Positions 1-64,000 of a stretch of DNA of 64,000 bases are shown piece after piece. This DNA is from an uncultured Methanoregulaceae archaeon (GTDB lineage Archaea > Halobacteriota > Methanomicrobia > Methanomicrobiales > Methanospirillaceae). Under the pieces are notes generated by a model, which was not told the origin of the DNA, did not search any database, and saw only the letters and a program-made list of their open reading frames with translations. The position numbers were made by a program, and so were the translations under genes. The stretch is from the NCBI GenBank assembly GCA_963717525.1, contig OY970343.1:224001-288000 (forward strand), given 5' to 3'. Position 1 is the first letter of the stretch. Every line of letters starts with the position of its first letter.

Positions 1-271
1 GTAAATTTCACCATTTTTACGATGAAAAAATGAAGAATTTTCAGGAAATATCAAAGGATGGGGTCGGACGGTGTACTCTGATGGGGGCATCCGGGGCCGC
101 ATCACGACCAGGTGTGAACCCCTTCATCTGTCCCACGATGGGTGACATGGATAACTAGTTTTTCTCCTCCTTCTCCCCCCTGTTCACTGCAAATTTTTTT
201 TCACTCATCGCCAGCATTATGGTGGCAAAAGAGGGAAGATCCTTTCATACACTAAAAGGAGGTGAGCGAGT

Positions 272-349
272 ATGTTTGACTGGACTGCGTTCCTTAACAT
301 TATCATCGCGATTCTCCAGGCCATTGTCCATGTACTGCCCGCAGCATAA
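272..349 (+). CDS. Small 25-aa hydrophobic/amphipathic peptide (MFDWTAFLNIIIAILQAIVHVLPAA), not in ORF track
   Basis: Translated by hand; perfect SD AAAGGAGGTGA (255-265) ends 6 nt before ATG272; TAA at 347-349. Confidence 0.6.
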   Translation: MFDWTAFLNIIIAILQAIVHVLPAA

Positions 350-703
350 CGGGCATACGGGATCGTGGGGAACCGGATGGGTACTTCCTCCTCCGGTTAT
401 TCGCGGGCAGGTATGAGGATGACAACCTCTCCTGCAAACTACCTTTCTCTTTCTCCTGTCTCCGGGAGATCACCACGCGTGCTGGTGAGCGTCGGTGCCA
501 GTATGATTGGCCCCGGTCTTATGATCGTCCTGAAAGAAGCACTATTCACCATCCGGAATAAAAAAAGAAAATTCAATAAGCATGGCCAGCTGAGGTATTT
601 AATCCTCAGAAACGAAAGGCATGCATCTCACGGTACCGTTTTTTAACGTGACACATACCGTGGGCCGCAAAAAAGTTGTAAAGGTCAGAAACGGGCGGTG
701 AGA

Positions 704-1334
704 ATGTACGACAATAAAACGATGTCCCACGTGTAAGATGGACAACCCGGCGATCTACGACCGTTGCTTAAACTGCGGCACGCCCCTCCCCGAAATCACA
801 CATCCGGGAATGGACCGGTACCTCCTCCCGGCGATCATCGTGGTCATGGTAGTTCTTGTCACCGGTTTCCTGATTATCCCCGCGCTCCACATCTCCATGG
901 CGAGCGGAAGGGACCTTTCAACGGCGATAAACGGAGTTTCGGCAACTCCGACTCCGGTCCCCGAATATCAGATCAACCAGCCAGCCCGCGTTGGGGACCT
1001 CCAGGTCACCGTCACGGACACACGTCCCGGGGTGAATCAGTTCAACGACAAACGGTTTTACACGGTGACCCTGTCAGTACAGAATTTTAATTCCAACGAC
1101 ACATATACCCTCTCCGCAACCGATTTTACCCTTGCTGACGCCAGGGAAAACTATTATAGTTCTCTTGGGATCCAGTCGAAGCCCTCGTACGATGTACTCC
1201 CTGGTACAACCGGTGTGGTGGATCTGGTCTACATCGTCCCGCTGAGTGCGGACAAGTTGCGACTGCTGTATACGTTCCCGGCTTCCACCGCAGCGCCCGG
1301 ACAAAGCCAGACCGAAGTTGCCTTTGTCCTGTAA
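704..1334 (+). CDS. Zinc-ribbon + TM + DUF4352-like (Ig-fold) membrane-anchored protein; apparent +1 indel just after ATG704
   Basis: In-frame upstream of ATG738 reads TIKRCPTCK, pairing with CLNCG; TM segment; C-terminal VGDLQVTV...FTLADA...YDVLPG...LVYIVP typical of DUF4352. Confidence 0.7.
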
Positions 1335-1454
1335 TGCCGGGCGCCAGGCACCGGCGATGAGGGGCATCTGTCCTAAAGATATATCGCATTTCTCCCTTGC
1401 GTGAGCCGGAAAAACAACAATGAACCTTTAATATCCGGTAACGAACCTTACTCC

Positions 1455-1838
1455 ATGCATGTCCGATCCGGTACTGTGATCCTGGTGGCCGGCGTACTCA
1501 TTCTGATGGTCGCGCTTCTCTTTGCCGCGGGCTGTTCCGGTTCGACCCCGCCATCCCCTCCCCCAACACCGGTCTATACCCCACAGACGACGATCCTTAT
1601 CGGGAGCGCCGGTGTCAATCCCCAGATCCTCGTAGTCAGCCGTGGGGTGACGGTCACGTGGCTCAACCTCGATATGGGGGTTCACATTATCACCTCTGAT
1701 GCCGCAGATCCCGATGCGTTCACCTCACCTCCCCTTACTACCAACCACCGGTACCAGTTCACGTTCACCATTCCGGGGACGTACGGATACCACAGCACGG
1801 ATAACCCGACGATAAAGGGGACGGTTATCGTCCAATGA
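1455..1838 (+). CDS. Cupredoxin/plastocyanin-like lipoprotein (copper ligands degenerate)
   Basis: Lipobox FAAGC; GVTVTWLN.D...H and FTFTIPGTYGY..KGTVIV plastocyanin-like motifs. Confidence 0.75.
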   Translation: MHVRSGTVILVAGVLILMVALLFAAGCSGSTPPSPPPTPVYTPQTTILIGSAGVNPQILVVSRGVTVTWLNLDMGVHIITSDAADPDAFTSPPLTTNHRYQFTFTIPGTYGYHSTDNPTIKGTVIVQ

Positions 1839-1936
1839 TGACCGGAAAACAAAAAAAATGAACGTGTTCTTTTTCCGCTCTTGTGATAAGGGGATTCTTA
1901 CATCCACTCTTCTCATGTGTCCCGGACAGGGACCAT

Positions 1937-2587
1937 CTACTTGATCTCGATCCTCTCGCCGGTCTCCATGTACTGGACATTCTCGGCCATCTTGCAGGCG
2001 TGATCGGCGCAGCGCTCCAGGTAACGGGCGATGATAATATAGTATGTTGCCTGCGTGATGGTTTTGGGATTCTCCATCATGTACGTGATCGCTTCGCGGA
2101 AGATGGAGTGGCGTAAAGCGTCGATTGCGTCGTCCCGTGCCGAAAAACCTTCGAGTTTTTTTATGTTCTCGGTCTCGTAGGCGGTGATAGCATCGTCGAT
2201 CATCGCGAGCACGTACTCTGACATGAGGGGAATACTCATCATGTTTGCTATATGGGGCCTTCCGGAAATTTCCTTTACGATCTTTGCCGTCGACTTACCA
2301 TATCTCCCGACCCGTTCTGATGCGGCGATGACCTTGAGGGAGCAGACGATTAGCCGCATGTCTTTTGCGACCGGTTGGTTCAGGGCAATCAGCTGGTAGC
2401 AGTTCTCCTCGAGCGCAACCGTCTTCTCCCGGAGCTGATCTTTCCTGGTTAATACCGTGGCCGCAAGCGCGGCATCCTGGTTGATGAACGCCTCCTGCGA
2501 ATCCTGCAGCATCGAGAAGGCATACCGGGCCATCCCCGAGACCGCTTTTTTGAGGTCTTTGAGTTCCGTGTGAAATTTGTCCGTCAT
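1937..2587 (-). CDS. phoU: Phosphate signalling/transport regulator PhoU
   Basis: QPVAKDMR...ERVGRY and ARYLERCADHA motifs; downstream of pstB. Confidence 0.95.
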   Translation of the reverse strand: MTDKFHTELKDLKKAVSGMARYAFSMLQDSQEAFINQDAALAATVLTRKDQLREKTVALEENCYQLIALNQPVAKDMRLIVCSLKVIAASERVGRYGKSTAKIVKEISGRPHIANMMSIPLMSEYVLAMIDDAITAYETENIKKLEGFSARDDAIDALRHSIFREAITYMMENPKTITQATYYIIIARYLERCADHACKMAENVQYMETGERIEIK

Positions 2588-2596
2588 CTTCTCTCC

Positions 2597-3358
2597 TTAC
2601 CCGAACCGGCCGGTGATATAATTCTCGGTCAGGTCTTCTTTCGGGTGTTCGAAAATGTTTGTGGTCTTGTCAAACTCGATCAGCTTGCCAAGGTACATGA
2701 ACCCGGTGTAGTCACTGACACGGGCTGCCTGCTGCATATTGTGCGTGACAATAATGACCGTGTATTCCTCCTTGAGCATCTCGATGAGGTTCTCGATCTT
2801 TGCCGTTGCGATAGGATCGAGCGCAGAGCAGGGTTCGTCCATGAGGATCACTTCGGGTCCGACGGCAAGGGTGCGCGCGATGCAGAGCCGCTGCTGCTGG
2901 CCACCAGAGAGACCAAGGGCGGAATCGTTGAGCCGGTCCCGGACTTCGTCCCAGAGTGCGGCGTGGCGCAGGCTCTTTTCCACGATTGTGTCCAGTTCCT
3001 TCCGGTCATTGATCCCGTGGACCCGGGGGCCGTATGCGACATTCTCGTACACAGACTTGGGGAAAGGATTGGGCCGCTGGAAGACCATGCCGACCCGTTT
3101 TCGCAAGCCCACCACATCCATGCCGTTACAGAGCATGTCCTCGCGATCAAGGAGTAGTTCACCGGTGATCCTGACATGGCTGATGAGATCGTTCATCCGG
3201 TTGAAACACCGGAGCAGCGTTGATTTCCCGCACCCGGATGGCCCGATCAGTGCGGTGGTCTTCTTCTTTTCAATCTCCATGGTGATATCCTGGAGTGCAT
3301 GTTTCTCGTTATACCAGAGATTGAGGTTTTTCGTTGCAATAACAGTTGAATCGGACAT
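2597..3358 (-). CDS. pstB: Phosphate ABC transporter ATP-binding protein
   Basis: [43 protein letters not shown]. Confidence 0.97.
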
Positions 3359-3361
3359 TGA

Positions 3362-4369
3362 TTATCCCCGTGTCTTTTTTGCATAATGGTTCCGGATCAC
3401 GATCGCGACCGCGTAGAACGCCACGACCAGCATCAGGAGGACGAGCGCTGTCCCGTACTTGTTGGTCGAGGAGCCAGGTACATTGGTCGAGAGGATAAAG
3501 AGTTGGTACGGCAGTGCCATCACCGGTTGGAAGAGCGAGGTGGGCAGGAACCGCGTCGAAAAGACGACCGCGACAAACATGATCGGTGCAGTTTCGCCTG
3601 CCGCCCTGCCGATGGAAAGAATTGCGCCGGTTACGATCCCCGGGACTGCGGGTGGGATGACTACGTTACGGATCGTCTGCCACTGGGTTGCCCCAAGCGC
3701 GAGGCTGCCTTCGCGGAGGGATTGCGGAATATTCTTAAGAGACTCTTCCGTGGTACGGATCACAGTTGGCAGCACCATCAGCGCAAGGGTAATCATACCG
3801 GCTAAGAGAGAGACCCCGATGTCAAGGAAGAGCACAAGGAATGCAAAGCCAAAGAGGCCAAAGACGATTGAGGGTGTCCCGTTGAGGAGGTCGACACCGG
3901 TCCGGATCAGTTTTGTGATCCTCCCTTCCCTGGTATATTCGACAAGATAGACCGCAGCCCCGACACCCAAGGGGAGCGCAATCAGGATTGCGCCGGCGAC
4001 AAGGTACAGGGTACCGACAATCGCCGGGAAGATCCCGCCACTCCTGCCAAGATTCGTCGGCGGCTGCGTCAGGAACTCCCACGAGATCGCCGGCAGGCCG
4101 TTTATAATGATATAGCCGAGGATGATCGCAAGGATGGCAAGTACCGCAACAGCGGCCGCAACGACACAGCCAAAGGCGAAAAGCTCGATATGGCGCCGCG
4201 AGATCCGGTTCCTGCCATAATGCCAGACTGCTGCCACAAGGATGATGATGAGCGATGCCTCCCAGAGACTGATGGCAAGGAACAGGAGCGCAATGAAAAC
4301 AAGGACAGCGATCCGGGAATAGGGAAGAAGTTTCTCCTTGATCGCAAGAGAGCCGGGATATGAAGCCAT
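3362..4369 (-). CDS. pstA: Phosphate ABC permease PstA (probably C-terminal half of a PstC-PstA fusion)
   Basis: GGIFPAIVGT, EGSLALGATQWQT, GRAAGETAP. Confidence 0.9.
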   Translation of the reverse strand: MASYPGSLAIKEKLLPYSRIAVLVFIALLFLAISLWEASLIIILVAAVWHYGRNRISRRHIELFAFGCVVAAAVAVLAILAIILGYIIINGLPAISWEFLTQPPTNLGRSGGIFPAIVGTLYLVAGAILIALPLGVGAAVYLVEYTREGRITKLIRTGVDLLNGTPSIVFGLFGFAFLVLFLDIGVSLLAGMITLALMVLPTVIRTTEESLKNIPQSLREGSLALGATQWQTIRNVVIPPAVPGIVTGAILSIGRAAGETAPIMFVAVVFSTRFLPTSLFQPVMALPYQLFILSTNVPGSSTNKYGTALVLLMLVVAFYAVAIVIRNHYAKKTRG

Positions 4370-5322
4370 GACCGTTTTGCCCTGCCTGCGGTTCTCCCCT
4401 CCCGGAGACGCGAGAGGATAGCAACCGCGCTCAGGTTGATAATGAGCGTGATGATGAGGAGTACCACCGCTACACCGAAGAGCGCATGGTAGTGCTCGCT
4501 TCCGATTGCCACGTCGCCTGTCTCGATACCAAGGGTACCGGTCAGGGTACGGACTGACGAGAGCATGTTCCAGATCGGGTTAGGAATGATCGCAGTATTG
4601 CCGGTCACCATGATGACCGCCATGGTCTCCCCAATAGCACGACCAATACCGAGGATGATCGCCGCCGCGATCCCGGAAAGGGCCGCCGGGACAATGACCC
4701 GGCTTATCGTCTGCCAGCGGGTAGCCCCGGTCGCAAGGGACCCTTCCCGGTATTCGATGGGAACCGAGCTGATCGCATCCTCGGAGACACTGATAATCGT
4801 GGGAAGTGTCATGATCCCAAGAAGAATCGACCCGGCAAGCCAGGTCTGCCCGCTGGGAATGTTGAACGCGATGCGGATGAAGGTGCTCAGGACGATCATA
4901 CCGAAAAACCCGTACACGACCGACGGGATGCCTGCAAGCAGTTCGGTAGCCGGCTTCAGGATGCTTTTTATCCGGGGAGAAGCGAGTTCAGAGATATAGA
5001 TTGCACAGCCAAGAGAAAGCGGGACGGCAAAGACCATGGCGCCTAAAGTAACAAGGAGCGTGTCGATGATGAGAGCGGATATCCCATATTGGGGCACTAC
5101 CTGGGCCGGAGCCCAGGTTGGCCCGAAGAGGAAATTGAGTACTCCCACGGTTTCGAAGATGGAGTAACCGTCCCGGAACAAGAAGAGCAGGATGAATGCA
5201 ACGACGATGACTGCAAAGAAGGCTGTGAATAAGAATACGGACCTGACGAATTTCTCCTTTAGACGGAGGACAATAACCGTGCTACCCGGGGATTTCCCGG
5301 CAGAACATTCAGGATGTGTAAT
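4370..5322 (-). CDS. pstC: Phosphate ABC permease PstC (N-terminal half; frameshift near 4398; start uncertain, possibly ATT at 5322)
   Basis: ELLAGIPSVVYG, GRAIGETMAV; frame is open upstream of 5181 through first TM (KEKFVRSVFLFTAFFAVIVVAFILLF). Confidence 0.88.
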
Positions 5323-6331
5323 GGTGTAATCGCCTCCCTTTAGGTAAAAAAGTGAGATTTGGGATAATCCCCTTCAGCCTGTTCAGGGCGACATACCCTT
5401 GAGCTACAACAATCTGTTGGCCGGACGGGCTGAGGAGGAAATTGATGTAATCCGCGGTGAGACCGGTGGGCTGACCGTTCGTGATCATATAGAGGTCACG
5501 GTGAATCGGGTAGGTCTTGTCCTTGACGGTTGCAACAGTCGGGGCAATCAGGGTACCGTTTGCCAGCTGGATCGGGAGTGCCTTCACCGTGTTATCGAGG
5601 TAACCAATGGAGATGTACCCGATTGCATTGGGCGTCTGGGCGACTTCCTGGAGGACTGCACCGTTTGAGTTGTCCTCGTGCATGGACATGGAGTCGTTTG
5701 TGTTCAGCATCACGGACTGATCAAAGTAGGTACGGGTACCGGAGGAACTGTCACGGCCAACGAGTACGATCTGGTTGTTAGAGTTTGCCACTCCTGCCCC
5801 GGGGATGGATGACCACGAGGTGATGCTCCCGTTGTAGATCGCCTTGACCTGGTCAAGGTTGATCGATTGGATCGAGTTTGCCGGGTTGACGATGATCGCA
5901 ATGCCATCGTGGGCAATCGTGATGATATTCATGTTGCTGTCCTGTGCCATCTGGGCTGCTGAGACACTGGCAGAACTCATACCGATATCCACTTTCTGGT
6001 TGATGATCGCCTGGATACCCACGCCCGATCCACCGCCGGAGACCTGGATGTTTGCCTCAGGGTGGGCCTGCTCATAGGCATCGGCAACAGCCTGTGCGAT
6101 AGGCAGGACCGTGGTCGAACCGGTCAGGGTCAGGGTCTCAGTCTGGGCAGCAGTTGTTGGGGCGGCAGATCCGGCCTGGGTTGCTGCTGCCGTCGCGGAA
6201 GTAGTTGAAGGAACCGTGGTTGTTGATCCGTTGCTGGTACACCCGGCAACAAGAAGCGATACGATAATCAATGCCGAGAGGCATGCTGTTACCAGGAGAT
6301 ATGAACTCTGTTGGGCTTTCATGGTGTTCAT
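5309..6331 (-). CDS. pstS: Phosphate ABC transporter substrate-binding lipoprotein PstS (true stop probably near 5374)
   Basis: Lipobox VAGC, GSTTVLP, GGGSGVG, RDSSSGT, YPIHRDLY; tail after GYVALN runs through a T-tract, suggesting an indel. Confidence 0.93.
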   Translation of the reverse strand: MNTMKAQQSSYLLVTACLSALIIVSLLVAGCTSNGSTTTVPSTTSATAAATQAGSAAPTTAAQTETLTLTGSTTVLPIAQAVADAYEQAHPEANIQVSGGGSGVGIQAIINQKVDIGMSSASVSAAQMAQDSNMNIITIAHDGIAIIVNPANSIQSINLDQVKAIYNGSITSWSSIPGAGVANSNNQIVLVGRDSSSGTRTYFDQSVMLNTNDSMSMHEDNSNGAVLQEVAQTPNAIGYISIGYLDNTVKALPIQLANGTLIAPTVATVKDKTYPIHRDLYMITNGQPTGLTADYINFLLSPSGQQIVVAQGYVALNRLKGIIPNLTFLPKGRRLHHYTS

Positions 6332-6456
6332 CCATGAGATTATCCCGAGTTCATATACAATTTTTCGACATAGAATATACAGATATATATGCAAACAAGA
6401 CTAACATAGAGTCAAGCATATTTATCATATCACTCTATTCGTGAGGTGGAATTAAG

Positions 6457-7491
6457 ATGGAAATACGCCGGGTACAGATGACCGGGGGGTCATCATTTGT
6501 TGTCACGCTGCCCAAAGACTGGGTCCAGGAGATGCGGATCAAGAAGAACGATCCCGTCGGGTTGATTGCGCAGCCTGACGGTACGCTGCTCGTTACGAAA
6601 AAAACCACCGATGATCCGATCCAGCGGGTCAAGGAGATCGACATCGGGCATATCACGGATCCCTCATTTCTTTTCCGGATCCTGATCGGAACTTACATCA
6701 CCGGGTTTACCGCGATCCGTATCATTTCTAAACAGCGGTTTCCGCCGTTTGTCCGGACCGTTGTCCGGGACTTCACCCAGATGACCATCGGGCAGGAAGT
6801 CGTCGAAGAGACGGACTCCCTCATCATGATAAAAGATCTTCTCAACCCGGCCGAGATGCCGTTTGACAACACCATCAAGAGAATGTTTGTCATTGTCAGG
6901 AACATGCACGAGGATGCCATCGCATCGCTCGAGACGCACAACCAGACCCTCGCCGCCGACGTGATCAACCGGGATATGGACTCGGACCGGCTCAACTGGC
7001 TGATCGCCCGCCAGACCAATATGATCATGCAGAACCCCTCCCTCTCCCGGAAGATGGAGGTCTCGGTCGGTATGGCCATGTACTACCACCTGATCAGCAA
7101 GATCATCGAGCGGATTGGCGATCACGCGGTACGGATTGCCGAGAATGCCCAGCCGGTGCTGGATGCCGACCTCGACCCGAAGATCGTGGCGGCGTTAAAG
7201 AAAGCGAGCGTCCTGTCCATGCAGATCTTTGACAAGAGTATCATCTCGTTTTTCAATGCCGATATCCGTGAGGCCCACAAGACCATCGAGTCGGTCTCGG
7301 CGCTGGAGCACATCTGCGGGGATATCAGCAACATGGCGTTCAGGCAGGAGACGATGGCGGCAATCTCGATCAGCTACATCTCGGAGAGCATCCGCAGGTC
7401 TGGAGAGTACGCCGCGGATATTTGCGAGAACGTGATCAACTATATCGTCGAGGAAGACCGGTCACTCCACCGGAAGCCTTCCGGGAAATAA
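6457..7491 (+). CDS. Archaeal phosphate uptake regulator (AbrB DNA-binding domain + two PhoU domains)
   Basis: RRVQMTGGSSFVVTLPKDW AbrB motif; ERIGDHA; divergent from pstS; SD GAGGTG. Confidence 0.92.
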   Translation: MEIRRVQMTGGSSFVVTLPKDWVQEMRIKKNDPVGLIAQPDGTLLVTKKTTDDPIQRVKEIDIGHITDPSFLFRILIGTYITGFTAIRIISKQRFPPFVRTVVRDFTQMTIGQEVVEETDSLIMIKDLLNPAEMPFDNTIKRMFVIVRNMHEDAIASLETHNQTLAADVINRDMDSDRLNWLIARQTNMIMQNPSLSRKMEVSVGMAMYYHLISKIIERIGDHAVRIAENAQPVLDADLDPKIVAALKKASVLSMQIFDKSIISFFNADIREAHKTIESVSALEHICGDISNMAFRQETMAAISISYISESIRRSGEYAADICENVINYIVEEDRSLHRKPSGK

Positions 7492-7562
7492 TCCCCCGCC
7501 GCCGGTTTTTTTTAAAACCTTTAAACCGCATTGCGGGCTCATGGCAATCGTGAATGCGATGG

Positions 7563-8517
7563 TTACTCCTTTTTGGGGCAGGTACAGGACGAATCGCACT
7601 GGCTGCACCCTTCAGGGCAGGGTTCGATATGAATCGTCAATTTTGCCCGGGGATACTCCACGAGCAGATCGGATTCGAGATGATCGGCGAGATCATGGGA
7701 CCGGGTGACCGAGATCTCCCCGGGTACAACAAGGTGGAACTCGATAAAGATATCCGGGCCGGACCGCCGCGACCGGAAGCCGTGGAACCCGTAGGTACTC
7801 GCCCGCATGTGCGCAGATGATCGCCTTGATCCTTTCCTCATCCTGCGGGGGAAGGGAATGGTCGATGATATCGGCAAACGATCGCCTCAGGAGATCGGCG
7901 GCTGCATGCAGGATCACGAGACCGACCCCGATGGCAATGAGCGGGTCCAGAATAGTATAGCCGGTGATATGGATCAGGATCAAACCGGCAAAAACCCCCA
8001 GCGAGGTGTAGATATCCGTCCGCAGGTGCCAGGCGTCACTTTCGAGGGCGATGGACTCGGTTTCCTTTGCCACCTTCATAAGGCGCGAGGAGACATACCA
8101 GTTGGCGAGCACGGATATGCCCATCACCGCGATACCAAAGGAGAGCAACCCGGGTGAAAACTCCTGTATCGGCCCGATAAGCAGCCGCAGCAGGGCTTCG
8201 GCAATAATGATGATCGCCGCACCAAAGATGAGCAGGGCCTCGACGAGACCGGAAACATCCTCGAATTTCCCGTGCCCGAACGAGTGGCCGGCATCGGGAG
8301 GCTCAGCGGATTTTTTCACCGAAAAAAAAGCGATGACCGCCGCGAGCAGGTCCATTGAAGAATGGATGGCCTCGGAGATGATGCTCACCGAGCCGATAGC
8401 AAAACCCACACCGAATTTCAGGATCACAAGGCCGGTGTTGGAGATGACCGAGAGGTGAGCGGTCTGGACTTTCACCCGGTTGGATTCTGCCTGTCTGGGA
8501 TCCTGGTTCATGTACAT
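7563..8517 (-). CDS. Cation diffusion facilitator (FieF-like) transporter, frameshift near 7795
   Basis: SEAIHSSMD, PPDAGHSFGHGKFE, DAWHLRTD; C-terminal dimerisation domain (IHIEPC plus Cys-rich tail) in the shifted frame. Confidence 0.9.
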
Positions 8518-8576
8518 TCTCTCATGGTGGCCTGCGATACAGAAGATCAATTCAAAAAACGACCGGCGCCGGCATG

Positions 8577-8957
8577 TCAGTGCCCGGTCTTTCCGTACAC
8601 TTTTTCCGGATCAAAGACCTTATTGCTGATGATAGTCCCGTCGATGGTCCGGAAAAAACAGCTGCGGTACCCGGTATGGCAGGCAGCACCGGTCTGCTCA
8701 ACCTCGTAGATGAGGCAGTCCTCGTCACAGTCCACAAGGATCCGAAGAACCTTCTGGAAATGCCCGCTCTCCTCTCCTTTCTTCCAGAGTTTTTTGCGGC
8801 TCCTGCTGTAGTAATGGGCAAAGCCTGTGGCCGTGGTAAGGTGAACTGCCTCCTCGTTTGCATACGCCATCATGAGGACGTCCCGTGTCTTTTTGTCCTG
8901 AACGATCACCGGGATCAGTCCCCCTTCAGGGTACTTGAGGGAGAGCATGTCATGCAC
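8577..8957 (-). CDS. hisI: Phosphoribosyl-AMP cyclohydrolase
   Basis: [30 protein letters not shown]. Confidence 0.97.
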
Positions 8958-10139
8958 CTCCAGTGACGAATTTCATGATAGTGAACAGGAAGTCGCCAAA
9001 AAGGACGGCAGTAATAAGTCCCGCCGTGATCGGGAGGATGAACGGGACTGCATAGGAGATCCAGACGTTTCCTGCTTTTTTGTAGATCCCCAACTCTTTT
9101 TCAAACTCTTCGGGGTGTTCCCGGAGATCCTTGGTATACACCCTGCCCTCATCGGAACGCATCCGGCGCAGGGAATCCCAGAACCCTATAAATTTCCGCC
9201 CGATGTTGCCGTTTTTCTCCTCGACAAAATCTTCCATCACAAAGCCCCAGGCCTGCTGAATGTTGTCTCCTTTCACAGGGAAGCCGAAGAACATGTACTG
9301 GAGCGGGGCACGGTTCTTCTTTACTGTATTGATGATGAAAATACCCACTGGCGCCACCAGGTTGAGGATCAACGCATTGATCAGAACTGAGAACGACAGG
9401 AAATATCCCCCTAAAGGAGGGGTGCTAAGAAGAGGGATTATGGGAAATGTTGGTATGCAGAAGGCAATAAAGATGAGTGCCCACGCGTCGGCACCGCCGA
9501 ACAGGTGCATCTGCCCGAAGATATAAAAGACGCCACAGAATATGGCAGTAAATGCCATATAGATGCCGAACCCACCCCAGCCGCCGCTGCCAATCATATA
9601 GAACGACGCAATCGCGAGAATGATAACCACGAGCACGAAATACCAGCGGCTCAGCACCTCTTCAACATTCGATTCCCGCCGGGCGTCTTTTTTCGCCTGT
9701 TTTGCCTTGAGCCTGCGTTCAGGCTGTTTTGTGAATTCCCGGTAGGAGACATACCCGATTAATCCGGCGAACATCACGTACCATGGTATGAGCTGGGTCT
9801 CGGGCAGTTTTCCCGTGGAAATGGCCGGTATAATAAACCAGGATATGGCGGGGAGGGCAAGGACGACTGCCAGGTACGGGAGCCGGAACGGGTCCCGGCC
9901 TCGTGGTTGTCGAGGTAATCAGCATACAGGAAACTGGCTATCAGGGCGATATAACCGACAATGAGGCTGATATTTCCGGTCTGCTGGTAGAAGAATACCA
10001 TGCTCGCGGCGATCCCGACAATGAGCATCGGGTACCACGTCCTGAAAGGAACGCGCCGGTCCCTGATATCCAGGTACGATGCATAGATAAGGGTAACAAG
10101 AACGGCAACGGCCGAGATCACCATCGGGTAAAATATCAT
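8950..10139 (-). CDS. flaK: A24 family preflagellin/prepilin peptidase (FlaK/PibD-like), frameshift near 9900
   Basis: [12 protein letters not shown] (first Asp), FGGADA (second Asp), [17 protein letters not shown]-terminal motif. Confidence 0.85.
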
Positions 10140-10396
10140 AAGCAGGTTTACCGTTATATCTCCTACAACTTATGCGTGGCGATGACCCCCTGTACAGGGG
10201 CGCGTTCTGGATTGGGGGGCGGGAAATCTCCCGGTCATGGGACGGAGAGGGATCAGGTGTCCGGTTATCCGCGTGGAGATACCTTTGCAAATATATAATA
10301 CACCGGTTGTGAATACATGATTGAGGGTAATTTAAGAACGATTCGGGGAAGAAGCCTCATGTTCCCGCCCCGGATTGTACAAACGAGGATTATTTC

Positions 10397-11008
10397 ATGG
10401 ATCTGCAGGAGCTTCTGGACAATATCCTGAAGGGATCGAAGTACCTGGGCACGTTTACCCTTGCCGATATGCTCATGTTTGCATCATCCCGTCACCTGCA
10501 TGCCCTTGCCGTGGCAAAAGAGGAAAACCGCCAGTTTTACCTTGCTTTCCTTAACGGTGAACCTGAAGGGGCAATCTATATAGATACCGAGGGAGCGCTT
10601 TTTGGCGACAATGCGGTCGTATATATCCGTGAGGGCAGGCAGTATGTCCTCTGCGATGTGAAACAGGAGATCATCGATGCCCTTGCCATGGGATGCCGGA
10701 TCTTTGAAAAGGGGCATATCCGGAAAAATATTACCTATTCGGTGCCGGAAATAGGGAAAAAAAGCAAGGGGATCGGGGTGGTCAGCGTGGCCGTCCTCCG
10801 GGAAAAAAACCCGCAGAACGGCGTGCGTGTATCTATCAGGAAAGACGGCAAGATCGTGGGCAGCGATGTTACCACAGGTAACGGGGAGGTCAGTTTCCGG
10901 GTGATGTACGGGGACTATACCTGTCTTGTTCAGGACCGGTCCCAGGTCGTGACGCATTTTACGATAACCTTTGACGAATCCCATACGGCCCATATCCTGG
11001 ATCTTTAA
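10397..11008 (+). CDS. Hypothetical protein: PATAN/DUF2226-like N-terminus + carboxypeptidase-regulatory-like beta-sandwich C-terminus
   Basis: FYLAFLNGEPEGAIY resembles the PATAN core; VRVSIRKDG..TTGNGEVSF...GDY resembles CarboxypepD_reg. Confidence 0.6.
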   Translation: MDLQELLDNILKGSKYLGTFTLADMLMFASSRHLHALAVAKEENRQFYLAFLNGEPEGAIYIDTEGALFGDNAVVYIREGRQYVLCDVKQEIIDALAMGCRIFEKGHIRKNITYSVPEIGKKSKGIGVVSVAVLREKNPQNGVRVSIRKDGKIVGSDVTTGNGEVSFRVMYGDYTCLVQDRSQVVTHFTITFDESHTAHILDL

Positions 11009-11118
11009 TGACCGTCTGGACCTGATGTGGCGTTTCATCTTTTTTTTACTTACCGTCGGAACTCCCGCCCGGAACCAAGACGAAATCCTTTAATTATATA
11101 ATAGCAGACTGATCGCTC

Positions 11119-12228
11119 ATGAAGATCGGACGAGAAGACTTCGAGGCGCTCATCAAGGGTGAGAAGGACATCACCCCTTATATCGAGCTTGACACAGTGG
11201 CAGGTTCCTACTCGGTTTTCGGGGTGAAAACGGCGAGCAACCCCAATTACCTGATAAAAGCCATCTACGAGATGTATGAGGGACACCTGAACAAGAAACT
11301 GGCTGTGAAGGCAGTACGTAAGCTGTTCCGGTCGGTTGGCCTGGGATCCCTTGGCCTGTACAATCTCCTGAAAAAATTCGGTATCGAACTGTCACCTGCA
11401 GATTTCCTCCTTTTAGTCTTCAAGCTCCAGCACCAGCAGGGATGGGGTGCCCCGTTCGAACTCATCGAGCAGAGTGAGAAGAGGATTGTCCTGCGCACAA
11501 AACATACCTTCGAGTCGGAGATCCTAAAAGACTGGAAGATACCGGTCTGCGGAGTTCACATGGGATGGATCGAAGGGGTAATGATGGCTGTAACCGGTAA
11601 GAACTGGTACTGTCTTGAACGCAAGTGCGTGGCAAACGGCGACGACTGCTGCGAGTTTGTTGTCGACCAGGTAGACCCCAGCTGGAAGTTCAAGGCACAG
11701 GCCGTGGTCAAAGGCGATTCTGCAATTACCGAATTTATCGACCACCGGCCTGTGGAGGGGACGATCAAGCTGATCGATGACCCGGTGGTTATGATGCCGA
11801 GGTTTGTCTTCACGTCGATGATGAACTCCCTTAAAAAGACGATGGGCGAAATGCCGGCGGGCGGGGTGAACTACCGGGCCTACATGGATATGGGTAAGGA
11901 GAACGTCGAACACTACAAGAAGATGGGTGTCACCCAGCCAAACACGCTCTCTGATATGGCGTTTACCTTTTATTCCCAGATGGGCTGGTTCCACCTGGTC
12001 AAGAGCGAATGGAACGAGGCGAAGAAGGAAAAGACCATTACTCTGGAACATACGGTTGAATCCGAGGCGTTCGGGAATACCGGAAAGAATGTCTGCTACT
12101 GTACGGCCGGTCTCCTCGCCGGGATTATCGAGGGATCGTTTGGGATCAAGGTACAGTGCCGTGAAATCAAATGCCGTTCGAAGGGAGACGAGTTCTGCGT
12201 CTTTACGGTTACCAACAAGGCTGAATAA
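11119..12228 (+). CDS. Tandem V4R (4-vinyl reductase-like ligand-binding) domain protein
   Basis: Two copies of GWG/GWF...C...G.I.G...E.KC...GD..C.F. Confidence 0.88.
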   Translation: MKIGREDFEALIKGEKDITPYIELDTVAGSYSVFGVKTASNPNYLIKAIYEMYEGHLNKKLAVKAVRKLFRSVGLGSLGLYNLLKKFGIELSPADFLLLVFKLQHQQGWGAPFELIEQSEKRIVLRTKHTFESEILKDWKIPVCGVHMGWIEGVMMAVTGKNWYCLERKCVANGDDCCEFVVDQVDPSWKFKAQAVVKGDSAITEFIDHRPVEGTIKLIDDPVVMMPRFVFTSMMNSLKKTMGEMPAGGVNYRAYMDMGKENVEHYKKMGVTQPNTLSDMAFTFYSQMGWFHLVKSEWNEAKKEKTITLEHTVESEAFGNTGKNVCYCTAGLLAGIIEGSFGIKVQCREIKCRSKGDEFCVFTVTNKAE

Positions 12229-12458
12229 ACCGCGGAGGCAGCTCATGTGCGGCCTACACCGGCCTGCTCCCTGTTTTTCCCGCCCCTTGTTGCAGTCTTC
12301 CTGCCCGGGGATGGGAGAGACAGATTTTTTTGACTCTTTTTCTCATTGGGAGAGATGCACCGGGTGACAAACAGGAGCCGCGAAAGATTTTTATAAAAAA
12401 GAAAAATCTATCTTTAAATACTCTTATCTCGTATTGTTAAAACGGAATATTCATCCCG

Positions 12459-13259
12459 GTGAAAGCCATGGCCTCGCCAGTCCAGATCCTGATTGTGGAA
12501 GATGATGAGATCATCTCCAACCTCATTGGCGTGATCCTTGAAAAGAAAGGATATGCCGTTGCCGGCAAGGTTACGACTGGCGAAGATGCCATTATGAAGG
12601 CTGCAGAATATCAGCCGGATCTTGTCCTCATGGATATCAGTCTTGCCGGCACGCTGGATGGCATTACCGCAGCGCAATACGTTTACTCTATCTTTCGCAT
12701 CCCGGTGATCTTTCTGACCGGCCAGTGCGACGATTCAATACTCGCCCGGGCAAAGGCTGCAGAACCGTACGGATTCATTCTCAAGCCTTTTACCTCAAAC
12801 GAGATCGTATCAAACATCGAGATCGCCTTATACAACCACAGCATGCGCAAACGGTATTTTGACAAGGCCGCCCTGTGGGATATGAAGAAGATCATGGCTG
12901 CCCTCGAATCGGTGATCATAACAGACATCAAAGGCCGTATCATTTTCTTAAACCCGTATTCCTGCAGGCTGCTGGATGTCCTGGAGAAGGATGCGCTGGC
13001 ACAACCTCTCCGGAAGGTGCTAATCCTCGTAAACAAGCAGACCGGGGAACGGATCAACGACCCGGCACTAGATGTACTCCGTGACAGAATTGCAGTCAGT
13101 TATGATCTCAATACGGTCGTTGTGTCGCTCGCGAACAAGAAACGGTTCGTCGCTCTCACGGCACGCCCGGTGAAAGACGACAAGAACGACATGATCGGTG
13201 TGTCAGTTCAGATTCGTGAAAAGACCCTGACCGAGATCAAGATGGCAGAAAAGGTCTGA
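12459..13259 (+). CDS. Response regulator REC + PAS
   Basis: ILIVEDD, DLVLMDI, PVIFLT, KPF; PAS VIITDIKGRIIFLN. Confidence 0.92.
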   Translation: MKAMASPVQILIVEDDEIISNLIGVILEKKGYAVAGKVTTGEDAIMKAAEYQPDLVLMDISLAGTLDGITAAQYVYSIFRIPVIFLTGQCDDSILARAKAAEPYGFILKPFTSNEIVSNIEIALYNHSMRKRYFDKAALWDMKKIMAALESVIITDIKGRIIFLNPYSCRLLDVLEKDALAQPLRKVLILVNKQTGERINDPALDVLRDRIAVSYDLNTVVVSLANKKRFVALTARPVKDDKNDMIGVSVQIREKTLTEIKMAEKV

Positions 13260-13307
13260 TACAATCCCCGTTTTCTCATCCTGAAATAAAAATTATAAAA
13301 AGGATAG

Positions 13308-14108
13308 TTATTTTTTATCTGATTTCTTTTTGAAGAGTGCCTTTGAGAACCGGTCGATAAAGCCTTCACGGGGCACCTTGGCCGGGGTGTCCTCCTTATA
13401 CGCCACGCCAATGAGATCTGACGCAATCCGGTGGATTGCCTTTGATGCGGGTGAATCCGGGTAGGTAACTACAATGGGAGAACGCGCGGCTGCGGCTCTT
13501 CTCACGTTAGTATCCTCCGGGATAATTCCAAGAACTTTTACCCCGAGTACTTTTTCCATCTTACGGGAGATGACGTCGCTCTTGTCCTGGTCGACACGGT
13601 TGATGATGGATCCAAGGACATGTCCTCCGACAACTTCTGTCAGGATCTTCGTCTTGAGTGCATCGACAATAGACGACAATTCGGGATTGACCACGAGGAT
13701 AACTTCGTCGGCCACGGCAAGCGGTACGACACCATCCTTGCTGATCCCGGCAGGTGCATCGATCAAAAGGAATTCGCACCTTTTTACAATTTCAGAGAGA
13801 ACGTCCCGGATCTTGTCCGGATCTGCCTGCTGGAAGCCCTGGAGAGAGATGCCGCTCGGGATGACCTTGAGTCCGCCCGGTCCCGGGTAGATCCCATCCT
13901 CGATATTATTTTTTCCGGCAAGAATTTCGTGCAGGGTTACCGGTGCATCCTGCAATCCCAGAATCAGGCCGACATTTGCCATGCCGATATCGGCATCCAT
14001 AAGGTAGGTTTCCTTTCCCAGTTTGGCAAGCATCGTTCCGAGATTGACAGAAACGGTGGTTTTACCTGTACCTCCTTTTCCGGATGCAATTGTGTATACC
14101 TTAACCAT
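13308..14108 (-). CDS. minD: MinD-family ATPase
   Basis: Deviant Walker A SGKGGTGKTT, DADIGMAN, IDAPAG, C-terminal amphipathic helix GFIDRFSKALFKK. Confidence 0.93.
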   Translation of the reverse strand: MVKVYTIASGKGGTGKTTVSVNLGTMLAKLGKETYLMDADIGMANVGLILGLQDAPVTLHEILAGKNNIEDGIYPGPGGLKVIPSGISLQGFQQADPDKIRDVLSEIVKRCEFLLIDAPAGISKDGVVPLAVADEVILVVNPELSSIVDALKTKILTEVVGGHVLGSIINRVDQDKSDVISRKMEKVLGVKVLGIIPEDTNVRRAAAARSPIVVTYPDSPASKAIHRIASDLIGVAYKEDTPAKVPREGFIDRFSKALFKKKSDKK

Positions 14109-14194
14109 CAAACACCTGTTGTCGTCCTGCTTATTATTATCCTCTGCAATTATACGTATTGTGGAATATTTTATTTATGTGTTTCATATTCGTG

Positions 14195-14764
14195 TTATAT
14201 CCACCAGTTTAAAATATCTTTTGTCTCTCGTACCATATCAGGATCGGGTTCCTGCACGAGAAGATCCTTTGTCTTAGCTATTCCCACCAGAAAGGATCCC
14301 TTGTGCTCAAAGCCAAACAGCATGACTCCTGGGGGTCGAGGCTGCACATTTTCCGCATACATCCCGGCGTATCGTGCAACCGCATCAGCGGAAGGTGTTT
14401 TTTGAGATGATGCGAGCAGCAGGCCATCGGAAGTGGCAAGGGTAATTTCGTCCAGTGAGTATTTTTCCGCAAGAGCCGCAAGACTCGCCCTGAGATCCGC
14501 ACTTCCCTTGAGACAGTCGATCTCCTTTGGCCGGGGAGCGGATACAAAGACCGTATCCTGATCGAAAGAGCCGTCCGGGGCGTTTAACGGGATTTTCTGT
14601 ACTCTCAGGGGAGTCCGGGACGGGTCGAGGGAAATTTTACGGGGATGGCCCTTTGCCCCGGACCGTAATTTTATGAGGACGAGTGCGGCTGCAATGCAAA
14701 AAATGACTGCAATAGCCACGCCAAGGAGCAGAATTGTATCATCGATACCAAAGAGAATCGACAT
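14195..14764 (-). CDS. Membrane-anchored protein with degenerate Roadblock/LC7-like C-terminal domain
   Basis: N-terminal TM; ITLATSDGLLLAS is a Roadblock signature. Confidence 0.65.
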   Translation of the reverse strand: MSILFGIDDTILLLGVAIAVIFCIAAALVLIKLRSGAKGHPRKISLDPSRTPLRVQKIPLNAPDGSFDQDTVFVSAPRPKEIDCLKGSADLRASLAALAEKYSLDEITLATSDGLLLASSQKTPSADAVARYAGMYAENVQPRPPGVMLFGFEHKGSFLVGIAKTKDLLVQEPDPDMVRETKDILNWWI

Positions 14765-14785
14765 CTTCCCGGCACCTTCAGGTTT

Positions 14786-15495
14786 TTAGTCCTTGTCCAT
14801 CAGGTGGTCAAGGCGGAGATGTTTTACCATCGTTTTGCATTCATCCCTGATCTTATCGGTTACCTGGTCGAGGTTCATTGAATTCAGTGTGTCCAGATCA
14901 TTCTCAAAATCTGTTTTTCCGGTCTCTTTTACCGGAGCTTCCGGTTCTTTTGGCCCCGGTCTTTTATCTGCCCGGAATGATGGAGGGGGAACGGTGACAG
15001 GATTTTTCGGGCCAGCGAGGGACCGGGGGGTCTTTTCCGGTGAACGTGCCACAAGTTTTGATACTTCTTCGCTTGGGGGGGCCGGGGTTGCTCCCTGTGA
15101 CGGGCTGGTTTTTTTTGCCATTACGTGGGGAGCTGTGGGTGGCGGGGGATGTACCGCTTTCTGGGGGGGGGAGGTTCGCGGGGGGCTTTTATGACCTTCT
15201 CGGACTTGTTGAATTCCAATGATAACTGAATCTGAGCCTCATCCAGGGTCGAGAGCGCAGCATCAATGGCCTCGCCCGCATTGGACATAAGGAGGCTTTC
15301 GAGTGCGGCATCACCCTTGGACGTGGTGTACTCTGCAAGAATACACTTTCCAGATTTCAGCACAAGTGTGCAGATGCCCTCCCGGCATGAAATGCTGCAG
15401 ATCCCGGAGAAACGGCTCCGCTCAAGTTCAGCGAGGAGGTCTCCGGCCTTCTGGTTCTTCTGGATCTCGCGGAATGTACCGCGGGGCAGTTGCAT
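14786..15495 (-). CDS. PATAN/DUF2226-like domain protein with Pro-rich linker (frameshift in C-run near 15183)
   Basis: MQLPRG...FSGICSIS...LVLKSGKCILAEY; removing one C joins ORFs 15121-15495 and 14786-15121. Confidence 0.7.
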
Positions 15496-16084
15496 GATCT
15501 CTCTAATGATTGCATTCCAGTATATAGTTTCTTTTCTGGCACCCGGAATTGTTATTCCCCCTGTAACCAGAGGTACAAATACCAGCCCCTGTCAGTAACC
15601 GGCCTTTTTACCTGGGCACTACATGGTCCTGTTGAAACTCTTCGCTATCGACATCGTTATTGGCGGAGAGGACCCTGCCTGAAAACGGTGTGAACTGGTC
15701 TTACCATTTTCTGCTAAAAAAAATCCGGGGAAATATTTTTCGGGACCGGAAAGAAGAGGTCACCTCATATCTGGCACGTGGATGTACATCCCGCTCTTTT
15801 TTTGCTGCCGACAGGTCTGCCCACCCGGATCGCGATTTTTCCGGGGAAATCCCGGCCCGCTGTTTTTGCAGGACAGTCTCTTGCCAGGCTTTTTTATTTC
15901 AACGCGTCAGGTTTGCACTGACTTTTCGCTCATAGGAGTTTTCTTGGGTGCTCTCATCCCTGCCTTTGTGGGGCCGGGGCTCTAATGGCTTTATTTTTTG
16001 TTTTTGTGGATTATACCAGCACATTCTCCGGAAAAATACCCCAATCTATTAATAGAAAAAAGACAAGAAAGTCACAATTATTAA

Positions 16085-16450
16085 ATGGGTGAGATTGTGG
16101 TGATGCTCAAGCCGTTGTTAGAGGAGTTTCTGAGAGTTGAAGGGGTATCTGCTGCAGTGGTGGTAGGAAGAGACGGGTTCGTGATCGAAAGCGCAGTGTC
16201 CGGCAAGGTAGATATCGAGGCGCTTGGCGCTATGGCCTCAACCGGCCTTGGAACATCCGAAGCGATGGGGAATACTTTGGGGAAAGGCGAGCTCTCCCAG
16301 ATGCTTGTTGAACTGGAAAAAGGGCCTATTATTCTGGCCCCCCTGTCTGCGGATGAACTGATTGCGCTGGTGGCAGATACAACAGCAAATATCGGCAGGA
16401 TTCGTTATGAATTAAAGAAGAACAAGGAAAGAATCGTCGCGGCTCTCTAG
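16085..16450 (+). CDS. Roadblock/LC7 (MglB-like) protein
   Basis: GVSAAVVVGRDGFVIES, EALGAMAS, ANIGRIRYE. Confidence 0.92.
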   Translation: MGEIVVMLKPLLEEFLRVEGVSAAVVVGRDGFVIESAVSGKVDIEALGAMASTGLGTSEAMGNTLGKGELSQMLVELEKGPIILAPLSADELIALVADTTANIGRIRYELKKNKERIVAAL

Positions 16451-16475
16451 ATCCATTATTTATCGGGCTATTTTT

Positions 16476-17217
16476 ATGAAACTGCCGGCAGGGACACAGG
16501 GGGGTGTCGTTCTCGATCCGAAGAATGAGGATATGGTTGAGCACCTCAGGACATTCCGGGGTGCTATCGAGATTGATACCGGCCGGGGAAAGGGATTTAT
16601 CCTCATGCGTAACGGCGAACTGGTTGCTGCATACTTCGAGGACAAAGACGGTGTTTACCGGGGGGGCGCTGCGGTACGATGTATCATGGCCACCCCGGAG
16701 AGTAACAGGAGCGAGCACCAGCAGAATTTTGTCATGAGATCTGTACAATGAGGAGGATTACGCAGAAGCGCTGGACATGTGCACTCAGGACAGTCTCTTT
16801 ATCGGGAATGCTTTGCCGGTGCATGACGCAGCTCCTTATCCTCCAAAGAGCCCCGGTGCATCCAGGTCTCCTTCCTGCATCGTAAATGAATCAACCCTTG
16901 GCAAGATCATGAGTCAGCCGGGGGTTGTTGCAGTTTCTGCATTCTATGAAGGATTTCCGGTCCTCTCCCTGGGAGAAGCGGATTTTGAGCATGTGGCAGC
17001 TAGGGCCGAGGATTTTCTTCGGGCCGGAACCGGGATAGCCCAGGATATGAACCTCGGTCAGCCCGGCCAGATAATCCTCGAAACAGCAGAGAACAAATTT
17101 ATTATCGTTCCCTGCGGAGACCTTTTTCTCTGTATTATCACCCGTGCAGATGCCCAGCTCGGTCTCATGCGGGTCCTGATCAGGAGCATCCAGAACGAAG
17201 TGGGGCGTGAAACATGA
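16476..17217 (+). CDS. PATAN/DUF2226-like + Roadblock fusion protein (frameshift near 16743)
   Basis: MKLPAG...FRGAIEI...GFILMRNGELVAAYF; C-terminal GVVAVSAFYEGFPV...IILET...DAQLGLMR; removing one base joins the two ORFs. Confidence 0.75.
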
Positions 17218-17337
17218 CCGGCCCGGTGCGGTTTATAGGGGAAGGTTTTTCCAGCATTGTGTCAGAGAATACATATAGTCCGAGATAAGAAGAATCTTTT
17301 ATAAAAATACCGGGAGCGGTTAACACCAGACAGGGGG

Positions 17338-19778
17338 ATGTTCAGATTGAAATCACATGATGATGATGAAGTCCATGACGATATAAGCACCCTTCTTAAA
17401 AAAATCCGGGGTATACAGGCACCGGAAGACGAATCGGCCGGGCCTGTTGTGGCACCACCCCCTGAAAAGAAGCCCGGGGGGAGGAATCTGATGCAGGAAG
17501 CGCTGGTGATTTTTCCGCTCTTATAAAAAAACTTGGCGTGAATAACATCGGTACACCTTTTGGGGCTGAGCCGGAACCTGCCCCCGCCAAGGATACAGCT
17601 CCCCCCGGTAAATCCCCCCTTCAAGGGGAAAAACCCGACAGTCTTTGATGACCTGCTTGAAGATCTTCCTCCATCAAAACCGTTCCGGAATCTCCTGCGC
17701 TGAGCAGCGATGATGTACGCGTAGCGCTGGGTAAGATCATGGGACAGACTGAACCTGCCCCTGCGCCCTCCACGCCTCCCGGAGAAAAACCCGTACCTCC
17801 GGCAACTGAACCCCCTAAGGAACAAACAGTTGAAATCGTTGAAGAAGATCCCCACGCACACCGGGCTTCTGAATTCTTCAAGAAAAAAAAGGCAGCAAAA
17901 AAAGGAACCGAACCCTTACCTGTTGAAGATATCGCGGTGAGCGATACGGACGAGCGGATCATCTCCGCAGACCAGATTTCCGAGTTTTCGGGACTGATCC
18001 TCCCCAAGGGAGCCACCTTCCAGATTGACGAGATTAACCTTCATGGCAGGGTAAATGCTTTCGGGAGCACCGGCACCGGTACCCTCCCCCCGGAACTTGC
18101 TGATATCTGGAAGCGGGAATTTTCGACCGCCGAATTCAAGGATTTCGAATCCGAGCTGACCCTTGAAAAGGAAAAACCAGACCAGGGTACGGCAAAGAAG
18201 TCCAGATTTGCCGCTCTTTTCAGTGCCATACGATCAGAAACCGTCGACTATGATCCCAAACTGCATGGACCTTTGGTAGATCTCTCCTTTGATTCAAAAC
18301 CCGGTGTCGAAGTGATGGAGATGTACCCGGTAAATGAACCCTTTGCCTATGTCCGGGTCATCTATGACCATGCTACCCATGAATATACCTATCAGGTTAT
18401 CGAACCTGTCCTATCAGAACCTGAAAAAGACCTGCTGAAAGAATTAAAAGAGCGCCTCTTTGAGACGCTTGATATCAATACCAAGGATATATCAAAGGAC
18501 GAAGCCCGGATTCAGCTCAGGCATTCTGTCGATGATATCCTTGCCGATTTTGGGATAAAGCTCAACCCGGTCCAGCGTGAGAAGATCCTCTATAATATGC
18601 ATAAGGATTTCCTGGGGGACGGCCTGATCGATGCGATCATGCATGACAAGTACATCGAGGATATCTCCTGCGACGGGGTCAACACACCTCTCTTTGCCTT
18701 CCATGCCAGTTACGAATCGATGAAGACCACTCTGATGTACCACAATGCAGAGGAGCTCGACTCGTTTGTCACAAAACTCGCCCAGCGTGCCGGCAAGTAC
18801 ATCTCTATTGCCGAACCTATCCTCGATGCCACCATGACCGATGGCTCCCGTATCCAGATGACCCTCGGGCAGGAAGTGACCGCCCATGGATCCACCTTCA
18901 CCATCCGTAAGTTCAAGGACGAACCGATCACCCCGACCGATCTCATCGAGTGGCACACGTTTGCCCCCCTTTCGGTTGCATACATCTGGCTTGCGGTCGA
19001 GAATGGGAAATCTGCAATCTTCGCCGGGGGAACGGCATCCGGTAAGACCACGTCGTTAAACGCGATCTCCCTTTTCATCCCCCCGATGGCGAAGATTGTC
19101 AGCCTCGAAGATACCCGTGAAGTGAAGCTCCCCCACCCCAACTGGATCCCTAGTGTAACGCGGGACTCATTTGATACGGCAGGACGCGGGGAGATTAACA
19201 TGTACGAACTCCTCCGTGCCGCGATGCGGCAGCGGCCTGAGTATATCATTGTCGGGGAAGTCCGTGGCAAGGAATGCCAGACGCTCTTCCAGGCGATGAG
19301 CACCGGCCATGTCACGTACTCCACGATCCACGCGGATTCGGTATCGAGTGTCGTCCACCGTATCGAGAACCCCCCTATGGATGTTCCGCGGAACATGCTC
19401 TCGGCACTCGATATCGTCTGTATCCAGGTACAGGCCCGGATGGGTGGAAAACGGATCCGGCGGAACAAACAGATTGTCGAGATCCTCGATATCGACCCGC
19501 GGACCAACGAACTGATCACAAACGAGGTCTTCAAGTGGCGGTCGGCGACCGATGAGATCACTTACTCGGGGAAGTCCTATATCCTTGAAGATATCATGGA
19601 GTCGCGGGGCTGGAACGAAAACCGGATGCGGGAAGAACTCAAACGCCGGCAGGAAGTGCTTGAGTGGATGCGCCTCAAGAAGATCCGGCATTACAAGGAT
19701 GTTGCCAAGATCCTTATCTCGTATTACCGGGAACCCGAAGTGGTTGTCGAGCGTGTAAGGAAGGACCTGTATGAATAG
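17338..19778 (+). CDS. Type II/IV secretion (type IV pilus assembly) ATPase, FlaI/PilB-like, with long acidic/Pro-rich N-terminus (indels in 17470-17680; intact ORF from 17739)
   Basis: GGTASGKTT, SLEDTRE, RQRPEYIIVGEVRG, TGH...TIHA. Confidence 0.92.
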
Positions 19779-20694
19779 CTTTGAACGATTCTGTTTCAAC
19801 CTTCTGGGCATGCGGATGAAGGCGAGGCGTGAGCAGTACTCCCAGCTCCGGAACGACCTCATCTCTGCCCGGCTCAAAACCCCGTTTGAGGTGTATATCT
19901 CCACGGCAGTGGTCAGCTCCATCATCGTAGGTCTGGTCGCTGCGCTCGGATTGGGTCTTGTTACCTGGTTTTTAAAGATCCCCAACCTTATTCACTACAA
20001 AGGGGAGGTTCCGGCAACGATGCTCTTCCTCAACCAGTACGGTCTTTTGCTGGGGACCATTTTTGCCGTCGTCTTCTCCCTGCTGGTATTCGGAGGGATA
20101 ACGTATGCGATCTTTATTGTGTATCCCTCGGTCGAAGCCGGAAACCGGCGCCGGAATATCGATGCAAGCCTTCCCTATGCGATCAACTATATTACATCCA
20201 TGTCCACCGCCGGTATTACCCCGGCAGAGATCTTCCGCCTGCTGGGGGACAGCCCGATCTATGGTGAGAGCTCCGTGGAAGCACGGTATATCGCACGGGA
20301 GATCGACATCTTCGGGCGGGATCTTATTGATTCGCTCAGGATTGTCTCTTCGAGTACTCCCTCCCATCGGATGAAGGAGTTTTTACAGGGTGCGATGGCC
20401 AGTATTTCCAGTGGCGGTAACCTCACGGACTATTTCCGTACCAAGGCGAACCAGTACGCTCTGGAGAACCGCCAAACCCAGAAACTATTCCTGGATACGC
20501 TTGCGCTGATCTCAGAATCGTACGTGACGGCGATGGTGGCCGGCACGCTTTTTTTGATCATCCTTCAGTCGATCATGTCCGTCATTGGCGGAGATTCAAA
20601 GCCGATATTTCTCTATGTCGTCATCTATCTCATGATCCCCTTCGGCACAATGATGTTTATTATCATGATCAGTTCCATGACCCCGGAGACCTGA
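19771..20694 (+). CDS. Type II secretion system F (TadC/FlaJ-like) membrane platform protein
   Basis: IDASLPYAINY, TPSHRMKEFL, ESYVT; overlaps the ATPase stop. Confidence 0.9.
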   Translation: MNSFERFCFNLLGMRMKARREQYSQLRNDLISARLKTPFEVYISTAVVSSIIVGLVAALGLGLVTWFLKIPNLIHYKGEVPATMLFLNQYGLLLGTIFAVVFSLLVFGGITYAIFIVYPSVEAGNRRRNIDASLPYAINYITSMSTAGITPAEIFRLLGDSPIYGESSVEARYIAREIDIFGRDLIDSLRIVSSSTPSHRMKEFLQGAMASISSGGNLTDYFRTKANQYALENRQTQKLFLDTLALISESYVTAMVAGTLFLIILQSIMSVIGGDSKPIFLYVVIYLMIPFGTMMFIIMISSMTPET

Positions 20695-20695
20695 T

Positions 20696-21742
20696 ATGGC
20701 ATTTAACGACAGATTAAAGGGCATTATCGGAAAAGAGAAGGATCCCCGCGAACAACCCCCCCCACTCCCCCGCAACGAGTTGGATTCGGTTGAAAAAGAA
20801 CTGAATGATATCACCGGGAAACTGGAGGCTGAACGGAAGAGCCAAGAAGGAATGGCACGGTTCTTAAAGCACCCGCTCAAAGTTCTGGTAGAGAAACCCG
20901 AAAATATCCTTATTGTCTGCATCCCGCTCTCATTGATCGTCTTTATCGGCGGATTTGTCTCGATGGTGAAGATGTATGGTATCCAGGTGCTTTTTAACTC
21001 AACCGTTATCGATGATTTTGCGATACTGGCGATCCTTATCTCTATAATTCCCGTTTCAGTTCTCGATTTCAGGGAACAGACCCGAGTAAAAAATCTCGAG
21101 AACGCACTCCCCAACTTCTTCCGTGACCTGGCGGGTATGAATGATTCCGGTATGACCCTGCCCAACGCCGTTCACCTTGTCGCTGGCGCAGAATATGGTA
21201 CCCTGACCCCCCATATACGGAAACTGGACAACGAGATGTCGTGGGGCGTCGGTTTCGTGGAGGGTATGTACCGGTTCGGGAAGGGCTTGGGCACACCGTT
21301 AGCCAACCGGAGTGTCGATCTGATCGCTAAGGCCAGTAAAGCCGGTGGGGATATCAGCGAAGTGCTCCGTGCAGCAGCAAATGATACTTTCGAGGTGGTC
21401 AACCTTGCACAGGAACGCCGGAATAACATGTTTATCTACGTGATCATCGTGATAGTCTCGTGGGCAGTTTTTATGTTTGTTATCGCGGTCCTCGTGAGTT
21501 CCTTTTTAAGTACCATGGCCACCGCGGGCACGGCGGCACAGATGACGGCAGCGAGCAGCAAGTTCATGGGACGCATCGATCTCCCGGCGTACAAACGGTT
21601 GTTCACCCATGCAGCGATGATCCAGGGCTTTTTTTCCGGGCTCTGCGCCGGCCAGATGGGTGAAGGGCGGGTTGTTGCCGGTCTCAAATATTCGGCAATT
21701 ATGCTGATCATATCGTGGGTTGTCTTCCGCTTCTTCATCTGA
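20696..21742 (+). CDS. Second type II secretion system F (TadC-like) protein
   Basis: LPNFFRDLA...SGMTL, GGDISEVL, GQMGEG..AGLKY. Confidence 0.9.
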   Translation: MAFNDRLKGIIGKEKDPREQPPPLPRNELDSVEKELNDITGKLEAERKSQEGMARFLKHPLKVLVEKPENILIVCIPLSLIVFIGGFVSMVKMYGIQVLFNSTVIDDFAILAILISIIPVSVLDFREQTRVKNLENALPNFFRDLAGMNDSGMTLPNAVHLVAGAEYGTLTPHIRKLDNEMSWGVGFVEGMYRFGKGLGTPLANRSVDLIAKASKAGGDISEVLRAAANDTFEVVNLAQERRNNMFIYVIIVIVSWAVFMFVIAVLVSSFLSTMATAGTAAQMTAASSKFMGRIDLPAYKRLFTHAAMIQGFFSGLCAGQMGEGRVVAGLKYSAIMLIISWVVFRFFI

Positions 21743-21890
21743 TTTTTTTATTTTTTATCTTCTCCCATGCGGCTGGCTGCACCAGTAAAAGCCTGAACCG
21801 TTCACTTTTTCCGGTAGAGTATCTACAGGAAGGCCAGTGCCGGGGAACAAGGTAATCCGAAAAGACTAAAAAGAGAATAAAAGGAGGGAA

Positions 21891-22196
21891 TCAGGATATA
21901 TTTTCAGTGCTGTATCCTTTCAGGGAGAGGAGTTCCTTTACCCGGTCGCGGTGGTTACCCTGAAGTTCGATCGAGTTCCCTTTCACCGTTCCGCCACAGG
22001 CAAGTTTTCCTTTCATGAATTTTGAAAGATCTTCGAGGTCAATATCCGTCGGATCGAGGCCTTCTATAACCGTGACCTCTTTTCCGTAACGGCGTTTGTT
22101 GACTTTGACATTGATCCTCTGCTGTTCCTTTGCTACCTCCTCACAGATACAAAGTTCCTTGGGAAGTCCACACGTCGGGCAAATGCCACCAATCAT
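21891..22196 (-). CDS. sui1: Translation initiation factor SUI1/aIF1
   Basis: [32 protein letters not shown]. Confidence 0.95.
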
Positions 22197-22308
22197 TACA
22201 GCTATTTTTAAGTTCTGGTTATTTATTACTTGGCATTGTCCGGACGGTAAAACGGCGTTTATCGCATATTCCGGCACGTATCCGTTTTATGTGGGGGCAT
22301 TCAAATGA

Positions 22309-23758
22309 ATGAGTATGCCGCTCATGGTCGTGGGGACTTCGTCGCATGTGGGAAAAAGCATAACGGTGGCGGCGATCTGCCGGTGCCTGGTGCACCGGGG
22401 AATAAGCGTAGCACCGTTCAAGTCCCAGAACATGAGCCTGAACTCGTTTGTGACCGCAGATGGGGGCGAAATCGGGATAGCACAGGCAATGCAGGCCTGG
22501 GCTGCCCGGCTCTCCCCTACGACCGACATGAACCCGGTGCTGCTCAAGCCGAAAGGTGACTGCGTCTCGCAGGTGGTGCTTTTCGGCCATCCCTATAAGG
22601 ACGTCCCCATCGCGGAGTACTATGCAGAAACGCCCTTCCTTCTATCAGAGGCGGTGGCCGCGTTTGGGCGGCTTATGCAGGAGTACGGCCAGGTTGTTGC
22701 CGAAGGTGCCGGGGGAGCAGCCGAGGTCAATCTGTATGACCGTGATATCGCAAATACGCTGCTTGCAGAGGCCCTCAAAATTCCCCTGATCCTCGTGGCT
22801 GATATTGAGAGAGGGGGTGTATTTGCCCAGGTCTATGGTACCCTGAAACTGCTGCCGGAACCGATCCGGCCACTCGTCCGGGGCATCATTATCAATAAAT
22901 TCCGGGGCGATCCTGCCATCTTTGAAAGCGGAATCCGGATCATCGAGGATCTCACCGGGATTCCGGTGCTCGGCGTTGTGCCGTACTTCTCGATCCCTCT
23001 TCCCAGCGAAGACTCCCTCTCGATCGCAGACAAGGTTCACCGGGATCTCCCGGTCCGTATCGCGGTGATCCGTTTCCCCCATGTATCCAATTTCACGGAC
23101 TTCGAGCTCCTCGAACAGTACGCATCGGTGGAGTACGTGCCCTGCGGGGTGCCCCTTGCCGGCTACGACTGCATCATTCTTCCCGGCACCAAGAACACGA
23201 TCGACGATCTTGCTGCGCTGAGAGCAGCCGGCATGGACCGCGAACTGCTGGCTGCACAGGAAAACGGGGTTCCCGTCATCGGTATCTGCGGGGGGTACCA
23301 GATGCTCGGGAAGACCCTCGTGGACGAGGGGTTTGAGTCCAAAGCCGGCGTGTATCCCGGTCTTGGCCTGCTCGACTGCACCACCCGGTTCGCCTCGTAC
23401 TCCAAGAACACCACGCAGGTTCGCCGCCGGGCAGCACCGGTGCCCCCGATCCTGTCATCCATGGGTGAGGTGACCGGCTGACGAGATCCACATGGGGGTG
23501 ACGAAACCGGGTCTCGATCGCGAGGCATTCTCCGGTGACGGCCGGGTAAACGCTGACGGCCTTGTCTTTGGTACCTACATGCATGGGCTCTTCCTCAATC
23601 CGGCCGCAGCAAATGCGCTGCTCGCCTACTTGTCCGGGAAAAAAGGTCTGCCGTACACCCCGATTCCTGCCGAAGGTTCGGATCCCTACGACATGCTTGC
23701 GTGCCTGTTCGAGGAACATGTCGACATGGAAGCGATCATAACCATTCTGAACGAATAA
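22309..23758 (+). CDS. cobQ: Cobyric acid synthase (frameshift near 23480)
   Basis: [40 protein letters not shown] is restored by removing one base; GTYMHGLF. Confidence 0.93.
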
Positions 23759-23800
23759 CCGGAGCCAATTCAGGCAGGGGCGAAAAAGCAGATCGCCTTT

Positions 23801-24067
23801 TCACCCGATGAGGCTCGTGATGCTATGGAAGCCCTCTCCCTGTCGGTCCGCACACCGGACGGCCTGTACAGCAGAGAGATCCACCTCGCCGGTTACCCGG
23901 CATTTCACGCAGTAAGCCAGTGACGGGGATTTCACGTACTGGCCCTTTACCCTGAATTCCCGGCAGTGGATGCAGAACCGGCAGTGGTCGACCGGTTCCC
24001 GTTTGTCCGGTAAGCATTGCACCGTGCCACCTTTTACCTCAAGCTCCTGGTACGCGTCAGATCCCAT
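23801..24067 (-). CDS. Small Cys-rich hypothetical protein
   Basis: 88 aa; CRFCIHC and CVKC motifs. Confidence 0.65.
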   Translation of the reverse strand: MGSDAYQELEVKGGTVQCLPDKREPVDHCRFCIHCREFRVKGQYVKSPSLAYCVKCRVTGEVDLSAVQAVRCADRQGEGFHSITSLIG

Positions 24068-24138
24068 TCTGCATCCTCTCCTTACTCAGAGTTTCTCGGG
24101 CACTATACTTAAAACAATTCAACGCCAACGTTTGAACC

Positions 24139-25317
24139 ATGAAGGTGTGTATCATGTGCGGGGGCGAAGGAACGCGCCTGCGCCCCCTCACATTCGAACG
24201 TCCCAAGCCCTGTATCCCGATTGTCAACCGCCCCTCTATCCAGCACCTCGTCTCACATCTCTCCAACCTGGGATTTCGCGAAGTGGTGATGACCCTTGGG
24301 TACATGGGAAAGGATATAGAGGCGGCGCTTGGCGACGGCTCGTTGTTTGGCGTCGACATCACCTATGTCCACGAGAAGACCAAGCTCGGCACTGCAGGCA
24401 GCGTACGAAACGCGAAGAAATATCTCGACGGCCAGGATTTCCTTGTTGTCGGCGGCGATCATGTGACGGACCTCAACGTCCTTGATTTCTACCGCACCCA
24501 CCAGAAGGAGAAGGCGATGATCACCATCGGGCTCATCTCAATAGATGACCCGGGTGAATATGGTATCGCCGAGATCGATATCAACTATGAAATAAAGCGG
24601 TTCAAGGAGAAGCCTGCACCCGGCGAAATATTTTCCAATCTTGCCAGTACCGGGATGTATGTCTGCAACCCGGAGATCTTCGATCACATCCCGGCAGGAA
24701 AAAAGTTTGACTTTGCACGGGATCTCTTCCCGCACCTGATGGAAGAGGGAAAATCTCTCAAGGGCTGGCTGGCCAGCGGGAACTGGACCGATGTGGGAAG
24801 CCCGCACTCCCTTCGCCAGGCGGAGCGGTGGAAATTGCAGGACATCGCGATCACCGATATCATCGGCGACCTTACCATGCACGGCGCCCGGGTGCAGGGC
24901 CCGGTTCAGCTTGGCGACTCGATCACGCTGGGGAAAAACACCCGGGTTATCGGGCCGGTGGCGATCGGCCCGGGGACGACCATCGGGAACAACGTGCTGA
25001 TCGGCCCCTACACCAGCATCGGCGAACGGTGCATCATCCGGAACAACGCAAAGATCTTCTCCTCATCGCTCTACAACCGGGCAATCATCGGGGCAAGCAC
25101 CACGATCTCGGGAAGCATTATCGACAACGACACCCATATAGGTGAAGGCTGCAGCATCGAGAACGATACCGTGATCGGCCCCCGGGTTGTTTTACGGAAC
25201 AACGTGGTGGTCCATTCGAAGACCCGGGTCTGGCCCGAGGTCGTGATCAGTGAGGGAACCATCGTAAAAGAGCATATACTCAACGACAAATTCGATCTCC
25301 GGTGTGAGGGATCGTAA
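24139..25317 (+). CDS. NDP-sugar synthase (mannose-1-phosphate guanylyltransferase-like) with hexapeptide repeats
   Basis: GGEGTRLRPLT..RPKP, LGTAG, left-handed beta-helix C-terminus. Confidence 0.92.
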   Translation: MKVCIMCGGEGTRLRPLTFERPKPCIPIVNRPSIQHLVSHLSNLGFREVVMTLGYMGKDIEAALGDGSLFGVDITYVHEKTKLGTAGSVRNAKKYLDGQDFLVVGGDHVTDLNVLDFYRTHQKEKAMITIGLISIDDPGEYGIAEIDINYEIKRFKEKPAPGEIFSNLASTGMYVCNPEIFDHIPAGKKFDFARDLFPHLMEEGKSLKGWLASGNWTDVGSPHSLRQAERWKLQDIAITDIIGDLTMHGARVQGPVQLGDSITLGKNTRVIGPVAIGPGTTIGNNVLIGPYTSIGERCIIRNNAKIFSSSLYNRAIIGASTTISGSIIDNDTHIGEGCSIENDTVIGPRVVLRNNVVVHSKTRVWPEVVISEGTIVKEHILNDKFDLRCEGS

Positions 25318-25332
25318 AAACAGGTAACCTTT

Positions 25333-26118
25333 TTATTGCCGTTTTACCAGCCGGTGCGTGATTGCCACGAGCGGGTGGCGGGCGTAATCCAGCACCTGCA
25401 CGTCATCAAGAGTTTTCAGGTTCATCGTATTTGCGGTCCGCTCCATCCCTAACTCGATATCATCGCTGATCTCAATAATATACGCGTCAAGTGCCGTGAT
25501 GCCAAGCCTCTTTGCGGCAACCGCACGGTGGTGGCCGTCCACGAGGATCGTCCGGCCCGGCCGGCGCACCACGATGATGGGTTCGGCAAGCCCTTTCTTT
25601 ATTTCGTATATCCGGCCTTCGAGTTCGTCTTCGTAGATCTTGGACTGGGTGGGAAGGAGGTCCTTTATGGGGACGATCCCCCGGTTGAGCGCCGGGTCGA
25701 CGCCGTAGAGCTTTTTGAGCGTCGTCATGAAATTAAAAACTTTCTCCGGGGAGACGTGCTCGATCTGCGAGCGGATCACATCGGAATTGGAGATGATCCC
25801 GAGCAGGTGGTTTTTCTCGTCCACGACCGGGAGTTTCTGGATGCCGCTCCGGAAGATCACCCGGGCGGCATCGGTGATGTCCATCTCGGGATCTGCAACA
25901 ATCAGTTCGCCGGACATGGCCTGGGCAATCGTCTCCCCGGGCTTTACAAAGAGAAGGTCGCGGGCGGCGATGTATCCGACCACCTCGTCCTTGTCAAGGA
26001 CCGGGAAGCCGTCGTGTTTGGTCTGCTGGATCTTCTCAATAACCGCTTCCACCGTCCCATGGAGATCCACGCTGACAACATCATAGGTCATATAGTCCTT
26101 GACCTTTTTCTTGTCCAT
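25333..26118 (-). CDS. CBS-pair + ParB/Srx-like domain protein
   Basis: Two CBS domains; PTQSKIY...PIIVV...ILVDGHHRAVAA. Confidence 0.9.
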   Translation of the reverse strand: MDKKKVKDYMTYDVVSVDLHGTVEAVIEKIQQTKHDGFPVLDKDEVVGYIAARDLLFVKPGETIAQAMSGELIVADPEMDITDAARVIFRSGIQKLPVVDEKNHLLGIISNSDVIRSQIEHVSPEKVFNFMTTLKKLYGVDPALNRGIVPIKDLLPTQSKIYEDELEGRIYEIKKGLAEPIIVVRRPGRTILVDGHHRAVAAKRLGITALDAYIIEISDDIELGMERTANTMNLKTLDDVQVLDYARHPLVAITHRLVKRQ

Positions 26119-26426
26119 CCGTACAGCTTCCGGCGCCCGTGACTTTAAAGGAATCGGTAAAAAAGCAGAAGAGGGTAGCAGGGGTTTATTCGATTGCGAT
26201 GGAGCTCACTGCGGGGCGCCGGAAGCATTCCGCCCCCCACATTGGGCCAATCGTTTGAATTACAAATGACACCTTCCTTGCCCCGCCGTGCCTCGCGAGG
26301 GCCCTGAGGGGAGCCCTTGCGCTCTTTTCCCATGATCGTGGCGCACAAAAGCAGGCTAGAACGTGGATAACTACAACGGATCGAGCCTTCCTGAAAACGA
26401 AAAAAAGTCCCGCCACTATAACCTCC

Positions 26427-26630
26427 TTACCTCCCTTTTATCTCTTTTTCCTCCTCTTCCTTCAGGTGCTTGTTTTCTACATACCGGTCAGCCACGAGGA
26501 GGGCCACACTTGCCACAGCAAAAACAAGTGCCCCCTGTTTGGTGTATTGTCTGATCACTGCAATCAGGGCCGTGATAATTACTGCATAGAGTAGGGTGTT
26601 TGTTACATGCCGTTTGTACCTGTATTTCAT
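26427..26630 (-). CDS. Small two-TM hypothetical protein
   Basis: 67 aa, two hydrophobic stretches, GGTG SD-like upstream. Confidence 0.55.
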   Translation of the reverse strand: MKYRYKRHVTNTLLYAVIITALIAVIRQYTKQGALVFAVASVALLVADRYVENKHLKEEEEKEIKGR

Positions 26631-26769
26631 CCTGTTTCACCACGTTTTCATTCTCCATTCTCCATTATAAATGAACTTCCTCTGCCTGATATGATTCAAT
26701 CAGTGGTTTGAGGATCATGCTAATCTCTTCTTACACGTTCAAGGCCGGACCGGTCCCGCCCATCCATAC

Positions 26770-27030
26770 GCGGGGGGGTGACCTCCACCTGCACGGGCAA
26801 AGGGGGTGGCGGGTGCTGCCGGTTTCCGGAAAAAGTAGGGAAGGGTGTACCCCCCACCTTCATCCCCCTCCAGCCCCTTCATCGCCCGGGCCGGCCGTCG
26901 GAGACTGGCCCGGGTTAGTTAGTTGTACATTTGACTATCAATTGTACATCTGATTATCAGATGTACATCTGACAACCTGGACCCACATCTGCGGTTATGA
27001 AGGGGAGGGGGGAGGTCTACCCCCCTTTTC
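26770..27030. repeat. GC-rich inverted-repeat element enclosing three 19-bp-period palindromes
   Basis: CCCCTCCAGCCCCTTCAT vs ATGAAGGGGAGGGG arms; TGTACA cores at 26924, 26943, 26962. Confidence 0.7.
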
Positions 27031-27151
27031 ATCAGGGACAGCCCTGCATGCTTCTCCCCTCCCGGTCGGTATGACCGCTCAACCCCGTTCTTCATCGTAT
27101 CAGAATAGTTTATGACCGTTCAACATGGATTAAATAAGGAGGATTTTAGGA

Positions 27152-27853
27152 ATGGGCACAAAAAAAAAGGCAGAGAAATCGAAGAAGTTATGGATAAAAG
27201 TACTTGCAGTCGTTGCCGGTATATTTTTTGCTGCAGTTATGGTGTTGTCAGCGATGGGATCAAGCTGGATCACCTCATTTGCCGTGATCAAGCCCGGTGA
27301 TGTGGCGGTCGTGGATTACACCCTGCGGGATGCGCAGGGAACCCCGATTATGACCTCAAACCAGCAGTTATACACGCAGCTCGCCAGCCAGGGCTCCGGG
27401 GTCCTGTACTCCAAGCAACTGACGATCACGGCAAACCAGTCCCTTGCCACCGGGGTATTCCCTGTACAGTTCTATACCTCGTCAACCGGCTGGTCGACCC
27501 AGAACCAGTTCGCCCTGTTTTCCACTGAATACAATGCTATCAGCTCGGGTATCGTGGGTCTTAAGGCCAACAGCCAGAAAACGATCTCCCTGTCAACAGC
27601 CAAACCCATGACCCAGTTCTGGTCAGCAGACCAGCTGGCAGCCAGTAACATGAGCCTTTCATCGGTCCAGATTGGCGAGCTCATCGCCCTTGGCGTTTCC
27701 AGCAGCGCCAATGCGGCGCAGGCAAACTCTACTGAGCCAGCCTATGTCAGGATCGGCGAAGTGTCTAACAAGACACCGGATGGCATCACCATCGATTTCT
27801 CCTATCCTAGTGTTGACGTTACCGTTGTATCGATCAACCAGGCATCGAGCTGA
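27152..27853 (+). CDS. Membrane-anchored FKBP-type PPIase-like protein
   Basis: N-terminal TM; KPGDVAVVDYTLRD, IVGLK..KTI, ITIDF resemble the long-type FKBP/SlyD fold. Confidence 0.6.
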   Translation: MGTKKKAEKSKKLWIKVLAVVAGIFFAAVMVLSAMGSSWITSFAVIKPGDVAVVDYTLRDAQGTPIMTSNQQLYTQLASQGSGVLYSKQLTITANQSLATGVFPVQFYTSSTGWSTQNQFALFSTEYNAISSGIVGLKANSQKTISLSTAKPMTQFWSADQLAASNMSLSSVQIGELIALGVSSSANAAQANSTEPAYVRIGEVSNKTPDGITIDFSYPSVDVTVVSINQASS

Positions 27854-28037
27854 TCCCCTTTTTTTGATTTTTTCCCGATGCAATGGTGTCGTACCCCGAC
27901 CTCATTACTGCCGGGCTGAGGTATTTACCGGTAAAGGTTTGGAAAGATTACCAGATAAGTGGTGACTCTTGTTGTTTTCCCGTTCCGACCCGCCCCGATT
28001 ACCAATGCCGGGCATCTGGCAGAGCTATAAAAAAGAC

Positions 28038-28613
28038 CTATGACCGGAACCCGTAGATACGCTTGATCCGGTGGGCGATCGTCTTCCAGCCCTCTTTTCT
28101 CATCAGCGGGCCGTCACGCAGCTTGATATGGGAGAGGGTGAACCGTTTCCCGTCGACCACGTACTTCTCGCCGACCACAAACTCATCCTCTCCCTCGCAT
28201 TCCTTATAGAGCGGGATCGTCTTCCTGCCATCATGGACGGAGATCTTCACGACAACACGGTCGATGGTCCTCGTCCAGAGAGTAGTAATCTCTCTGACCT
28301 TCGCACGCGGCAGCCTTTTTCCCCCACACTCGATCGCTGTAACTTCAACACCGTAGGCCTCGTCCCCGCATTCCGCGACCAGATGATCGTCAAGGAAACA
28401 TTCATCTTCAGGGTCAAATTCTATGGTACCGGTCAGGGAAGTTCCTTCACGGGAAACAATCGTCTTTATCACCAGCATTTCAGGTTCCTTCTCCCAAGGG
28501 ATCCGGTGGTGGTGACCGCATGCGGTACACCGGACGAGGCGGTCGCGGGACTCAGAAAGAACCTCGTGCTCGGTCTCTTCCCTGCACTCGGGACACAAAA
28601 CGGTGATAAACAT
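28038..28613 (-). CDS. HVO_0476-family archaeal zinc-finger protein
   Basis: CPEC.EETEHEVL...VRCTACGHHH; ITTLWTR; IKRIYG. Confidence 0.85.
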   Translation of the reverse strand: MFITVLCPECREETEHEVLSESRDRLVRCTACGHHHRIPWEKEPEMLVIKTIVSREGTSLTGTIEFDPEDECFLDDHLVAECGDEAYGVEVTAIECGGKRLPRAKVREITTLWTRTIDRVVVKISVHDGRKTIPLYKECEGEDEFVVGEKYVVDGKRFTLSHIKLRDGPLMRKEGWKTIAHRIKRIYGFRS

Positions 28614-28646
28614 TGAATATGATTGGCAACCCTCACATGATAAAGC

Positions 28647-29075
28647 ATGGAGGCGCAGGAAATTATCCGGTGCCGGGGGCATCCCCACGTCCTTGGTACC
28701 CACCAGACGACATTTGAGGTGACCCGCGGGGAGCAACTCACCCACAACGGTAACTGTATCATCGGCATCGGTGCCGACAAGGGCTGCGCCGGCCTCTCTG
28801 CTGCCTTCAGAAAAATACTTGCCCACGATGACGCGGTCCTTGTGACGCGGCTTTCTACCGGGGAGGTCGAAATCGAGGTGCGATCCCGCGGATCGGCACA
28901 CCTGACTCTCGATCACCCGGCCGATCTGGTCTGGCGGCGCAGCACGTTTACCTGCGGGAGAACTATCGGCATCTGCTCAAACCAGGTCGCCGCAACGCTG
29001 CCGCGGGAACTGATCGCCCGGCTCCGGAACGGGGACGAGATGACCGTCATCTTGACCGTTACGCGTCCCGGCTGA
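28647..29075 (+). CDS. DUF371 family protein
   Basis: RGHPHVLGTHQTTFEVT...GNCIIGIGADK, VWRRS. Confidence 0.88.
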   Translation: MEAQEIIRCRGHPHVLGTHQTTFEVTRGEQLTHNGNCIIGIGADKGCAGLSAAFRKILAHDDAVLVTRLSTGEVEIEVRSRGSAHLTLDHPADLVWRRSTFTCGRTIGICSNQVAATLPRELIARLRNGDEMTVILTVTRPG

Positions 29076-29244
29076 GCGTCGTAATCTTTTCTTCAGCGTC
29101 GGCAAGCAGGGTTTCGCACTGCTTCACGAGCACTGCGCCCTGTTCGTAGAGCTTCATGCTCTCGTCAAGACTCGTGCCGCCGTCCTCGATCTTTGCAATG
29201 ATCTGCCGTAACTGCTCGATCTTTTCTTCATAGGTTTCCGTCAT
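29059..29244 (-). CDS. xseB: Exodeoxyribonuclease VII small subunit
   Basis: TYEEKIEQL..I...IE.G..SLDESMKLYEQG. Confidence 0.92.
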   Translation of the reverse strand: MTETYEEKIEQLRQIIAKIEDGGTSLDESMKLYEQGAVLVKQCETLLADAEEKITTLSRDA

Positions 29245-30502
29245 GCTCCACACGCTCCGCCACGACCCGGCTCCTGCCATCGTAAAACCGCAGGTCCAGC
29301 CGGTCGTCTTTTCTCACGGTATTCACTGATCTCACCACGATACCCTCTTTTTCCGCCACGCAGTACCCCCGGGCGAGCACCGCACGCGGGCTTCTCCCTT
29401 CCAGTGCCGTCTTCATCTCCGCAAGTACGAGGCGGTCGCGTTCGATCCGGGTCGCCAGCGCCCGTTCGAGCCGGTCAGAGAGATCTGCCGTGGCCTGCCT
29501 TTTCTCTCCAATCCTGCGACAGAACCGCTGCGGGCGGAGACGATCCCGGAGATCAGCGACCTCTTTTAGGGCCCCTGATATGCGGGCAAGCAGGGTTGCA
29601 CTCAGCTGGCACCGGAGATCCGCAAGCGCGATCCGGAGATCTTTTCTGTCAGGTACCACCAGCTCGGCCGCCGCAGAGGGGGTGGGCGCCCGCATATCGG
29701 CGGCAAGATCAGCGAGTGTTACATCCACCTCGTGACCGATGGCCGAGACGACCGGAACCGGGCAGGCCACAATTGCCCGCACGACATCGGGATGGTTGAA
29801 GGAAAAGAGATCCTCGAAACTCCCGCCACCCCGGGCAATAATCACCACGTCAACGTGCGCTGCTACACGTTCGATCGCCCGCGCAATATTAACGTGCGCA
29901 TCTTCGCCCTGGACTGCGGTGGGAGATATGACGATCTCTACCGGGAAACGACGGGCAATGACGGTACGGATATCGTGGATGACCGCCCCGGTCTCCGAGG
30001 TGACCACGCCCACCCGTGCGGGAAAGGGCGGCAGCGGGCGTTTGCGCTCCGCGGCAAAACATCCCTCCGCAGCGAGATCCTTTTTCCACCTCTCGACAAG
30101 CAGGTACTTCTCCCCGGCGCCCCCCCGGGTCATCTTTTTGACCTGCAACTGGTAGGCTCCCGCCGGCGGGTACACCCGTACCGAACCGGTGACGACGACC
30201 TCCATGCCGTCCTCCGGCGCAAAGGAAAGCCGGTCCGCATCAGACCGCCACATGACACACCTGATGACCGCCGCCGTGCTCCCGCCGCCTTTCTCAGAGA
30301 GGGAAAAATACCGGTGGCCCCGGCTGTGGTGCTTGTAGTTGGTGACTTCGCCCAGTACCCTGATGTCCTGCAACTGCCGGTCATCAAGAAGGCGTTCGAT
30401 GATACCACTGATCTCCCGGACCGTGAGCGGACTATCCGGTACCACGGGCATTTCCGGCCGTTCCTGCATTTCTGAAGGCTCGGTGCGGTAAAACCAGTCC
30501 AT
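29228..30502 (-). CDS. xseA: Exodeoxyribonuclease VII large subunit
   Basis: GHRYFSL, RGGGSFEDL, SAIGHEVD, APTPSAAAE, LARGY. Confidence 0.96.
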   Translation of the reverse strand: MDWFYRTEPSEMQERPEMPVVPDSPLTVREISGIIERLLDDRQLQDIRVLGEVTNYKHHSRGHRYFSLSEKGGGSTAAVIRCVMWRSDADRLSFAPEDGMEVVVTGSVRVYPPAGAYQLQVKKMTRGGAGEKYLLVERWKKDLAAEGCFAAERKRPLPPFPARVGVVTSETGAVIHDIRTVIARRFPVEIVISPTAVQGEDAHVNIARAIERVAAHVDVVIIARGGGSFEDLFSFNHPDVVRAIVACPVPVVSAIGHEVDVTLADLAADMRAPTPSAAAELVVPDRKDLRIALADLRCQLSATLLARISGALKEVADLRDRLRPQRFCRRIGEKRQATADLSDRLERALATRIERDRLVLAEMKTALEGRSPRAVLARGYCVAEKEGIVVRSVNTVRKDDRLDLRFYDGRSRVVAERVEHDGNL

Positions 30503-30545
30503 GAAGGAAATATTATGCATAAAGCGCTTATCAATTAGTATTATC

Positions 30546-31373
30546 ATGACCGCCTATGGTGTTTCGAGCATGTTCTTCCATGAATATACCTCCGGGGAGA
30601 TCTTCTCGAATATTTCAAAAGCGGGCCTTGACGGGATCGAGTACTGGCTGGAAACCCCGCACTTCTGGCTACGCGATCTCCCGTCTGAGGAGGTGATTGC
30701 CTGCCGGAGGGCACACCCGGAGATCTCCACGTTTTCCGTCCATACCCCGGTTCTCGACCTCAATCCCTGTTCCATTAATCCTGATGTCGCGGAAATCTCG
30801 GTTGCTTATGCCGTCCGGTCGCTCGAAATGGCGCAGGCACTCGGGGCCGGCGTCCTCACCGTCCACCCGGGCCGGCGAACAGCAAAACGCCCCCCGGGCG
30901 ATGCGGATCGCGCCCGGTTCGACCACTATATTGCAGCGCTCCGCGAGGCCGCCCTTAAGGATACGGTCACCGTTGCCATCGAGAACATGGAACCTGCCGT
31001 CAATTCCCTCATCTGCACACCCGAGCGGATGAGGGAGGTGCTCGATGCAGAACCGTGGCTCCGGTTCACGCTCGACACCTCCCATGCACTTGCGTCATCT
31101 GAAGGGACCGTGATGGAATATATCGACCTCTGCGGGGACCGGCTCGCGAACGTGCACCTCAGCCGGGCCGGTAACGGCCGGCTCCATCTCCCGCTGGACC
31201 ACAGCCAGGTGATCGCCCGAATCCTTGAATCGCTCCGTGACCACCACTACCGGGGCGCCCTGATGCTTGAGATCGATGACCTCAATTTCCCAAAACCGCT
31301 TCCGGCGGAGGAAAAGTGCGCAATCCTTGCACAAGATCTCTCGTTTATGAGGAAATGCATGGAACCGGACTAA
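30546..31373 (+). CDS. Sugar phosphate isomerase/epimerase (AP endonuclease 2 TIM barrel) family protein
   Basis: SVHTP, TVHPG, AIENM, LDTSH, VHLS, H.PL, LEI. Confidence 0.85.
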   Translation: MTAYGVSSMFFHEYTSGEIFSNISKAGLDGIEYWLETPHFWLRDLPSEEVIACRRAHPEISTFSVHTPVLDLNPCSINPDVAEISVAYAVRSLEMAQALGAGVLTVHPGRRTAKRPPGDADRARFDHYIAALREAALKDTVTVAIENMEPAVNSLICTPERMREVLDAEPWLRFTLDTSHALASSEGTVMEYIDLCGDRLANVHLSRAGNGRLHLPLDHSQVIARILESLRDHHYRGALMLEIDDLNFPKPLPAEEKCAILAQDLSFMRKCMEPD

Positions 31374-31484
31374 CCCCTGCCTGCCGCCGTCCGTTGGTTT
31401 TATTAAATCTCATCCCCCATATCTGCTCTGGATAACGACTATGAACCAAAGGTGCTGGCGTGCTTGTGCACGGCGTGAAAGAGG

Positions 31485-32765
31485 ATGATTGAGGACTTTT
31501 TTTATCTTCTGCTCTTTATCATCTGCATCCTGCTCTCCGCGTTTTTTTCCAGCTCGGAAGTCGCCCTGATCTCGATCACCCGGGCGAGGGTGCGGACGCT
31601 TGCAAACGACAACAAGCCCGGCGCTGCAGCCCTTGCCACGTTAAAGGAAAATCCTGATCACTTCCTGATTACCATTCTCATCGGGAATACGATCGTCAAC
31701 ATTGCCGCTGCCGCTATCGCCACCGCGATTGCGATCAGCACCTTTGGCAGCATCGGTGTCGGGATCGCCACAGGGGTCGTGGTGATCATCCTGCTGGTCT
31801 TTGGTGAGATCGGCCCGAAGATCTACGCAACCCGTGCCCCGGATACCTTCCCACGGACCATCGCCCCTATCATCCTCTTCCTCTCTCGCATCCTGTCCCC
31901 GGTCATCTGGGTTGTCGAGCGGGTAAGCCCGTCCCTCGGTGTCGGGAAGGATGCCGCCGAACCCGCGGTGACGGAGGATGAGATCAAGGAATGGATTGAC
32001 GTGGGTAAGGAAGAGGGGACCATCGAGCAGGATGAAAAAGACATGCTGTACTCGGTGCTTGAATTCGGGGACACGACAGCACGGGAGATCATGACGCCCC
32101 GCGTTGATGTTACCCTCATGGAGGACACCACGGAGATCGGTGAGGCGATCCGGATCTTCAACGAGACCGGCTTCTCCCGGATCCCGATCTACCACGGGCA
32201 GATCGATAACATCACCGGCGTCCTTAACGTAAAAGACGTCTTTTCTGCGATGGTCTCGAAGAGGAAAGACATTTCTATAAGAGAGATCATGTATGACCCG
32301 ACCTTCGTGCCGGAGACGAAGAAGATCGACGACCTCTTAAAGGAGCTCCAGGTCCACCGGGTGCAGATTGCGATCGTCATCGACGAGTACAGCAGTTTTG
32401 TCGGCATTGTCACGGTTGAGGACATCCTTGAAGAACTTGTCGGCGACATCAGGGACGAGTACGACCGGGAGGAACCCGACGTGCAGAAAATCGCGGAGGG
32501 GGTGTTTGTGCTTGACGCCCAGATGTGGGTCGACGATATCAACGATGAGCTCGGTCTCCGGCTGCCCATGGACGAATCGTACGAGACGGTCGGAGGCCTT
32601 TTGATCGACCGGCTCGGCCACCTCCCGCAGCACCCCGGGGAGAAGGTGGAGATCGAGGCGGGGAGGATCACCCTTGTGGTCATGCAGATGCACGGCCGGC
32701 GCATCGTCAAGGTCAAATGCATCGTCCGCCCGGAAACAGAGAGTGGCGGGGGAGAACCCCGGTAA
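31485..32765 (+). CDS. CNNM/CorB (DUF21-CBS-CorC) hemolysin-family Mg2+ transporter
   Basis: FFSSSEVAL, FGEIGPK, IMTPR, FSRIP, DEY...GIVTVEDILEELVG. Confidence 0.93.
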   Translation: MIEDFFYLLLFIICILLSAFFSSSEVALISITRARVRTLANDNKPGAAALATLKENPDHFLITILIGNTIVNIAAAAIATAIAISTFGSIGVGIATGVVVIILLVFGEIGPKIYATRAPDTFPRTIAPIILFLSRILSPVIWVVERVSPSLGVGKDAAEPAVTEDEIKEWIDVGKEEGTIEQDEKDMLYSVLEFGDTTAREIMTPRVDVTLMEDTTEIGEAIRIFNETGFSRIPIYHGQIDNITGVLNVKDVFSAMVSKRKDISIREIMYDPTFVPETKKIDDLLKELQVHRVQIAIVIDEYSSFVGIVTVEDILEELVGDIRDEYDREEPDVQKIAEGVFVLDAQMWVDDINDELGLRLPMDESYETVGGLLIDRLGHLPQHPGEKVEIEAGRITLVVMQMHGRRIVKVKCIVRPETESGGGEPR

Positions 32766-32775
32766 CAGAGGAACC

Positions 32776-33384
32776 ATGGCAAAACGGATCGTAGTGGTCG
32801 CATCGGGACGGGGTTCGAACTTCCAGGCTGTCATTGAAGCCCTGCAGAGAGGTATGATCCCGGCCGCCTGCGTGGCGCTGGTCACCGACAACCCGAAAGC
32901 GTACGCGATCGAGCGGGCGGAGGCTGCCGGCATCCCGGTTATCGTTGTCGTTTATGCAGCGTCTGCCTCCCGCGAATCCTACGAGCAGGCGCTCCTTTGT
33001 GCACTCCAGGAGGCCCGGCCCGATCTTATCGTTCTTGCCGGTTACATGCGTATTGTCGGGCAGGCGATCGTGCGGGAGTATGCCAGGAAAATGATCAACA
33101 TCCACCCGGCGCTCCTCCCCAGCTTCGCCGGCCTCCACGCCCAGCGGCAGGCCCTCCTGCACGGGGTAAAGGTCACCGGGTGTACCGTTCACTTCGTAGA
33201 CGAGAGTCTTGACGGTGGCCCCATCATCCTCCAGCGCTGCGTCCGGGTGATGGATGACGACGACGAGGACACCCTCGCCCAGCGCATCCTCATCCAGGAG
33301 CATATCGCGCTCCCTGAGGCAGTCCGGCTCTTCTGCGAGGACCAGCTTACTATAGTAGGAAGAAAAGTCCGGATCCGGCAGTAA
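32776..33384 (+). CDS. purN: Phosphoribosylglycinamide formyltransferase
   Basis: SGRGSNFQA, LAGYMRI, NIHPALLPSF.G, GCTVHFVD..LDGGPII. Confidence 0.96.
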   Translation: MAKRIVVVASGRGSNFQAVIEALQRGMIPAACVALVTDNPKAYAIERAEAAGIPVIVVVYAASASRESYEQALLCALQEARPDLIVLAGYMRIVGQAIVREYARKMINIHPALLPSFAGLHAQRQALLHGVKVTGCTVHFVDESLDGGPIILQRCVRVMDDDDEDTLAQRILIQEHIALPEAVRLFCEDQLTIVGRKVRIRQ

Positions 33385-33480
33385 GGACTGGTACCGGGAC
33401 TTCCGGGGGCCTCCCTTACGCCCCTTCCCTTTAATACCCCGGGCGCTGATAGTATGACACCTGCAGGGTACGCGTTGACC

Positions 33481-33807
33481 ATGAAGGATAAGAAACGCCC
33501 CCCCTCCATAAAACCCCTGGCACGGGAGCGTATTGCGGTGCTCTTTTCCCAGGCGGAGAAAGTCTACCACGAGCATCCCGGGTACAGCAACCGGTATGTC
33601 GCCCTTGCCCGGAAGATCTCCATGCGCGAGCGTGTCAGGATCGAACCCGTATTCCGGCACCGGTTCTGTCACCACTGCTACCGGTACATGGTGCCGGGAG
33701 CGAACATGCGGGTGCGGGTGCACCACGGGTGGGTGGCAGTCACCTGCCTTGAATGCAGGAAAACGACCCGGTACCGGGTGGAGAGATCCCATGACCACAA
33801 AGACTGA
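33481..33807 (+). CDS. rnp4: Ribonuclease P protein component 4 (Rpp21)
   Basis: ARERIAVLF, RYV.LA, FCHHC...PG...TCLEC. Confidence 0.93.
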   Translation: MKDKKRPPSIKPLARERIAVLFSQAEKVYHEHPGYSNRYVALARKISMRERVRIEPVFRHRFCHHCYRYMVPGANMRVRVHHGWVAVTCLECRKTTRYRVERSHDHKD

Positions 33808-34042
33808 TCCCGCGATGCAGGACCTCAAACCGACGGTCTGGATAGGAAAACAGGGCTGCACGGAAGCCGCGATCGAAGAGATCGTTGCCCATCTCAAGAA
33901 ACGCACGGTCATCAAGGTAAAATGGCTCCAGAATACGGAGGTCGACCCGGAATCGGTGGCGGCCTCGGCTGGAGCCGCGCTCGTCGGGGTGCGGGGAAAG
34001 ACCATGGTGCTTGCACAACGCGGGAAAAAAGAGAAAAAATAA
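33791..34042 (+). CDS. YhbY/CRM RNA-binding protein
   Basis: LKPTVWIGKQG, IKVK, VRGKTMVL. Confidence 0.9.
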   Translation: MTTKTDPAMQDLKPTVWIGKQGCTEAAIEEIVAHLKKRTVIKVKWLQNTEVDPESVAASAGAALVGVRGKTMVLAQRGKKEKK

Positions 34043-34152
34043 GCCGTTTTTTGTATTGGGATACCGGGTGCCGGTATCTCGAAATATATAAAAACCTCGC
34101 TTACCAATAACATAAGACTGTTATTTAATTTTAAAAACAGTGAGGACTAGTC

Positions 34153-34783
34153 ATGACGACCGTATATGATGTCCCGGCAGATCACCTCATCAGGAAGGTT
34201 GCCGAGGAGCTCAGGAAGCGGCAGGAGATCAAGCCGCCGGTATGGGCTGCCTTTGCAAAGACCGGGGTACACAAGGAGATGCCTCCCGAAGACCCCGACT
34301 GGTGGTTTATCCGGGCAGCAGCAGTGCTGAGACGCGTCTATGTCGACGGCCCCTTGGGCGTCGAGAGGATGCGGAGTTTCTATGGAGGGAACAAGAACCG
34401 CGGCTCAAAACCGAATGCTTTCCGGAAGGGCAGCGGCTCGATTCTCCGAAAAGCCCTCCAGCAGCTTGAGGCTGCAGGCCTTGTCATCCATGATAAGACC
34501 GGCCGCAGGGTTTCCCCTGCCCGGCATGGCGTTCCTGGACAACATGGCACAGGAGGTCCTTGCCCACCCGCCGGCACCAGTCCCGAAGAGGGTAAAGCCG
34601 GTTGCCGAAGAGCCCAAGAAGACCGAGGCAAAGAAGGGCAAAGGCGACAAGGCAGCAAAGGCCGAGAAGTCCGACGATGCAAAAGGCGAGAAGAAGCCTG
34701 CCGCAAAGAAGGGCGAAGGCAAGAAGGCTGAAAAGCCTGAAGGCCATAAAGAGAAAGCTGAAGGCAAGAAGCCTGAAGCATAA
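34153..34783 (+). CDS. rps19e: 30S ribosomal protein S19e with Lys/Glu/Ala-rich tail (frameshift near 34521)
   Basis: [39 protein letters not shown]. Confidence 0.95.
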
Positions 34784-34798
34784 ATGCGGTGATGATCC

Positions 34799-35128
34799 AT
34801 GGGAGACGACGAGCTGAGTGAGATCCGGAAGAGAAGGATGGCACAACTCCAGCAGCAGGCAGGCCAGCAGCAGGAGGAACTCGAACAACAGCAGCGTCTC
34901 AAGCAGCAGATGCAGATGGTACTGATGCAGATCCTCGAGCCTGATGCCCGGGAACGCCTGAACACCATCAAGCTCACCAAACCGGACTTCGCAGCTGCCG
35001 TGGAACAGCAGCTGGTGATGCTTGCCCAGAGCGGGCGCCTCCAGCAAAAGATCACCGATGCACAGTTAAAAGAGCTGCTCCGGCAGCTTGCGCCGGCAAA
35101 ACGGGATTACTCGATCACCAGAAAGTGA
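34799..35128 (+). CDS. PDCD5-family DNA-binding protein
   Basis: ELSEIRKRRMAQLQ, ARERLNTIKL.KP, ITDAQLKELL. Confidence 0.93.
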   Translation: MGDDELSEIRKRRMAQLQQQAGQQQEELEQQQRLKQQMQMVLMQILEPDARERLNTIKLTKPDFAAAVEQQLVMLAQSGRLQQKITDAQLKELLRQLAPAKRDYSITRK

Positions 35129-35727
35129 TGAAAGCAGGAGTGCTCTACAGCGGCGGGAAGGATAGTTCCCTTGCAGCGATCATGCTGGGTACGTATTACG
35201 AGGTTGAACTCAACACCTTTGTGTTCGACCCCGCCCGCCTAATCCCGACAATAGAGAATGCCGCACAGGCGCTGGGGTTTCCTTTGAGAAAACGGGTATT
35301 TCCCGAAGGTATGGCAGAAGAGATGGCAGAGATGGTAATTTCGTGCGGGTATCCCAACGATGCGATCAACCGCATCCACCAGACTGCCATCGGGACCCTT
35401 GCCGGTGAGTACAAGGTCGTTGGCGACGGCACCCGGTTTGATGACCGGGTCCCGATGCTCACCAGGGCGCAGGTGCAGAGCATCTGCGGCAGGACCGGGA
35501 GCACGTACGTGCGCCCGCTCCTCGGCTACATGCGATCCGAAGTCGACCGGCTGGTTGACCGGCTCCTCCTCGTAGAGTACGGGGAGACCGGGACGATCGA
35601 AAACGGCGATTACGAATCCGAGATCAGGGCGGCGATCCGTGCCCGCGGAGTTGATCCCGCTGCCCTCTTTCCCCCTCACCACGAGCAGTCGCTTGTCGTG
35701 GGAAAAAAGAAGTGCACAAACAACTAG
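35128..35727 (+). CDS. PP-loop ATPase (adenine nucleotide alpha hydrolase) family protein
   Basis: LYSGGKDSSL, DGTRFDD, DYESEIR; conserved position in the operon. Confidence 0.88.
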   Translation: MKAGVLYSGGKDSSLAAIMLGTYYEVELNTFVFDPARLIPTIENAAQALGFPLRKRVFPEGMAEEMAEMVISCGYPNDAINRIHQTAIGTLAGEYKVVGDGTRFDDRVPMLTRAQVQSICGRTGSTYVRPLLGYMRSEVDRLVDRLLLVEYGETGTIENGDYESEIRAAIRARGVDPAALFPPHHEQSLVVGKKKCTNN

Positions 35728-35736
35728 GTGAAGAAC

Positions 35737-35889
35737 ATGAGCAAGCTCAGCAAAGGAAGGAAGATCCGGCTCGCCAAGGCATGCGACCAGAACCGGCGCG
35801 TGCCCCAGTGGGTCATGATCAGGACGAAAAGAGCCGTCGTTTCGCACCCGAAGAGACGTAACTGGCGCAGAAGCACGTTGAAGGTGTGA
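35737..35889 (+). CDS. rpl39e: 50S ribosomal protein L39e (absent from ORF track)
   Basis: Hand translation [50 protein letters not shown]. Confidence 0.96.
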
Positions 35890-35894
35890 GATCA

Positions 35895-36161
35895 ATGGCA
35901 GAACAGATGCAGGAACATGTCTACATCATCCCCCTGCGGGATGCACGCAGAATGCCCCGGTGGAAGCGGGCGAACGGCGCGATCAAGGATATCCGCAAAT
36001 ACCTCGCGAAGCACATGAAGACCGAGGATGTCAAGCTTGACAAGACCATCAACGAGAAGGTGTGGAGCCGGGGGGCCGAGAAACCGCCATCAAAGATCCG
36101 TGTCCGCGCCATGAAGATGGAAGACGGGCAGGTCCAGGCTGAACTTGCCCCGGAATCGTAA
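35895..36161 (+). CDS. rpl31e: 50S ribosomal protein L31e
   Basis: YIIPLR...[23 protein letters not shown]. Confidence 0.96.
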
Positions 36162-36165
36162 GCAT

Positions 36166-36828
36166 ATGGAACGCACGACTAACTTTGCCGGGGACCCCAA
36201 TATCGGGGTTTTTGCCCGGGTAGCAGGCGATATCGCGGTTATCCCGCCGGAAGCCACACCGGAGTTCCGGGACGCGCTCAAAGAGGCGCTCACCGTGGAA
36301 CTGGTTGCGACGACCATCCAGGGCAGCTCGATCATCGGGTCGCTTGTCGCAGGGAACAGCCGGGGCCTCGTCATCTCCGGCCTCGCGACCGATGACGAAA
36401 TTGCGGTGCTTGAAAAGCACCGGAAGGTCATGCTGCTTTGGGAGACGATGAATGCGGCGGGAAACGTGATCATGGTAAATGATACGTTTGCCGCGGTGCA
36501 CCCGGACCTTCCTGTTGATATCGCCGCAGCGATCGGGGAATTCCTGGATGTCGAGGTAATCCACCTCACGCTTGGGGGTGTGCGGACGATCGGAATGGCC
36601 GGTGTCGCCACGAACAAGGGCGTGATTGTGCACCCGAATGCGACCGCGCAGCAGATTGCGCAGATCGAAGCGGTGGCAAAGGTACCGGTCGGTACTGGCA
36701 CGATCAACATGGGCAGCGGCCTTATCGGTACCGGCCTACTCGTGAACGACACGGGATATATTGCCGGCAACGCGACGAGCGGGTTTGAACTTGGCAGGAT
36801 CGAGGACATATTTGGATTTCTGGAGTGA
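36166..36828 (+). CDS. eif6: Translation initiation factor 6 (aIF6)
   Basis: [29 protein letters not shown]. Confidence 0.95.
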
Positions 36829-36833
36829 GAGTT

Positions 36834-37025
36834 ATGGCAGAGCAGAAGTTTGAAGTGAAAGGAACCTTTTTGATGGGCGAAGACTGGATGCCCTACACGA
36901 AAGTGATTGAGGCGCCCAACGAGAAGCAGGCCGAGGAACGCACGTTTGCGGTCATCGGCAGCAAGCACAACCTCAAGAGACGCTACATCAAGATCTCCGG
37001 TGTTACACCGGTAAAAAGCAACTAA
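36834..37025 (+). CDS. rpl18a: 50S ribosomal protein L18Ae/LX
   Basis: FEVKG.F, IGSKHNLKRRYIKI. Confidence 0.93.
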   Translation: MAEQKFEVKGTFLMGEDWMPYTKVIEAPNEKQAEERTFAVIGSKHNLKRRYIKISGVTPVKSN

Positions 37026-37133
37026 ATCTTTTTCTTTCTCCGAAAATCCGGTGGAATCCACCGGGAGATTCGGGTATTTGGGCTTAAACCCAAGTCGGTA
37101 ACGAACCCTGCCACTCAAGCAGAGAACGCTCTT

Positions 37134-37305
37134 GGGGGCTGTCGCCCCCGCCGCGTGGGCATCCCCCACTACGAGAGATTACGCGCAAAACGCCTGTCGG
37201 GTTTTGCGCTGGCGAGTATGGTTATAAATGGCTCCCAGATGACCCTTCATGGGTGAAGACAGGTAATTGATCCGCCGACGGGGAGCCCTTCGGGGGCGGC
37301 GGCAT
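37134..37305. repeat. GC-rich hairpin element with terminal inverted repeats (REP/MITE-like)
   Basis: GCTGTCGCCCCCG ... CGGGGGCGGCGGC arms; motifs shared with 56421-56565 and 26280-26320. Confidence 0.65.
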
Positions 37306-37366
37306 CATCTTTATGGGAAGTAAAGGAGTCGGCCCCCCATCTTCATGACCGTTTTTGAATCCTTAT

Positions 37367-38854
37367 TCAGATCATCCCCGGCCCGCTCCCGCCCGATCCA
37401 TCCTGGTAATCCGGGTGGATCTCCGGCCGTACCACGAATGCCAGTACAAGGATGATGAGACCCAGCACAAACGAGCCAAGGAATGCGAGATCGAAGCCTG
37501 CCGTGGCCACCCTGATCTGCAGGTCGACCGGGGATTGCAGCGTCACGTTGTGGTTTGTGGCGATCGTAAGAATCCCCCACAGGAAGATCAGGTTGAACAT
37601 CGCTATCCCGAGGGTGAGGGGGACGAAGCGTTCGAGGCTGGTAAGGCTCGAGATCATGCCCTGCTTCGCCTTTGACACCGAGTTCATCACCATGTTCGAT
37701 ACCGGGGTGATGACAAGGCCAAGACCAAGGCCGATGAGCACCAGGCAGAGGACGACATACAGCACCGGCGTATCGGGATGGAGCTGCATGATGAAGAAAT
37801 AGCCGCCGGTAAGGAGGACACCGGCCGCGATGCAGAGCAGCCGGGGACCGGCCCGGTTGAAGAGGATGCCGGCGAGGATGCCTGCCCCCATCATTGCAAA
37901 GGAGAGTGAGGTCAGGATAAGGCCAGCGGTGGAGGTGTCGTAAGCGCTGACATATTTCAGGTAAAATGGCAGGAGATAATTGATCCCGGAAAAGCTGAAA
38001 AAGACAAGCGAGAGCAGGAGGTTGGTGGCGAGGAAGTTCCTGTTTTTAAAGAGTGAAAAGTCGAGGAGCGGGTCGGCTATCCGGCATTCGTGCCAGACAA
38101 ACCATCCCAGCGTGACCAGGGCGAGAAGGGCAAGGCCGAGGATGACCGGAGAGGTCCAGCCCATCGTCTCCCCTTCTGAGACGACGAAGAGCAGGGAGGC
38201 AAGGCCGCAGAAGATGAGCATGGCGCCGGCCCGGTCAAACCCGGCGAGTGATCCCGTGGTGACAGATGCCGGTATCACCCGTGCGCCAAGGAGAACCGCC
38301 CCTATCCCCACCGGCACATTGATGAAAAAGATCCAGTGCCACGAGAGGTACTGGGTCAGGACACCGCCGATAGTCGGCCCGAGCGCCGTCCCCAGGCCGG
38401 CAAGGGTCATGACGATCCCCATGGCCTTTCCCCTCTCCTCCATCGGGATGTAGGCAGTGACCATGGCCGGCGCGATCGCGCAGATCATCGCGCCGCCGAC
38501 CGCCTGGATTATGCGTGAGCCGACCAGCACGGTGAGCGAATCGAACATGTCAGGCAGGATGCCGCAGGCGAGCGAGCCGAGGGTGAAGATGACAAACCCG
38601 GTCAGGAATATCCGTTTGAACCCGATAATATCGGATATTTTCCCAAAGACCAGCACGCAGCCGGCCATCACGAGGAGATAGGCAGTTGCGACCCAGCTTA
38701 CGGTGGTCGATGATACGTGGAATGCTTCCGAGATGGTTGGCAGGGCGATGTTGACGATCGTGCCATCGAGTCCGGACATGAACGTGGCAAGCGAGATGGA
38801 GAAGACAAGAAGGAAGAAGCCGGACCGGGCGGCGCCTGTACCATGATCACTCAT
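37367..38854 (-). CDS. DHA2-family MFS transporter (14 TM)
   Basis: LDGTIVNIALP, GKISDIIG.KR, GPTIGG.L...WHWIFFINVPVG. Confidence 0.93.
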   Translation of the reverse strand: MSDHGTGAARSGFFLLVFSISLATFMSGLDGTIVNIALPTISEAFHVSSTTVSWVATAYLLVMAGCVLVFGKISDIIGFKRIFLTGFVIFTLGSLACGILPDMFDSLTVLVGSRIIQAVGGAMICAIAPAMVTAYIPMEERGKAMGIVMTLAGLGTALGPTIGGVLTQYLSWHWIFFINVPVGIGAVLLGARVIPASVTTGSLAGFDRAGAMLIFCGLASLLFVVSEGETMGWTSPVILGLALLALVTLGWFVWHECRIADPLLDFSLFKNRNFLATNLLLSLVFFSFSGINYLLPFYLKYVSAYDTSTAGLILTSLSFAMMGAGILAGILFNRAGPRLLCIAAGVLLTGGYFFIMQLHPDTPVLYVVLCLVLIGLGLGLVITPVSNMVMNSVSKAKQGMISSLTSLERFVPLTLGIAMFNLIFLWGILTIATNHNVTLQSPVDLQIRVATAGFDLAFLGSFVLGLIILVLAFVVRPEIHPDYQDGSGGSGPGMI

Positions 38855-39057
38855 GGAGGGATGTTACTGCCCATAAGTGATGAGAATTGCGGTTTGTCGC
38901 CATGAATTGCCCCTGTACCGTTCAGGTTCACGATGGGGAAGCAGTTGTTCAGGAGGGGCGCCGGAAAAGCGCCCTATAATGATGTATTTATGCTCCCTGC
39001 AGACAAACATATCAGAAAGACCCAGTTACCCGCAGAACAGAAGGGGAGGCAGGAATC

Positions 39058-39540
39058 TTGGCAGCAGCACAACCCATGGACCAGCGCGAAATCGAGACGC
39101 TCCAGTACTACTTAAAAGAATACGGACAGCAGGCCGAGGTCTTTGCCGGCCAGCTCGAGCTTATGGAGAACGGGCGCATGGAGGCGTTTGCCGCGATCGA
39201 AGCGCTTGGGGCACTTGTTGCTACGGATGACGACACCGTCCTCCTCCAGATCGGCGGAGGGGCAAGCCTCCGGGCGAAGATTCTCGAACCGGAGAAAGTC
39301 CTCCTCAATATCGGCTCCGATGTCATCGTGGAGAAGACAAACGCGGATGCGATCGAGTACCTGAAAGACCGGATCACCGAGATGGAAGCTTCGCAGAAGA
39401 AGGTTGCCGAGGCGTTAGACAAACTCCGCGCCCAGATGAACGAGATCGCAAAACGGCTCGAACAGGGATACCGGCAGGCATCTGCATCAGAAAGCCCAAC
39501 CCCCCGCCGCCACGATCACGAAGATCACGACGAAGAATAA
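39058..39540 (+). CDS. pfdA: Prefoldin subunit alpha
   Basis: LLQIGGG, VLLNIGSDVIVEK, coiled coils; GGAGG upstream of TTG. Confidence 0.92.
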   Translation: MAAAQPMDQREIETLQYYLKEYGQQAEVFAGQLELMENGRMEAFAAIEALGALVATDDDTVLLQIGGGASLRAKILEPEKVLLNIGSDVIVEKTNADAIEYLKDRITEMEASQKKVAEALDKLRAQMNEIAKRLEQGYRQASASESPTPRRHDHEDHDEE

Positions 39541-39558
39541 GCGAAGGAACCCTCAAAT

Positions 39559-40609
39559 ATGTTTTCGGGTCTCAGGGAACGGCTGCAGGCTGCACGCGAC
39601 CGGCTTGGCGCCAGCATCGGGGCAGCAGCGGAAGCAGCCCTGCCGGTGGCGCCGGCTGAACAGGCTGCCCCCGGAAAAACCGGTGACACCCCTCTGGCTG
39701 CAGGTCCGGCAAAGAACCCGACACTTGCCGACAAGGTAAAGATCCTCATCATCGACCGTGAACTGGTTGTTTCTGAAAAGGACGTTTCCGAGGCCCTCGG
39801 GGAACTGGAGATGACATTGCTCGAAAGCGACGTTGCTCTGCCGGTTGCCGATGCGCTTATCGCAGACATCCGCACCGGCCTCGTGGGAAAACACCGCAAA
39901 ATCGGGGAATCTGTGGACGCACTTGTTGTCAGGGCTCTCAAGTCTGCCCTGCTCAAGGTGCTCGGCTCGGGCTTTGACCTGTCGGCCTATATCAAAACCC
40001 ACGAGCGGCCGGTCAAGATCCTCTTTACCGGGGTGAACGGGACCGGGCAAGACCACGACAGTCGCAAAGATCGGGGCATACCTCAAGAAGCAGGGTTTCT
40101 CGGTCGTGATCGGGGCCGGCGACACCTACCGGGCCGGGGCCATCGAGCAGATAGGAGTACATGCAGAACGGCTGGGCATCAAGATTATCGAGCACAAAGC
40201 CGGTGCCGACCCGTCGGCGGTGCTCTTTGATACCGTGCAGTACGCACAGGCCCATAAGACCGACGTAGTACTTGCGGATACCGCCGGCCGGTTCCATACC
40301 AAAGCAAACCTCATGAGCCAGCTCGACAAGATACGGCGCGTGATGAAGCCCGACCTCATCGTTTATGTCGACGAAGCAGTGGCGGGAAACGATGCGGTAG
40401 TCCGGGCAGCAGAGTTTGACCGGACCGTCGGGGCCGATGCCATCGTGCTCACCAAGGCCGACATGGACTCCCGGGGCGGGGCAGCGATCTCGATCGCCCA
40501 CACCATCGGAAAACCTCTGCTCTTTCTCGGCACAGGGCAGGCCTACGAGGATATTATTCCGTTCGAACCCACGGTAATCGTCGACGAACTTCTCGGCGGT
40601 GCTGCCTGA
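39559..40609 (+). CDS. ftsY: SRP receptor FtsY (frameshift near 40047 in Walker A)
   Basis: LLESDVA, GVNGTGKTT restored by removing one G, DTYRAGA, DTAGR, TKAD, GTGQ. Confidence 0.95.
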
Positions 40610-41933
40610 TGATGGACAGTCTCTCTGACGCCCTCAAGGACGCCCTCAAGAAACTCGCCGGGAAAGCCGTAGTCGACCGTGCAGCAGTCGACGAGCTCGT
40701 CAAGAACCTCCAGCGGGCGCTTCTCTCGGCTGATGTGAACGTCAAGCTGGTGATGGAACTCTCAAAAGCGATCCGCTCCCGGTCGCTTGACGAGGAAGTG
40801 CCGAAAAACACCAATGTCCGCGAACACGTCCTCCGCATCGTCTACCAGGAACTGGTCCGGCTTGTCTATGCCTCGGCAGATGTAAAACTCGAGCCGCAGG
40901 TCATCCTGATGGCCGGCCTCCAGGGAAGCGGCAAGACAACGACCACGGCAAAGATCGCCCGCTACTTCCAGAAGAAGGGCATGAAAGTCGGGGTGATCTG
41001 CGCCGATACCTTCCGTCCCGGTGCCTACAACCAGCTTGCTACCCTCTGTGCGAAGATCAATGTGCCCTGCATCGGCGACCCGAAAGCCACCGATGCCCGG
41101 AAGATCGTAAAAGAGGGCCTCGTTGCCGTCAAAGACCAGGAGATCATCATCGTTGATACCCAGGGCCGCCACGCGCTGGAGCCCGACCTGATCCAGGAGA
41201 TCATCGACCTCAACGCGATCACGAAGGCCACCCACCGCTGGCTCGTGATCGATGCCGCGCTCGGCCAGCAGGCGAGCGAGCAGGCACGCCGGTTCCATGA
41301 AGCGATCGGGATCGACGGCGTGATCATCACCAAGATGGACGGCACGGCAAAAGGCGGGGGAGCACTCTCTGCCGTGGCCGAGACCAAGAGCGGGATCGTC
41401 TTTATCGGCGCAGGGGAGACGATCGAGAACCTCGAACGCTTCGATGCAAACGGCTTTATCTCCCGGCTCCTCGGGATGGGCGATCTGCAGGCCCTCTACG
41501 AGAAAGTCCAGGAAGCCCAGGTGTCAAACGAGGTTGACATGGAAGCGATGATGAAGGGCCACTTCACCCTTCGCGACATGTACAAGCAGCTCGAAGCCCT
41601 CAACAAGATGGGCCCCTTGAAACAGATCATGAACATGCTCCCGATGGGGAACATGCAGCTCCCCGAGGGTGTCTACGATGTGACGAGCACCAAGATGGTG
41701 CGGTACCGGATCCTCATGGACTCGATGACGCCCCAGGAGCTCGACGATCCCGGCATCATCTCCAGTTCCCGGATGCAGCGGATCGCCCGGGGGCCGGCGG
41801 GACCCCTGAAGAAGTCAGGGAACTTCTGAAATATTACAAGATGATGCACAAGACCCTCAAGGGTCTGCGGGGCGCCGGCGGCGGAAAATTCAACATGCAG
41901 CGCCTGATGAAACGCTTCTCCGGAATGCAGTGA
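40609..41933 (+). CDS. srp54: Signal recognition particle protein SRP54 (frameshift near 41792)
   Basis: [29 protein letters not shown]-domain; tail ends MKRFSGMQ in the shifted frame. Confidence 0.96.
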
Positions 41934-41934
41934 G

Positions 41935-42510
41935 ATGACCTCGTTTGCCATAGTCGGGCATCTTGCCCGCACGGACGGGGATTTTTCCTTGAACGATCTC
42001 CCCGGGGCAGGACGTATGGACGTGCTCTGCCGGTGCGTGAACGCATCGCTCTTCCTCTCCCACGACCTGCGCCGAGACGCAGACTGTTACCTTGTCCTCC
42101 TCGGAGGTCCTAAGGCACCAAAGACCGTGCTCTTCCGGGGGGGCGAACTTCGCTCGCTCTCCCCCGATGAACGGAGTGCCGGGGCGCTTGTCAAAAAAGC
42201 GCTCTCCATTCCCTGCGGGAGCGAGTTCCGCGAAGCTGCGCCCGGGGTGTACGTAAGGAATGGCGGCCTTGAACGCCTCTTTACGGAACACGCGTTTGCC
42301 GTGCTGGACGAGAAGGGCACCGATATCAGAATGGTCCCGGCCGTGCCGGAGGCATTCCTGCTCTCGGATCACCAGAACTTTTCCGATGCCGAGGAAGCGC
42401 TCGTAAAAGATGCACCCCGGTATTCGGTGGGGCCGGTCTGCCTGCATGCAGATCATACGATTACGGTCATCTCAAATGAGATCGATCGGAGGAAGAACGG
42501 ATGGAAATAA
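41935..42510 (+). CDS. trmY: tRNA (pseudouridine54-N1)-methyltransferase
   Basis: FSLNDLPG.GRMDVLCR, PDERS, LSDH, SVGP..LHADH. Confidence 0.93.
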   Translation: MTSFAIVGHLARTDGDFSLNDLPGAGRMDVLCRCVNASLFLSHDLRRDADCYLVLLGGPKAPKTVLFRGGELRSLSPDERSAGALVKKALSIPCGSEFREAAPGVYVRNGGLERLFTEHAFAVLDEKGTDIRMVPAVPEAFLLSDHQNFSDAEEALVKDAPRYSVGPVCLHADHTITVISNEIDRRKNGWK

Positions 42511-43733
42511 ACGAACAGGTCGAAAAGATCCTCGCCTACGGAGACTGCTGCGATCACTGCCTGGGACGGTTCTTTGGCAAACGCTCGCACGGTCTTGGTG
42601 ACGATGAACGGGGCCGGGGCCTCAGGATAGCACGGGCGCTGGCCTCAAACCAGCCGTACGAACGCTTCTCCGGCATCTGCTGGGTCTGCGGGAATTTCTT
42701 TGACGCGGTACCGGAATGGGCACAAAAAGTGGTAGCCGCGATGGAGGGGTTCGAGTACTCGACCTTCCTTGTCGGCTGCCGGGTCCCCCCGCTTATCGCA
42801 GAGAACGAGGAGATGGTCTGGAGCGACCTCTCCCTTGGCGATCCCGAGCCGTTCAAGTCCGAGGTGAACCGCGAGGTGGGAAAGGCGGTATCGGCATTAA
42901 CGGGAAAGACCGTAGACTTCAAAAAACCAGATATCATCGCCCTGCTCGACCCGGCATCCGGCATGGTCGACATCCAGGTCAACTCCGTATTCTTCTACGG
43001 GAGGTACCAGAAGTTCGAGCGTGGTATCCCCCAGACCCACTGGAACTGCCGGGCCTGCAAGGGAGCAGGCTGCGAAAAGTGCAACTATACCGGCAAGCAG
43101 TACCTGGACTCGGTGGAAGAGCTGATCGGCAGGCCGGCTATTGAGGCATTCGACGCGGAAGATGCGGTGCTGCACGGCGCTGGCAGGGAGGATATCGATG
43201 CCCGCTGTGTAGGAACAGGCCGGCCGTTCATCCTTGAGATCGTTGCCCCGAAAAAGCGTTCAATCGACCTTGCCGCCCTCGAAGCAGAGATCAACAGGAG
43301 TGCAGATGGAAGGGTTGCGGTTGCCCTTTCGCACTGGAGCGACCGATCTGATGTGGAAACCCTTAAATCAAGTAAAGCGCATAAAAAATACAGGATCCTG
43401 GTCGAGGTTGAAGGGCAATTATCTGCGGGAGAACTCGCAAATGCCCTGAAAACCTTAAAGGGCGTCACAATACAGCAGCGCACGCCCGTACGGGTCGCCC
43501 ACCGGAGAGCTGATAAGATCCGGGAGCGTAAAGTCCTCGATATCGAGTTCGTAGGGGAACAGGATGGAAAGTTCATCCTTGAAGTCCTGGGCGAAGCCGG
43601 CCTCTACATCAAGGAACTCGTATCAGGCGATCAGGGAAGGACCATCCCGAGTCTTGCCGAGATCCTGCAGCGATCGGCGCACGTCACCAGCCTTGATGTC
43701 GTGCAGGTAGAAGGACCACAGGAGGGAGATTAA
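42501..43733 (+). CDS. pus10: tRNA pseudouridine(54/55) synthase Pus10
   Basis: CDHCLGR, GIPQT.W.C, HGAGREDIDAR, GLYIKELVSGD.GRT. Confidence 0.95.
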   Translation: MEINEQVEKILAYGDCCDHCLGRFFGKRSHGLGDDERGRGLRIARALASNQPYERFSGICWVCGNFFDAVPEWAQKVVAAMEGFEYSTFLVGCRVPPLIAENEEMVWSDLSLGDPEPFKSEVNREVGKAVSALTGKTVDFKKPDIIALLDPASGMVDIQVNSVFFYGRYQKFERGIPQTHWNCRACKGAGCEKCNYTGKQYLDSVEELIGRPAIEAFDAEDAVLHGAGREDIDARCVGTGRPFILEIVAPKKRSIDLAALEAEINRSADGRVAVALSHWSDRSDVETLKSSKAHKKYRILVEVEGQLSAGELANALKTLKGVTIQQRTPVRVAHRRADKIRERKVLDIEFVGEQDGKFILEVLGEAGLYIKELVSGDQGRTIPSLAEILQRSAHVTSLDVVQVEGPQEGD

Positions 43734-43735
43734 CA

Positions 43736-44026
43736 ATGGCACACCACAATGGACCAAGAAAGAAAACACGGTATAAGTTCAAGAAAGAATTGAGACAGCG
43801 CGGGCTGCCGCCGGTCACCTCCGTCATCCAGCAGTTCGAGGTCGGCGAGAAGGTACATATCGTTGTGAACTCAAGCATCCAGAAAGGCATGCCGCACCGC
43901 CGGTTCCACGGGCTCACGGGCACCGTGATCGGAAAAAGGGGCCGGGCATGGATGCTCTCCATTCACGACGGCAATGCGGAAAAAACGGTCATTGCGCGAC
44001 CGCAACATCTAAAAGCGCAAAAGTAA
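43736..44026 (+). CDS. rpl21e: 50S ribosomal protein L21e
   Basis: GPRKKTR, KGMPHRRFHG.TG, RPQHL. Confidence 0.97.
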   Translation: MAHHNGPRKKTRYKFKKELRQRGLPPVTSVIQQFEVGEKVHIVVNSSIQKGMPHRRFHGLTGTVIGKRGRAWMLSIHDGNAEKTVIARPQHLKAQK

Positions 44027-44049
44027 ACTCAATTGTCTAGGTGATTGGC

Positions 44050-44401
44050 ATGAAAGTGAAGGGTATTATTAGCGAAGAGAAGGTTACGCTCCCTGAACTC
44101 CGCGCCGCTCTTATGGGCGTGGAATCAGAGAGAATTGCTGCCGAAAAGGAGTTGTCCTACGAGTTCAGGCGCAGCATGGATCATGCCAATCAGTCTTGCC
44201 AAGACCACGCCTGAAAAATCCAAAGAGCTGGTGGAGAAACTCCTCAAGCTCGAGAAGATGAAGCCGGAGATCGCCTACCGTATAGCAAATATCATGCCCA
44301 AGAGCCGGGACGAAGTTCGGGCGATCTTCGCAAAGGAGCGTTTCACGCTCGCTCCTGAAGAGATTGATTCCATCATCGACCTGGTCATGGCACACTTCTG
44401 A
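44050..44401 (+). CDS. rpo4: RNA polymerase subunit Rpo4/F (frameshift near 44192)
   Basis: ELSYEFRRSMDHA; IANIMPKSRDEVRAIFAKER; position after rpl21e. Confidence 0.9.
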
Positions 44402-44411
44402 GGTGTTTTGC

Positions 44412-44975
44412 ATGAAGGCCGAGAAAAAAGAGGTCAACGCGATCGTACTGGATGTGCTCATGAAAGGGCACGCCGAGGATCCCCGGCCCCAGTTCAAGCG
44501 GGAACCAGTTGTCCAGGCAATGGGGCTTGAACAGTTCAAGCTGCTTGAACTGATCCCCAAACCCGGCGTGGTCATCAATCTCCACGACAAGGTCTATATC
44601 GGGGACTCCGAGAGGGACAGGATCGAACGCGTGAAGCGCCGGATCAGCTACGAGGAGCTGACCCCGACCGCAAAGGGAGAACTGCCGTTCATGATCGAGC
44701 AGATCGTGACCGAGCGGGAACAGGATTTTGTCACGTTCTTTAACAAGGCGATCTCGATCACGCCCAAGCTCCACATGCTGCACCTGCTGCCCGGTATCGG
44801 GAAGAAACTGATGTGGGAGGTGCTGGAATCCCGGAACAAAAAGCCGTTCGAGAGTTTCGCGGATATATCCACACGGATCAAGTCGATCCCCCACCCGGAG
44901 AAGATGATCCAGGCCCGGATCCTTGAAGAACTGCAGGAAAAGGACGTCAAATACCACCTCTTCACCACGAAATGA
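44412..44975 (+). CDS. DUF655 family RNA-binding protein
   Basis: QFKLLEL, FFNKAISITPKLH.L.LLPGIGKK, KYHLF. Confidence 0.92.
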   Translation: MKAEKKEVNAIVLDVLMKGHAEDPRPQFKREPVVQAMGLEQFKLLELIPKPGVVINLHDKVYIGDSERDRIERVKRRISYEELTPTAKGELPFMIEQIVTEREQDFVTFFNKAISITPKLHMLHLLPGIGKKLMWEVLESRNKKPFESFADISTRIKSIPHPEKMIQARILEELQEKDVKYHLFTTK

Positions 44976-45736
44976 AAGCCCGTCACGACCAGCACTTCCT
45001 TATCGACAAGAACGCAATACACCGGATCGCGGATCTTGAAGACGTGAAGGGAAAGACGGTACTTGAGGTTGGGCCGGGGAACGGGGCCCTGACCCGAGCC
45101 CTGCTCGACCGGGGTGCCCTTGTCCACGCGGTGGAGCTTGACGGTATCCTCTGCGAAGGACTGGCAGATCTTTTCTCTGAAGAGATCCAGAAAGGAACGC
45201 TCACGATCACGCATGGGGATGCGACCCGGTGCGACCTCCTGCCGTTTGAGATGGTAGTCTCCAACCTCCCCTACTCGGTCTCATCGAAGATCACCTTCCG
45301 GCTCCTCGATATCGGTTTCGCGGTGGCCGTGCTGATGTTTCAGGAAGAGTTTGCCCGGCGCATGGCAGCCCCGGCAGGCACGAAAGACTGCGGGCGGCTC
45401 TCGATCATGGTGCAGACCTATGCCGCCGTGCAGCAGTGTTTCACGCTGCCTCCCACCTGCTTCTCGCCCAAGCCCCAGGTGCACTCGATGGTGGTGAAGA
45501 TCTTCCCCCGCCCTCCGATCTTTGGGGTCAGTGACAAAAAGCGGTACGCGGACGTGGTGCGGGCGCTCTTTACCCACCGGAGAAAGACGGTGCGAAACGG
45601 CCTCAGGGGATCATCGGGTATTCTTGATCCCGGATGGGCAAAGCGCGTTATTGACGCACTGCCGGGCGAAATTCTCCAGAGCCGGCCGGAAGAGCTGTAC
45701 CTCGAGGATTTTGCGACGATTGCGAATTTTACGTAA
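44972..45736 (+). CDS. rsmA: 16S rRNA dimethyladenosine transferase
   Basis: QHFL, LEVGPGNGALT, SNLPYSVSS, GRLS, F.PKPQV.S. Confidence 0.95.
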   Translation: MKARHDQHFLIDKNAIHRIADLEDVKGKTVLEVGPGNGALTRALLDRGALVHAVELDGILCEGLADLFSEEIQKGTLTITHGDATRCDLLPFEMVVSNLPYSVSSKITFRLLDIGFAVAVLMFQEEFARRMAAPAGTKDCGRLSIMVQTYAAVQQCFTLPPTCFSPKPQVHSMVVKIFPRPPIFGVSDKKRYADVVRALFTHRRKTVRNGLRGSSGILDPGWAKRVIDALPGEILQSRPEELYLEDFATIANFT

Positions 45737-46144
45737 ATCTTTGTAAGCGCTGTCTTTTTGGGGGTCTGTCCTCCCAAATGCACACCATTATACCTCTTTT
45801 TGGTGATCCCCCCCGGTTTGCCCGTGGTATCCTGATCACTCCTGCGATGAAAAGGGGGAATGGGTACACGGCAACCGATGTGCGTCTGACGGATATTATC
45901 AGTTTTTACAGGGTGTTGTGTGCGGTATTTCGCTATGGATCTCCACCTCATCGCGGGCAGGGGTTCCCTCTATAAATTGCCGGCAGGTTTATAGAATGCA
46001 GCATAAAGAAAAATCGGGATTACTAGGTTATCATGACTTAAAAACCGGATCCGGGGTCATATCCGGGGATAATTTTTCTTAAACCGGGCAATTTTTGCCG
46101 TCGCCTCGATCATTGATGGCGTGTTGTGATTACCAAGCGGGGGA

Positions 46145-46414
46145 TCAGGGCTCTTTCCTGCTCCCGCCAAGGATCTTTCTTGTTGTTGAGATGATCCACC
46201 GCCGGTTCAGGAACAGGTGGAAGAAGACGAAAAGCCCAAGGAGAATACCGGACCAGTCATGGAGGTTAGAGATCAATGCCTCGGGAAGGATCACGGTATC
46301 CAACCCGGTCAGCTGCAACAGTACGGTATATTTCAGAAGCCCGGTGATAAAACAGATCGCAAAGGTGATCCCCATGAGGAGATCTACCAGCCATTTTACT
46401 TTGACCCAGTCCAT
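46145..46414 (-). CDS. DUF4405-like small membrane protein
   Basis: VDLLMG..F.ICFITG, LHDWSG....HLFLNRRW. Confidence 0.8.
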   Translation of the reverse strand: MDWVKVKWLVDLLMGITFAICFITGLLKYTVLLQLTGLDTVILPEALISNLHDWSGILLGLFVFFHLFLNRRWIISTTRKILGGSRKEP

Positions 46415-46511
46415 CTGATCTTCCCTTTCCCCTGTTCCCTCATATTGGTTTGTACAGGTACAACAGGCAGAGGCAATCCCTTTTTCCCCCCGCCGCCCTA
46501 CACTTCCTGTC

Positions 46512-47068
46512 ATGCCCTATGATCCTGCGCAGGTATACCAACCCGAGGCCGACACGTTTCTGCTCCTTGAGGTTGTACTGGCTGAAGTAAGGCCCGGGGA
46601 TCGGGTGCTGGAGATCGGCACCGGCTCCGGTCGGGTTGCCGCGGCACTCGTACAGGACTGTGATGTCGTGGTAACCGACATCAATCCTCATGCGACATTC
46701 TGCGCACGGGAGAAAGGACTGGATGCAGTGCGAACCAATCTCTTCTCCGGCCTTCGGGGCAGGTTTGATCTTATCCTCTTCAACCCCCCGTACCTCCCCA
46801 CACAGCCGGACGAGCGGATCGATGACTGGCTGGAATATGCGCTTGACGGCGGCGCGACCGGTCGGATTGTCATTGAGCGGTGTGCTGCATCTATCGGCGA
46901 TGTGCTTGCCCCGGGGGGAGGATCCTCCTTCTGGTCTCCTCGCTCACCGGGCTTTCAGAAGTGAGGGAGATATTTGCCGGCCGCGGTTTTCTGGCTGAGG
47001 TGGTACGGCAGCAGGTTGTGGAGGACGAGGAACTTTTCGTGCTCCGGATCACCAGGAGAGAAATCTAA
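46512..47068 (+). CDS. HemK2/MTQ2-family protein glutamine methyltransferase (frameshift near 46917)
   Basis: VYQPEADTFLL, LEIGTGSG, FNPPY, DGG..G; LLLVSSLTG in the shifted frame. Confidence 0.92.
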
Positions 47069-47232
47069 CTTCTCAGCCAGAGGATGAGCACAACTACATT
47101 TATTGCTGGAATGAGGCCAATCATCGCGATCCCCGGCAGGAACCAGCTGCTGTCGAAGAGCAGGTACGCAGCCCAAAGCAGTCCTGTGCAGGAGAGCAGG
47201 AAGAAGAAAACGAACTGGCGCAGACTATACAT
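47065..47232 (-). CDS. 55-aa two-TM small protein (not in ORF track)
   Basis: Hand translation MYSLRQFVFFFLLSCTGLLWAAYLLFDSSWFLPGIAMIGLIPAINVVVLILWLRS; AAGGA upstream. Confidence 0.55.
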   Translation of the reverse strand: MYSLRQFVFFFLLSCTGLLWAAYLLFDSSWFLPGIAMIGLIPAINVVVLILWLRS

Positions 47233-47539
47233 GGATTCCTTTACTGTATGCCGTGCCGGTTAGTAGCCTTTTTGTTTTTGCTATTTGATCAGGGGCATCA
47301 GCTCTCCCGCACCCCAGGCGATCAAAACTATGTAAGGAAAAACCGGCGGTATATCAAGCAGATTTTCCAACTATTTCCCGTGTGACCCGCCCCATTCGCG
47401 CAGGTAATCCCATGGACACAAAAACAACCGACGACATCCCCTGCCGCCTTCGCCGGGTCGCCCCTCTGGTAACAACAGTCCTGTTTCCGGACGCCCGGTG
47501 AACAAAACAGAGCCCCTGGAGTTTTAAGACGCCGGAAGG

Positions 47540-48325
47540 TTATACAATCAGCCGGCGGCGCATCAGGTTGATCGAGATGATGCAGAAGATGATCGTGGCG
47601 ATGATTATCCATGCGATATTCAGGGGGAGCAGCGCTCCGATGGATGGAAGAGTGGCCATCCGCATGAGCGCCACAAGGTGGGTGAGCGGGAAGATCGCGA
47701 GGGCGACATACTGGAGGATCGCCGGGAGAATGCTGAGGGGGAAGAAGGTGCCCGAGAAGAGCATCATCGGCGTGATGAGCAGGAACGACGGGTAGTTGAG
47801 CGTGTCGATGCTTGGGGTGATTGCGGTAAAGCACATCGCAAGGCCGGCAAACGTGAGCCCGCCGAGGAACGCGAGCGGGATGGCTAAAAGCGAGAAGGGG
47901 AGCGAGATGACCCCGAACACCGCAAGCACCGGGAGCATGATCGTAACCGAGATCACGCTCCGGGTGGCACCCCAGAGGAGCTCTCCCGCGATCACGTCTT
48001 CTATCGAGAGCGGTGTCGCGATGATCGCATCGAAACTCTTCTGGTAGTACATCCGCACGTAAGATCCGTAGGTGCACTCGAAGAAAGCGGAGTTCATGAC
48101 CGAGATTGCAAGGACGGCCGGGGCAATATAATCGATATACGGCACTCCGTTGATAGCACCGACATACGTCCCGATCCCAAGGCCGATGGCAGTCAGGTAC
48201 AGAAGCGCCTCAATAAACGGCGGGAAGAAGTTCACTTTCCAGGTTTTGAAAAAGACATCGAGGTTGCGCTGCCAGACCTTTCCGGCGCGACGGGTAATCC
48301 GAGGAAAAGACAAGATGGACGGCAT
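47540..48325 (-). CDS. ABC-2 type exporter permease (NodJ-like)
   Basis: VWQRN, YIAPA, ECTYGSYVRM, TPL...GELLWG, FSGTFFP. Confidence 0.92.
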   Translation of the reverse strand: MPSILSFPRITRRAGKVWQRNLDVFFKTWKVNFFPPFIEALLYLTAIGLGIGTYVGAINGVPYIDYIAPAVLAISVMNSAFFECTYGSYVRMYYQKSFDAIIATPLSIEDVIAGELLWGATRSVISVTIMLPVLAVFGVISLPFSLLAIPLAFLGGLTFAGLAMCFTAITPSIDTLNYPSFLLITPMMLFSGTFFPLSILPAILQYVALAIFPLTHLVALMRMATLPSIGALLPLNIAWIIIATIIFCIISINLMRRRLIV

Positions 48326-48326
48326 C

Positions 48327-49235
48327 TTACTCCCTCAGGGTTCTTCCGGTCAGTTTCAGGAAGACATCCTCAAGCGTCGCCGGCCTGGTGCTCACCCTGC
48401 TTGTTTTACACCGGTCAAGCAGGGTCTTTGCAAGTTCCCGCGATGCATCCGTCGCTACCTGTACCTGGTTGCCGAGGCTTTCGTAAGGTACGCCCAGTTC
48501 CGCAAGGCAGGCCGTAACCTCGGGCGTGTTATCCATCTCGATGATCTCGTTTCCGACATGGTCCCGGACAAGATCGGCCGGATTTCCCTCGACAAGGAAC
48601 GTCCCGTGGTCCATGATCACCAGCCGGTCGCAGAGCCGAGCAGCCTCGTCGAGATAATGCGTGGTAAGGACAATGGTATTTCCCTGCGCCCGGAGAAGCC
48701 GGAGGCGGTCCCAGATCAGGTGACGTGCCTGCGGGTCGAGGCCGATGGTCGGCTCGTCGAGGATGAGCAGGTCCGGGTTGTTGATGAGCGCCCGGGCGAG
48801 GATGAGCCGGCGTTTCATGCCCCCGGAGAGCTTGTCGATGGCGGTGTTGCGTTTCTCGGTGAGCGCCACAAACACGAGCAGATTCTCCACCCGCCTTTCT
48901 GCCTCGGCCGTTGGAATATCGAAGTACCGGGCATAGGTGAGAAGGTTTCCTGCACACGTGAAGTCCGGGTCGAGGTTGGTCTCCTGCGGGACAACGCCGA
49001 TCCGCTGTTTGATCCCGGCAGGGTTTATATCCGGATCCATGCCGAATACCCGTAACGTTCCTGATGTGCGGGGGGAGACACATTCGATCATCCGCATGGT
49101 GGTGGTTTTTCCTGCCCCGTTTGGCCCGAGGAAACCGAAGATCTCCCCTTTTTTCACGGAAAACCGGATATGGCTGACTGCAACTATCTCGTTGAAGGTC
49201 TTGGTCAGGTCGTCGGCTTCGATGATACCCGGCAT
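48327..49235 (-). CDS. ABC exporter ATP-binding protein (NodI-like)
   Basis: GPNGAGKTT, LSGGMKRRL, DEPTIGLDPQAR, LEDVFLKLTGR. Confidence 0.95.
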   Translation of the reverse strand: MPGIIEADDLTKTFNEIVAVSHIRFSVKKGEIFGFLGPNGAGKTTTMRMIECVSPRTSGTLRVFGMDPDINPAGIKQRIGVVPQETNLDPDFTCAGNLLTYARYFDIPTAEAERRVENLLVFVALTEKRNTAIDKLSGGMKRRLILARALINNPDLLILDEPTIGLDPQARHLIWDRLRLLRAQGNTIVLTTHYLDEAARLCDRLVIMDHGTFLVEGNPADLVRDHVGNEIIEMDNTPEVTACLAELGVPYESLGNQVQVATDASRELAKTLLDRCKTSRVSTRPATLEDVFLKLTGRTLRE

Positions 49236-49329
49236 CCATTCTCCTCCGTATCCCTCAGTTCATCGCGTATCCATAAAATTCTCTTTGCTCCAGAAGCGAT
49301 CACGGGGTGTACTGCAGGCGCGGTAAATA

Positions 49330-49791
49330 TCAGAATGCCATTGATGGGGTTTCTTCGCTTTTCACGAGAACAATACCGGCGATAAGGACCGCGAGCAGTG
49401 CCACGGTGGCAAACATCTGGATCGCATCGGTGGTCGCCACATTATAAACAAGGATATGCCGCACCATGCCGGTGAGGCCGGCGATCAAAAGTGCCCGCAC
49501 CTCAACATGCTTGGTCCGGAAATAGACCGTGACCGTCTCGAAGAGCACGATGATGGTGATGGTGAGGAGCAGGGCGTAGATCACCCCAACAAGACCGTCT
49601 GCAAAATCGTGCGTGATGATCATGGTGCCAATCTGCTGGGCCGCATCGTAGACCGAGAAGACCGCGACGATCGTGAGCATGGCAGCGACGATGATGTACA
49701 TCGCCAGCGGGACCAGGGAGAAGAACCTGATGATATACTCAAGGCCGGGCTGGTGTGCCGGTACATTTGCAACGGGGGTATTTTCTGGCAT
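49330..49791 (-). CDS. PsiE-family (phosphate-starvation-inducible) membrane protein
   Basis: Four TM; LL.I.I..LFETV..Y, LIAGL...VRHIL. Confidence 0.8.
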   Translation of the reverse strand: MPENTPVANVPAHQPGLEYIIRFFSLVPLAMYIIVAAMLTIVAVFSVYDAAQQIGTMIITHDFADGLVGVIYALLLTITIIVLFETVTVYFRTKHVEVRALLIAGLTGMVRHILVYNVATTDAIQMFATVALLAVLIAGIVLVKSEETPSMAF

Positions 49792-49871
49792 GGTATATAC
49801 ACCTGAACAGGTATAGTAGGTAGACTATACGGGATTAAAAAATAATAGGCCGGTGTAGTTCCTGCCCCTTA

Positions 49872-50345
49872 TTATCCCTTTTTCCGGATGCGGTCGATGG
49901 CCCGTGCTGCAGCCTCCCGGACTGTCTCAAAGGGATCTGCTGCTGCACCGGTGAGCGCACCGACTGCCCGGTGGTCGCCGAGCCTGCCCAGCACCTCTGC
50001 CGCCCCGGCCCGGATCCGGTCGTCCTTGTCGGCAAGACACCCGGTAAGGGGCAGGACCGCACGGCGGTCTTTCAGCCTCCCAAGCGCCACAATCGCCCCT
50101 GCCCGGACGCCGGGATCTTTGTCGGCCAGCGCCGCGATGAGTCCCGGTACGGCCCGGTCGTCGTCCAGCCTCCCGAGTGCCTGCGCCACTTCCCGGCGGA
50201 CAGCCGGGTGGGCGTCACCCAGAGCCAGAACAAGCGGCATGACCGCTGACGGGTTGCCGGATCGGCCGAGCCGGGCTGCGGCGTCGCGCCGAACCTTTAT
50301 GGTGGGTGAGCCCAATGCCGCAATCAGGGAGGTAAGTTCAGTCAT
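49872..50345 (-). CDS. HEAT/PBS-lyase repeat protein
   Basis: Repeated VR..AA.ALGRL.D.RAV..L..AL.D. Confidence 0.92.
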   Translation of the reverse strand: MTELTSLIAALGSPTIKVRRDAAARLGRSGNPSAVMPLVLALGDAHPAVRREVAQALGRLDDDRAVPGLIAALADKDPGVRAGAIVALGRLKDRRAVLPLTGCLADKDDRIRAGAAEVLGRLGDHRAVGALTGAAADPFETVREAAARAIDRIRKKG

Positions 50346-50373
50346 GACAGGGACCGTTTCCGGTCTTTTCGGA

Positions 50374-50721
50374 TCAGCGATCGCATTCTCCGCCGGACTC
50401 GTATGCGGCGATCACTTTCTTTGCCATTTCCGGCGAGATCCTGTCATGGACGAGTTTTACAAGCGCTTCTGCGTCCTCGGTCTCGAGGCAACCGAGCCCC
50501 TCTTCACCGGTCAGGATCTTTTCCGTGATATACGCCAGTTCCTCATCGGAAAGCCGGCTGATCCGCCCGGTAAAATCCTCGGCACTTTCTGCAAAATGGT
50601 TGGAGACCGGCGGCAGGATCGCGTGGAACTGGTGCCCTGAGCCGCCGCAGGTGAGATCCCCGCATTCAGGAGCGAGTTTTTTTAAGATTGCAATGTCCTT
50701 TTCGCTGAGTTCGCGTGCCAT
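50374..50721 (-). CDS. Hypothetical protein
   Basis: 115-aa ORF with natural composition; GGTG SD. Confidence 0.75.
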   Translation of the reverse strand: MARELSEKDIAILKKLAPECGDLTCGGSGHQFHAILPPVSNHFAESAEDFTGRISRLSDEELAYITEKILTGEEGLGCLETEDAEALVKLVHDRISPEMAKKVIAAYESGGECDR

Positions 50722-50814
50722 GGTTCACCATCCGTCGTGAAATGTATTTTTTGGAAGATCACGATGAGCCTTTTTCGCTCACCTGCCGGAAACATGTAAA
50801 AAAAAGACTGGTGA

Positions 50815-51213
50815 TCAGAAGTATTTATTGATCCAGTTTTTAATCCCTGCAATAATGCCTGTTCCGCTCCCGGACGAAGATTTCCTCTGGGGGGACCGGA
50901 TCGGCTGGGACTGGGGGCGGCTGGCCTGGACGGGAGGCGGGTGGGAAATCGTCCGCCGCTGGGCCGGTTCTGACCGTTCGGGGACGTCCCGGATCGTGCT
51001 GTGCGGTTCCTCTGCTTCGGGTTCAAACCCCCATGAGAAACCGACCTTGTATGCATTCTCGTTCTGGCGGATCCAGTTTGCGGCTGCCATATATCCCCGG
51101 TCTTCCGCCCGTTTTACCGTGTCCTGTGTGTCCAGTGTAAAATGGATCTCGCGTTCAAGAGCGACCAGCTCTTCATATACATTGCCTGGGACCTTGATCT
51201 TCTCCCTGCTCAT
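50815..51213 (-). CDS. Hypothetical protein with C-terminal amphipathic helix
   Basis: 132 aa; ends GIIAGIKNWINKYF. Confidence 0.7.
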   Translation of the reverse strand: MSREKIKVPGNVYEELVALEREIHFTLDTQDTVKRAEDRGYMAAANWIRQNENAYKVGFSWGFEPEAEEPHSTIRDVPERSEPAQRRTISHPPPVQASRPQSQPIRSPQRKSSSGSGTGIIAGIKNWINKYF

Positions 51214-51419
51214 AGTACTTCACATAGGGATATGCAGGGATACGATATTTAATGCTTCCTCATAAAAATGCGCAGATACGCGTTTAATCCACAAACCGGG
51301 TAAAAAAAAGAGCGTTAAATGCCTTATGCCCGATCCCTGCAGAAGGTTTGATGTCCGCGCCCGCAGATGATTAGTTGTTCCGTGCAAGCCCGGTATCCGG
51401 GTTGCCCGCGGGGTGTCTC

Positions 51420-51608
51420 ATGGCAACAGTTGTTTTTGTGGATGATGATTTTCGGCGGATGCCCCGTGCGGATATGGCAAAACTCCAGAGGATTATTGCA
51501 TCCGGCAAATCCGGCGTGCACAAGGTGTCGTTCAAAGACCGGGAGATCAACGTGGAGATTAAAAAACAGGGCGACAAGGTCCTTGTCAGGATCTCCCATA
51601 TAATTTAA
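51420..51608 (+). CDS. Small hypothetical protein (62 aa)
   Basis: MATVVFVDDDF...; GGTG SD upstream. Confidence 0.6.
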   Translation: MATVVFVDDDFRRMPRADMAKLQRIIASGKSGVHKVSFKDREINVEIKKQGDKVLVRISHII

Positions 51609-51707
51609 ATACCCTTGGTGGATAGGCTCTTGTGTCATCACAATATTTATACGTATAGCGAATGTAAAATAAAAGTGACATAATGGAATGATGGGTGTAT
51701 AAAAATT

Positions 51708-52083
51708 ATGCCGGGGAGGAAAGTGCTTTATTTTACCGAGAAGGAAGAGGAGTTTACGAACCTCCTTATCACCGTAGGGCTTCCGAGAATCGTGGCAAAA
51801 GTGCTGGTGTTCCTTGCAAACACCCGTGAAGCGTCATCCCGTGATATCGAGCGGGGGGCCGATCTCCGCCAGCCGGAGGTGAGCCTCGCGATGCACTATC
51901 TCCAGGCACAGGGCTGGATAGAAAGCCGGGCAGGACAAGACAGAAGCGATCGGCAGGCCGCAGAACCTCTTTGCCCTCTCCCGGTCGATCTCCGAGATCA
52001 TCGGCCACATCCAGAAAGAAAAGGAGAGCGAGATCCGGAGAAAGATGGCCTTGGCGCAAAAGATCCGCAGTTACGTGGCCTAG
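51708..52083 (+). CDS. Methanomicrobial winged-helix (ArsR/MarR-like) transcription regulator (frameshift near 51930)
   Basis: VAKVLVFLA...SSRDIERGADLRQPEVSLAM..L...GWI; GRP in the shifted frame. Confidence 0.85.
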
Positions 52084-52140
52084 GTTTTTTTTAGGATATC
52101 CTGAATCTTTTTCTTCAAAGGCCGGCTTACCTGTCCCGGG

Positions 52141-52341
52141 TTACTGGCCGGATTCGTGCTCCGCAGAGTACAGCAGCGCTTTTACCAGAAAATAGGCGAG
52201 CACGGCGGCGATGCAGAGAAGGGCAAATGCAAGCAGGATCCGCTCATGCGGCGGAATCACCAGGGACAGGTATGCATGGTTTGCCAGCATCAAAGAGTCA
52301 TCTTCCTGACGGTTGTTTCTGTGATTTTTTACAGTTTCCAT
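52141..52341 (-). CDS. Small single-TM hypothetical protein
   Basis: 66 aa with one hydrophobic helix. Confidence 0.4.
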   Translation of the reverse strand: METVKNHRNNRQEDDSLMLANHAYLSLVIPPHERILLAFALLCIAAVLAYFLVKALLYSAEHESGQ

Positions 52342-52413
52342 CCATAAAAACGTGTTGCTGGCAGCAGAAGATCCTGCTGCTAATTAAGAAAAAGGGGCTG
52401 AAAAATCCCGGCC

Positions 52414-52974
52414 TTACTTCCCGTGGTATTTCTTTCCGGCCGAGAACGCCTTCTCAATCTCTTTACCCACGCCGAAATAGGTGGCCTGTGCGTAAATGAG
52501 CGGGTTAATTTTTGCAATGTCTGGTTTTTTGTCGGTCAGGCAGGACGGATCGGCATGGATCTCCTCAATTTCCCCGACATACAGGATGTGGCTCCCGCAC
52601 TCCATGGACTTGAACAGCCGGCACTCGATGTTGACCGGGCATTCCTCCGCGAGGGGGGCGGTCCTGAGCCTGCCATAGAACGACTGGAATACCCCGGATT
52701 TGTCTGCCTGCGAACCGGAGACAAGGCCGCAGTGGTCGGTCTCGACTACCTGGCGTGCGGAGGGAATATTCAGGCTGAATGTCTTGTTCTCCTCGATCCC
52801 TTTTGCGGTGTACCTGACCTTGTTGATCGCAACACAGATCATCGGGGGCGACATGCAGGCGACCGTGGCCCATGCAGCGGTCATGTAGTTCGCTTTCCCC
52901 TTCACGTTTGCGCCCACGAGAACGGTGGGCATGACACTCATGTACGGCATCGGGCCGACGGTTACCTTCTCCAT
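52414..52974 (-). CDS. Flavin reductase-like (flavoredoxin) protein
   Basis: PTVLVG...NYMTAAW, FSLNIP, CGLVSG..DK, ECPVNIEC, GSH.LYVGEI. Confidence 0.92.
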   Translation of the reverse strand: MEKVTVGPMPYMSVMPTVLVGANVKGKANYMTAAWATVACMSPPMICVAINKVRYTAKGIEENKTFSLNIPSARQVVETDHCGLVSGSQADKSGVFQSFYGRLRTAPLAEECPVNIECRLFKSMECGSHILYVGEIEEIHADPSCLTDKKPDIAKINPLIYAQATYFGVGKEIEKAFSAGKKYHGK

Positions 52975-53170
52975 CTCGTATTCACCGGTTTCCGGTTCGC
53001 AAGGGAGGGGTTTAAGGATATCCCTGCCAGCGGGGTCGTGACCACAGGCATGTCTTTCTGGCCGGGCCCTGCCGGAAAAAGGGCTCATGAGAAAAGATCT
53101 GTTCTTGTCCATTGTTCAGTTCTGGGGAATGCACTGATTTCGCCGGGGAGCAAAAAATGTCTTATCATTT

Positions 53171-54426
53171 TCATCGTTTTTTTGCAAGAACCAGGATCGC
53201 AAGAGCGGCAAGGACAGGTATCCATGAAAATCCCGGTTCCGGGGCCGGTGTGGTGGCGGGGCCGGATTCATTCCCGGAAAACGCTGGTACGCTCCCTGTG
53301 GTAAGTGTCGCGACGAATGTTGTATTCTCCAGTACTGGCTGAACGGTGGTATTCTCACCTCCTTCTGCGCTGACCTGAGTTGCCGCGGACTGGTTGGCCG
53401 GCACGGTAAACTGATCCCGTGAAAAACCGTACACGTTTGAACTGTCGACCGCCACAACCAAAGAGCCGTCCCCGCTCACGGCTACCGACCGGGATTTACC
53501 GGGTTTTCGGTTGTTGCCTCTCCAAGCAGCGTGCCCTGCCGGTTGTATATATGGATCTGGTTATCGATACTCCCTGTCGCAATGGTGGATCCGTCATCGG
53601 AAATGCCTACGCTTGTTACCCAGTACCCGGCCTTTCCTGTCCAGAGGAGGTTGCCGTCCCGGTCTACGGCAATGACGGTGGAATCATCCCGCCCGGCAAC
53701 AATCGTCGATCCGTCCCCTGAGTACGCAAGGGAGATGATATTCCCGCCGGGAAATACCCGGTCCCAGAGGAGGGTGCCGCTGCCGTGGTACATCCGTATG
53801 TGGTTACCGTTGGGGATTACAATCCCGGTGCCATCACCGGATATCGCAACCGCCGCGGGATTGATTGAGTTGTCGTACCAGTTCGGGACATAACTCAGGT
53901 TGAAGCTTCTCAATGCCTGTACGGTGCAGACAATGATCTGGTCTTTTACCGGGGAGATTTTAATGTCCTGGACGGTCTCTGTGGTATTCTTCCCCAGGCC
54001 GGAACCGGAATTATACCAGGACTGGACGTACGTTCCCCCGCCGGCTACGATTATCCCCGCGTCCGGCGAGATGGATAACGCAGTAACGGTATCGCCAAGC
54101 GACTGCTGCCAGAGAAGGACCCCCTGCCCGGAGATGAGGCGCACGATCTGGCCCTGGGCCGCAATGATATACCCTCCATCTCCGCTGATGTCGAGAGGGG
54201 ATCCAGCCCAGCCTGCCCAGAGTTTCTGCCCTGAGGGAGAGATTGCGATCAACTGGTCCCCCCCGGCAATGATGATCGATCCGTTGTGCGCTACCGCCAC
54301 TGTGGACAACGTCTCACCCGGATTTGCGGGAATCGTCCAGAGCGGAGCAACTGCCTGTACGGCCGGTATGAATATGCAGAACAGGACGAGGATCCAGAGA
54401 AGCCGCGTTGGGGAGAGTGTGGACAT
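53171..54426 (-). CDS. Secreted WD40/PQQ-like beta-propeller with PGF-CTERM-like anchor (frameshift near 53495)
   Basis: Signal peptide; repeated V.IS.DG..I..G; C-terminal PGFSWIPVLAALAILVLAKKR. Confidence 0.85.
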
Positions 54427-54740
54427 TCCGATCAATGAACCGATGGTCAGTATCGGTTAAGAAGTCTCGCATCTGGCTTTGAATCCTGATATTAAATCAG
54501 ACCGGCAACGGGGGTGGGGGGTCGGGCGGTGTCTTTCAATTATACGGTGTAAAAAAGGATCCAGGCCGGGGAAATACCGATGCCTTCCGTTTCATTTTGG
54601 CTGGACAGGGTATTCCCGGGTTCGTGGCGGGAAATGCCCGTTTTGGTTGTCGATAAAACCACCCGACAAGAATCTCACCGGTTAAAAAGGATGGGGATAA
54701 AAAGGCCGCCCGACCCCGGAAAAAGAGGGCGTGAATGAGG

Positions 54741-55013
54741 TTAATGAGAATTGGAGTTTTCCGAAGCGCTCTCCTGTACAACTTTCCGGAGCAACGTGCG
54801 GAATTCCTCATCATGTTGCGCGAGGTTGAAGAAGATGCTTCTCATCGTTTCCGGCAACCGCTCGTTGTTCATGTCATAGAACTGGCAATAATAGGCGCAT
54901 GCGTCAATGATCACGTCCTCGCGGTTCAGGTACTTGAGCTTCGCAATGGTATCCAGCTTATCGACCAGCGCGGTGGGGATCTTCAACGAGACCGCAGTTT
55001 CGTCATAATCCAT
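54741..55013 (-). CDS. Ribbon-helix-helix (CopG-like) protein
   Basis: AVSLKIPTALVDKLDTIAK...NREDVIIDA. Confidence 0.7.
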   Translation of the reverse strand: MDYDETAVSLKIPTALVDKLDTIAKLKYLNREDVIIDACAYYCQFYDMNNERLPETMRSIFFNLAQHDEEFRTLLRKVVQESASENSNSH

Positions 55014-55172
55014 GATTTGAACTGTTCACTGTGAGGTTATGAAACTATTGCCGTGAGGGAAGGGAACCGGGCCGATCCTGCATACCTGTGGGAAGCGCAC
55101 AGTTCTCCCCGCCCAAGGAGACCGGTAATGCCGTGTAGGAACCCGTATATCCGATGAGTGTTTTTTAACATC

Positions 55173-56063
55173 ATGGATGATGCTCAGACCTGGTTCAAAG
55201 AGGGTGTGGCACTGTACGAGAAAGGCGATTACCGTCGTGCCACAGCGGCATTTGACAAGGCAATCGCCATCGATCCCACCATGGCGGAAGTGTGGAACAA
55301 CCGGGGGCTTTCTTTGATCCAGACCGGTGACTACCAGGATGCCCTCAAGTCCATCAATAAGGCATTATCCATCAATCCGTATTACGAAAATGCGAGGAAA
55401 GCAAAGAGGATCGTTCTTGGACTTGTAAAAGAACCGGGGACTGCTGATGGTGCATCAGGAGGATCAGCAGGGTTCCGCCAGCCACCGGTGCCTTCAGCAC
55501 CGGAAGGGAAGAGCTCCCGGGGCCTGACGATAGCCATTGTCGCGATTCTTGTTATCGCGGCGTGCGGGATGGTGATCGTGAAGGATATGCAGGGTACGGG
55601 CAGCATCCTGCCGTTTGCGACCCCGACGCCGACACCTGCCCCGACTCCCGTACCGACCCCGTTACCGACAGTTACCCCTGTCCCGACACCCACGGTGCCG
55701 GTGGTACCAGCATCCGGGGTCTGGGTGGAGATTACCTACGACCAGTACTACTCGGGATCCGTGGGAACGCCCAGCACCCAGCAGCAGCTCTCCGGGAGCC
55801 TGCAGATGAAACCGAACACCGGGACCCAGTTCTACCAGATCCCTCAAAATGACGGATTTATTACTGCATCGGTAAGAAAGAACGATGGGTCCGGCGATAA
55901 CCTGACCGTCAGTATCTACGTGGATGGAACGCTGGTCAAGACTACTTCAACAACAACACCCTATGGTGTCCTGGATGTCACAGCAGTCCTTCCACCAACC
56001 GGGGCGTCGCCCGTTGTTAACAATTCGGGATCCATAAACCTCCCGGCAGGCACCGGGGCATGA
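55173..56063 (+). CDS. TPR repeats + TM + Pro/Thr linker + extracellular domain protein
   Basis: WFKEGVALY..GDY..A...FDKAI.IDP..AEVWNNRG; TM; (TP)n. Confidence 0.85.
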   Translation: MDDAQTWFKEGVALYEKGDYRRATAAFDKAIAIDPTMAEVWNNRGLSLIQTGDYQDALKSINKALSINPYYENARKAKRIVLGLVKEPGTADGASGGSAGFRQPPVPSAPEGKSSRGLTIAIVAILVIAACGMVIVKDMQGTGSILPFATPTPTPAPTPVPTPLPTVTPVPTPTVPVVPASGVWVEITYDQYYSGSVGTPSTQQQLSGSLQMKPNTGTQFYQIPQNDGFITASVRKNDGSGDNLTVSIYVDGTLVKTTSTTTPYGVLDVTAVLPPTGASPVVNNSGSINLPAGTGA

Positions 56064-56420
56064 CCCCTCCGGAGGTCTCGTTTCTCTACCAGAACAAGGG
56101 TGGGAGTGGCCGATCCTGCTAATGGGAGGGGGCGCTCATTTTCCGGAATCCCCAGCACGTGACCCGAACATTTTTAAAAATTATCAGCAACAGAGTGAGA
56201 CATTTTCCGGAATCCTCCACTGCCCGGCCGGACTTTTTCCTGTACTGGCGCAGGGTTCGTCCGGTCTCCGACGGTGTTTTTGATTATTATTGGTGGGTTG
56301 GCCGGTTTTGGTGCTAAACCGTATCGATCTTTTTTTGGAATCCTCAGCACCAGACCCGGACTTTTTCGGAAATTGTGGGGTCGGGCTGTATGCTCAGAAT
56401 TGTGTGATGGGGATATCGTA

Positions 56421-56565
56421 GGGGCTGTCGCCCTCACACCCCCACGCGAGCAGAGCCGCCGCCCCCGACGAGACAATTACCGGAGAATCACGACACCGGT
56501 AATCTGCCCAGCGAGGGCATGGCGAGGCGCCCGAGTGACTCCCTGCAGAGCAGGGAGGGGGTGAA
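56421..56565. repeat. GC-rich nested hairpin element, same family as 37134-37305
   Basis: Starts GGGGCTGTCGCCC; contains GCCGCCGCCCCCGA; ATTACCGG/CCGGTAAT stem. Confidence 0.65.
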
Positions 56566-56752
56566 TCGCTAAACGGAAGAGTTGGGTGAAGAGGAATCTT
56601 GTGATGATGGAACGCCGTTCCAGGTACTTAAAGCTAAATCAGATTTGGATTATTTGTGTCATGAAGGATGTATAACAAAACAGTTCACATATAATTCGCA
56701 ATCTATTTTACCTCTCGAAAGAGAAATTACATCGAACTCAGAGAGAAACCGC

Positions 56753-58465
56753 ATGCCGCAAGCCGATACGATATCCATATTATGTGTCGATGACGAGCCT
56801 CTCTTCCTTGACGCCTTCTCGCAAAAACTTGGACAGGAGGATGGGTTTTCTATCGTCTCAGTGTCTAACGCAGCAGAAGCGCTGCGAAGCATCGAATCCA
56901 GTCATTTTGATGCCATTGTTTCGGACTATGCCATGCCGGAAATGGATGGCCTCGCACTGCTCCGGGAGATCCGGGCACGTGGTTACAAGACGGTCTTTGT
57001 GATGATGACTGCTAAACGGCTAGCCCACATTGCTATCGATTCGATAAATGCCGGCGCTGACTATTATTTCCAGAAGGGTGCAAATGTAGCCGAGGACTTT
57101 CCCAAGCTTGTCGATTTCATACGGAATACCGTCCCTGAGCGGAGCGCCGGAAGGCAAGTGCCGGAACAGGACCGGTTCTACCAGTCGATGATCGAAAGCG
57201 TAAATGATATCATCTGTCGTGTCGCTCCTGATGGCACGTTTCGTTTCGCGAACGAAGCAGGTCTCAGTTTCTTCAAATCATCTCTCAACGATATGCCGGC
57301 AGGTAATTTCTTTTCTTTTATTCCCGAGAGCGAACGCAAAGGCGTTCTCCTCGGTCTGCAGAAGCTCTCCTCTTCACAGCCCGATGTCCTCATGGAACAC
57401 CATATGGTGGGACTCGATGGAAAATCTGCTCTGTTACAGTTGAAGTACCACGCGCTTTTCACCGGCGGCAAGATTGCGGAATACCAGATCTCCGGCAGGA
57501 GCACCGAGGGATTGGTCCGTATCGGCCGCCCGGAACATATGGCAGAAGTCGCGCAGGTATCGAAGGCGCCACCAGCACCTGCTCCTGCACCAAAACAGGA
57601 AGAAAAAGTCCAGTGGAGTGGACTCGTGGAGAGCATCCAGTCCATCGACACGCCTGTCTTTGCCGTTGACAAGAATGGATGTATTATTGCATGGAACCGC
57701 GGGCTCGAAGAGCTGACGGGGATCCCTGCATCAGCGATGATTGGAAAAGGGAACAGTGCATACGCCATCCCCTTTTATGGCAAAGCAGTTCCGATGCTCA
57801 TCGACCATATTATCCGGCCGTCCATGACCTCTGGTGCCGACGTCAAGAAAATTGGGGATACCTATATCGGTGACATGGAACAGGTCGTTATAAAGGGGAA
57901 ACCGATGTTGTTATGGGGTAAGGGCTCCCCGGTTTTCGATGCAAACGGCAAGCTTATCGCAGCCATCGAGGCAGTTACTATAGGCGAACCCCCAAAAGGT
58001 GGAGTAGGAAAGGAAGAGTACCTTGGGGGTATATCGAGCCTTTCGCTTAAAGTTTCCGGAGAAGGAGTTGGTGGTGCAATCGCCGGGGCGATCGGCTCGT
58101 CGTCCGGGGGGTACGGCGTTTATGCCACCAATAAGCGAGTAATTATCATCCGCAACCCCGACCTTAATCCCGAGACTGGTCAAGGGGTCCAGTTCAGCAC
58201 GTTCATGATTGAAGAACTCTTTGGGTCAGTCGGGGATATACGCCAGAAATCTATCGATGATCTCGAGAAATTGAAGATCTTTGAGGCAGAGAAATACGCA
58301 ATAACGAGAATCGAACTGAAAAAACCGGTTCTGCTCTCCGGGTACCTGCATATCACGGCCGAGAACAATAGCTCCTTCAGGATCTATATTGATCACAAGA
58401 AGACATATGGCCACATTGAGCAGCTGATGAAATCGTTCCTCCCAGAAAAACTTCAGATCGATTGA
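56753..58465 (+). CDS. Response regulator: REC + 2 PAS + uncharacterised C-terminal domain
   Basis: ILCVDDE, DAIVSDYAMPEMDG; PAS DIICRV.PDG, VFAVDKNG.IIAWN. Confidence 0.88.
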   Translation: MPQADTISILCVDDEPLFLDAFSQKLGQEDGFSIVSVSNAAEALRSIESSHFDAIVSDYAMPEMDGLALLREIRARGYKTVFVMMTAKRLAHIAIDSINAGADYYFQKGANVAEDFPKLVDFIRNTVPERSAGRQVPEQDRFYQSMIESVNDIICRVAPDGTFRFANEAGLSFFKSSLNDMPAGNFFSFIPESERKGVLLGLQKLSSSQPDVLMEHHMVGLDGKSALLQLKYHALFTGGKIAEYQISGRSTEGLVRIGRPEHMAEVAQVSKAPPAPAPAPKQEEKVQWSGLVESIQSIDTPVFAVDKNGCIIAWNRGLEELTGIPASAMIGKGNSAYAIPFYGKAVPMLIDHIIRPSMTSGADVKKIGDTYIGDMEQVVIKGKPMLLWGKGSPVFDANGKLIAAIEAVTIGEPPKGGVGKEEYLGGISSLSLKVSGEGVGGAIAGAIGSSSGGYGVYATNKRVIIIRNPDLNPETGQGVQFSTFMIEELFGSVGDIRQKSIDDLEKLKIFEAEKYAITRIELKKPVLLSGYLHITAENNSSFRIYIDHKKTYGHIEQLMKSFLPEKLQID

Positions 58466-58730
58466 GAGATTCTGGATTCCAGTTCTGTGCTGGTGCTTCT
58501 GCAATTGTACTGCAAACCCTTTTGAATGGAACGTCTAGCGCTCGCCGCACATGCTGCCAAACCGGTCATACGATCATCAGAACCTTTTGTTTGAAACTTT
58601 TTATAATACATTTGAGTTCAAGAGCACCGCATGAAGTTACTTTCGGAAGTACTGGGTCTTGACAAATAGACTATTTTTGTTATATCAGTGAAGGATTTCA
58701 AAATAGAGCATTACACCATCGGTCTAGGAG

Positions 58731-58805
58731 TGCTGCTAAGGGGATTCGAACCCCTGTCGCGAGCGTGAGAGGCTCGCATGATTGGCCGGTCTACACTATA
58801 GCAGC
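58731..58805 (-). tRNA. tRNA-Glu (CTC)
   Basis: Reverse complement GCTGCTATAGTGTAG...CGAGC-CTCTCAC-GCTCG...GGTTCGAATCC...TAGCAGCA folds as a cloverleaf. Confidence 0.97.
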
Positions 58806-59021
58806 GTAATTGCCCACTAACATGGGCGATGGAGTTACTTAAAGTTTATCAGCCTTGCACCCGCCTTTTCAGGAGAGACGCAAACGAAGACTTACTTGGA
58901 AAGAGGGGCGATACAGCCAGTCTTTTCTTTATCCGGCCGTGCCCGGTTATTGGTGCTGTTCGGCTGCCGGTGCTTCCCCATAAACAAGTATATCCCGAAC
59001 GGGCATCGATTAATATAAGAA

Positions 59022-60137
59022 ATGGCTGGTAGTCTTGAAGAGCAGATAGCCGAGCTGGAAGCAGAGCTGACAAAGACTCCGTACAACAAGGCTACCTCCA
59101 AGCACATCGGGCGGATCAAGGCGAAGATGGCAAAACTTCGCGACGAAGCGGTCTTCCGTGCGATGAAGTCCGGCGGGGGCGGGGAAGGCTACTCGGTCAA
59201 GAAGTCCGGCGATGCGACTGCCGTTCTTGTCGGTTTCCCGTCTACGGGTAAATCCACGCTCCTCAACAAGCTCACCGGTACCGAGAGTGCGGTCGCCGCA
59301 TATGCGTTTACCACGCTCACCGTGGTGCCCGGCGCCCTCGAACACAAGGGTGCGAAGATCCAGCTGCTCGATATCCCGGGACTTATCGCCGGCGCCGCTA
59401 TGGGCAAGGGGCGCGGCAAGGAAGTCATCGGCGTCGTGCGGAGCGCCGACATCATCATCATCCTCGTGGACGTTTTCAACGGCAAACACGTCAACGTCCT
59501 CATCAAGGAGCTCTACGATGCGGGCATCCGGATCAACGTGCCAAAGCCCGATATCACCATCAAGAAGACCTCGGTGGGCGGTATCCGTCTCTCGGCGGTC
59601 GGGACACTCGACCTCGATATCGAGGACGTGCGGTCGATCCTCTCCGAGAGCAAGATGATGAACGCCGAAATCCTGATCCGCGGCAACGCGACCCAGGAAG
59701 ACCTCATCGATGCGGTTCAGGGAAACCGTGTCTACGTGCCGGCGTTCATCGCGGTCAACAAGGTTGATCTCATTGACAAGGAGACCTATCTTGATATCGA
59801 GCACGACATCAAGGACCGGTACGGTACTTCGCCCCTCATGATCTCCGCCCATTCCGGGTACCACATGGAGGAACTCAAGGATGCGATCTACGACTGCCTC
59901 GGGTTCATGCGCATCTACCTCAAGCCCCAGAGCGGTGACGCCGATCTCGAAGAGCCGCTGATCATCAGGATCGGGAGCACGGTCGAGACGGTCTGTACCA
60001 AGCTCCACCGGGACTTCGTGCGCCGGTTCCGGTATGCCCGGATCTGGGGGAAGTCCGTGAAGCACGGCGGCCAGCGGGTGGGCCTGTCGCACAAGCTGCT
60101 CGATGGCGATATCCTCACCATCATCATCGAACACTAA
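59022..60137 (+). CDS. DRG-family (OBG) GTPase with TGS domain
   Basis: NKAT..H, GFPSTGKST, YAFTT, DIPG, NKVD, TGS RIWGKSVK..GQRVG. Confidence 0.95.
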   Translation: MAGSLEEQIAELEAELTKTPYNKATSKHIGRIKAKMAKLRDEAVFRAMKSGGGGEGYSVKKSGDATAVLVGFPSTGKSTLLNKLTGTESAVAAYAFTTLTVVPGALEHKGAKIQLLDIPGLIAGAAMGKGRGKEVIGVVRSADIIIILVDVFNGKHVNVLIKELYDAGIRINVPKPDITIKKTSVGGIRLSAVGTLDLDIEDVRSILSESKMMNAEILIRGNATQEDLIDAVQGNRVYVPAFIAVNKVDLIDKETYLDIEHDIKDRYGTSPLMISAHSGYHMEELKDAIYDCLGFMRIYLKPQSGDADLEEPLIIRIGSTVETVCTKLHRDFVRRFRYARIWGKSVKHGGQRVGLSHKLLDGDILTIIIEH

Positions 60138-60233
60138 CTTATTTCTTCATCAAAGGAGGGACAGCGATTCCCGGAATGGTGTGCCAAGAGACACTCCGGG
60201 CCGCCTTTCTGTTTATGATCCGGCCATCCTTTT

Positions 60234-61382
60234 CTATTCCGGTAATCGTTCACGTTCCTGCGATTTCCACGGATCCCGGATGATCCCAAGGAGCACTTGG
60301 AGCGGGGCGTCGGTCTTTATCCCGGTCCCGGAGAAGTGGGTCCGGCTTGCGCCAAAGCCCGCGGAACGCAATCGCTCCAGCACCGTATCAACCGGGGGTG
60401 GCGAAACGGCAAGCGACCGGGCGAGGAGATGGTAATCATAGTGGCTGGAGAGGGGGAGTTCTTCCCGGCAGGTATCCAGGAGTTTTGCGAGATCCTTTTT
60501 TGTCCCGAGTTCAGTGCCGGCAAGCCGGTCCTGCATCTGCACCAGGATCTTATCGGAGAAAAGTTTTCCCAGGTACAGCGGTCCTATCGGGCGGAGCGGT
60601 TCGTCGCAGTACGGGCAGGTGGCGGATGCAGGTACCATCCCGGGCTGTTCCTCGCGGTAGGCACAGGACGGGCACTGCATCACAAACCCGATCCGGGCAA
60701 TGGTCCGGTCTGCAGCCTGGGCACCCCGGGTGAGCATGAGGTTAAGGCGTACAAAGTGCTCCCGGGCAAAGCAGAAGAGCGGTTCAATTCCCCGGTCGTA
60801 TTTCATCGTTTCCCTGACAACAAAACCAAGGAGGATACGGAGCCCCACCTCGGCGTGGTAGCCGGTGTTCGCCGGGCGTGCGAAGTACCGGCGGATACCA
60901 GCCTGGAGGTGCGCCCCGCAGAGCGGGGCAGTATCCGTTGCAGTTACGAGAAGGAACCTGCGACACCCCCGGATACCGGCATCGATAAAGGGCGCCGGAG
61001 TCCCGAACGGGTCGATATCGACCGCATCGAAGGACTGCTCGTAGAGCAGCGAGCATGCGTCCCGGCAGGTGACAGTGATCGGAAGCCCGGATCGTGCGAC
61101 GTTCTGCAGGATCAGAGGAATCGCCTCAGGGTCCTTGTCGTTGATGGTGACCGGGACCCCGCACTCGTTTGCCACCCGGAGTCCCCGGACACCGGTTGCC
61201 CCCATGGAATCGAGGTAATCGGAGGGTTTGAGTACCGAGAGGAGGAGGACCGTGGCGTCACGGTTGATCTCCATGCGCCGGTTGAAAAAGACCGGGGCCG
61301 TGCCGGGCGGGAATTGTTCCCGGTTGTCCTGGACCGGGACAAAAAACGTTGTTGTTCCTTCCGTTGCCGCGATAACGTCCAT
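60234..61382 (-). CDS. trm1: tRNA (guanine26-N2)-dimethyltransferase
   Basis: VFFNRRM..NRD, GVRGLR, DIDPFGTP, TATDTAPLCG, IGPLY.G. Confidence 0.95.
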   Translation of the reverse strand: MDVIAATEGTTTFFVPVQDNREQFPPGTAPVFFNRRMEINRDATVLLLSVLKPSDYLDSMGATGVRGLRVANECGVPVTINDKDPEAIPLILQNVARSGLPITVTCRDACSLLYEQSFDAVDIDPFGTPAPFIDAGIRGCRRFLLVTATDTAPLCGAHLQAGIRRYFARPANTGYHAEVGLRILLGFVVRETMKYDRGIEPLFCFAREHFVRLNLMLTRGAQAADRTIARIGFVMQCPSCAYREEQPGMVPASATCPYCDEPLRPIGPLYLGKLFSDKILVQMQDRLAGTELGTKKDLAKLLDTCREELPLSSHYDYHLLARSLAVSPPPVDTVLERLRSAGFGASRTHFSGTGIKTDAPLQVLLGIIRDPWKSQERERLPE

Positions 61383-61445
61383 TGCGGGAGAGATGTTGAA
61401 GCGCGTAAAACTTATACATATTCCCCTGCAATTGGTATGAGCAGT

Positions 61446-61520
61446 GGGCGAGTGGCTTAGTCCGGATAGAGCGTTAGCCTCCTAAGCTAATGGTCGGGGG
61501 TTCAAATCCCCCCTCGCCCG
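61446..61520 (+). tRNA. tRNA-Arg (CCT)
   Basis: GGGCGAG acceptor stem / CTCGCCC; TTAGC-CTCCTAA-GCTAA anticodon arm; GGTTCAAATCC. Confidence 0.97.
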
Positions 61521-61635
61521 TCTACGCGATAGTATTTTCCTGTTCGATCGCTTCCCTCCCCTCCCCGCTGTATTGGCATAATCTTTTTTTTTAATAAAAA
61601 ACAGAAATATCCGGTATCACAACAAGAGGCGAATT

Positions 61636-62196
61636 GTGAAAACGGGTATTCTTTGTACGATCGCAATGCTTGGCATCATCAGCCTGATCTTTGTTGCCGG
61701 CTGCACAACCAGTACCCCCCCAACCTCGGGAACCCACGATTCTGCATATACCTCCGGCACCGGTAACGTTCCACCCGGCCAGGACACAATCGCCATGCTG
61801 GTGAACGGGACGTGCTCCTTCAATGCCTCAGTGTACCAGATCACGGCGAGTTCGTCCTCCTCCGGCAACCATAGGATAGATGTCTATGTTACGGCAACAA
61901 ACACCGGGACCTCCCCGGTCCAGCTGCGGTGGTTCAGCACCATTACGACTGCTGATGGCGCTTCATTTGGTGGCCCGTGGGTCTCTCATGGAGGGTACGG
62001 GGCAGAGACAGATCCCATCATGCCGGGAGGCTCGGAGACACCGCGGGATTACGTCACGATCGATTCCGACCAGGCGTACCAAGCATTACGTAGGGGAGCA
62101 ACGCTCCGGGTCGATTTTGTCACCGAACCTTCCGGGAACGAGTCCCCGGTCAGTTTCTCAACCACGTGGACGCTGAATCCTGCAGACTTCACCTGA
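61636..62196 (+). CDS. Lipoprotein, Ig-like (DUF4352-like)
   Basis: Lipobox FVAGC; VTATNTG, IMPG..ET. Confidence 0.7.
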   Translation: MKTGILCTIAMLGIISLIFVAGCTTSTPPTSGTHDSAYTSGTGNVPPGQDTIAMLVNGTCSFNASVYQITASSSSSGNHRIDVYVTATNTGTSPVQLRWFSTITTADGASFGGPWVSHGGYGAETDPIMPGGSETPRDYVTIDSDQAYQALRRGATLRVDFVTEPSGNESPVSFSTTWTLNPADFT

Positions 62197-62302
62197 CCCA
62201 TTTCACCCGATTTTTTCTTTTCCGGTTCTTTGGTGTCGGCAAAATCCCTCTCACCGTGGCACGCAGGTTAATATCAGAACGGCCCGATACCGGATCCTGC
62301 GT

Positions 62303-63142
62303 ATGGGCCTTGCAGGATTTTTCAGGATCACCCGCCCGGCAAATTCGGTCATAGCCGGGCTTGCGGCGATTGTCGCATACCTTATCGCCACCGGTACGCT
62401 GGTGAACGGTGTCCTCCTGCTCATGGCCGTTGTCATCCTCATCACCGCCGCCGGGAACGTGATCAACGATTATTTTGACGCGGAGATCGACGCCATCAAC
62501 CGGCCGGAGCGTCCCATCCCCTCAGGTGCGATGAGCAGAAACGCAGCACTGGTCTGGGCCGGTATTCTGTTCATCCTCGGCCTCGCGGCCTGCATGTTCA
62601 CGACACCACTCTGCCTTGGTATCGCGCTCTTCAATGCCCTTCTTCTCGTCGTTTACGCGGCCCGGCTCAAAAGCACGCCTCTCCTGGGGAATATAGCAGT
62701 CGCGTATCTTTCCGCAAGCATCTTCCTCTTTGGCGGGGCGTTTGCCGGATGGCACTTGCTTGTCCAGGTACTCCCGATCGCTGTCATCACCTTCCTTGCG
62801 ATGCTGGCCCGGGAACTCCTGAAAGATGCGGAGGACATCGAGGGGGACCGGGCCGGTGGTGCGGACACCCTGCCCATCCGGATCGGTGTACAAAAAACCG
62901 CTCTTCTCGCCTTTATCTGTGCTGCAGCAGCGGTCACCGCGAGCGTGTTTCCGTATTCCTGGTGGGGTGTGTGGTATCTCCCCGGTATCGCCCTTGTCGA
63001 TGTTATCATCATCGGTGCGGCCGTAAAGGCACTTGGCAGCACGGATCCCGGCAGCCTGAAAGTGACCGGCTCGACAACACTTCTCAAGATCGGGATGTTT
63101 GCGTCCCTCGTGGTCTTTACGCTCTCTGCCGTTCTTTTATGA
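62303..63142 (+). CDS. Digeranylgeranylglyceryl phosphate synthase (UbiA family)
   Basis: NDYFDAEIDAIN.P.RPIPSG, RELLKDAEDIEGD...TLP. Confidence 0.93.
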   Translation: MGLAGFFRITRPANSVIAGLAAIVAYLIATGTLVNGVLLLMAVVILITAAGNVINDYFDAEIDAINRPERPIPSGAMSRNAALVWAGILFILGLAACMFTTPLCLGIALFNALLLVVYAARLKSTPLLGNIAVAYLSASIFLFGGAFAGWHLLVQVLPIAVITFLAMLARELLKDAEDIEGDRAGGADTLPIRIGVQKTALLAFICAAAAVTASVFPYSWWGVWYLPGIALVDVIIIGAAVKALGSTDPGSLKVTGSTTLLKIGMFASLVVFTLSAVLL

Positions 63143-63248
63143 AGAGGGGCAAACGCACGGGTGACAGGCTTTGCACTTAATGTCACCTTTTGACCAGACT
63201 TTAGGTGCAGACGCAAGACTTTAGGTGCAAGAATGAAATCCTTGCACT

Positions 63249-63425
63249 ATGGTAATAATCACCAAAGAAGGTGTTGATGGTAAGGTTTGTTCAACCTGCC
63301 ATGTTTGGAAACCACTATCAGAGTTCCCAACAGATCCGACTCATGGACCCAAACAAGGATTTAGACATTGTAGTTGTAGAGCATGTCATAGAGAAAAAAG
63401 CAGAGCACAGAGGCAAAACAAGTAA
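63249..63425 (+). CDS. 58-aa CxxC...CxxC zinc-finger protein (not in ORF track)
   Basis: Hand translation MVIITKEGVDGKVCSTCHVWKPLSEFPTDPTHGPKQGFRHCSCRACHREKSRAQRQNK. Confidence 0.7.
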   Translation: MVIITKEGVDGKVCSTCHVWKPLSEFPTDPTHGPKQGFRHCSCRACHREKSRAQRQNK

Positions 63426-63428
63426 GGA

Positions 63429-64000
63429 TTATTTGTGAAGGAAACTAGGTTCGATTCCGTTTTCAAACATTTCGTGAATCACGACCGTCAAATTATATGC
63501 GATGATCTTTGCCAATAATTCGTTTATCTGCGCGATTTGATTTTTTGACTTGAGAGTTTCCCCGAACTTCCGCTTTATCGCCGCATTGGTGGATTCCACA
63601 TTACTGCGCTTGTGGTAGTGCTCCATGAACTCCTCGCGGTTCAACTGGAAGAAGTAATACATCTTGTTCCATAATGGAGAACCCCTTGTTTTGCACCTAG
63701 CATGTTTCTTGAATGGGATATACGCAACGCCGCCAACAGCGCCTGCCGCTTCAAAATTGTCACGCGATGAATACGCACGGTCGGCGGAAATTTCACAAAT
63801 GTTAAAGTTCTTTGAGAGATCTTCCACGAGCGGTTTAAAATGTGGTGAGTCGTTGTCGTTAGTAGTGGATATTTCTATACCGGTAACGATGTTGGTCTTA
63901 ACACCGGTTGCCATGTGTGCCTTTAACCACCGGTGTTCTTTTTTCTGACCGTGCTTCATTCCACAGTATGCGCCAAATGTTGTTGTCCTGAATCCAGTAG
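63429..64000 (-). CDS. DDE transposase, C-terminal part (5' end outside window)
   Basis: WLKAH, ADRAY, Y..RSNVES..AIKRKFGE. Confidence 0.92.
   Translation of the reverse strand, partial: TGFRTTTFGAYCGMKHGQKKEHRWLKAHMATGVKTNIVTGIEISTTNDNDSPHFKPLVEDLSKNFNICEISADRAYSSRDNFEAAGAVGGVAYIPFKKHARCKTRGSPLWNKMYYFFQLNREEFMEHYHKRSNVESTNAAIKRKFGETLKSKNQIAQINELLAKIIAYNLTVVIHEMFENGIEPSFLHK

Follow-up and report, generated by a model that had tools for sequence, protein, structure and literature searches.

Genes of the locus

Within a 64,000-nucleotide stretch of DNA (the window) from a soil methanogen, a pilus-building motor is encoded inside a conserved block of regulator genes. All of the genes listed for positions 8950-21742 by the first-pass annotation were recovered there by open reading frame and profile searches, intact and in the claimed order, and its statement that the cluster holds no small GTPase, histidine kinase or pilin was confirmed, no GTPase, pilin or kinase reading frame being present within the cluster. 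Four genes are frameshifted in the window, namely those of the peptidase (indel at 9889), P2 (15162), P3 (16741) and the ATPase (17475, 17642 and 17681). The indel at 15162 is seen in the short-read contigs of 2/2 covering runs, both possible sources, and the others in those of 4/4 runs; because the short-read contigs show the indels, the frameshifts are regarded as assembly errors and the genes as intact. The repaired proteins are further borne out by unsplit relatives (peptidase of 381-393 aa in L031 and L036; P2 of 258 aa, P3 of 259 aa and ATPase of 812 aa in L031).

The core of an archaeal type IV pilus machine, that is, a VirB11/PilB-type ATPase, TadC platforms and an A24 peptidase, is encoded here. 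The A24 prepilin peptidase (FlaK/PibD-like, one gene, 8950..10139, minus strand) exceeds the curated cut-offs of both PF01478 (34.6 bits) and PF06847 (85.3 bits). The assembly ATPase (17338..19778, plus strand) passes T2SSE PF00437 with 110 bits, carries a long acidic Pro-rich N-terminus and displays the motifs GGTASGKT (Walker A) and GEVRG. Two TadC/PilC platform proteins follow on the plus strand at 19771..20694, overlapping the ATPase stop by 8 bases, and at 20696..21742, with T2SSF PF00482 scores of 54 and 58 bits, over the cut-off. The ATPase probably belongs to clade 2 (PilB3-like), as suggested by its PilB3_C score of 26 bits, against a cut-off of 27, together with the clade 2 locus of the same gene order in Methanoregula boonei. 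No retraction partner for the ATPase lies within the locus. An archaellum motor was considered and rejected, since the FlaI model scored 416, below its cut-off of 550, the FlaJ score fell far below cut-off, and the archaellins sit beside another ATPase at C1:730-733 kb, away from this locus. The host genome (G000, 87% complete) encodes four further ATPases of the same family, as well as nine class III pilin matches (PF07790, over cut-off), all located elsewhere and none in the cluster.

Three proteins bear PATAN/DUF2226-like N-terminal domains. X1 (10397..11008, plus strand) joins this domain to a C-terminal transthyretin-like beta-sandwich, which superposes on 3e8v with Z 12.7 and rmsd 1.4 over 75 aligned residues; P2 (14786..15495, minus strand) continues into a Pro-rich linker and a conserved C-terminal helical motif; and P3 (16476..17217, plus strand) is fused to a Roadblock domain. 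X1 has no hydrophobic segment (maximal KD19 1.0) and is therefore likely cytoplasmic. The three N-domains are homologous to one another, with hhalign values of 94% and, for X1 versus P3, 83%. All three fall below the PF14332 (PatA_N/DUF4388) cut-off in G000 (14.8-16.3 bits against 25, E about 0.03 for two of the three), and PF09987 (DUF2226) gave no direct match there. Nevertheless, the P2 and P3 profiles match DUF2226 proteins that are themselves over the cut-off, mostly with E 1e-7 to 1e-16, and the PF09987 cut-off is exceeded by the P3 and P2 orthologues from f14 (26.1 and 23.1 bits). The Atlas feature score for PATAN was 0.86, with the family on 12% of members; in the fold searches the other domain of each protein took up the result lists. 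P2 and P3 thus appear homologous to DUF2226 proteins as judged from profiles, although membership itself stays below cut-off in G000, and the earlier description of three PATAN/DUF2226-like proteins stands as a statement of homology rather than of Pfam assignment.

The same annotation had proposed three Roadblock-type domains, of which two were verified. Rb (16103..16450, plus strand), a stand-alone Roadblock/MglB-like protein, reaches 61.4 bits with PF03259 and retains an Asp24-Gly25 pair; the Roadblock domain of P3 reaches 30.2 bits, also over cut-off, and its model (pLDDT 84.5) matches solved Roadblocks with Z 16.8 and rmsd 1.9 over 112 aligned residues, Glu-Gly replacing Asp-Gly in most members. 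The best solved relatives of both are Asgard Roadblocks, and the score with the MglB equivalog NF052242 was 26.9, below the cut-off of 200. The third protein, TMRb (14195..14764, minus strand), is a single-pass membrane protein with a clear transmembrane segment (KD19 3.14), the C-terminal domain of which is at most a candidate Roadblock/profilin-like domain: PF03259 matched 0/17 members, hhalign gave 3%, and the Atlas TM values of 0.63-0.66 lay under the bar. Its counterpart in the M. boonei locus is labelled as Roadblock/LC7 family, arCOG03412, in the tabulated loci of Makarova 2016 (PMC4858521).

The tandem V4R protein (11119..12228, plus strand) matches PF02830 in two stretches with 84.1 bits, over cut-off, and its two Cys-bearing halves contain invariant cysteines at positions 144, 165, 170, 178, 326, 328, 352 and 360, which would make it a candidate ligand or metal sensor and a family-specific input. 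It is followed by a REC-PAS response regulator (12459..13259, plus strand; phosphoacceptor Asp59; PF00072 74.7 and PF13426 28.6, over cut-offs). The archaeal MinD/FleN ATPase (13308..14111, minus strand) scores 315 bits with TIGR01969 against a cut-off of 202, has the deviant Walker A KGGTGKT, and ends in a conserved FxxRFxxxLF segment (alignment A8). This segment lay outside the top six windows of a hydrophobic-moment scan, so the membrane-targeting helix noted earlier rests on the motif; the protein is an archaeal MinD with a conserved C-terminus, while the scan itself did not rank the segment highly. A MinCDE division-site system was rejected on the MinE criterion, as PF03776 was without a match in G000, 87% complete.

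Conservation and the separable units of the block

The anticipated synteny was observed: MinD, P2, Rb, P3, the ATPase and both TadC genes occur in one order in 50/50 full-flank Methanoregulaceae loci. The tandem V4R gene (45/50), TMRb (detected in 41/50) and REC-PAS (29/50) are less constant, and the last, although present here, is better viewed as an optional passenger than as a part of the module. Rb, P3, the ATPase and the two TadC genes are co-oriented, with intergenic gaps of 25, about 120, -8 and 1 bases.

The block is a composite of an older pilus locus, a MinD/P2 unit and a Roadblock/V4R unit. In 5/5 loci examined, the arrangement hisI-A24 / X1-PilB-TadC-TadC stands without the module, and X1 lies immediately 5' of PilB in all five of these, examined in full (L285-L289); X1 hence belongs to the older pilus locus and is kept there even without the regulators. 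In L280, L303 and L306, which form one clade with L281 (support 0.98) and represent one event of co-loss, Rb, P3 and the tandem V4R gene are missing together while P2-MinD still adjoins PilB. Since MinD-P2 persists beside the pilus genes after the loss of Rb-P3, MinD does not need the Roadblocks, and the proposal that the Roadblocks regulate MinD is weakened by this one clade. P2 was found within two genes of MinD in 13/13 distinct loci examined, also where Rb is distant, and two MinD lineages (f2/f3 versus f1) occupy the same pilus locus at different junctions. The link to the pilus, constant as it is in Methanoregulaceae, is lineage-limited: in f4 (L110 apart), f5, f14 and f8, Rb, P3 and MinD are encoded at a distance from the pilus locus, and in the last two of these families no pilus ATPase gene occurs over about 10 kb around them.

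The regular association of a V4R-type gene with the two Roadblock genes was upheld across families, with a change in the type of V4R. The tandem V4R gene occurs in 20/26 f1 genomes, 0/34 genomes of f2-f6 and f14, and, as one weak match, in 1/7 of f8, whereas a hydrogenase-linked V4R-like gene occurs in 0/26 f1 genomes versus 27/28 genomes of f2-f5 and f14; neither type was found in 6/6 f6 genomes, which also lack an Rb orthologue. Rb directly follows a [NiFe]-hydrogenase cassette of the order ferredoxin - V4R-like - MvhG-like - MvhA-like in 12/12 non-g1 loci, and the same order recurs in nine more loci (six of f14, L110, L111 and L112). No Mvh-like hydrogenase was found in G000 (best tblastn 24-27%), and the cassette is present in 0/50 Methanoregulaceae loci. 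The papers found contain no description of this hydrogenase-V4R-Roadblock cassette.

MglA-family GTPases elsewhere in the genome

The first-pass annotation had presented the system as one without MglA, which holds for the cluster and fails for the genome. No MglA-family GTPase lies within the 50 full-flank module loci (0/50), and a coupled MglA/MglB system, with MglA within four genes of MglB, was accordingly rejected. The genome-wide search revealed two orphan GTPGQ-type MglA-family GTPases in G000, at C1:1640443-1640973 (minus strand) and C1:63026-64186 (plus strand), both of which show the features of MglA Groups 2-5, namely a P-loop, Thr for Arg in G2, GTPGQ in G3 and NKxD in G4; the TIGR00231 score was 54.9 against 42.5. 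The short GTPase has GTPGQ, TT in G2 and NKxD, and the second is a KaiC-like fusion of 386 aa, above the 240 aa limit of PMC4316618. According to the portions available of Wuichet and Sogaard-Andersen (PMC4316618), the MglB partners of Groups 2-5 keep the Asp-Gly pair, and Rb likewise keeps its Asp24-Gly25. The refuting observation that the first-pass annotation had named, a cognate MglA elsewhere, was thereby made as far as presence goes, the two GTPases being candidate partners of Rb.

The short GTPase occurs in 42/48 Roadblock-positive versus 3/15 Roadblock-negative genomes, which are related and not independent counts. Its identity is 33-84%, compared with 59-100% among Rb orthologues, and no Roadblock or PATAN gene lies within 1.5 kb of it (0/55 loci). 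A second Roadblock encoded elsewhere in G000 could be its partner instead. Neither MglA-family GTPase was found in four f4 genomes (97-99% complete; family search in three), which keep Rb (70-73% identity), P3, P2, TMRb and MinD in a module away from the pilus locus; because these near-complete genomes keep the Roadblocks, GTPase-free action is possible. G251 has a full window-like locus and the fusion GTPase, and the short GTPase was not found in it. The fusion GTPase lies directly beside a Roadblock in 5/5 f8 genomes holding its orthologue, with V4R genes next in the two loci examined; elsewhere it is untied to Rb, being present without an Rb orthologue in 4/6 f6 genomes and in G129, G246, G001 and G023.

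Proposed mechanism, alternatives and known systems

The overall model of the first-pass annotation was retained in its co-conservation, its two Roadblocks, the DUF2226/PATAN-like homology and the V4R companion, and was revised where it dispensed with MglA and coupled the Roadblocks to MinD. The reading preferred here, to which we assign somewhat less than an even chance, is an ordinary pilin-less archaeal pilus assembly unit with two inserted regulatory units that likely govern the site and timing of pilus assembly, the positioning and polarity roles being inferred. The MinD-P2 pair would likely mark a membrane site, with P2 as a partner of MinD (activator or adaptor) and TMRb as a possible membrane anchor. 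The V4R-Rb-P3 unit would likely pass on a signal from a small molecule, with an MglA-family GTPase from another part of the genome as the probable intermediary: the tandem V4R protein may serve as the sensor, replacing an older hydrogenase-linked V4R input, and Rb may dimerise with the P3 Roadblock domain, a pair on which the short GTPase would find its GAP/GEF platform. Output could run through the PATAN-like domains of X1, P3 and P2, which would bind the ATPase or TadC by analogy with cyanobacterial PATAN-PilB1/PilC, while pilins would be supplied in trans.

The Roadblock/PATAN proteins might instead act directly on MinD or the ATPase, fed by V4R, with the orphan GTPases serving other Roadblocks or none. 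The four f4 genomes, G251, the module loci free of GTPases and the far stronger conservation of Rb than of the short GTPase all speak for this, as does the adjacency of DUF2226 and Roadblock in 15/20 distinct f8 loci, a count that covers these two gene types only. We nonetheless consider it unlikely, given that G000 has two MglA-family GTPases, Rb keeps Asp-Gly, the short GTPase largely tracks Rb among these related genomes, MinD-P2 outlasts Rb-P3 beside the pilus, and the f4 modules in question lie away from the pilus locus. Equally unlikely is a general system for redox/hydrogen sensing or for pole marking that had an ancestral tie to an Mvh-like hydrogenase and acts on something other than this pilus. 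Hydrogenase, archaellum or chemoreceptor arrays may be what it positions, and the pilus neighbourhood would be inherited gene order. The cassette preceding Rb, the f14 and f8 loci distant from any pilus ATPase, and the archaellins and four further ATPases of G000 fit such a system, but G000 lacks the hydrogenase and the module still sits at the pilus locus in every full-flank Methanoregulaceae locus, in tight co-orientation from Rb to the second TadC gene, with two MinD lineages at this locus and X1 fixed there without the module.

Distinctly more doubtful is an on/off switch of pilus assembly (adhesion versus swimming) with a FleN-style limit on pilus number and no spatial polarity. Clade 2 haloarchaeal pili are adhesion pili, a FleN/FlaH-like role has been proposed for arCOG00589 in the sections available of PMC4858521, and the ATPase is without a retraction partner in the locus; the conserved membrane-type C-terminus of MinD and its membrane-anchored neighbour argue against it, as does haloarchaeal MinD4, which is described in the available text of 10.1101/2020.04.03.021790 as acting on position, though number control remains compatible with both. 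Extending the preferred reading, the locus may, with rather low probability, represent an old archaeal pathway for sensing and positioning, in its branch without a hydrogenase. An exchangeable V4R input, fed by the hydrogenase in most families and of the tandem type here, would then drive a Roadblock/PATAN platform with or without MglA, P2 would be the long-missing MinD partner, and the PATAN-like domains would gate an adhesion-pilus motor. If so, H2 or a redox ligand would be the cue by which hydrogen-using methanogens position their pili or turn them on.

The locus itself is known already: Makarova, Koonin and Albers (2016, PMC4858521) placed MinD/FleN (arCOG00589) and Roadblock (arCOG02603) near type IV pilus loci, and their Table S4 contains the M. 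boonei locus of the same gene order, its ATPase being clade 2 in Table S2. In the parts of that paper available, no mechanism is offered for the Roadblocks, PATAN, V4R and DUF2226 are absent from the main text, and the supplement has 0 matches for DUF2226 and V4R; X1 is labelled there as a surface protein, in contrast to the PATAN-like N-domain and lack of a hydrophobic segment found here. No functional study of this locus was found in the literature. Euryarchaeal clade 2 pili of the Haloferax volcanii PilB3/PilC3 type share the pilin-less set of ATPase, two TadC proteins and A24 peptidase.

MglA/MglB Groups 4-5 and orphan MglB, as treated in the available portions of PMC4316618, share with this genome the Asp-Gly Roadblock and a GTPGQ GTPase; unlike MglA/MglB, including Myxococcus MglA/MglB/MglC, GTPase and Roadblock are here encoded apart, each as an orphan, MinD and V4R join the set, a PATAN-like domain is fused with one of the Roadblocks, and no RomR/Frz-type part was seen among the genes of the cluster. 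In contrast with Group 1 MglA, the GTPase has no arginine finger. PATAN genes near MglB are also mentioned in that paper, citing Makarova 2006. The Synechocystis PATAN domain is stated to bind PilB1 and PilC in the available text of 10.1101/2021.06.11.447907, and PATAN-like domains are encoded with a PilB/PilC-type motor here too; unlike in PatA-type regulators, the fusion partner is not REC but, depending on the protein, Roadblock, beta-sandwich or C-terminal helix, and PF14332 stays below cut-off. Haloarchaeal MinD4 and MinD2 affect the polar motility machinery (accessible sections of PMC11588486; 10.1101/2020.04.03.021790), and Haloferax MinD2/MinD4 share with the present MinD a membrane-type C-terminal segment, the lack of MinE and a link to a surface-filament machine. 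They act on the archaellum and chemosensory arrays according to those sections, unlike the pilus-locus MinD, and the candidate partner named there is HVO_0596, neither Roadblock nor PATAN, with 0 mentions of roadblock. The Asgard Roadblock, small GTPase and TRAPPC3/V4R-like proteins, like eukaryotic TRAPP and Ragulator (PMC10933270), comprise the same three folds; in the present case the genes for these folds go with MinD, with PATAN-like domains and with a pilus motor. Unlinked genes for GTPases and their regulators are common in Asgard archaea too (PMC10933270).

Gene content, intactness and conservation of the block

Between window positions 8950 and 21742, all the genes named in the first-pass annotation were found by ORF reading, and in the order it had given: an A24 prepilin peptidase (-), X1 (a PATAN/DUF2226-like domain with a beta-sandwich, +), a tandem V4R protein (+), REC-PAS (+), MinD (-), the membrane-anchored Roadblock-like TMRb (-), P2 (PATAN-like with a C-terminal helix, -), the stand-alone Roadblock/MglB-like Rb (+), P3 (a PATAN-like and Roadblock fusion, +), a pilus ATPase (+) and two TadC proteins (both +). 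Pfam and NCBIfam matches over cut-off cover the A24 peptidase, the V4R and REC-PAS proteins, MinD as an archaeal type, two of the Roadblock domains, the ATPase and the TadC pair. The source genome (G000; 2.29 Mb, one contig designated C1, 87% complete) finds its closest named loci, among the best 80 of 362, in Methanoregula and Methanoregulaceae.

In the window, the peptidase, P2, P3 and the N-terminus of the ATPase are frameshifted, while their counterparts in relatives are intact. The indels at 9889, 16741, 17475, 17642 and 17681 were corrected in the short-read contigs of 4/4 runs, two of which are not marked as possible sources, and that at 15162 was corrected in both runs covering the site (2/2). 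Because the short-read contigs repair the frameshifts and the relatives are undamaged, the cluster genes are intact, and a pseudogene or artefact reading was rejected, the indels being assembly errors.

Conservation was assessed on the best 80 of the 362 named loci, a set biased to close kin, of which 50 with at least 7.5 kb upstream and at least 6 kb downstream were counted. The anticipated co-conservation was borne out by synteny, as MinD, P2, Rb, P3, the ATPase and both TadC genes were kept in 50/50 loci, accompanied by the peptidase (49/50), X1 (48/50), the tandem V4R (45/50), TMRb (41/50) and REC-PAS (29/50); GTPase or hydrogenase genes occurred in 0/50. Used as a query on 251 genomes drawn from the phylum, Rb had matches in 50, with the family-level groups f1 (to which the present locus belongs) to f5 positive, f14 at 10/10, f8 weak at 7/41 and f6 at 0/6. 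Extra Roadblock genes, or pairs of Roadblock and PATAN-Roadblock paralogues, were also noticed at L110:12605-14145, L114:9842-11220 (following a HAMP-type membrane protein gene), L117:9131-11292 and L104:9780-10145. In f8 (L228-L244), DUF2226 adjoins a Roadblock gene in 15/20 distinct loci, often near a HAMP-type membrane protein gene, and MinD is adjacent in 2/20 only.

Domain identities and GTPases encoded elsewhere

By hhalign, P2, P3 and X1 share homologous N-domains (P2-P3 94%, X1-P3 83%, X1-P2 24%), and the P2 and P3 profiles match bona fide DUF2226 proteins, mostly with E of 1e-7 to 1e-16. Scores against PF14332 fell under the cut-off and the PF09987 profile had no match anywhere in G000, while f14 orthologues exceed the PF09987 cut-off; Atlas leads were DUF2226 (0.89) and PatA_N (0.86), and the fold-search lists were filled by the other domain of each protein rather than the N-domains. 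The earlier description of three PATAN/DUF2226-like proteins thus stands as homology, short of an in-genome Pfam match over cut-off, and the label may fairly be applied to them as homologues and at most putative members. The X1 model (pLDDT 84.4) ends in a transthyretin-like sandwich (Z 12.7), and that of P3 (pLDDT 84.5) in a Roadblock fold (Z 16.8, rmsd 1.9, 112 residues aligned). Of the three Roadblock-type domains proposed, those of Rb and P3 were confirmed by Pfam and, for P3, by fold; TMRb is membrane-anchored by hydropathy, and its Roadblock assignment is at most a lead. The claim of a membrane-targeting helix in MinD was upheld in part, through a conserved C-terminal FxxRFxxxLF segment that a hydrophobic-moment scan did not single out as amphipathic. 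P2 also has a linker rich in Pro and, at its C-terminus, a conserved helical motif. Among relatives, tandem-duplicated PATAN-like domains were observed in X1 (325 aa; L033, L034, L038), P3 (628 aa; L040:7911-9797) and P2 (330-390 aa; L098-L103, L307), and the Pro-rich linkers differ several-fold in length, which fits tethered adaptors.

The statement that the system is without MglA is true of the cluster, which has none in the 50 loci counted, and untrue of the genome, where two MglA-family GTPases lie elsewhere. One is a 176 aa orphan (the short GTPase; G000:C1:1640443-1640973, L054:1378-1908, -), whose gene is convergent with that of an HD-like protein; the other is a 386 aa KaiC-like-GTPase fusion (G000:C1:63026-64186, L055:727-1887), preceded by a DUF7504 protein gene at L055:8-730. 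In both, G3 reads GTPGQ, G2 has Thr-Thr and NKxD is present. According to PMC4316618, GTPGQ, a Thr in G2 and NKxD mark MglA Groups 2-5, whose MglB partners keep an Asp-Gly pair; Rb possesses this pair, with Asp24 nearly invariant and Gly25 invariant. The short GTPase was present in 42/48 genomes with an Rb orthologue vs 3/15 without, among genomes at least 90% complete, G115 being left out and kin not being independent. Of the three Rb-negative, GTPase-positive cases, one is interrupted by stops and two lie where contigs end inside the cluster. A Roadblock gene lay within 1.5 kb of the short GTPase in 0/55 loci. The locus is neither a coupled MglA/MglB system nor MglA-free at the genome level.

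The fusion GTPase orthologue lies directly beside a Roadblock gene in 5/5 f8 genomes, and V4R genes follow in the two loci read (L145 and L147), so that a single operon can hold all three kinds of gene; in G000 those neighbours are missing beside the fusion. A 2017 treatment of KaiC-like ATPases by Makarova, Galperin and Koonin reportedly may already cover KaiC-GTPase-Roadblock-V4R operons. The fusion does not track Rb, and on this ground the fusion or a second (L2-type) Roadblock was rejected as an obligate partner.

Composite origin of the block and its V4R genes

The block is composite, consisting of an older pilus locus, a MinD-P2 unit and an Rb-P3-V4R unit. The hisI-peptidase and X1-ATPase-TadC-TadC arrangement occurs without the module (the Roadblock, PATAN, MinD and V4R genes) in 5/5 fully read loci of f4, f5 and f6. 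X1 is present in 22/36 genomes searched, Rb-less ones among them, and was dismissed as a module gene, since it stays with PilB where Roadblock is absent. MinD lies at most two genes from P2 in 13/13 distinct loci examined, including loci with Rb elsewhere. Rb and P3 occur together in 20/20 loci, and a V4R-type gene accompanies them. L280 (from a 98% complete genome), L303 and L306 lack Rb, P3, the tandem V4R and TMRb, and still have P2 and MinD by the ATPase; since they form one clade with L281 (support 0.98), their deletions are counted as a single loss event.

The module lies within the pilus locus, at differing junctions, in f1, f2, f3 and L110, and apart from it in the remaining f4 loci, f5, f14 and f8. 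Of the pilus-linked MinD proteins, those of f2/f3 and of f1 are separate lineages, the f1 type grouping with a G040 MinD that adjoins a REC gene and a second Roadblock. That MinD-P2 units of two kinds occupy the same pilus locus suggests a functional tie. In G000, a second Roadblock with two REC genes after it is situated 27 kb before the cluster (C1:205057-206670, L052:850-2463), divergent from a gene for a 65 aa membrane/coiled-coil protein; elsewhere, homologues of this small protein come after MinD. The site looks like a past location of the P2-TMRb-MinD unit.

In f2-f5 and f14, Rb directly follows a cassette of ferredoxin, three-Cys V4R/ATC-hydrolase-like and MvhG/MvhA-like genes, the last two with RICGIC and DPCISCATH motifs intact and no MvhD in the locus; two f8 loci combine cassette parts with TMRb, MinD, Rb and a DUF2226 protein. 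The cassette was not found in G000. The hydrogenase-linked V4R-like gene was detected in 27/28 f2-f5 and f14, 2/7 f8, 0/26 f1 and 0/6 f6 genomes, and the tandem V4R in 20/26 f1 genomes with a single weak f8 match elsewhere, none of the 68 genomes searched having both. They are not close homologues by hhalign (4%), and direct descent of the tandem V4R from the hydrogenase-linked gene found no support. The tandem V4R has E values of 5e-6 to 2e-4 against V4R genes from the GTPase-Roadblock operon of f8 and of 3e-3 to 0.6 against the hydrogenase-linked ones, a hint that it is slightly nearer the former. The reading of V4R as a genus-level passenger was rejected on the locus and genome counts. The cassette is a candidate sensory hydrogenase, and a literature search, Methanocella included, found nothing on a Roadblock-linked hydrogenase. 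The exchange of the two V4R types points to a possible input and bears on methanogen attachment to hydrogen-producing partners. Cassette loci without MvhD directly before Roadblock are L039-L050, L098-L103, L110-L112, L115 and L116, and a HycI-type protease gene lies near the cassette in f4/f5 loci.

Proposed mode of action and related observations

The locus is tabulated in print yet unexplained, and as a gene neighbourhood it is not novel. Makarova, Koonin and Albers recorded in 2016 (PMC4858521) that archaeal T4P loci include genes for MinD/FleN and Roadblock proteins, and their tables hold a Methanoregula boonei locus of the same gene order plus a second Roadblock locus, and adjacency of PATAN to MglB was recorded in 2006, as cited in PMC4316618. 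Methanogen REC-PAS regulators are uncharacterised (PMC5847659), as were orphan MglB proteins in 2014 (PMC4316618). In Haloferax, the motility machinery is influenced by MinD2 and MinD4 (PMC11588486; 10.1101/2020.04.03.021790), and structural descriptions exist for Asgard proteins of the Roadblock, GTPase and V4R-like kinds (PMC10933270). A literature search mostly short of subscription papers found no functional study of the module and no match on DUF2226, and the literature surveyed knows no MinE-like partner of archaeal MinD.

The module is proposed to act on an ordinary pilus in the manner of an MglA/MglB-PATAN switch to which a MinD unit is coupled. MinD would bind the membrane by its C-terminus, with P2 licensing or activating it and TMRb serving as the anchor; Rb may pair with the Roadblock domain of P3 into a dimeric platform on which the short GTPase works, the tandem V4R acting as modulator; and the PATAN-like domains might pass output to the ATPase or TadC, by analogy with Synechocystis (10.1101/2021.06.11.447907). 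Pilins would be supplied in trans, the genome-wide class III search having returned nine matches over cut-off outside the cluster. The parts are observed; the scheme as a whole is given somewhat under an even chance. The locus offers soluble, well-folding candidate partners: for MinD this is P2, for Rb/P3 it is the short GTPase, and for the pilus motor they are X1, P3 and P2. They bear on methanogen adhesion-pilus control besides the MinD partner and the orphan MglB.

Direct action of the Roadblock and PATAN-like proteins on MinD or the ATPase, independent of any GTPase, would accommodate G251, in which the locus is complete and the short GTPase is lacking, and four Rb-bearing f4 genomes (97-99% complete) in which neither MglA-family GTPase was found, a family search having covered three of them; it is nevertheless unlikely in view of the two GTPases of G000, the Asp-Gly pair of Rb and the co-occurrence of Rb with the short GTPase. 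A hydrogen/redox-sensing or pole-marking role unconnected to the pilus draws on the families in which the module stands apart from the pilus locus and on the cassette before Rb, but the two MinD lineages at one pilus locus suggest otherwise, and this too is judged improbable. Control of pilus number or on/off state without polarity is held to be more doubtful still.

Further secretion ATPases of the same family occur near G000:C1 49913, 734602, 1151188 and 2087963, one by a pilin cluster (1.14-1.15 Mb) and one by archaellins (730-733 kb), with TadC-like genes near 27050-28735. A sigma-70 promoter scan, a method ill-suited to archaea, showed no enrichment, with 9 sites vs 12 expected. At window 4102-8550 and 22309-23758, the phosphate transporter, cation efflux and cobQ ORFs look frameshifted too, probably through the same sort of assembly error. 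A PhoU-like regulator at window 6457-7491 recurs with 97% identity at G000:C1:23532-24563, suggesting a recent duplication or a binning artefact. A six-frame scan of C1 revealed about ten non-coding sites sharing one short translated motif, near 250292 (window ~26290, the copy inside the window), 396223, 400337, 544652, 627204, 777112, 1040011, 1352666, 1355204 and 1616040, which suggests a dispersed DNA repeat.
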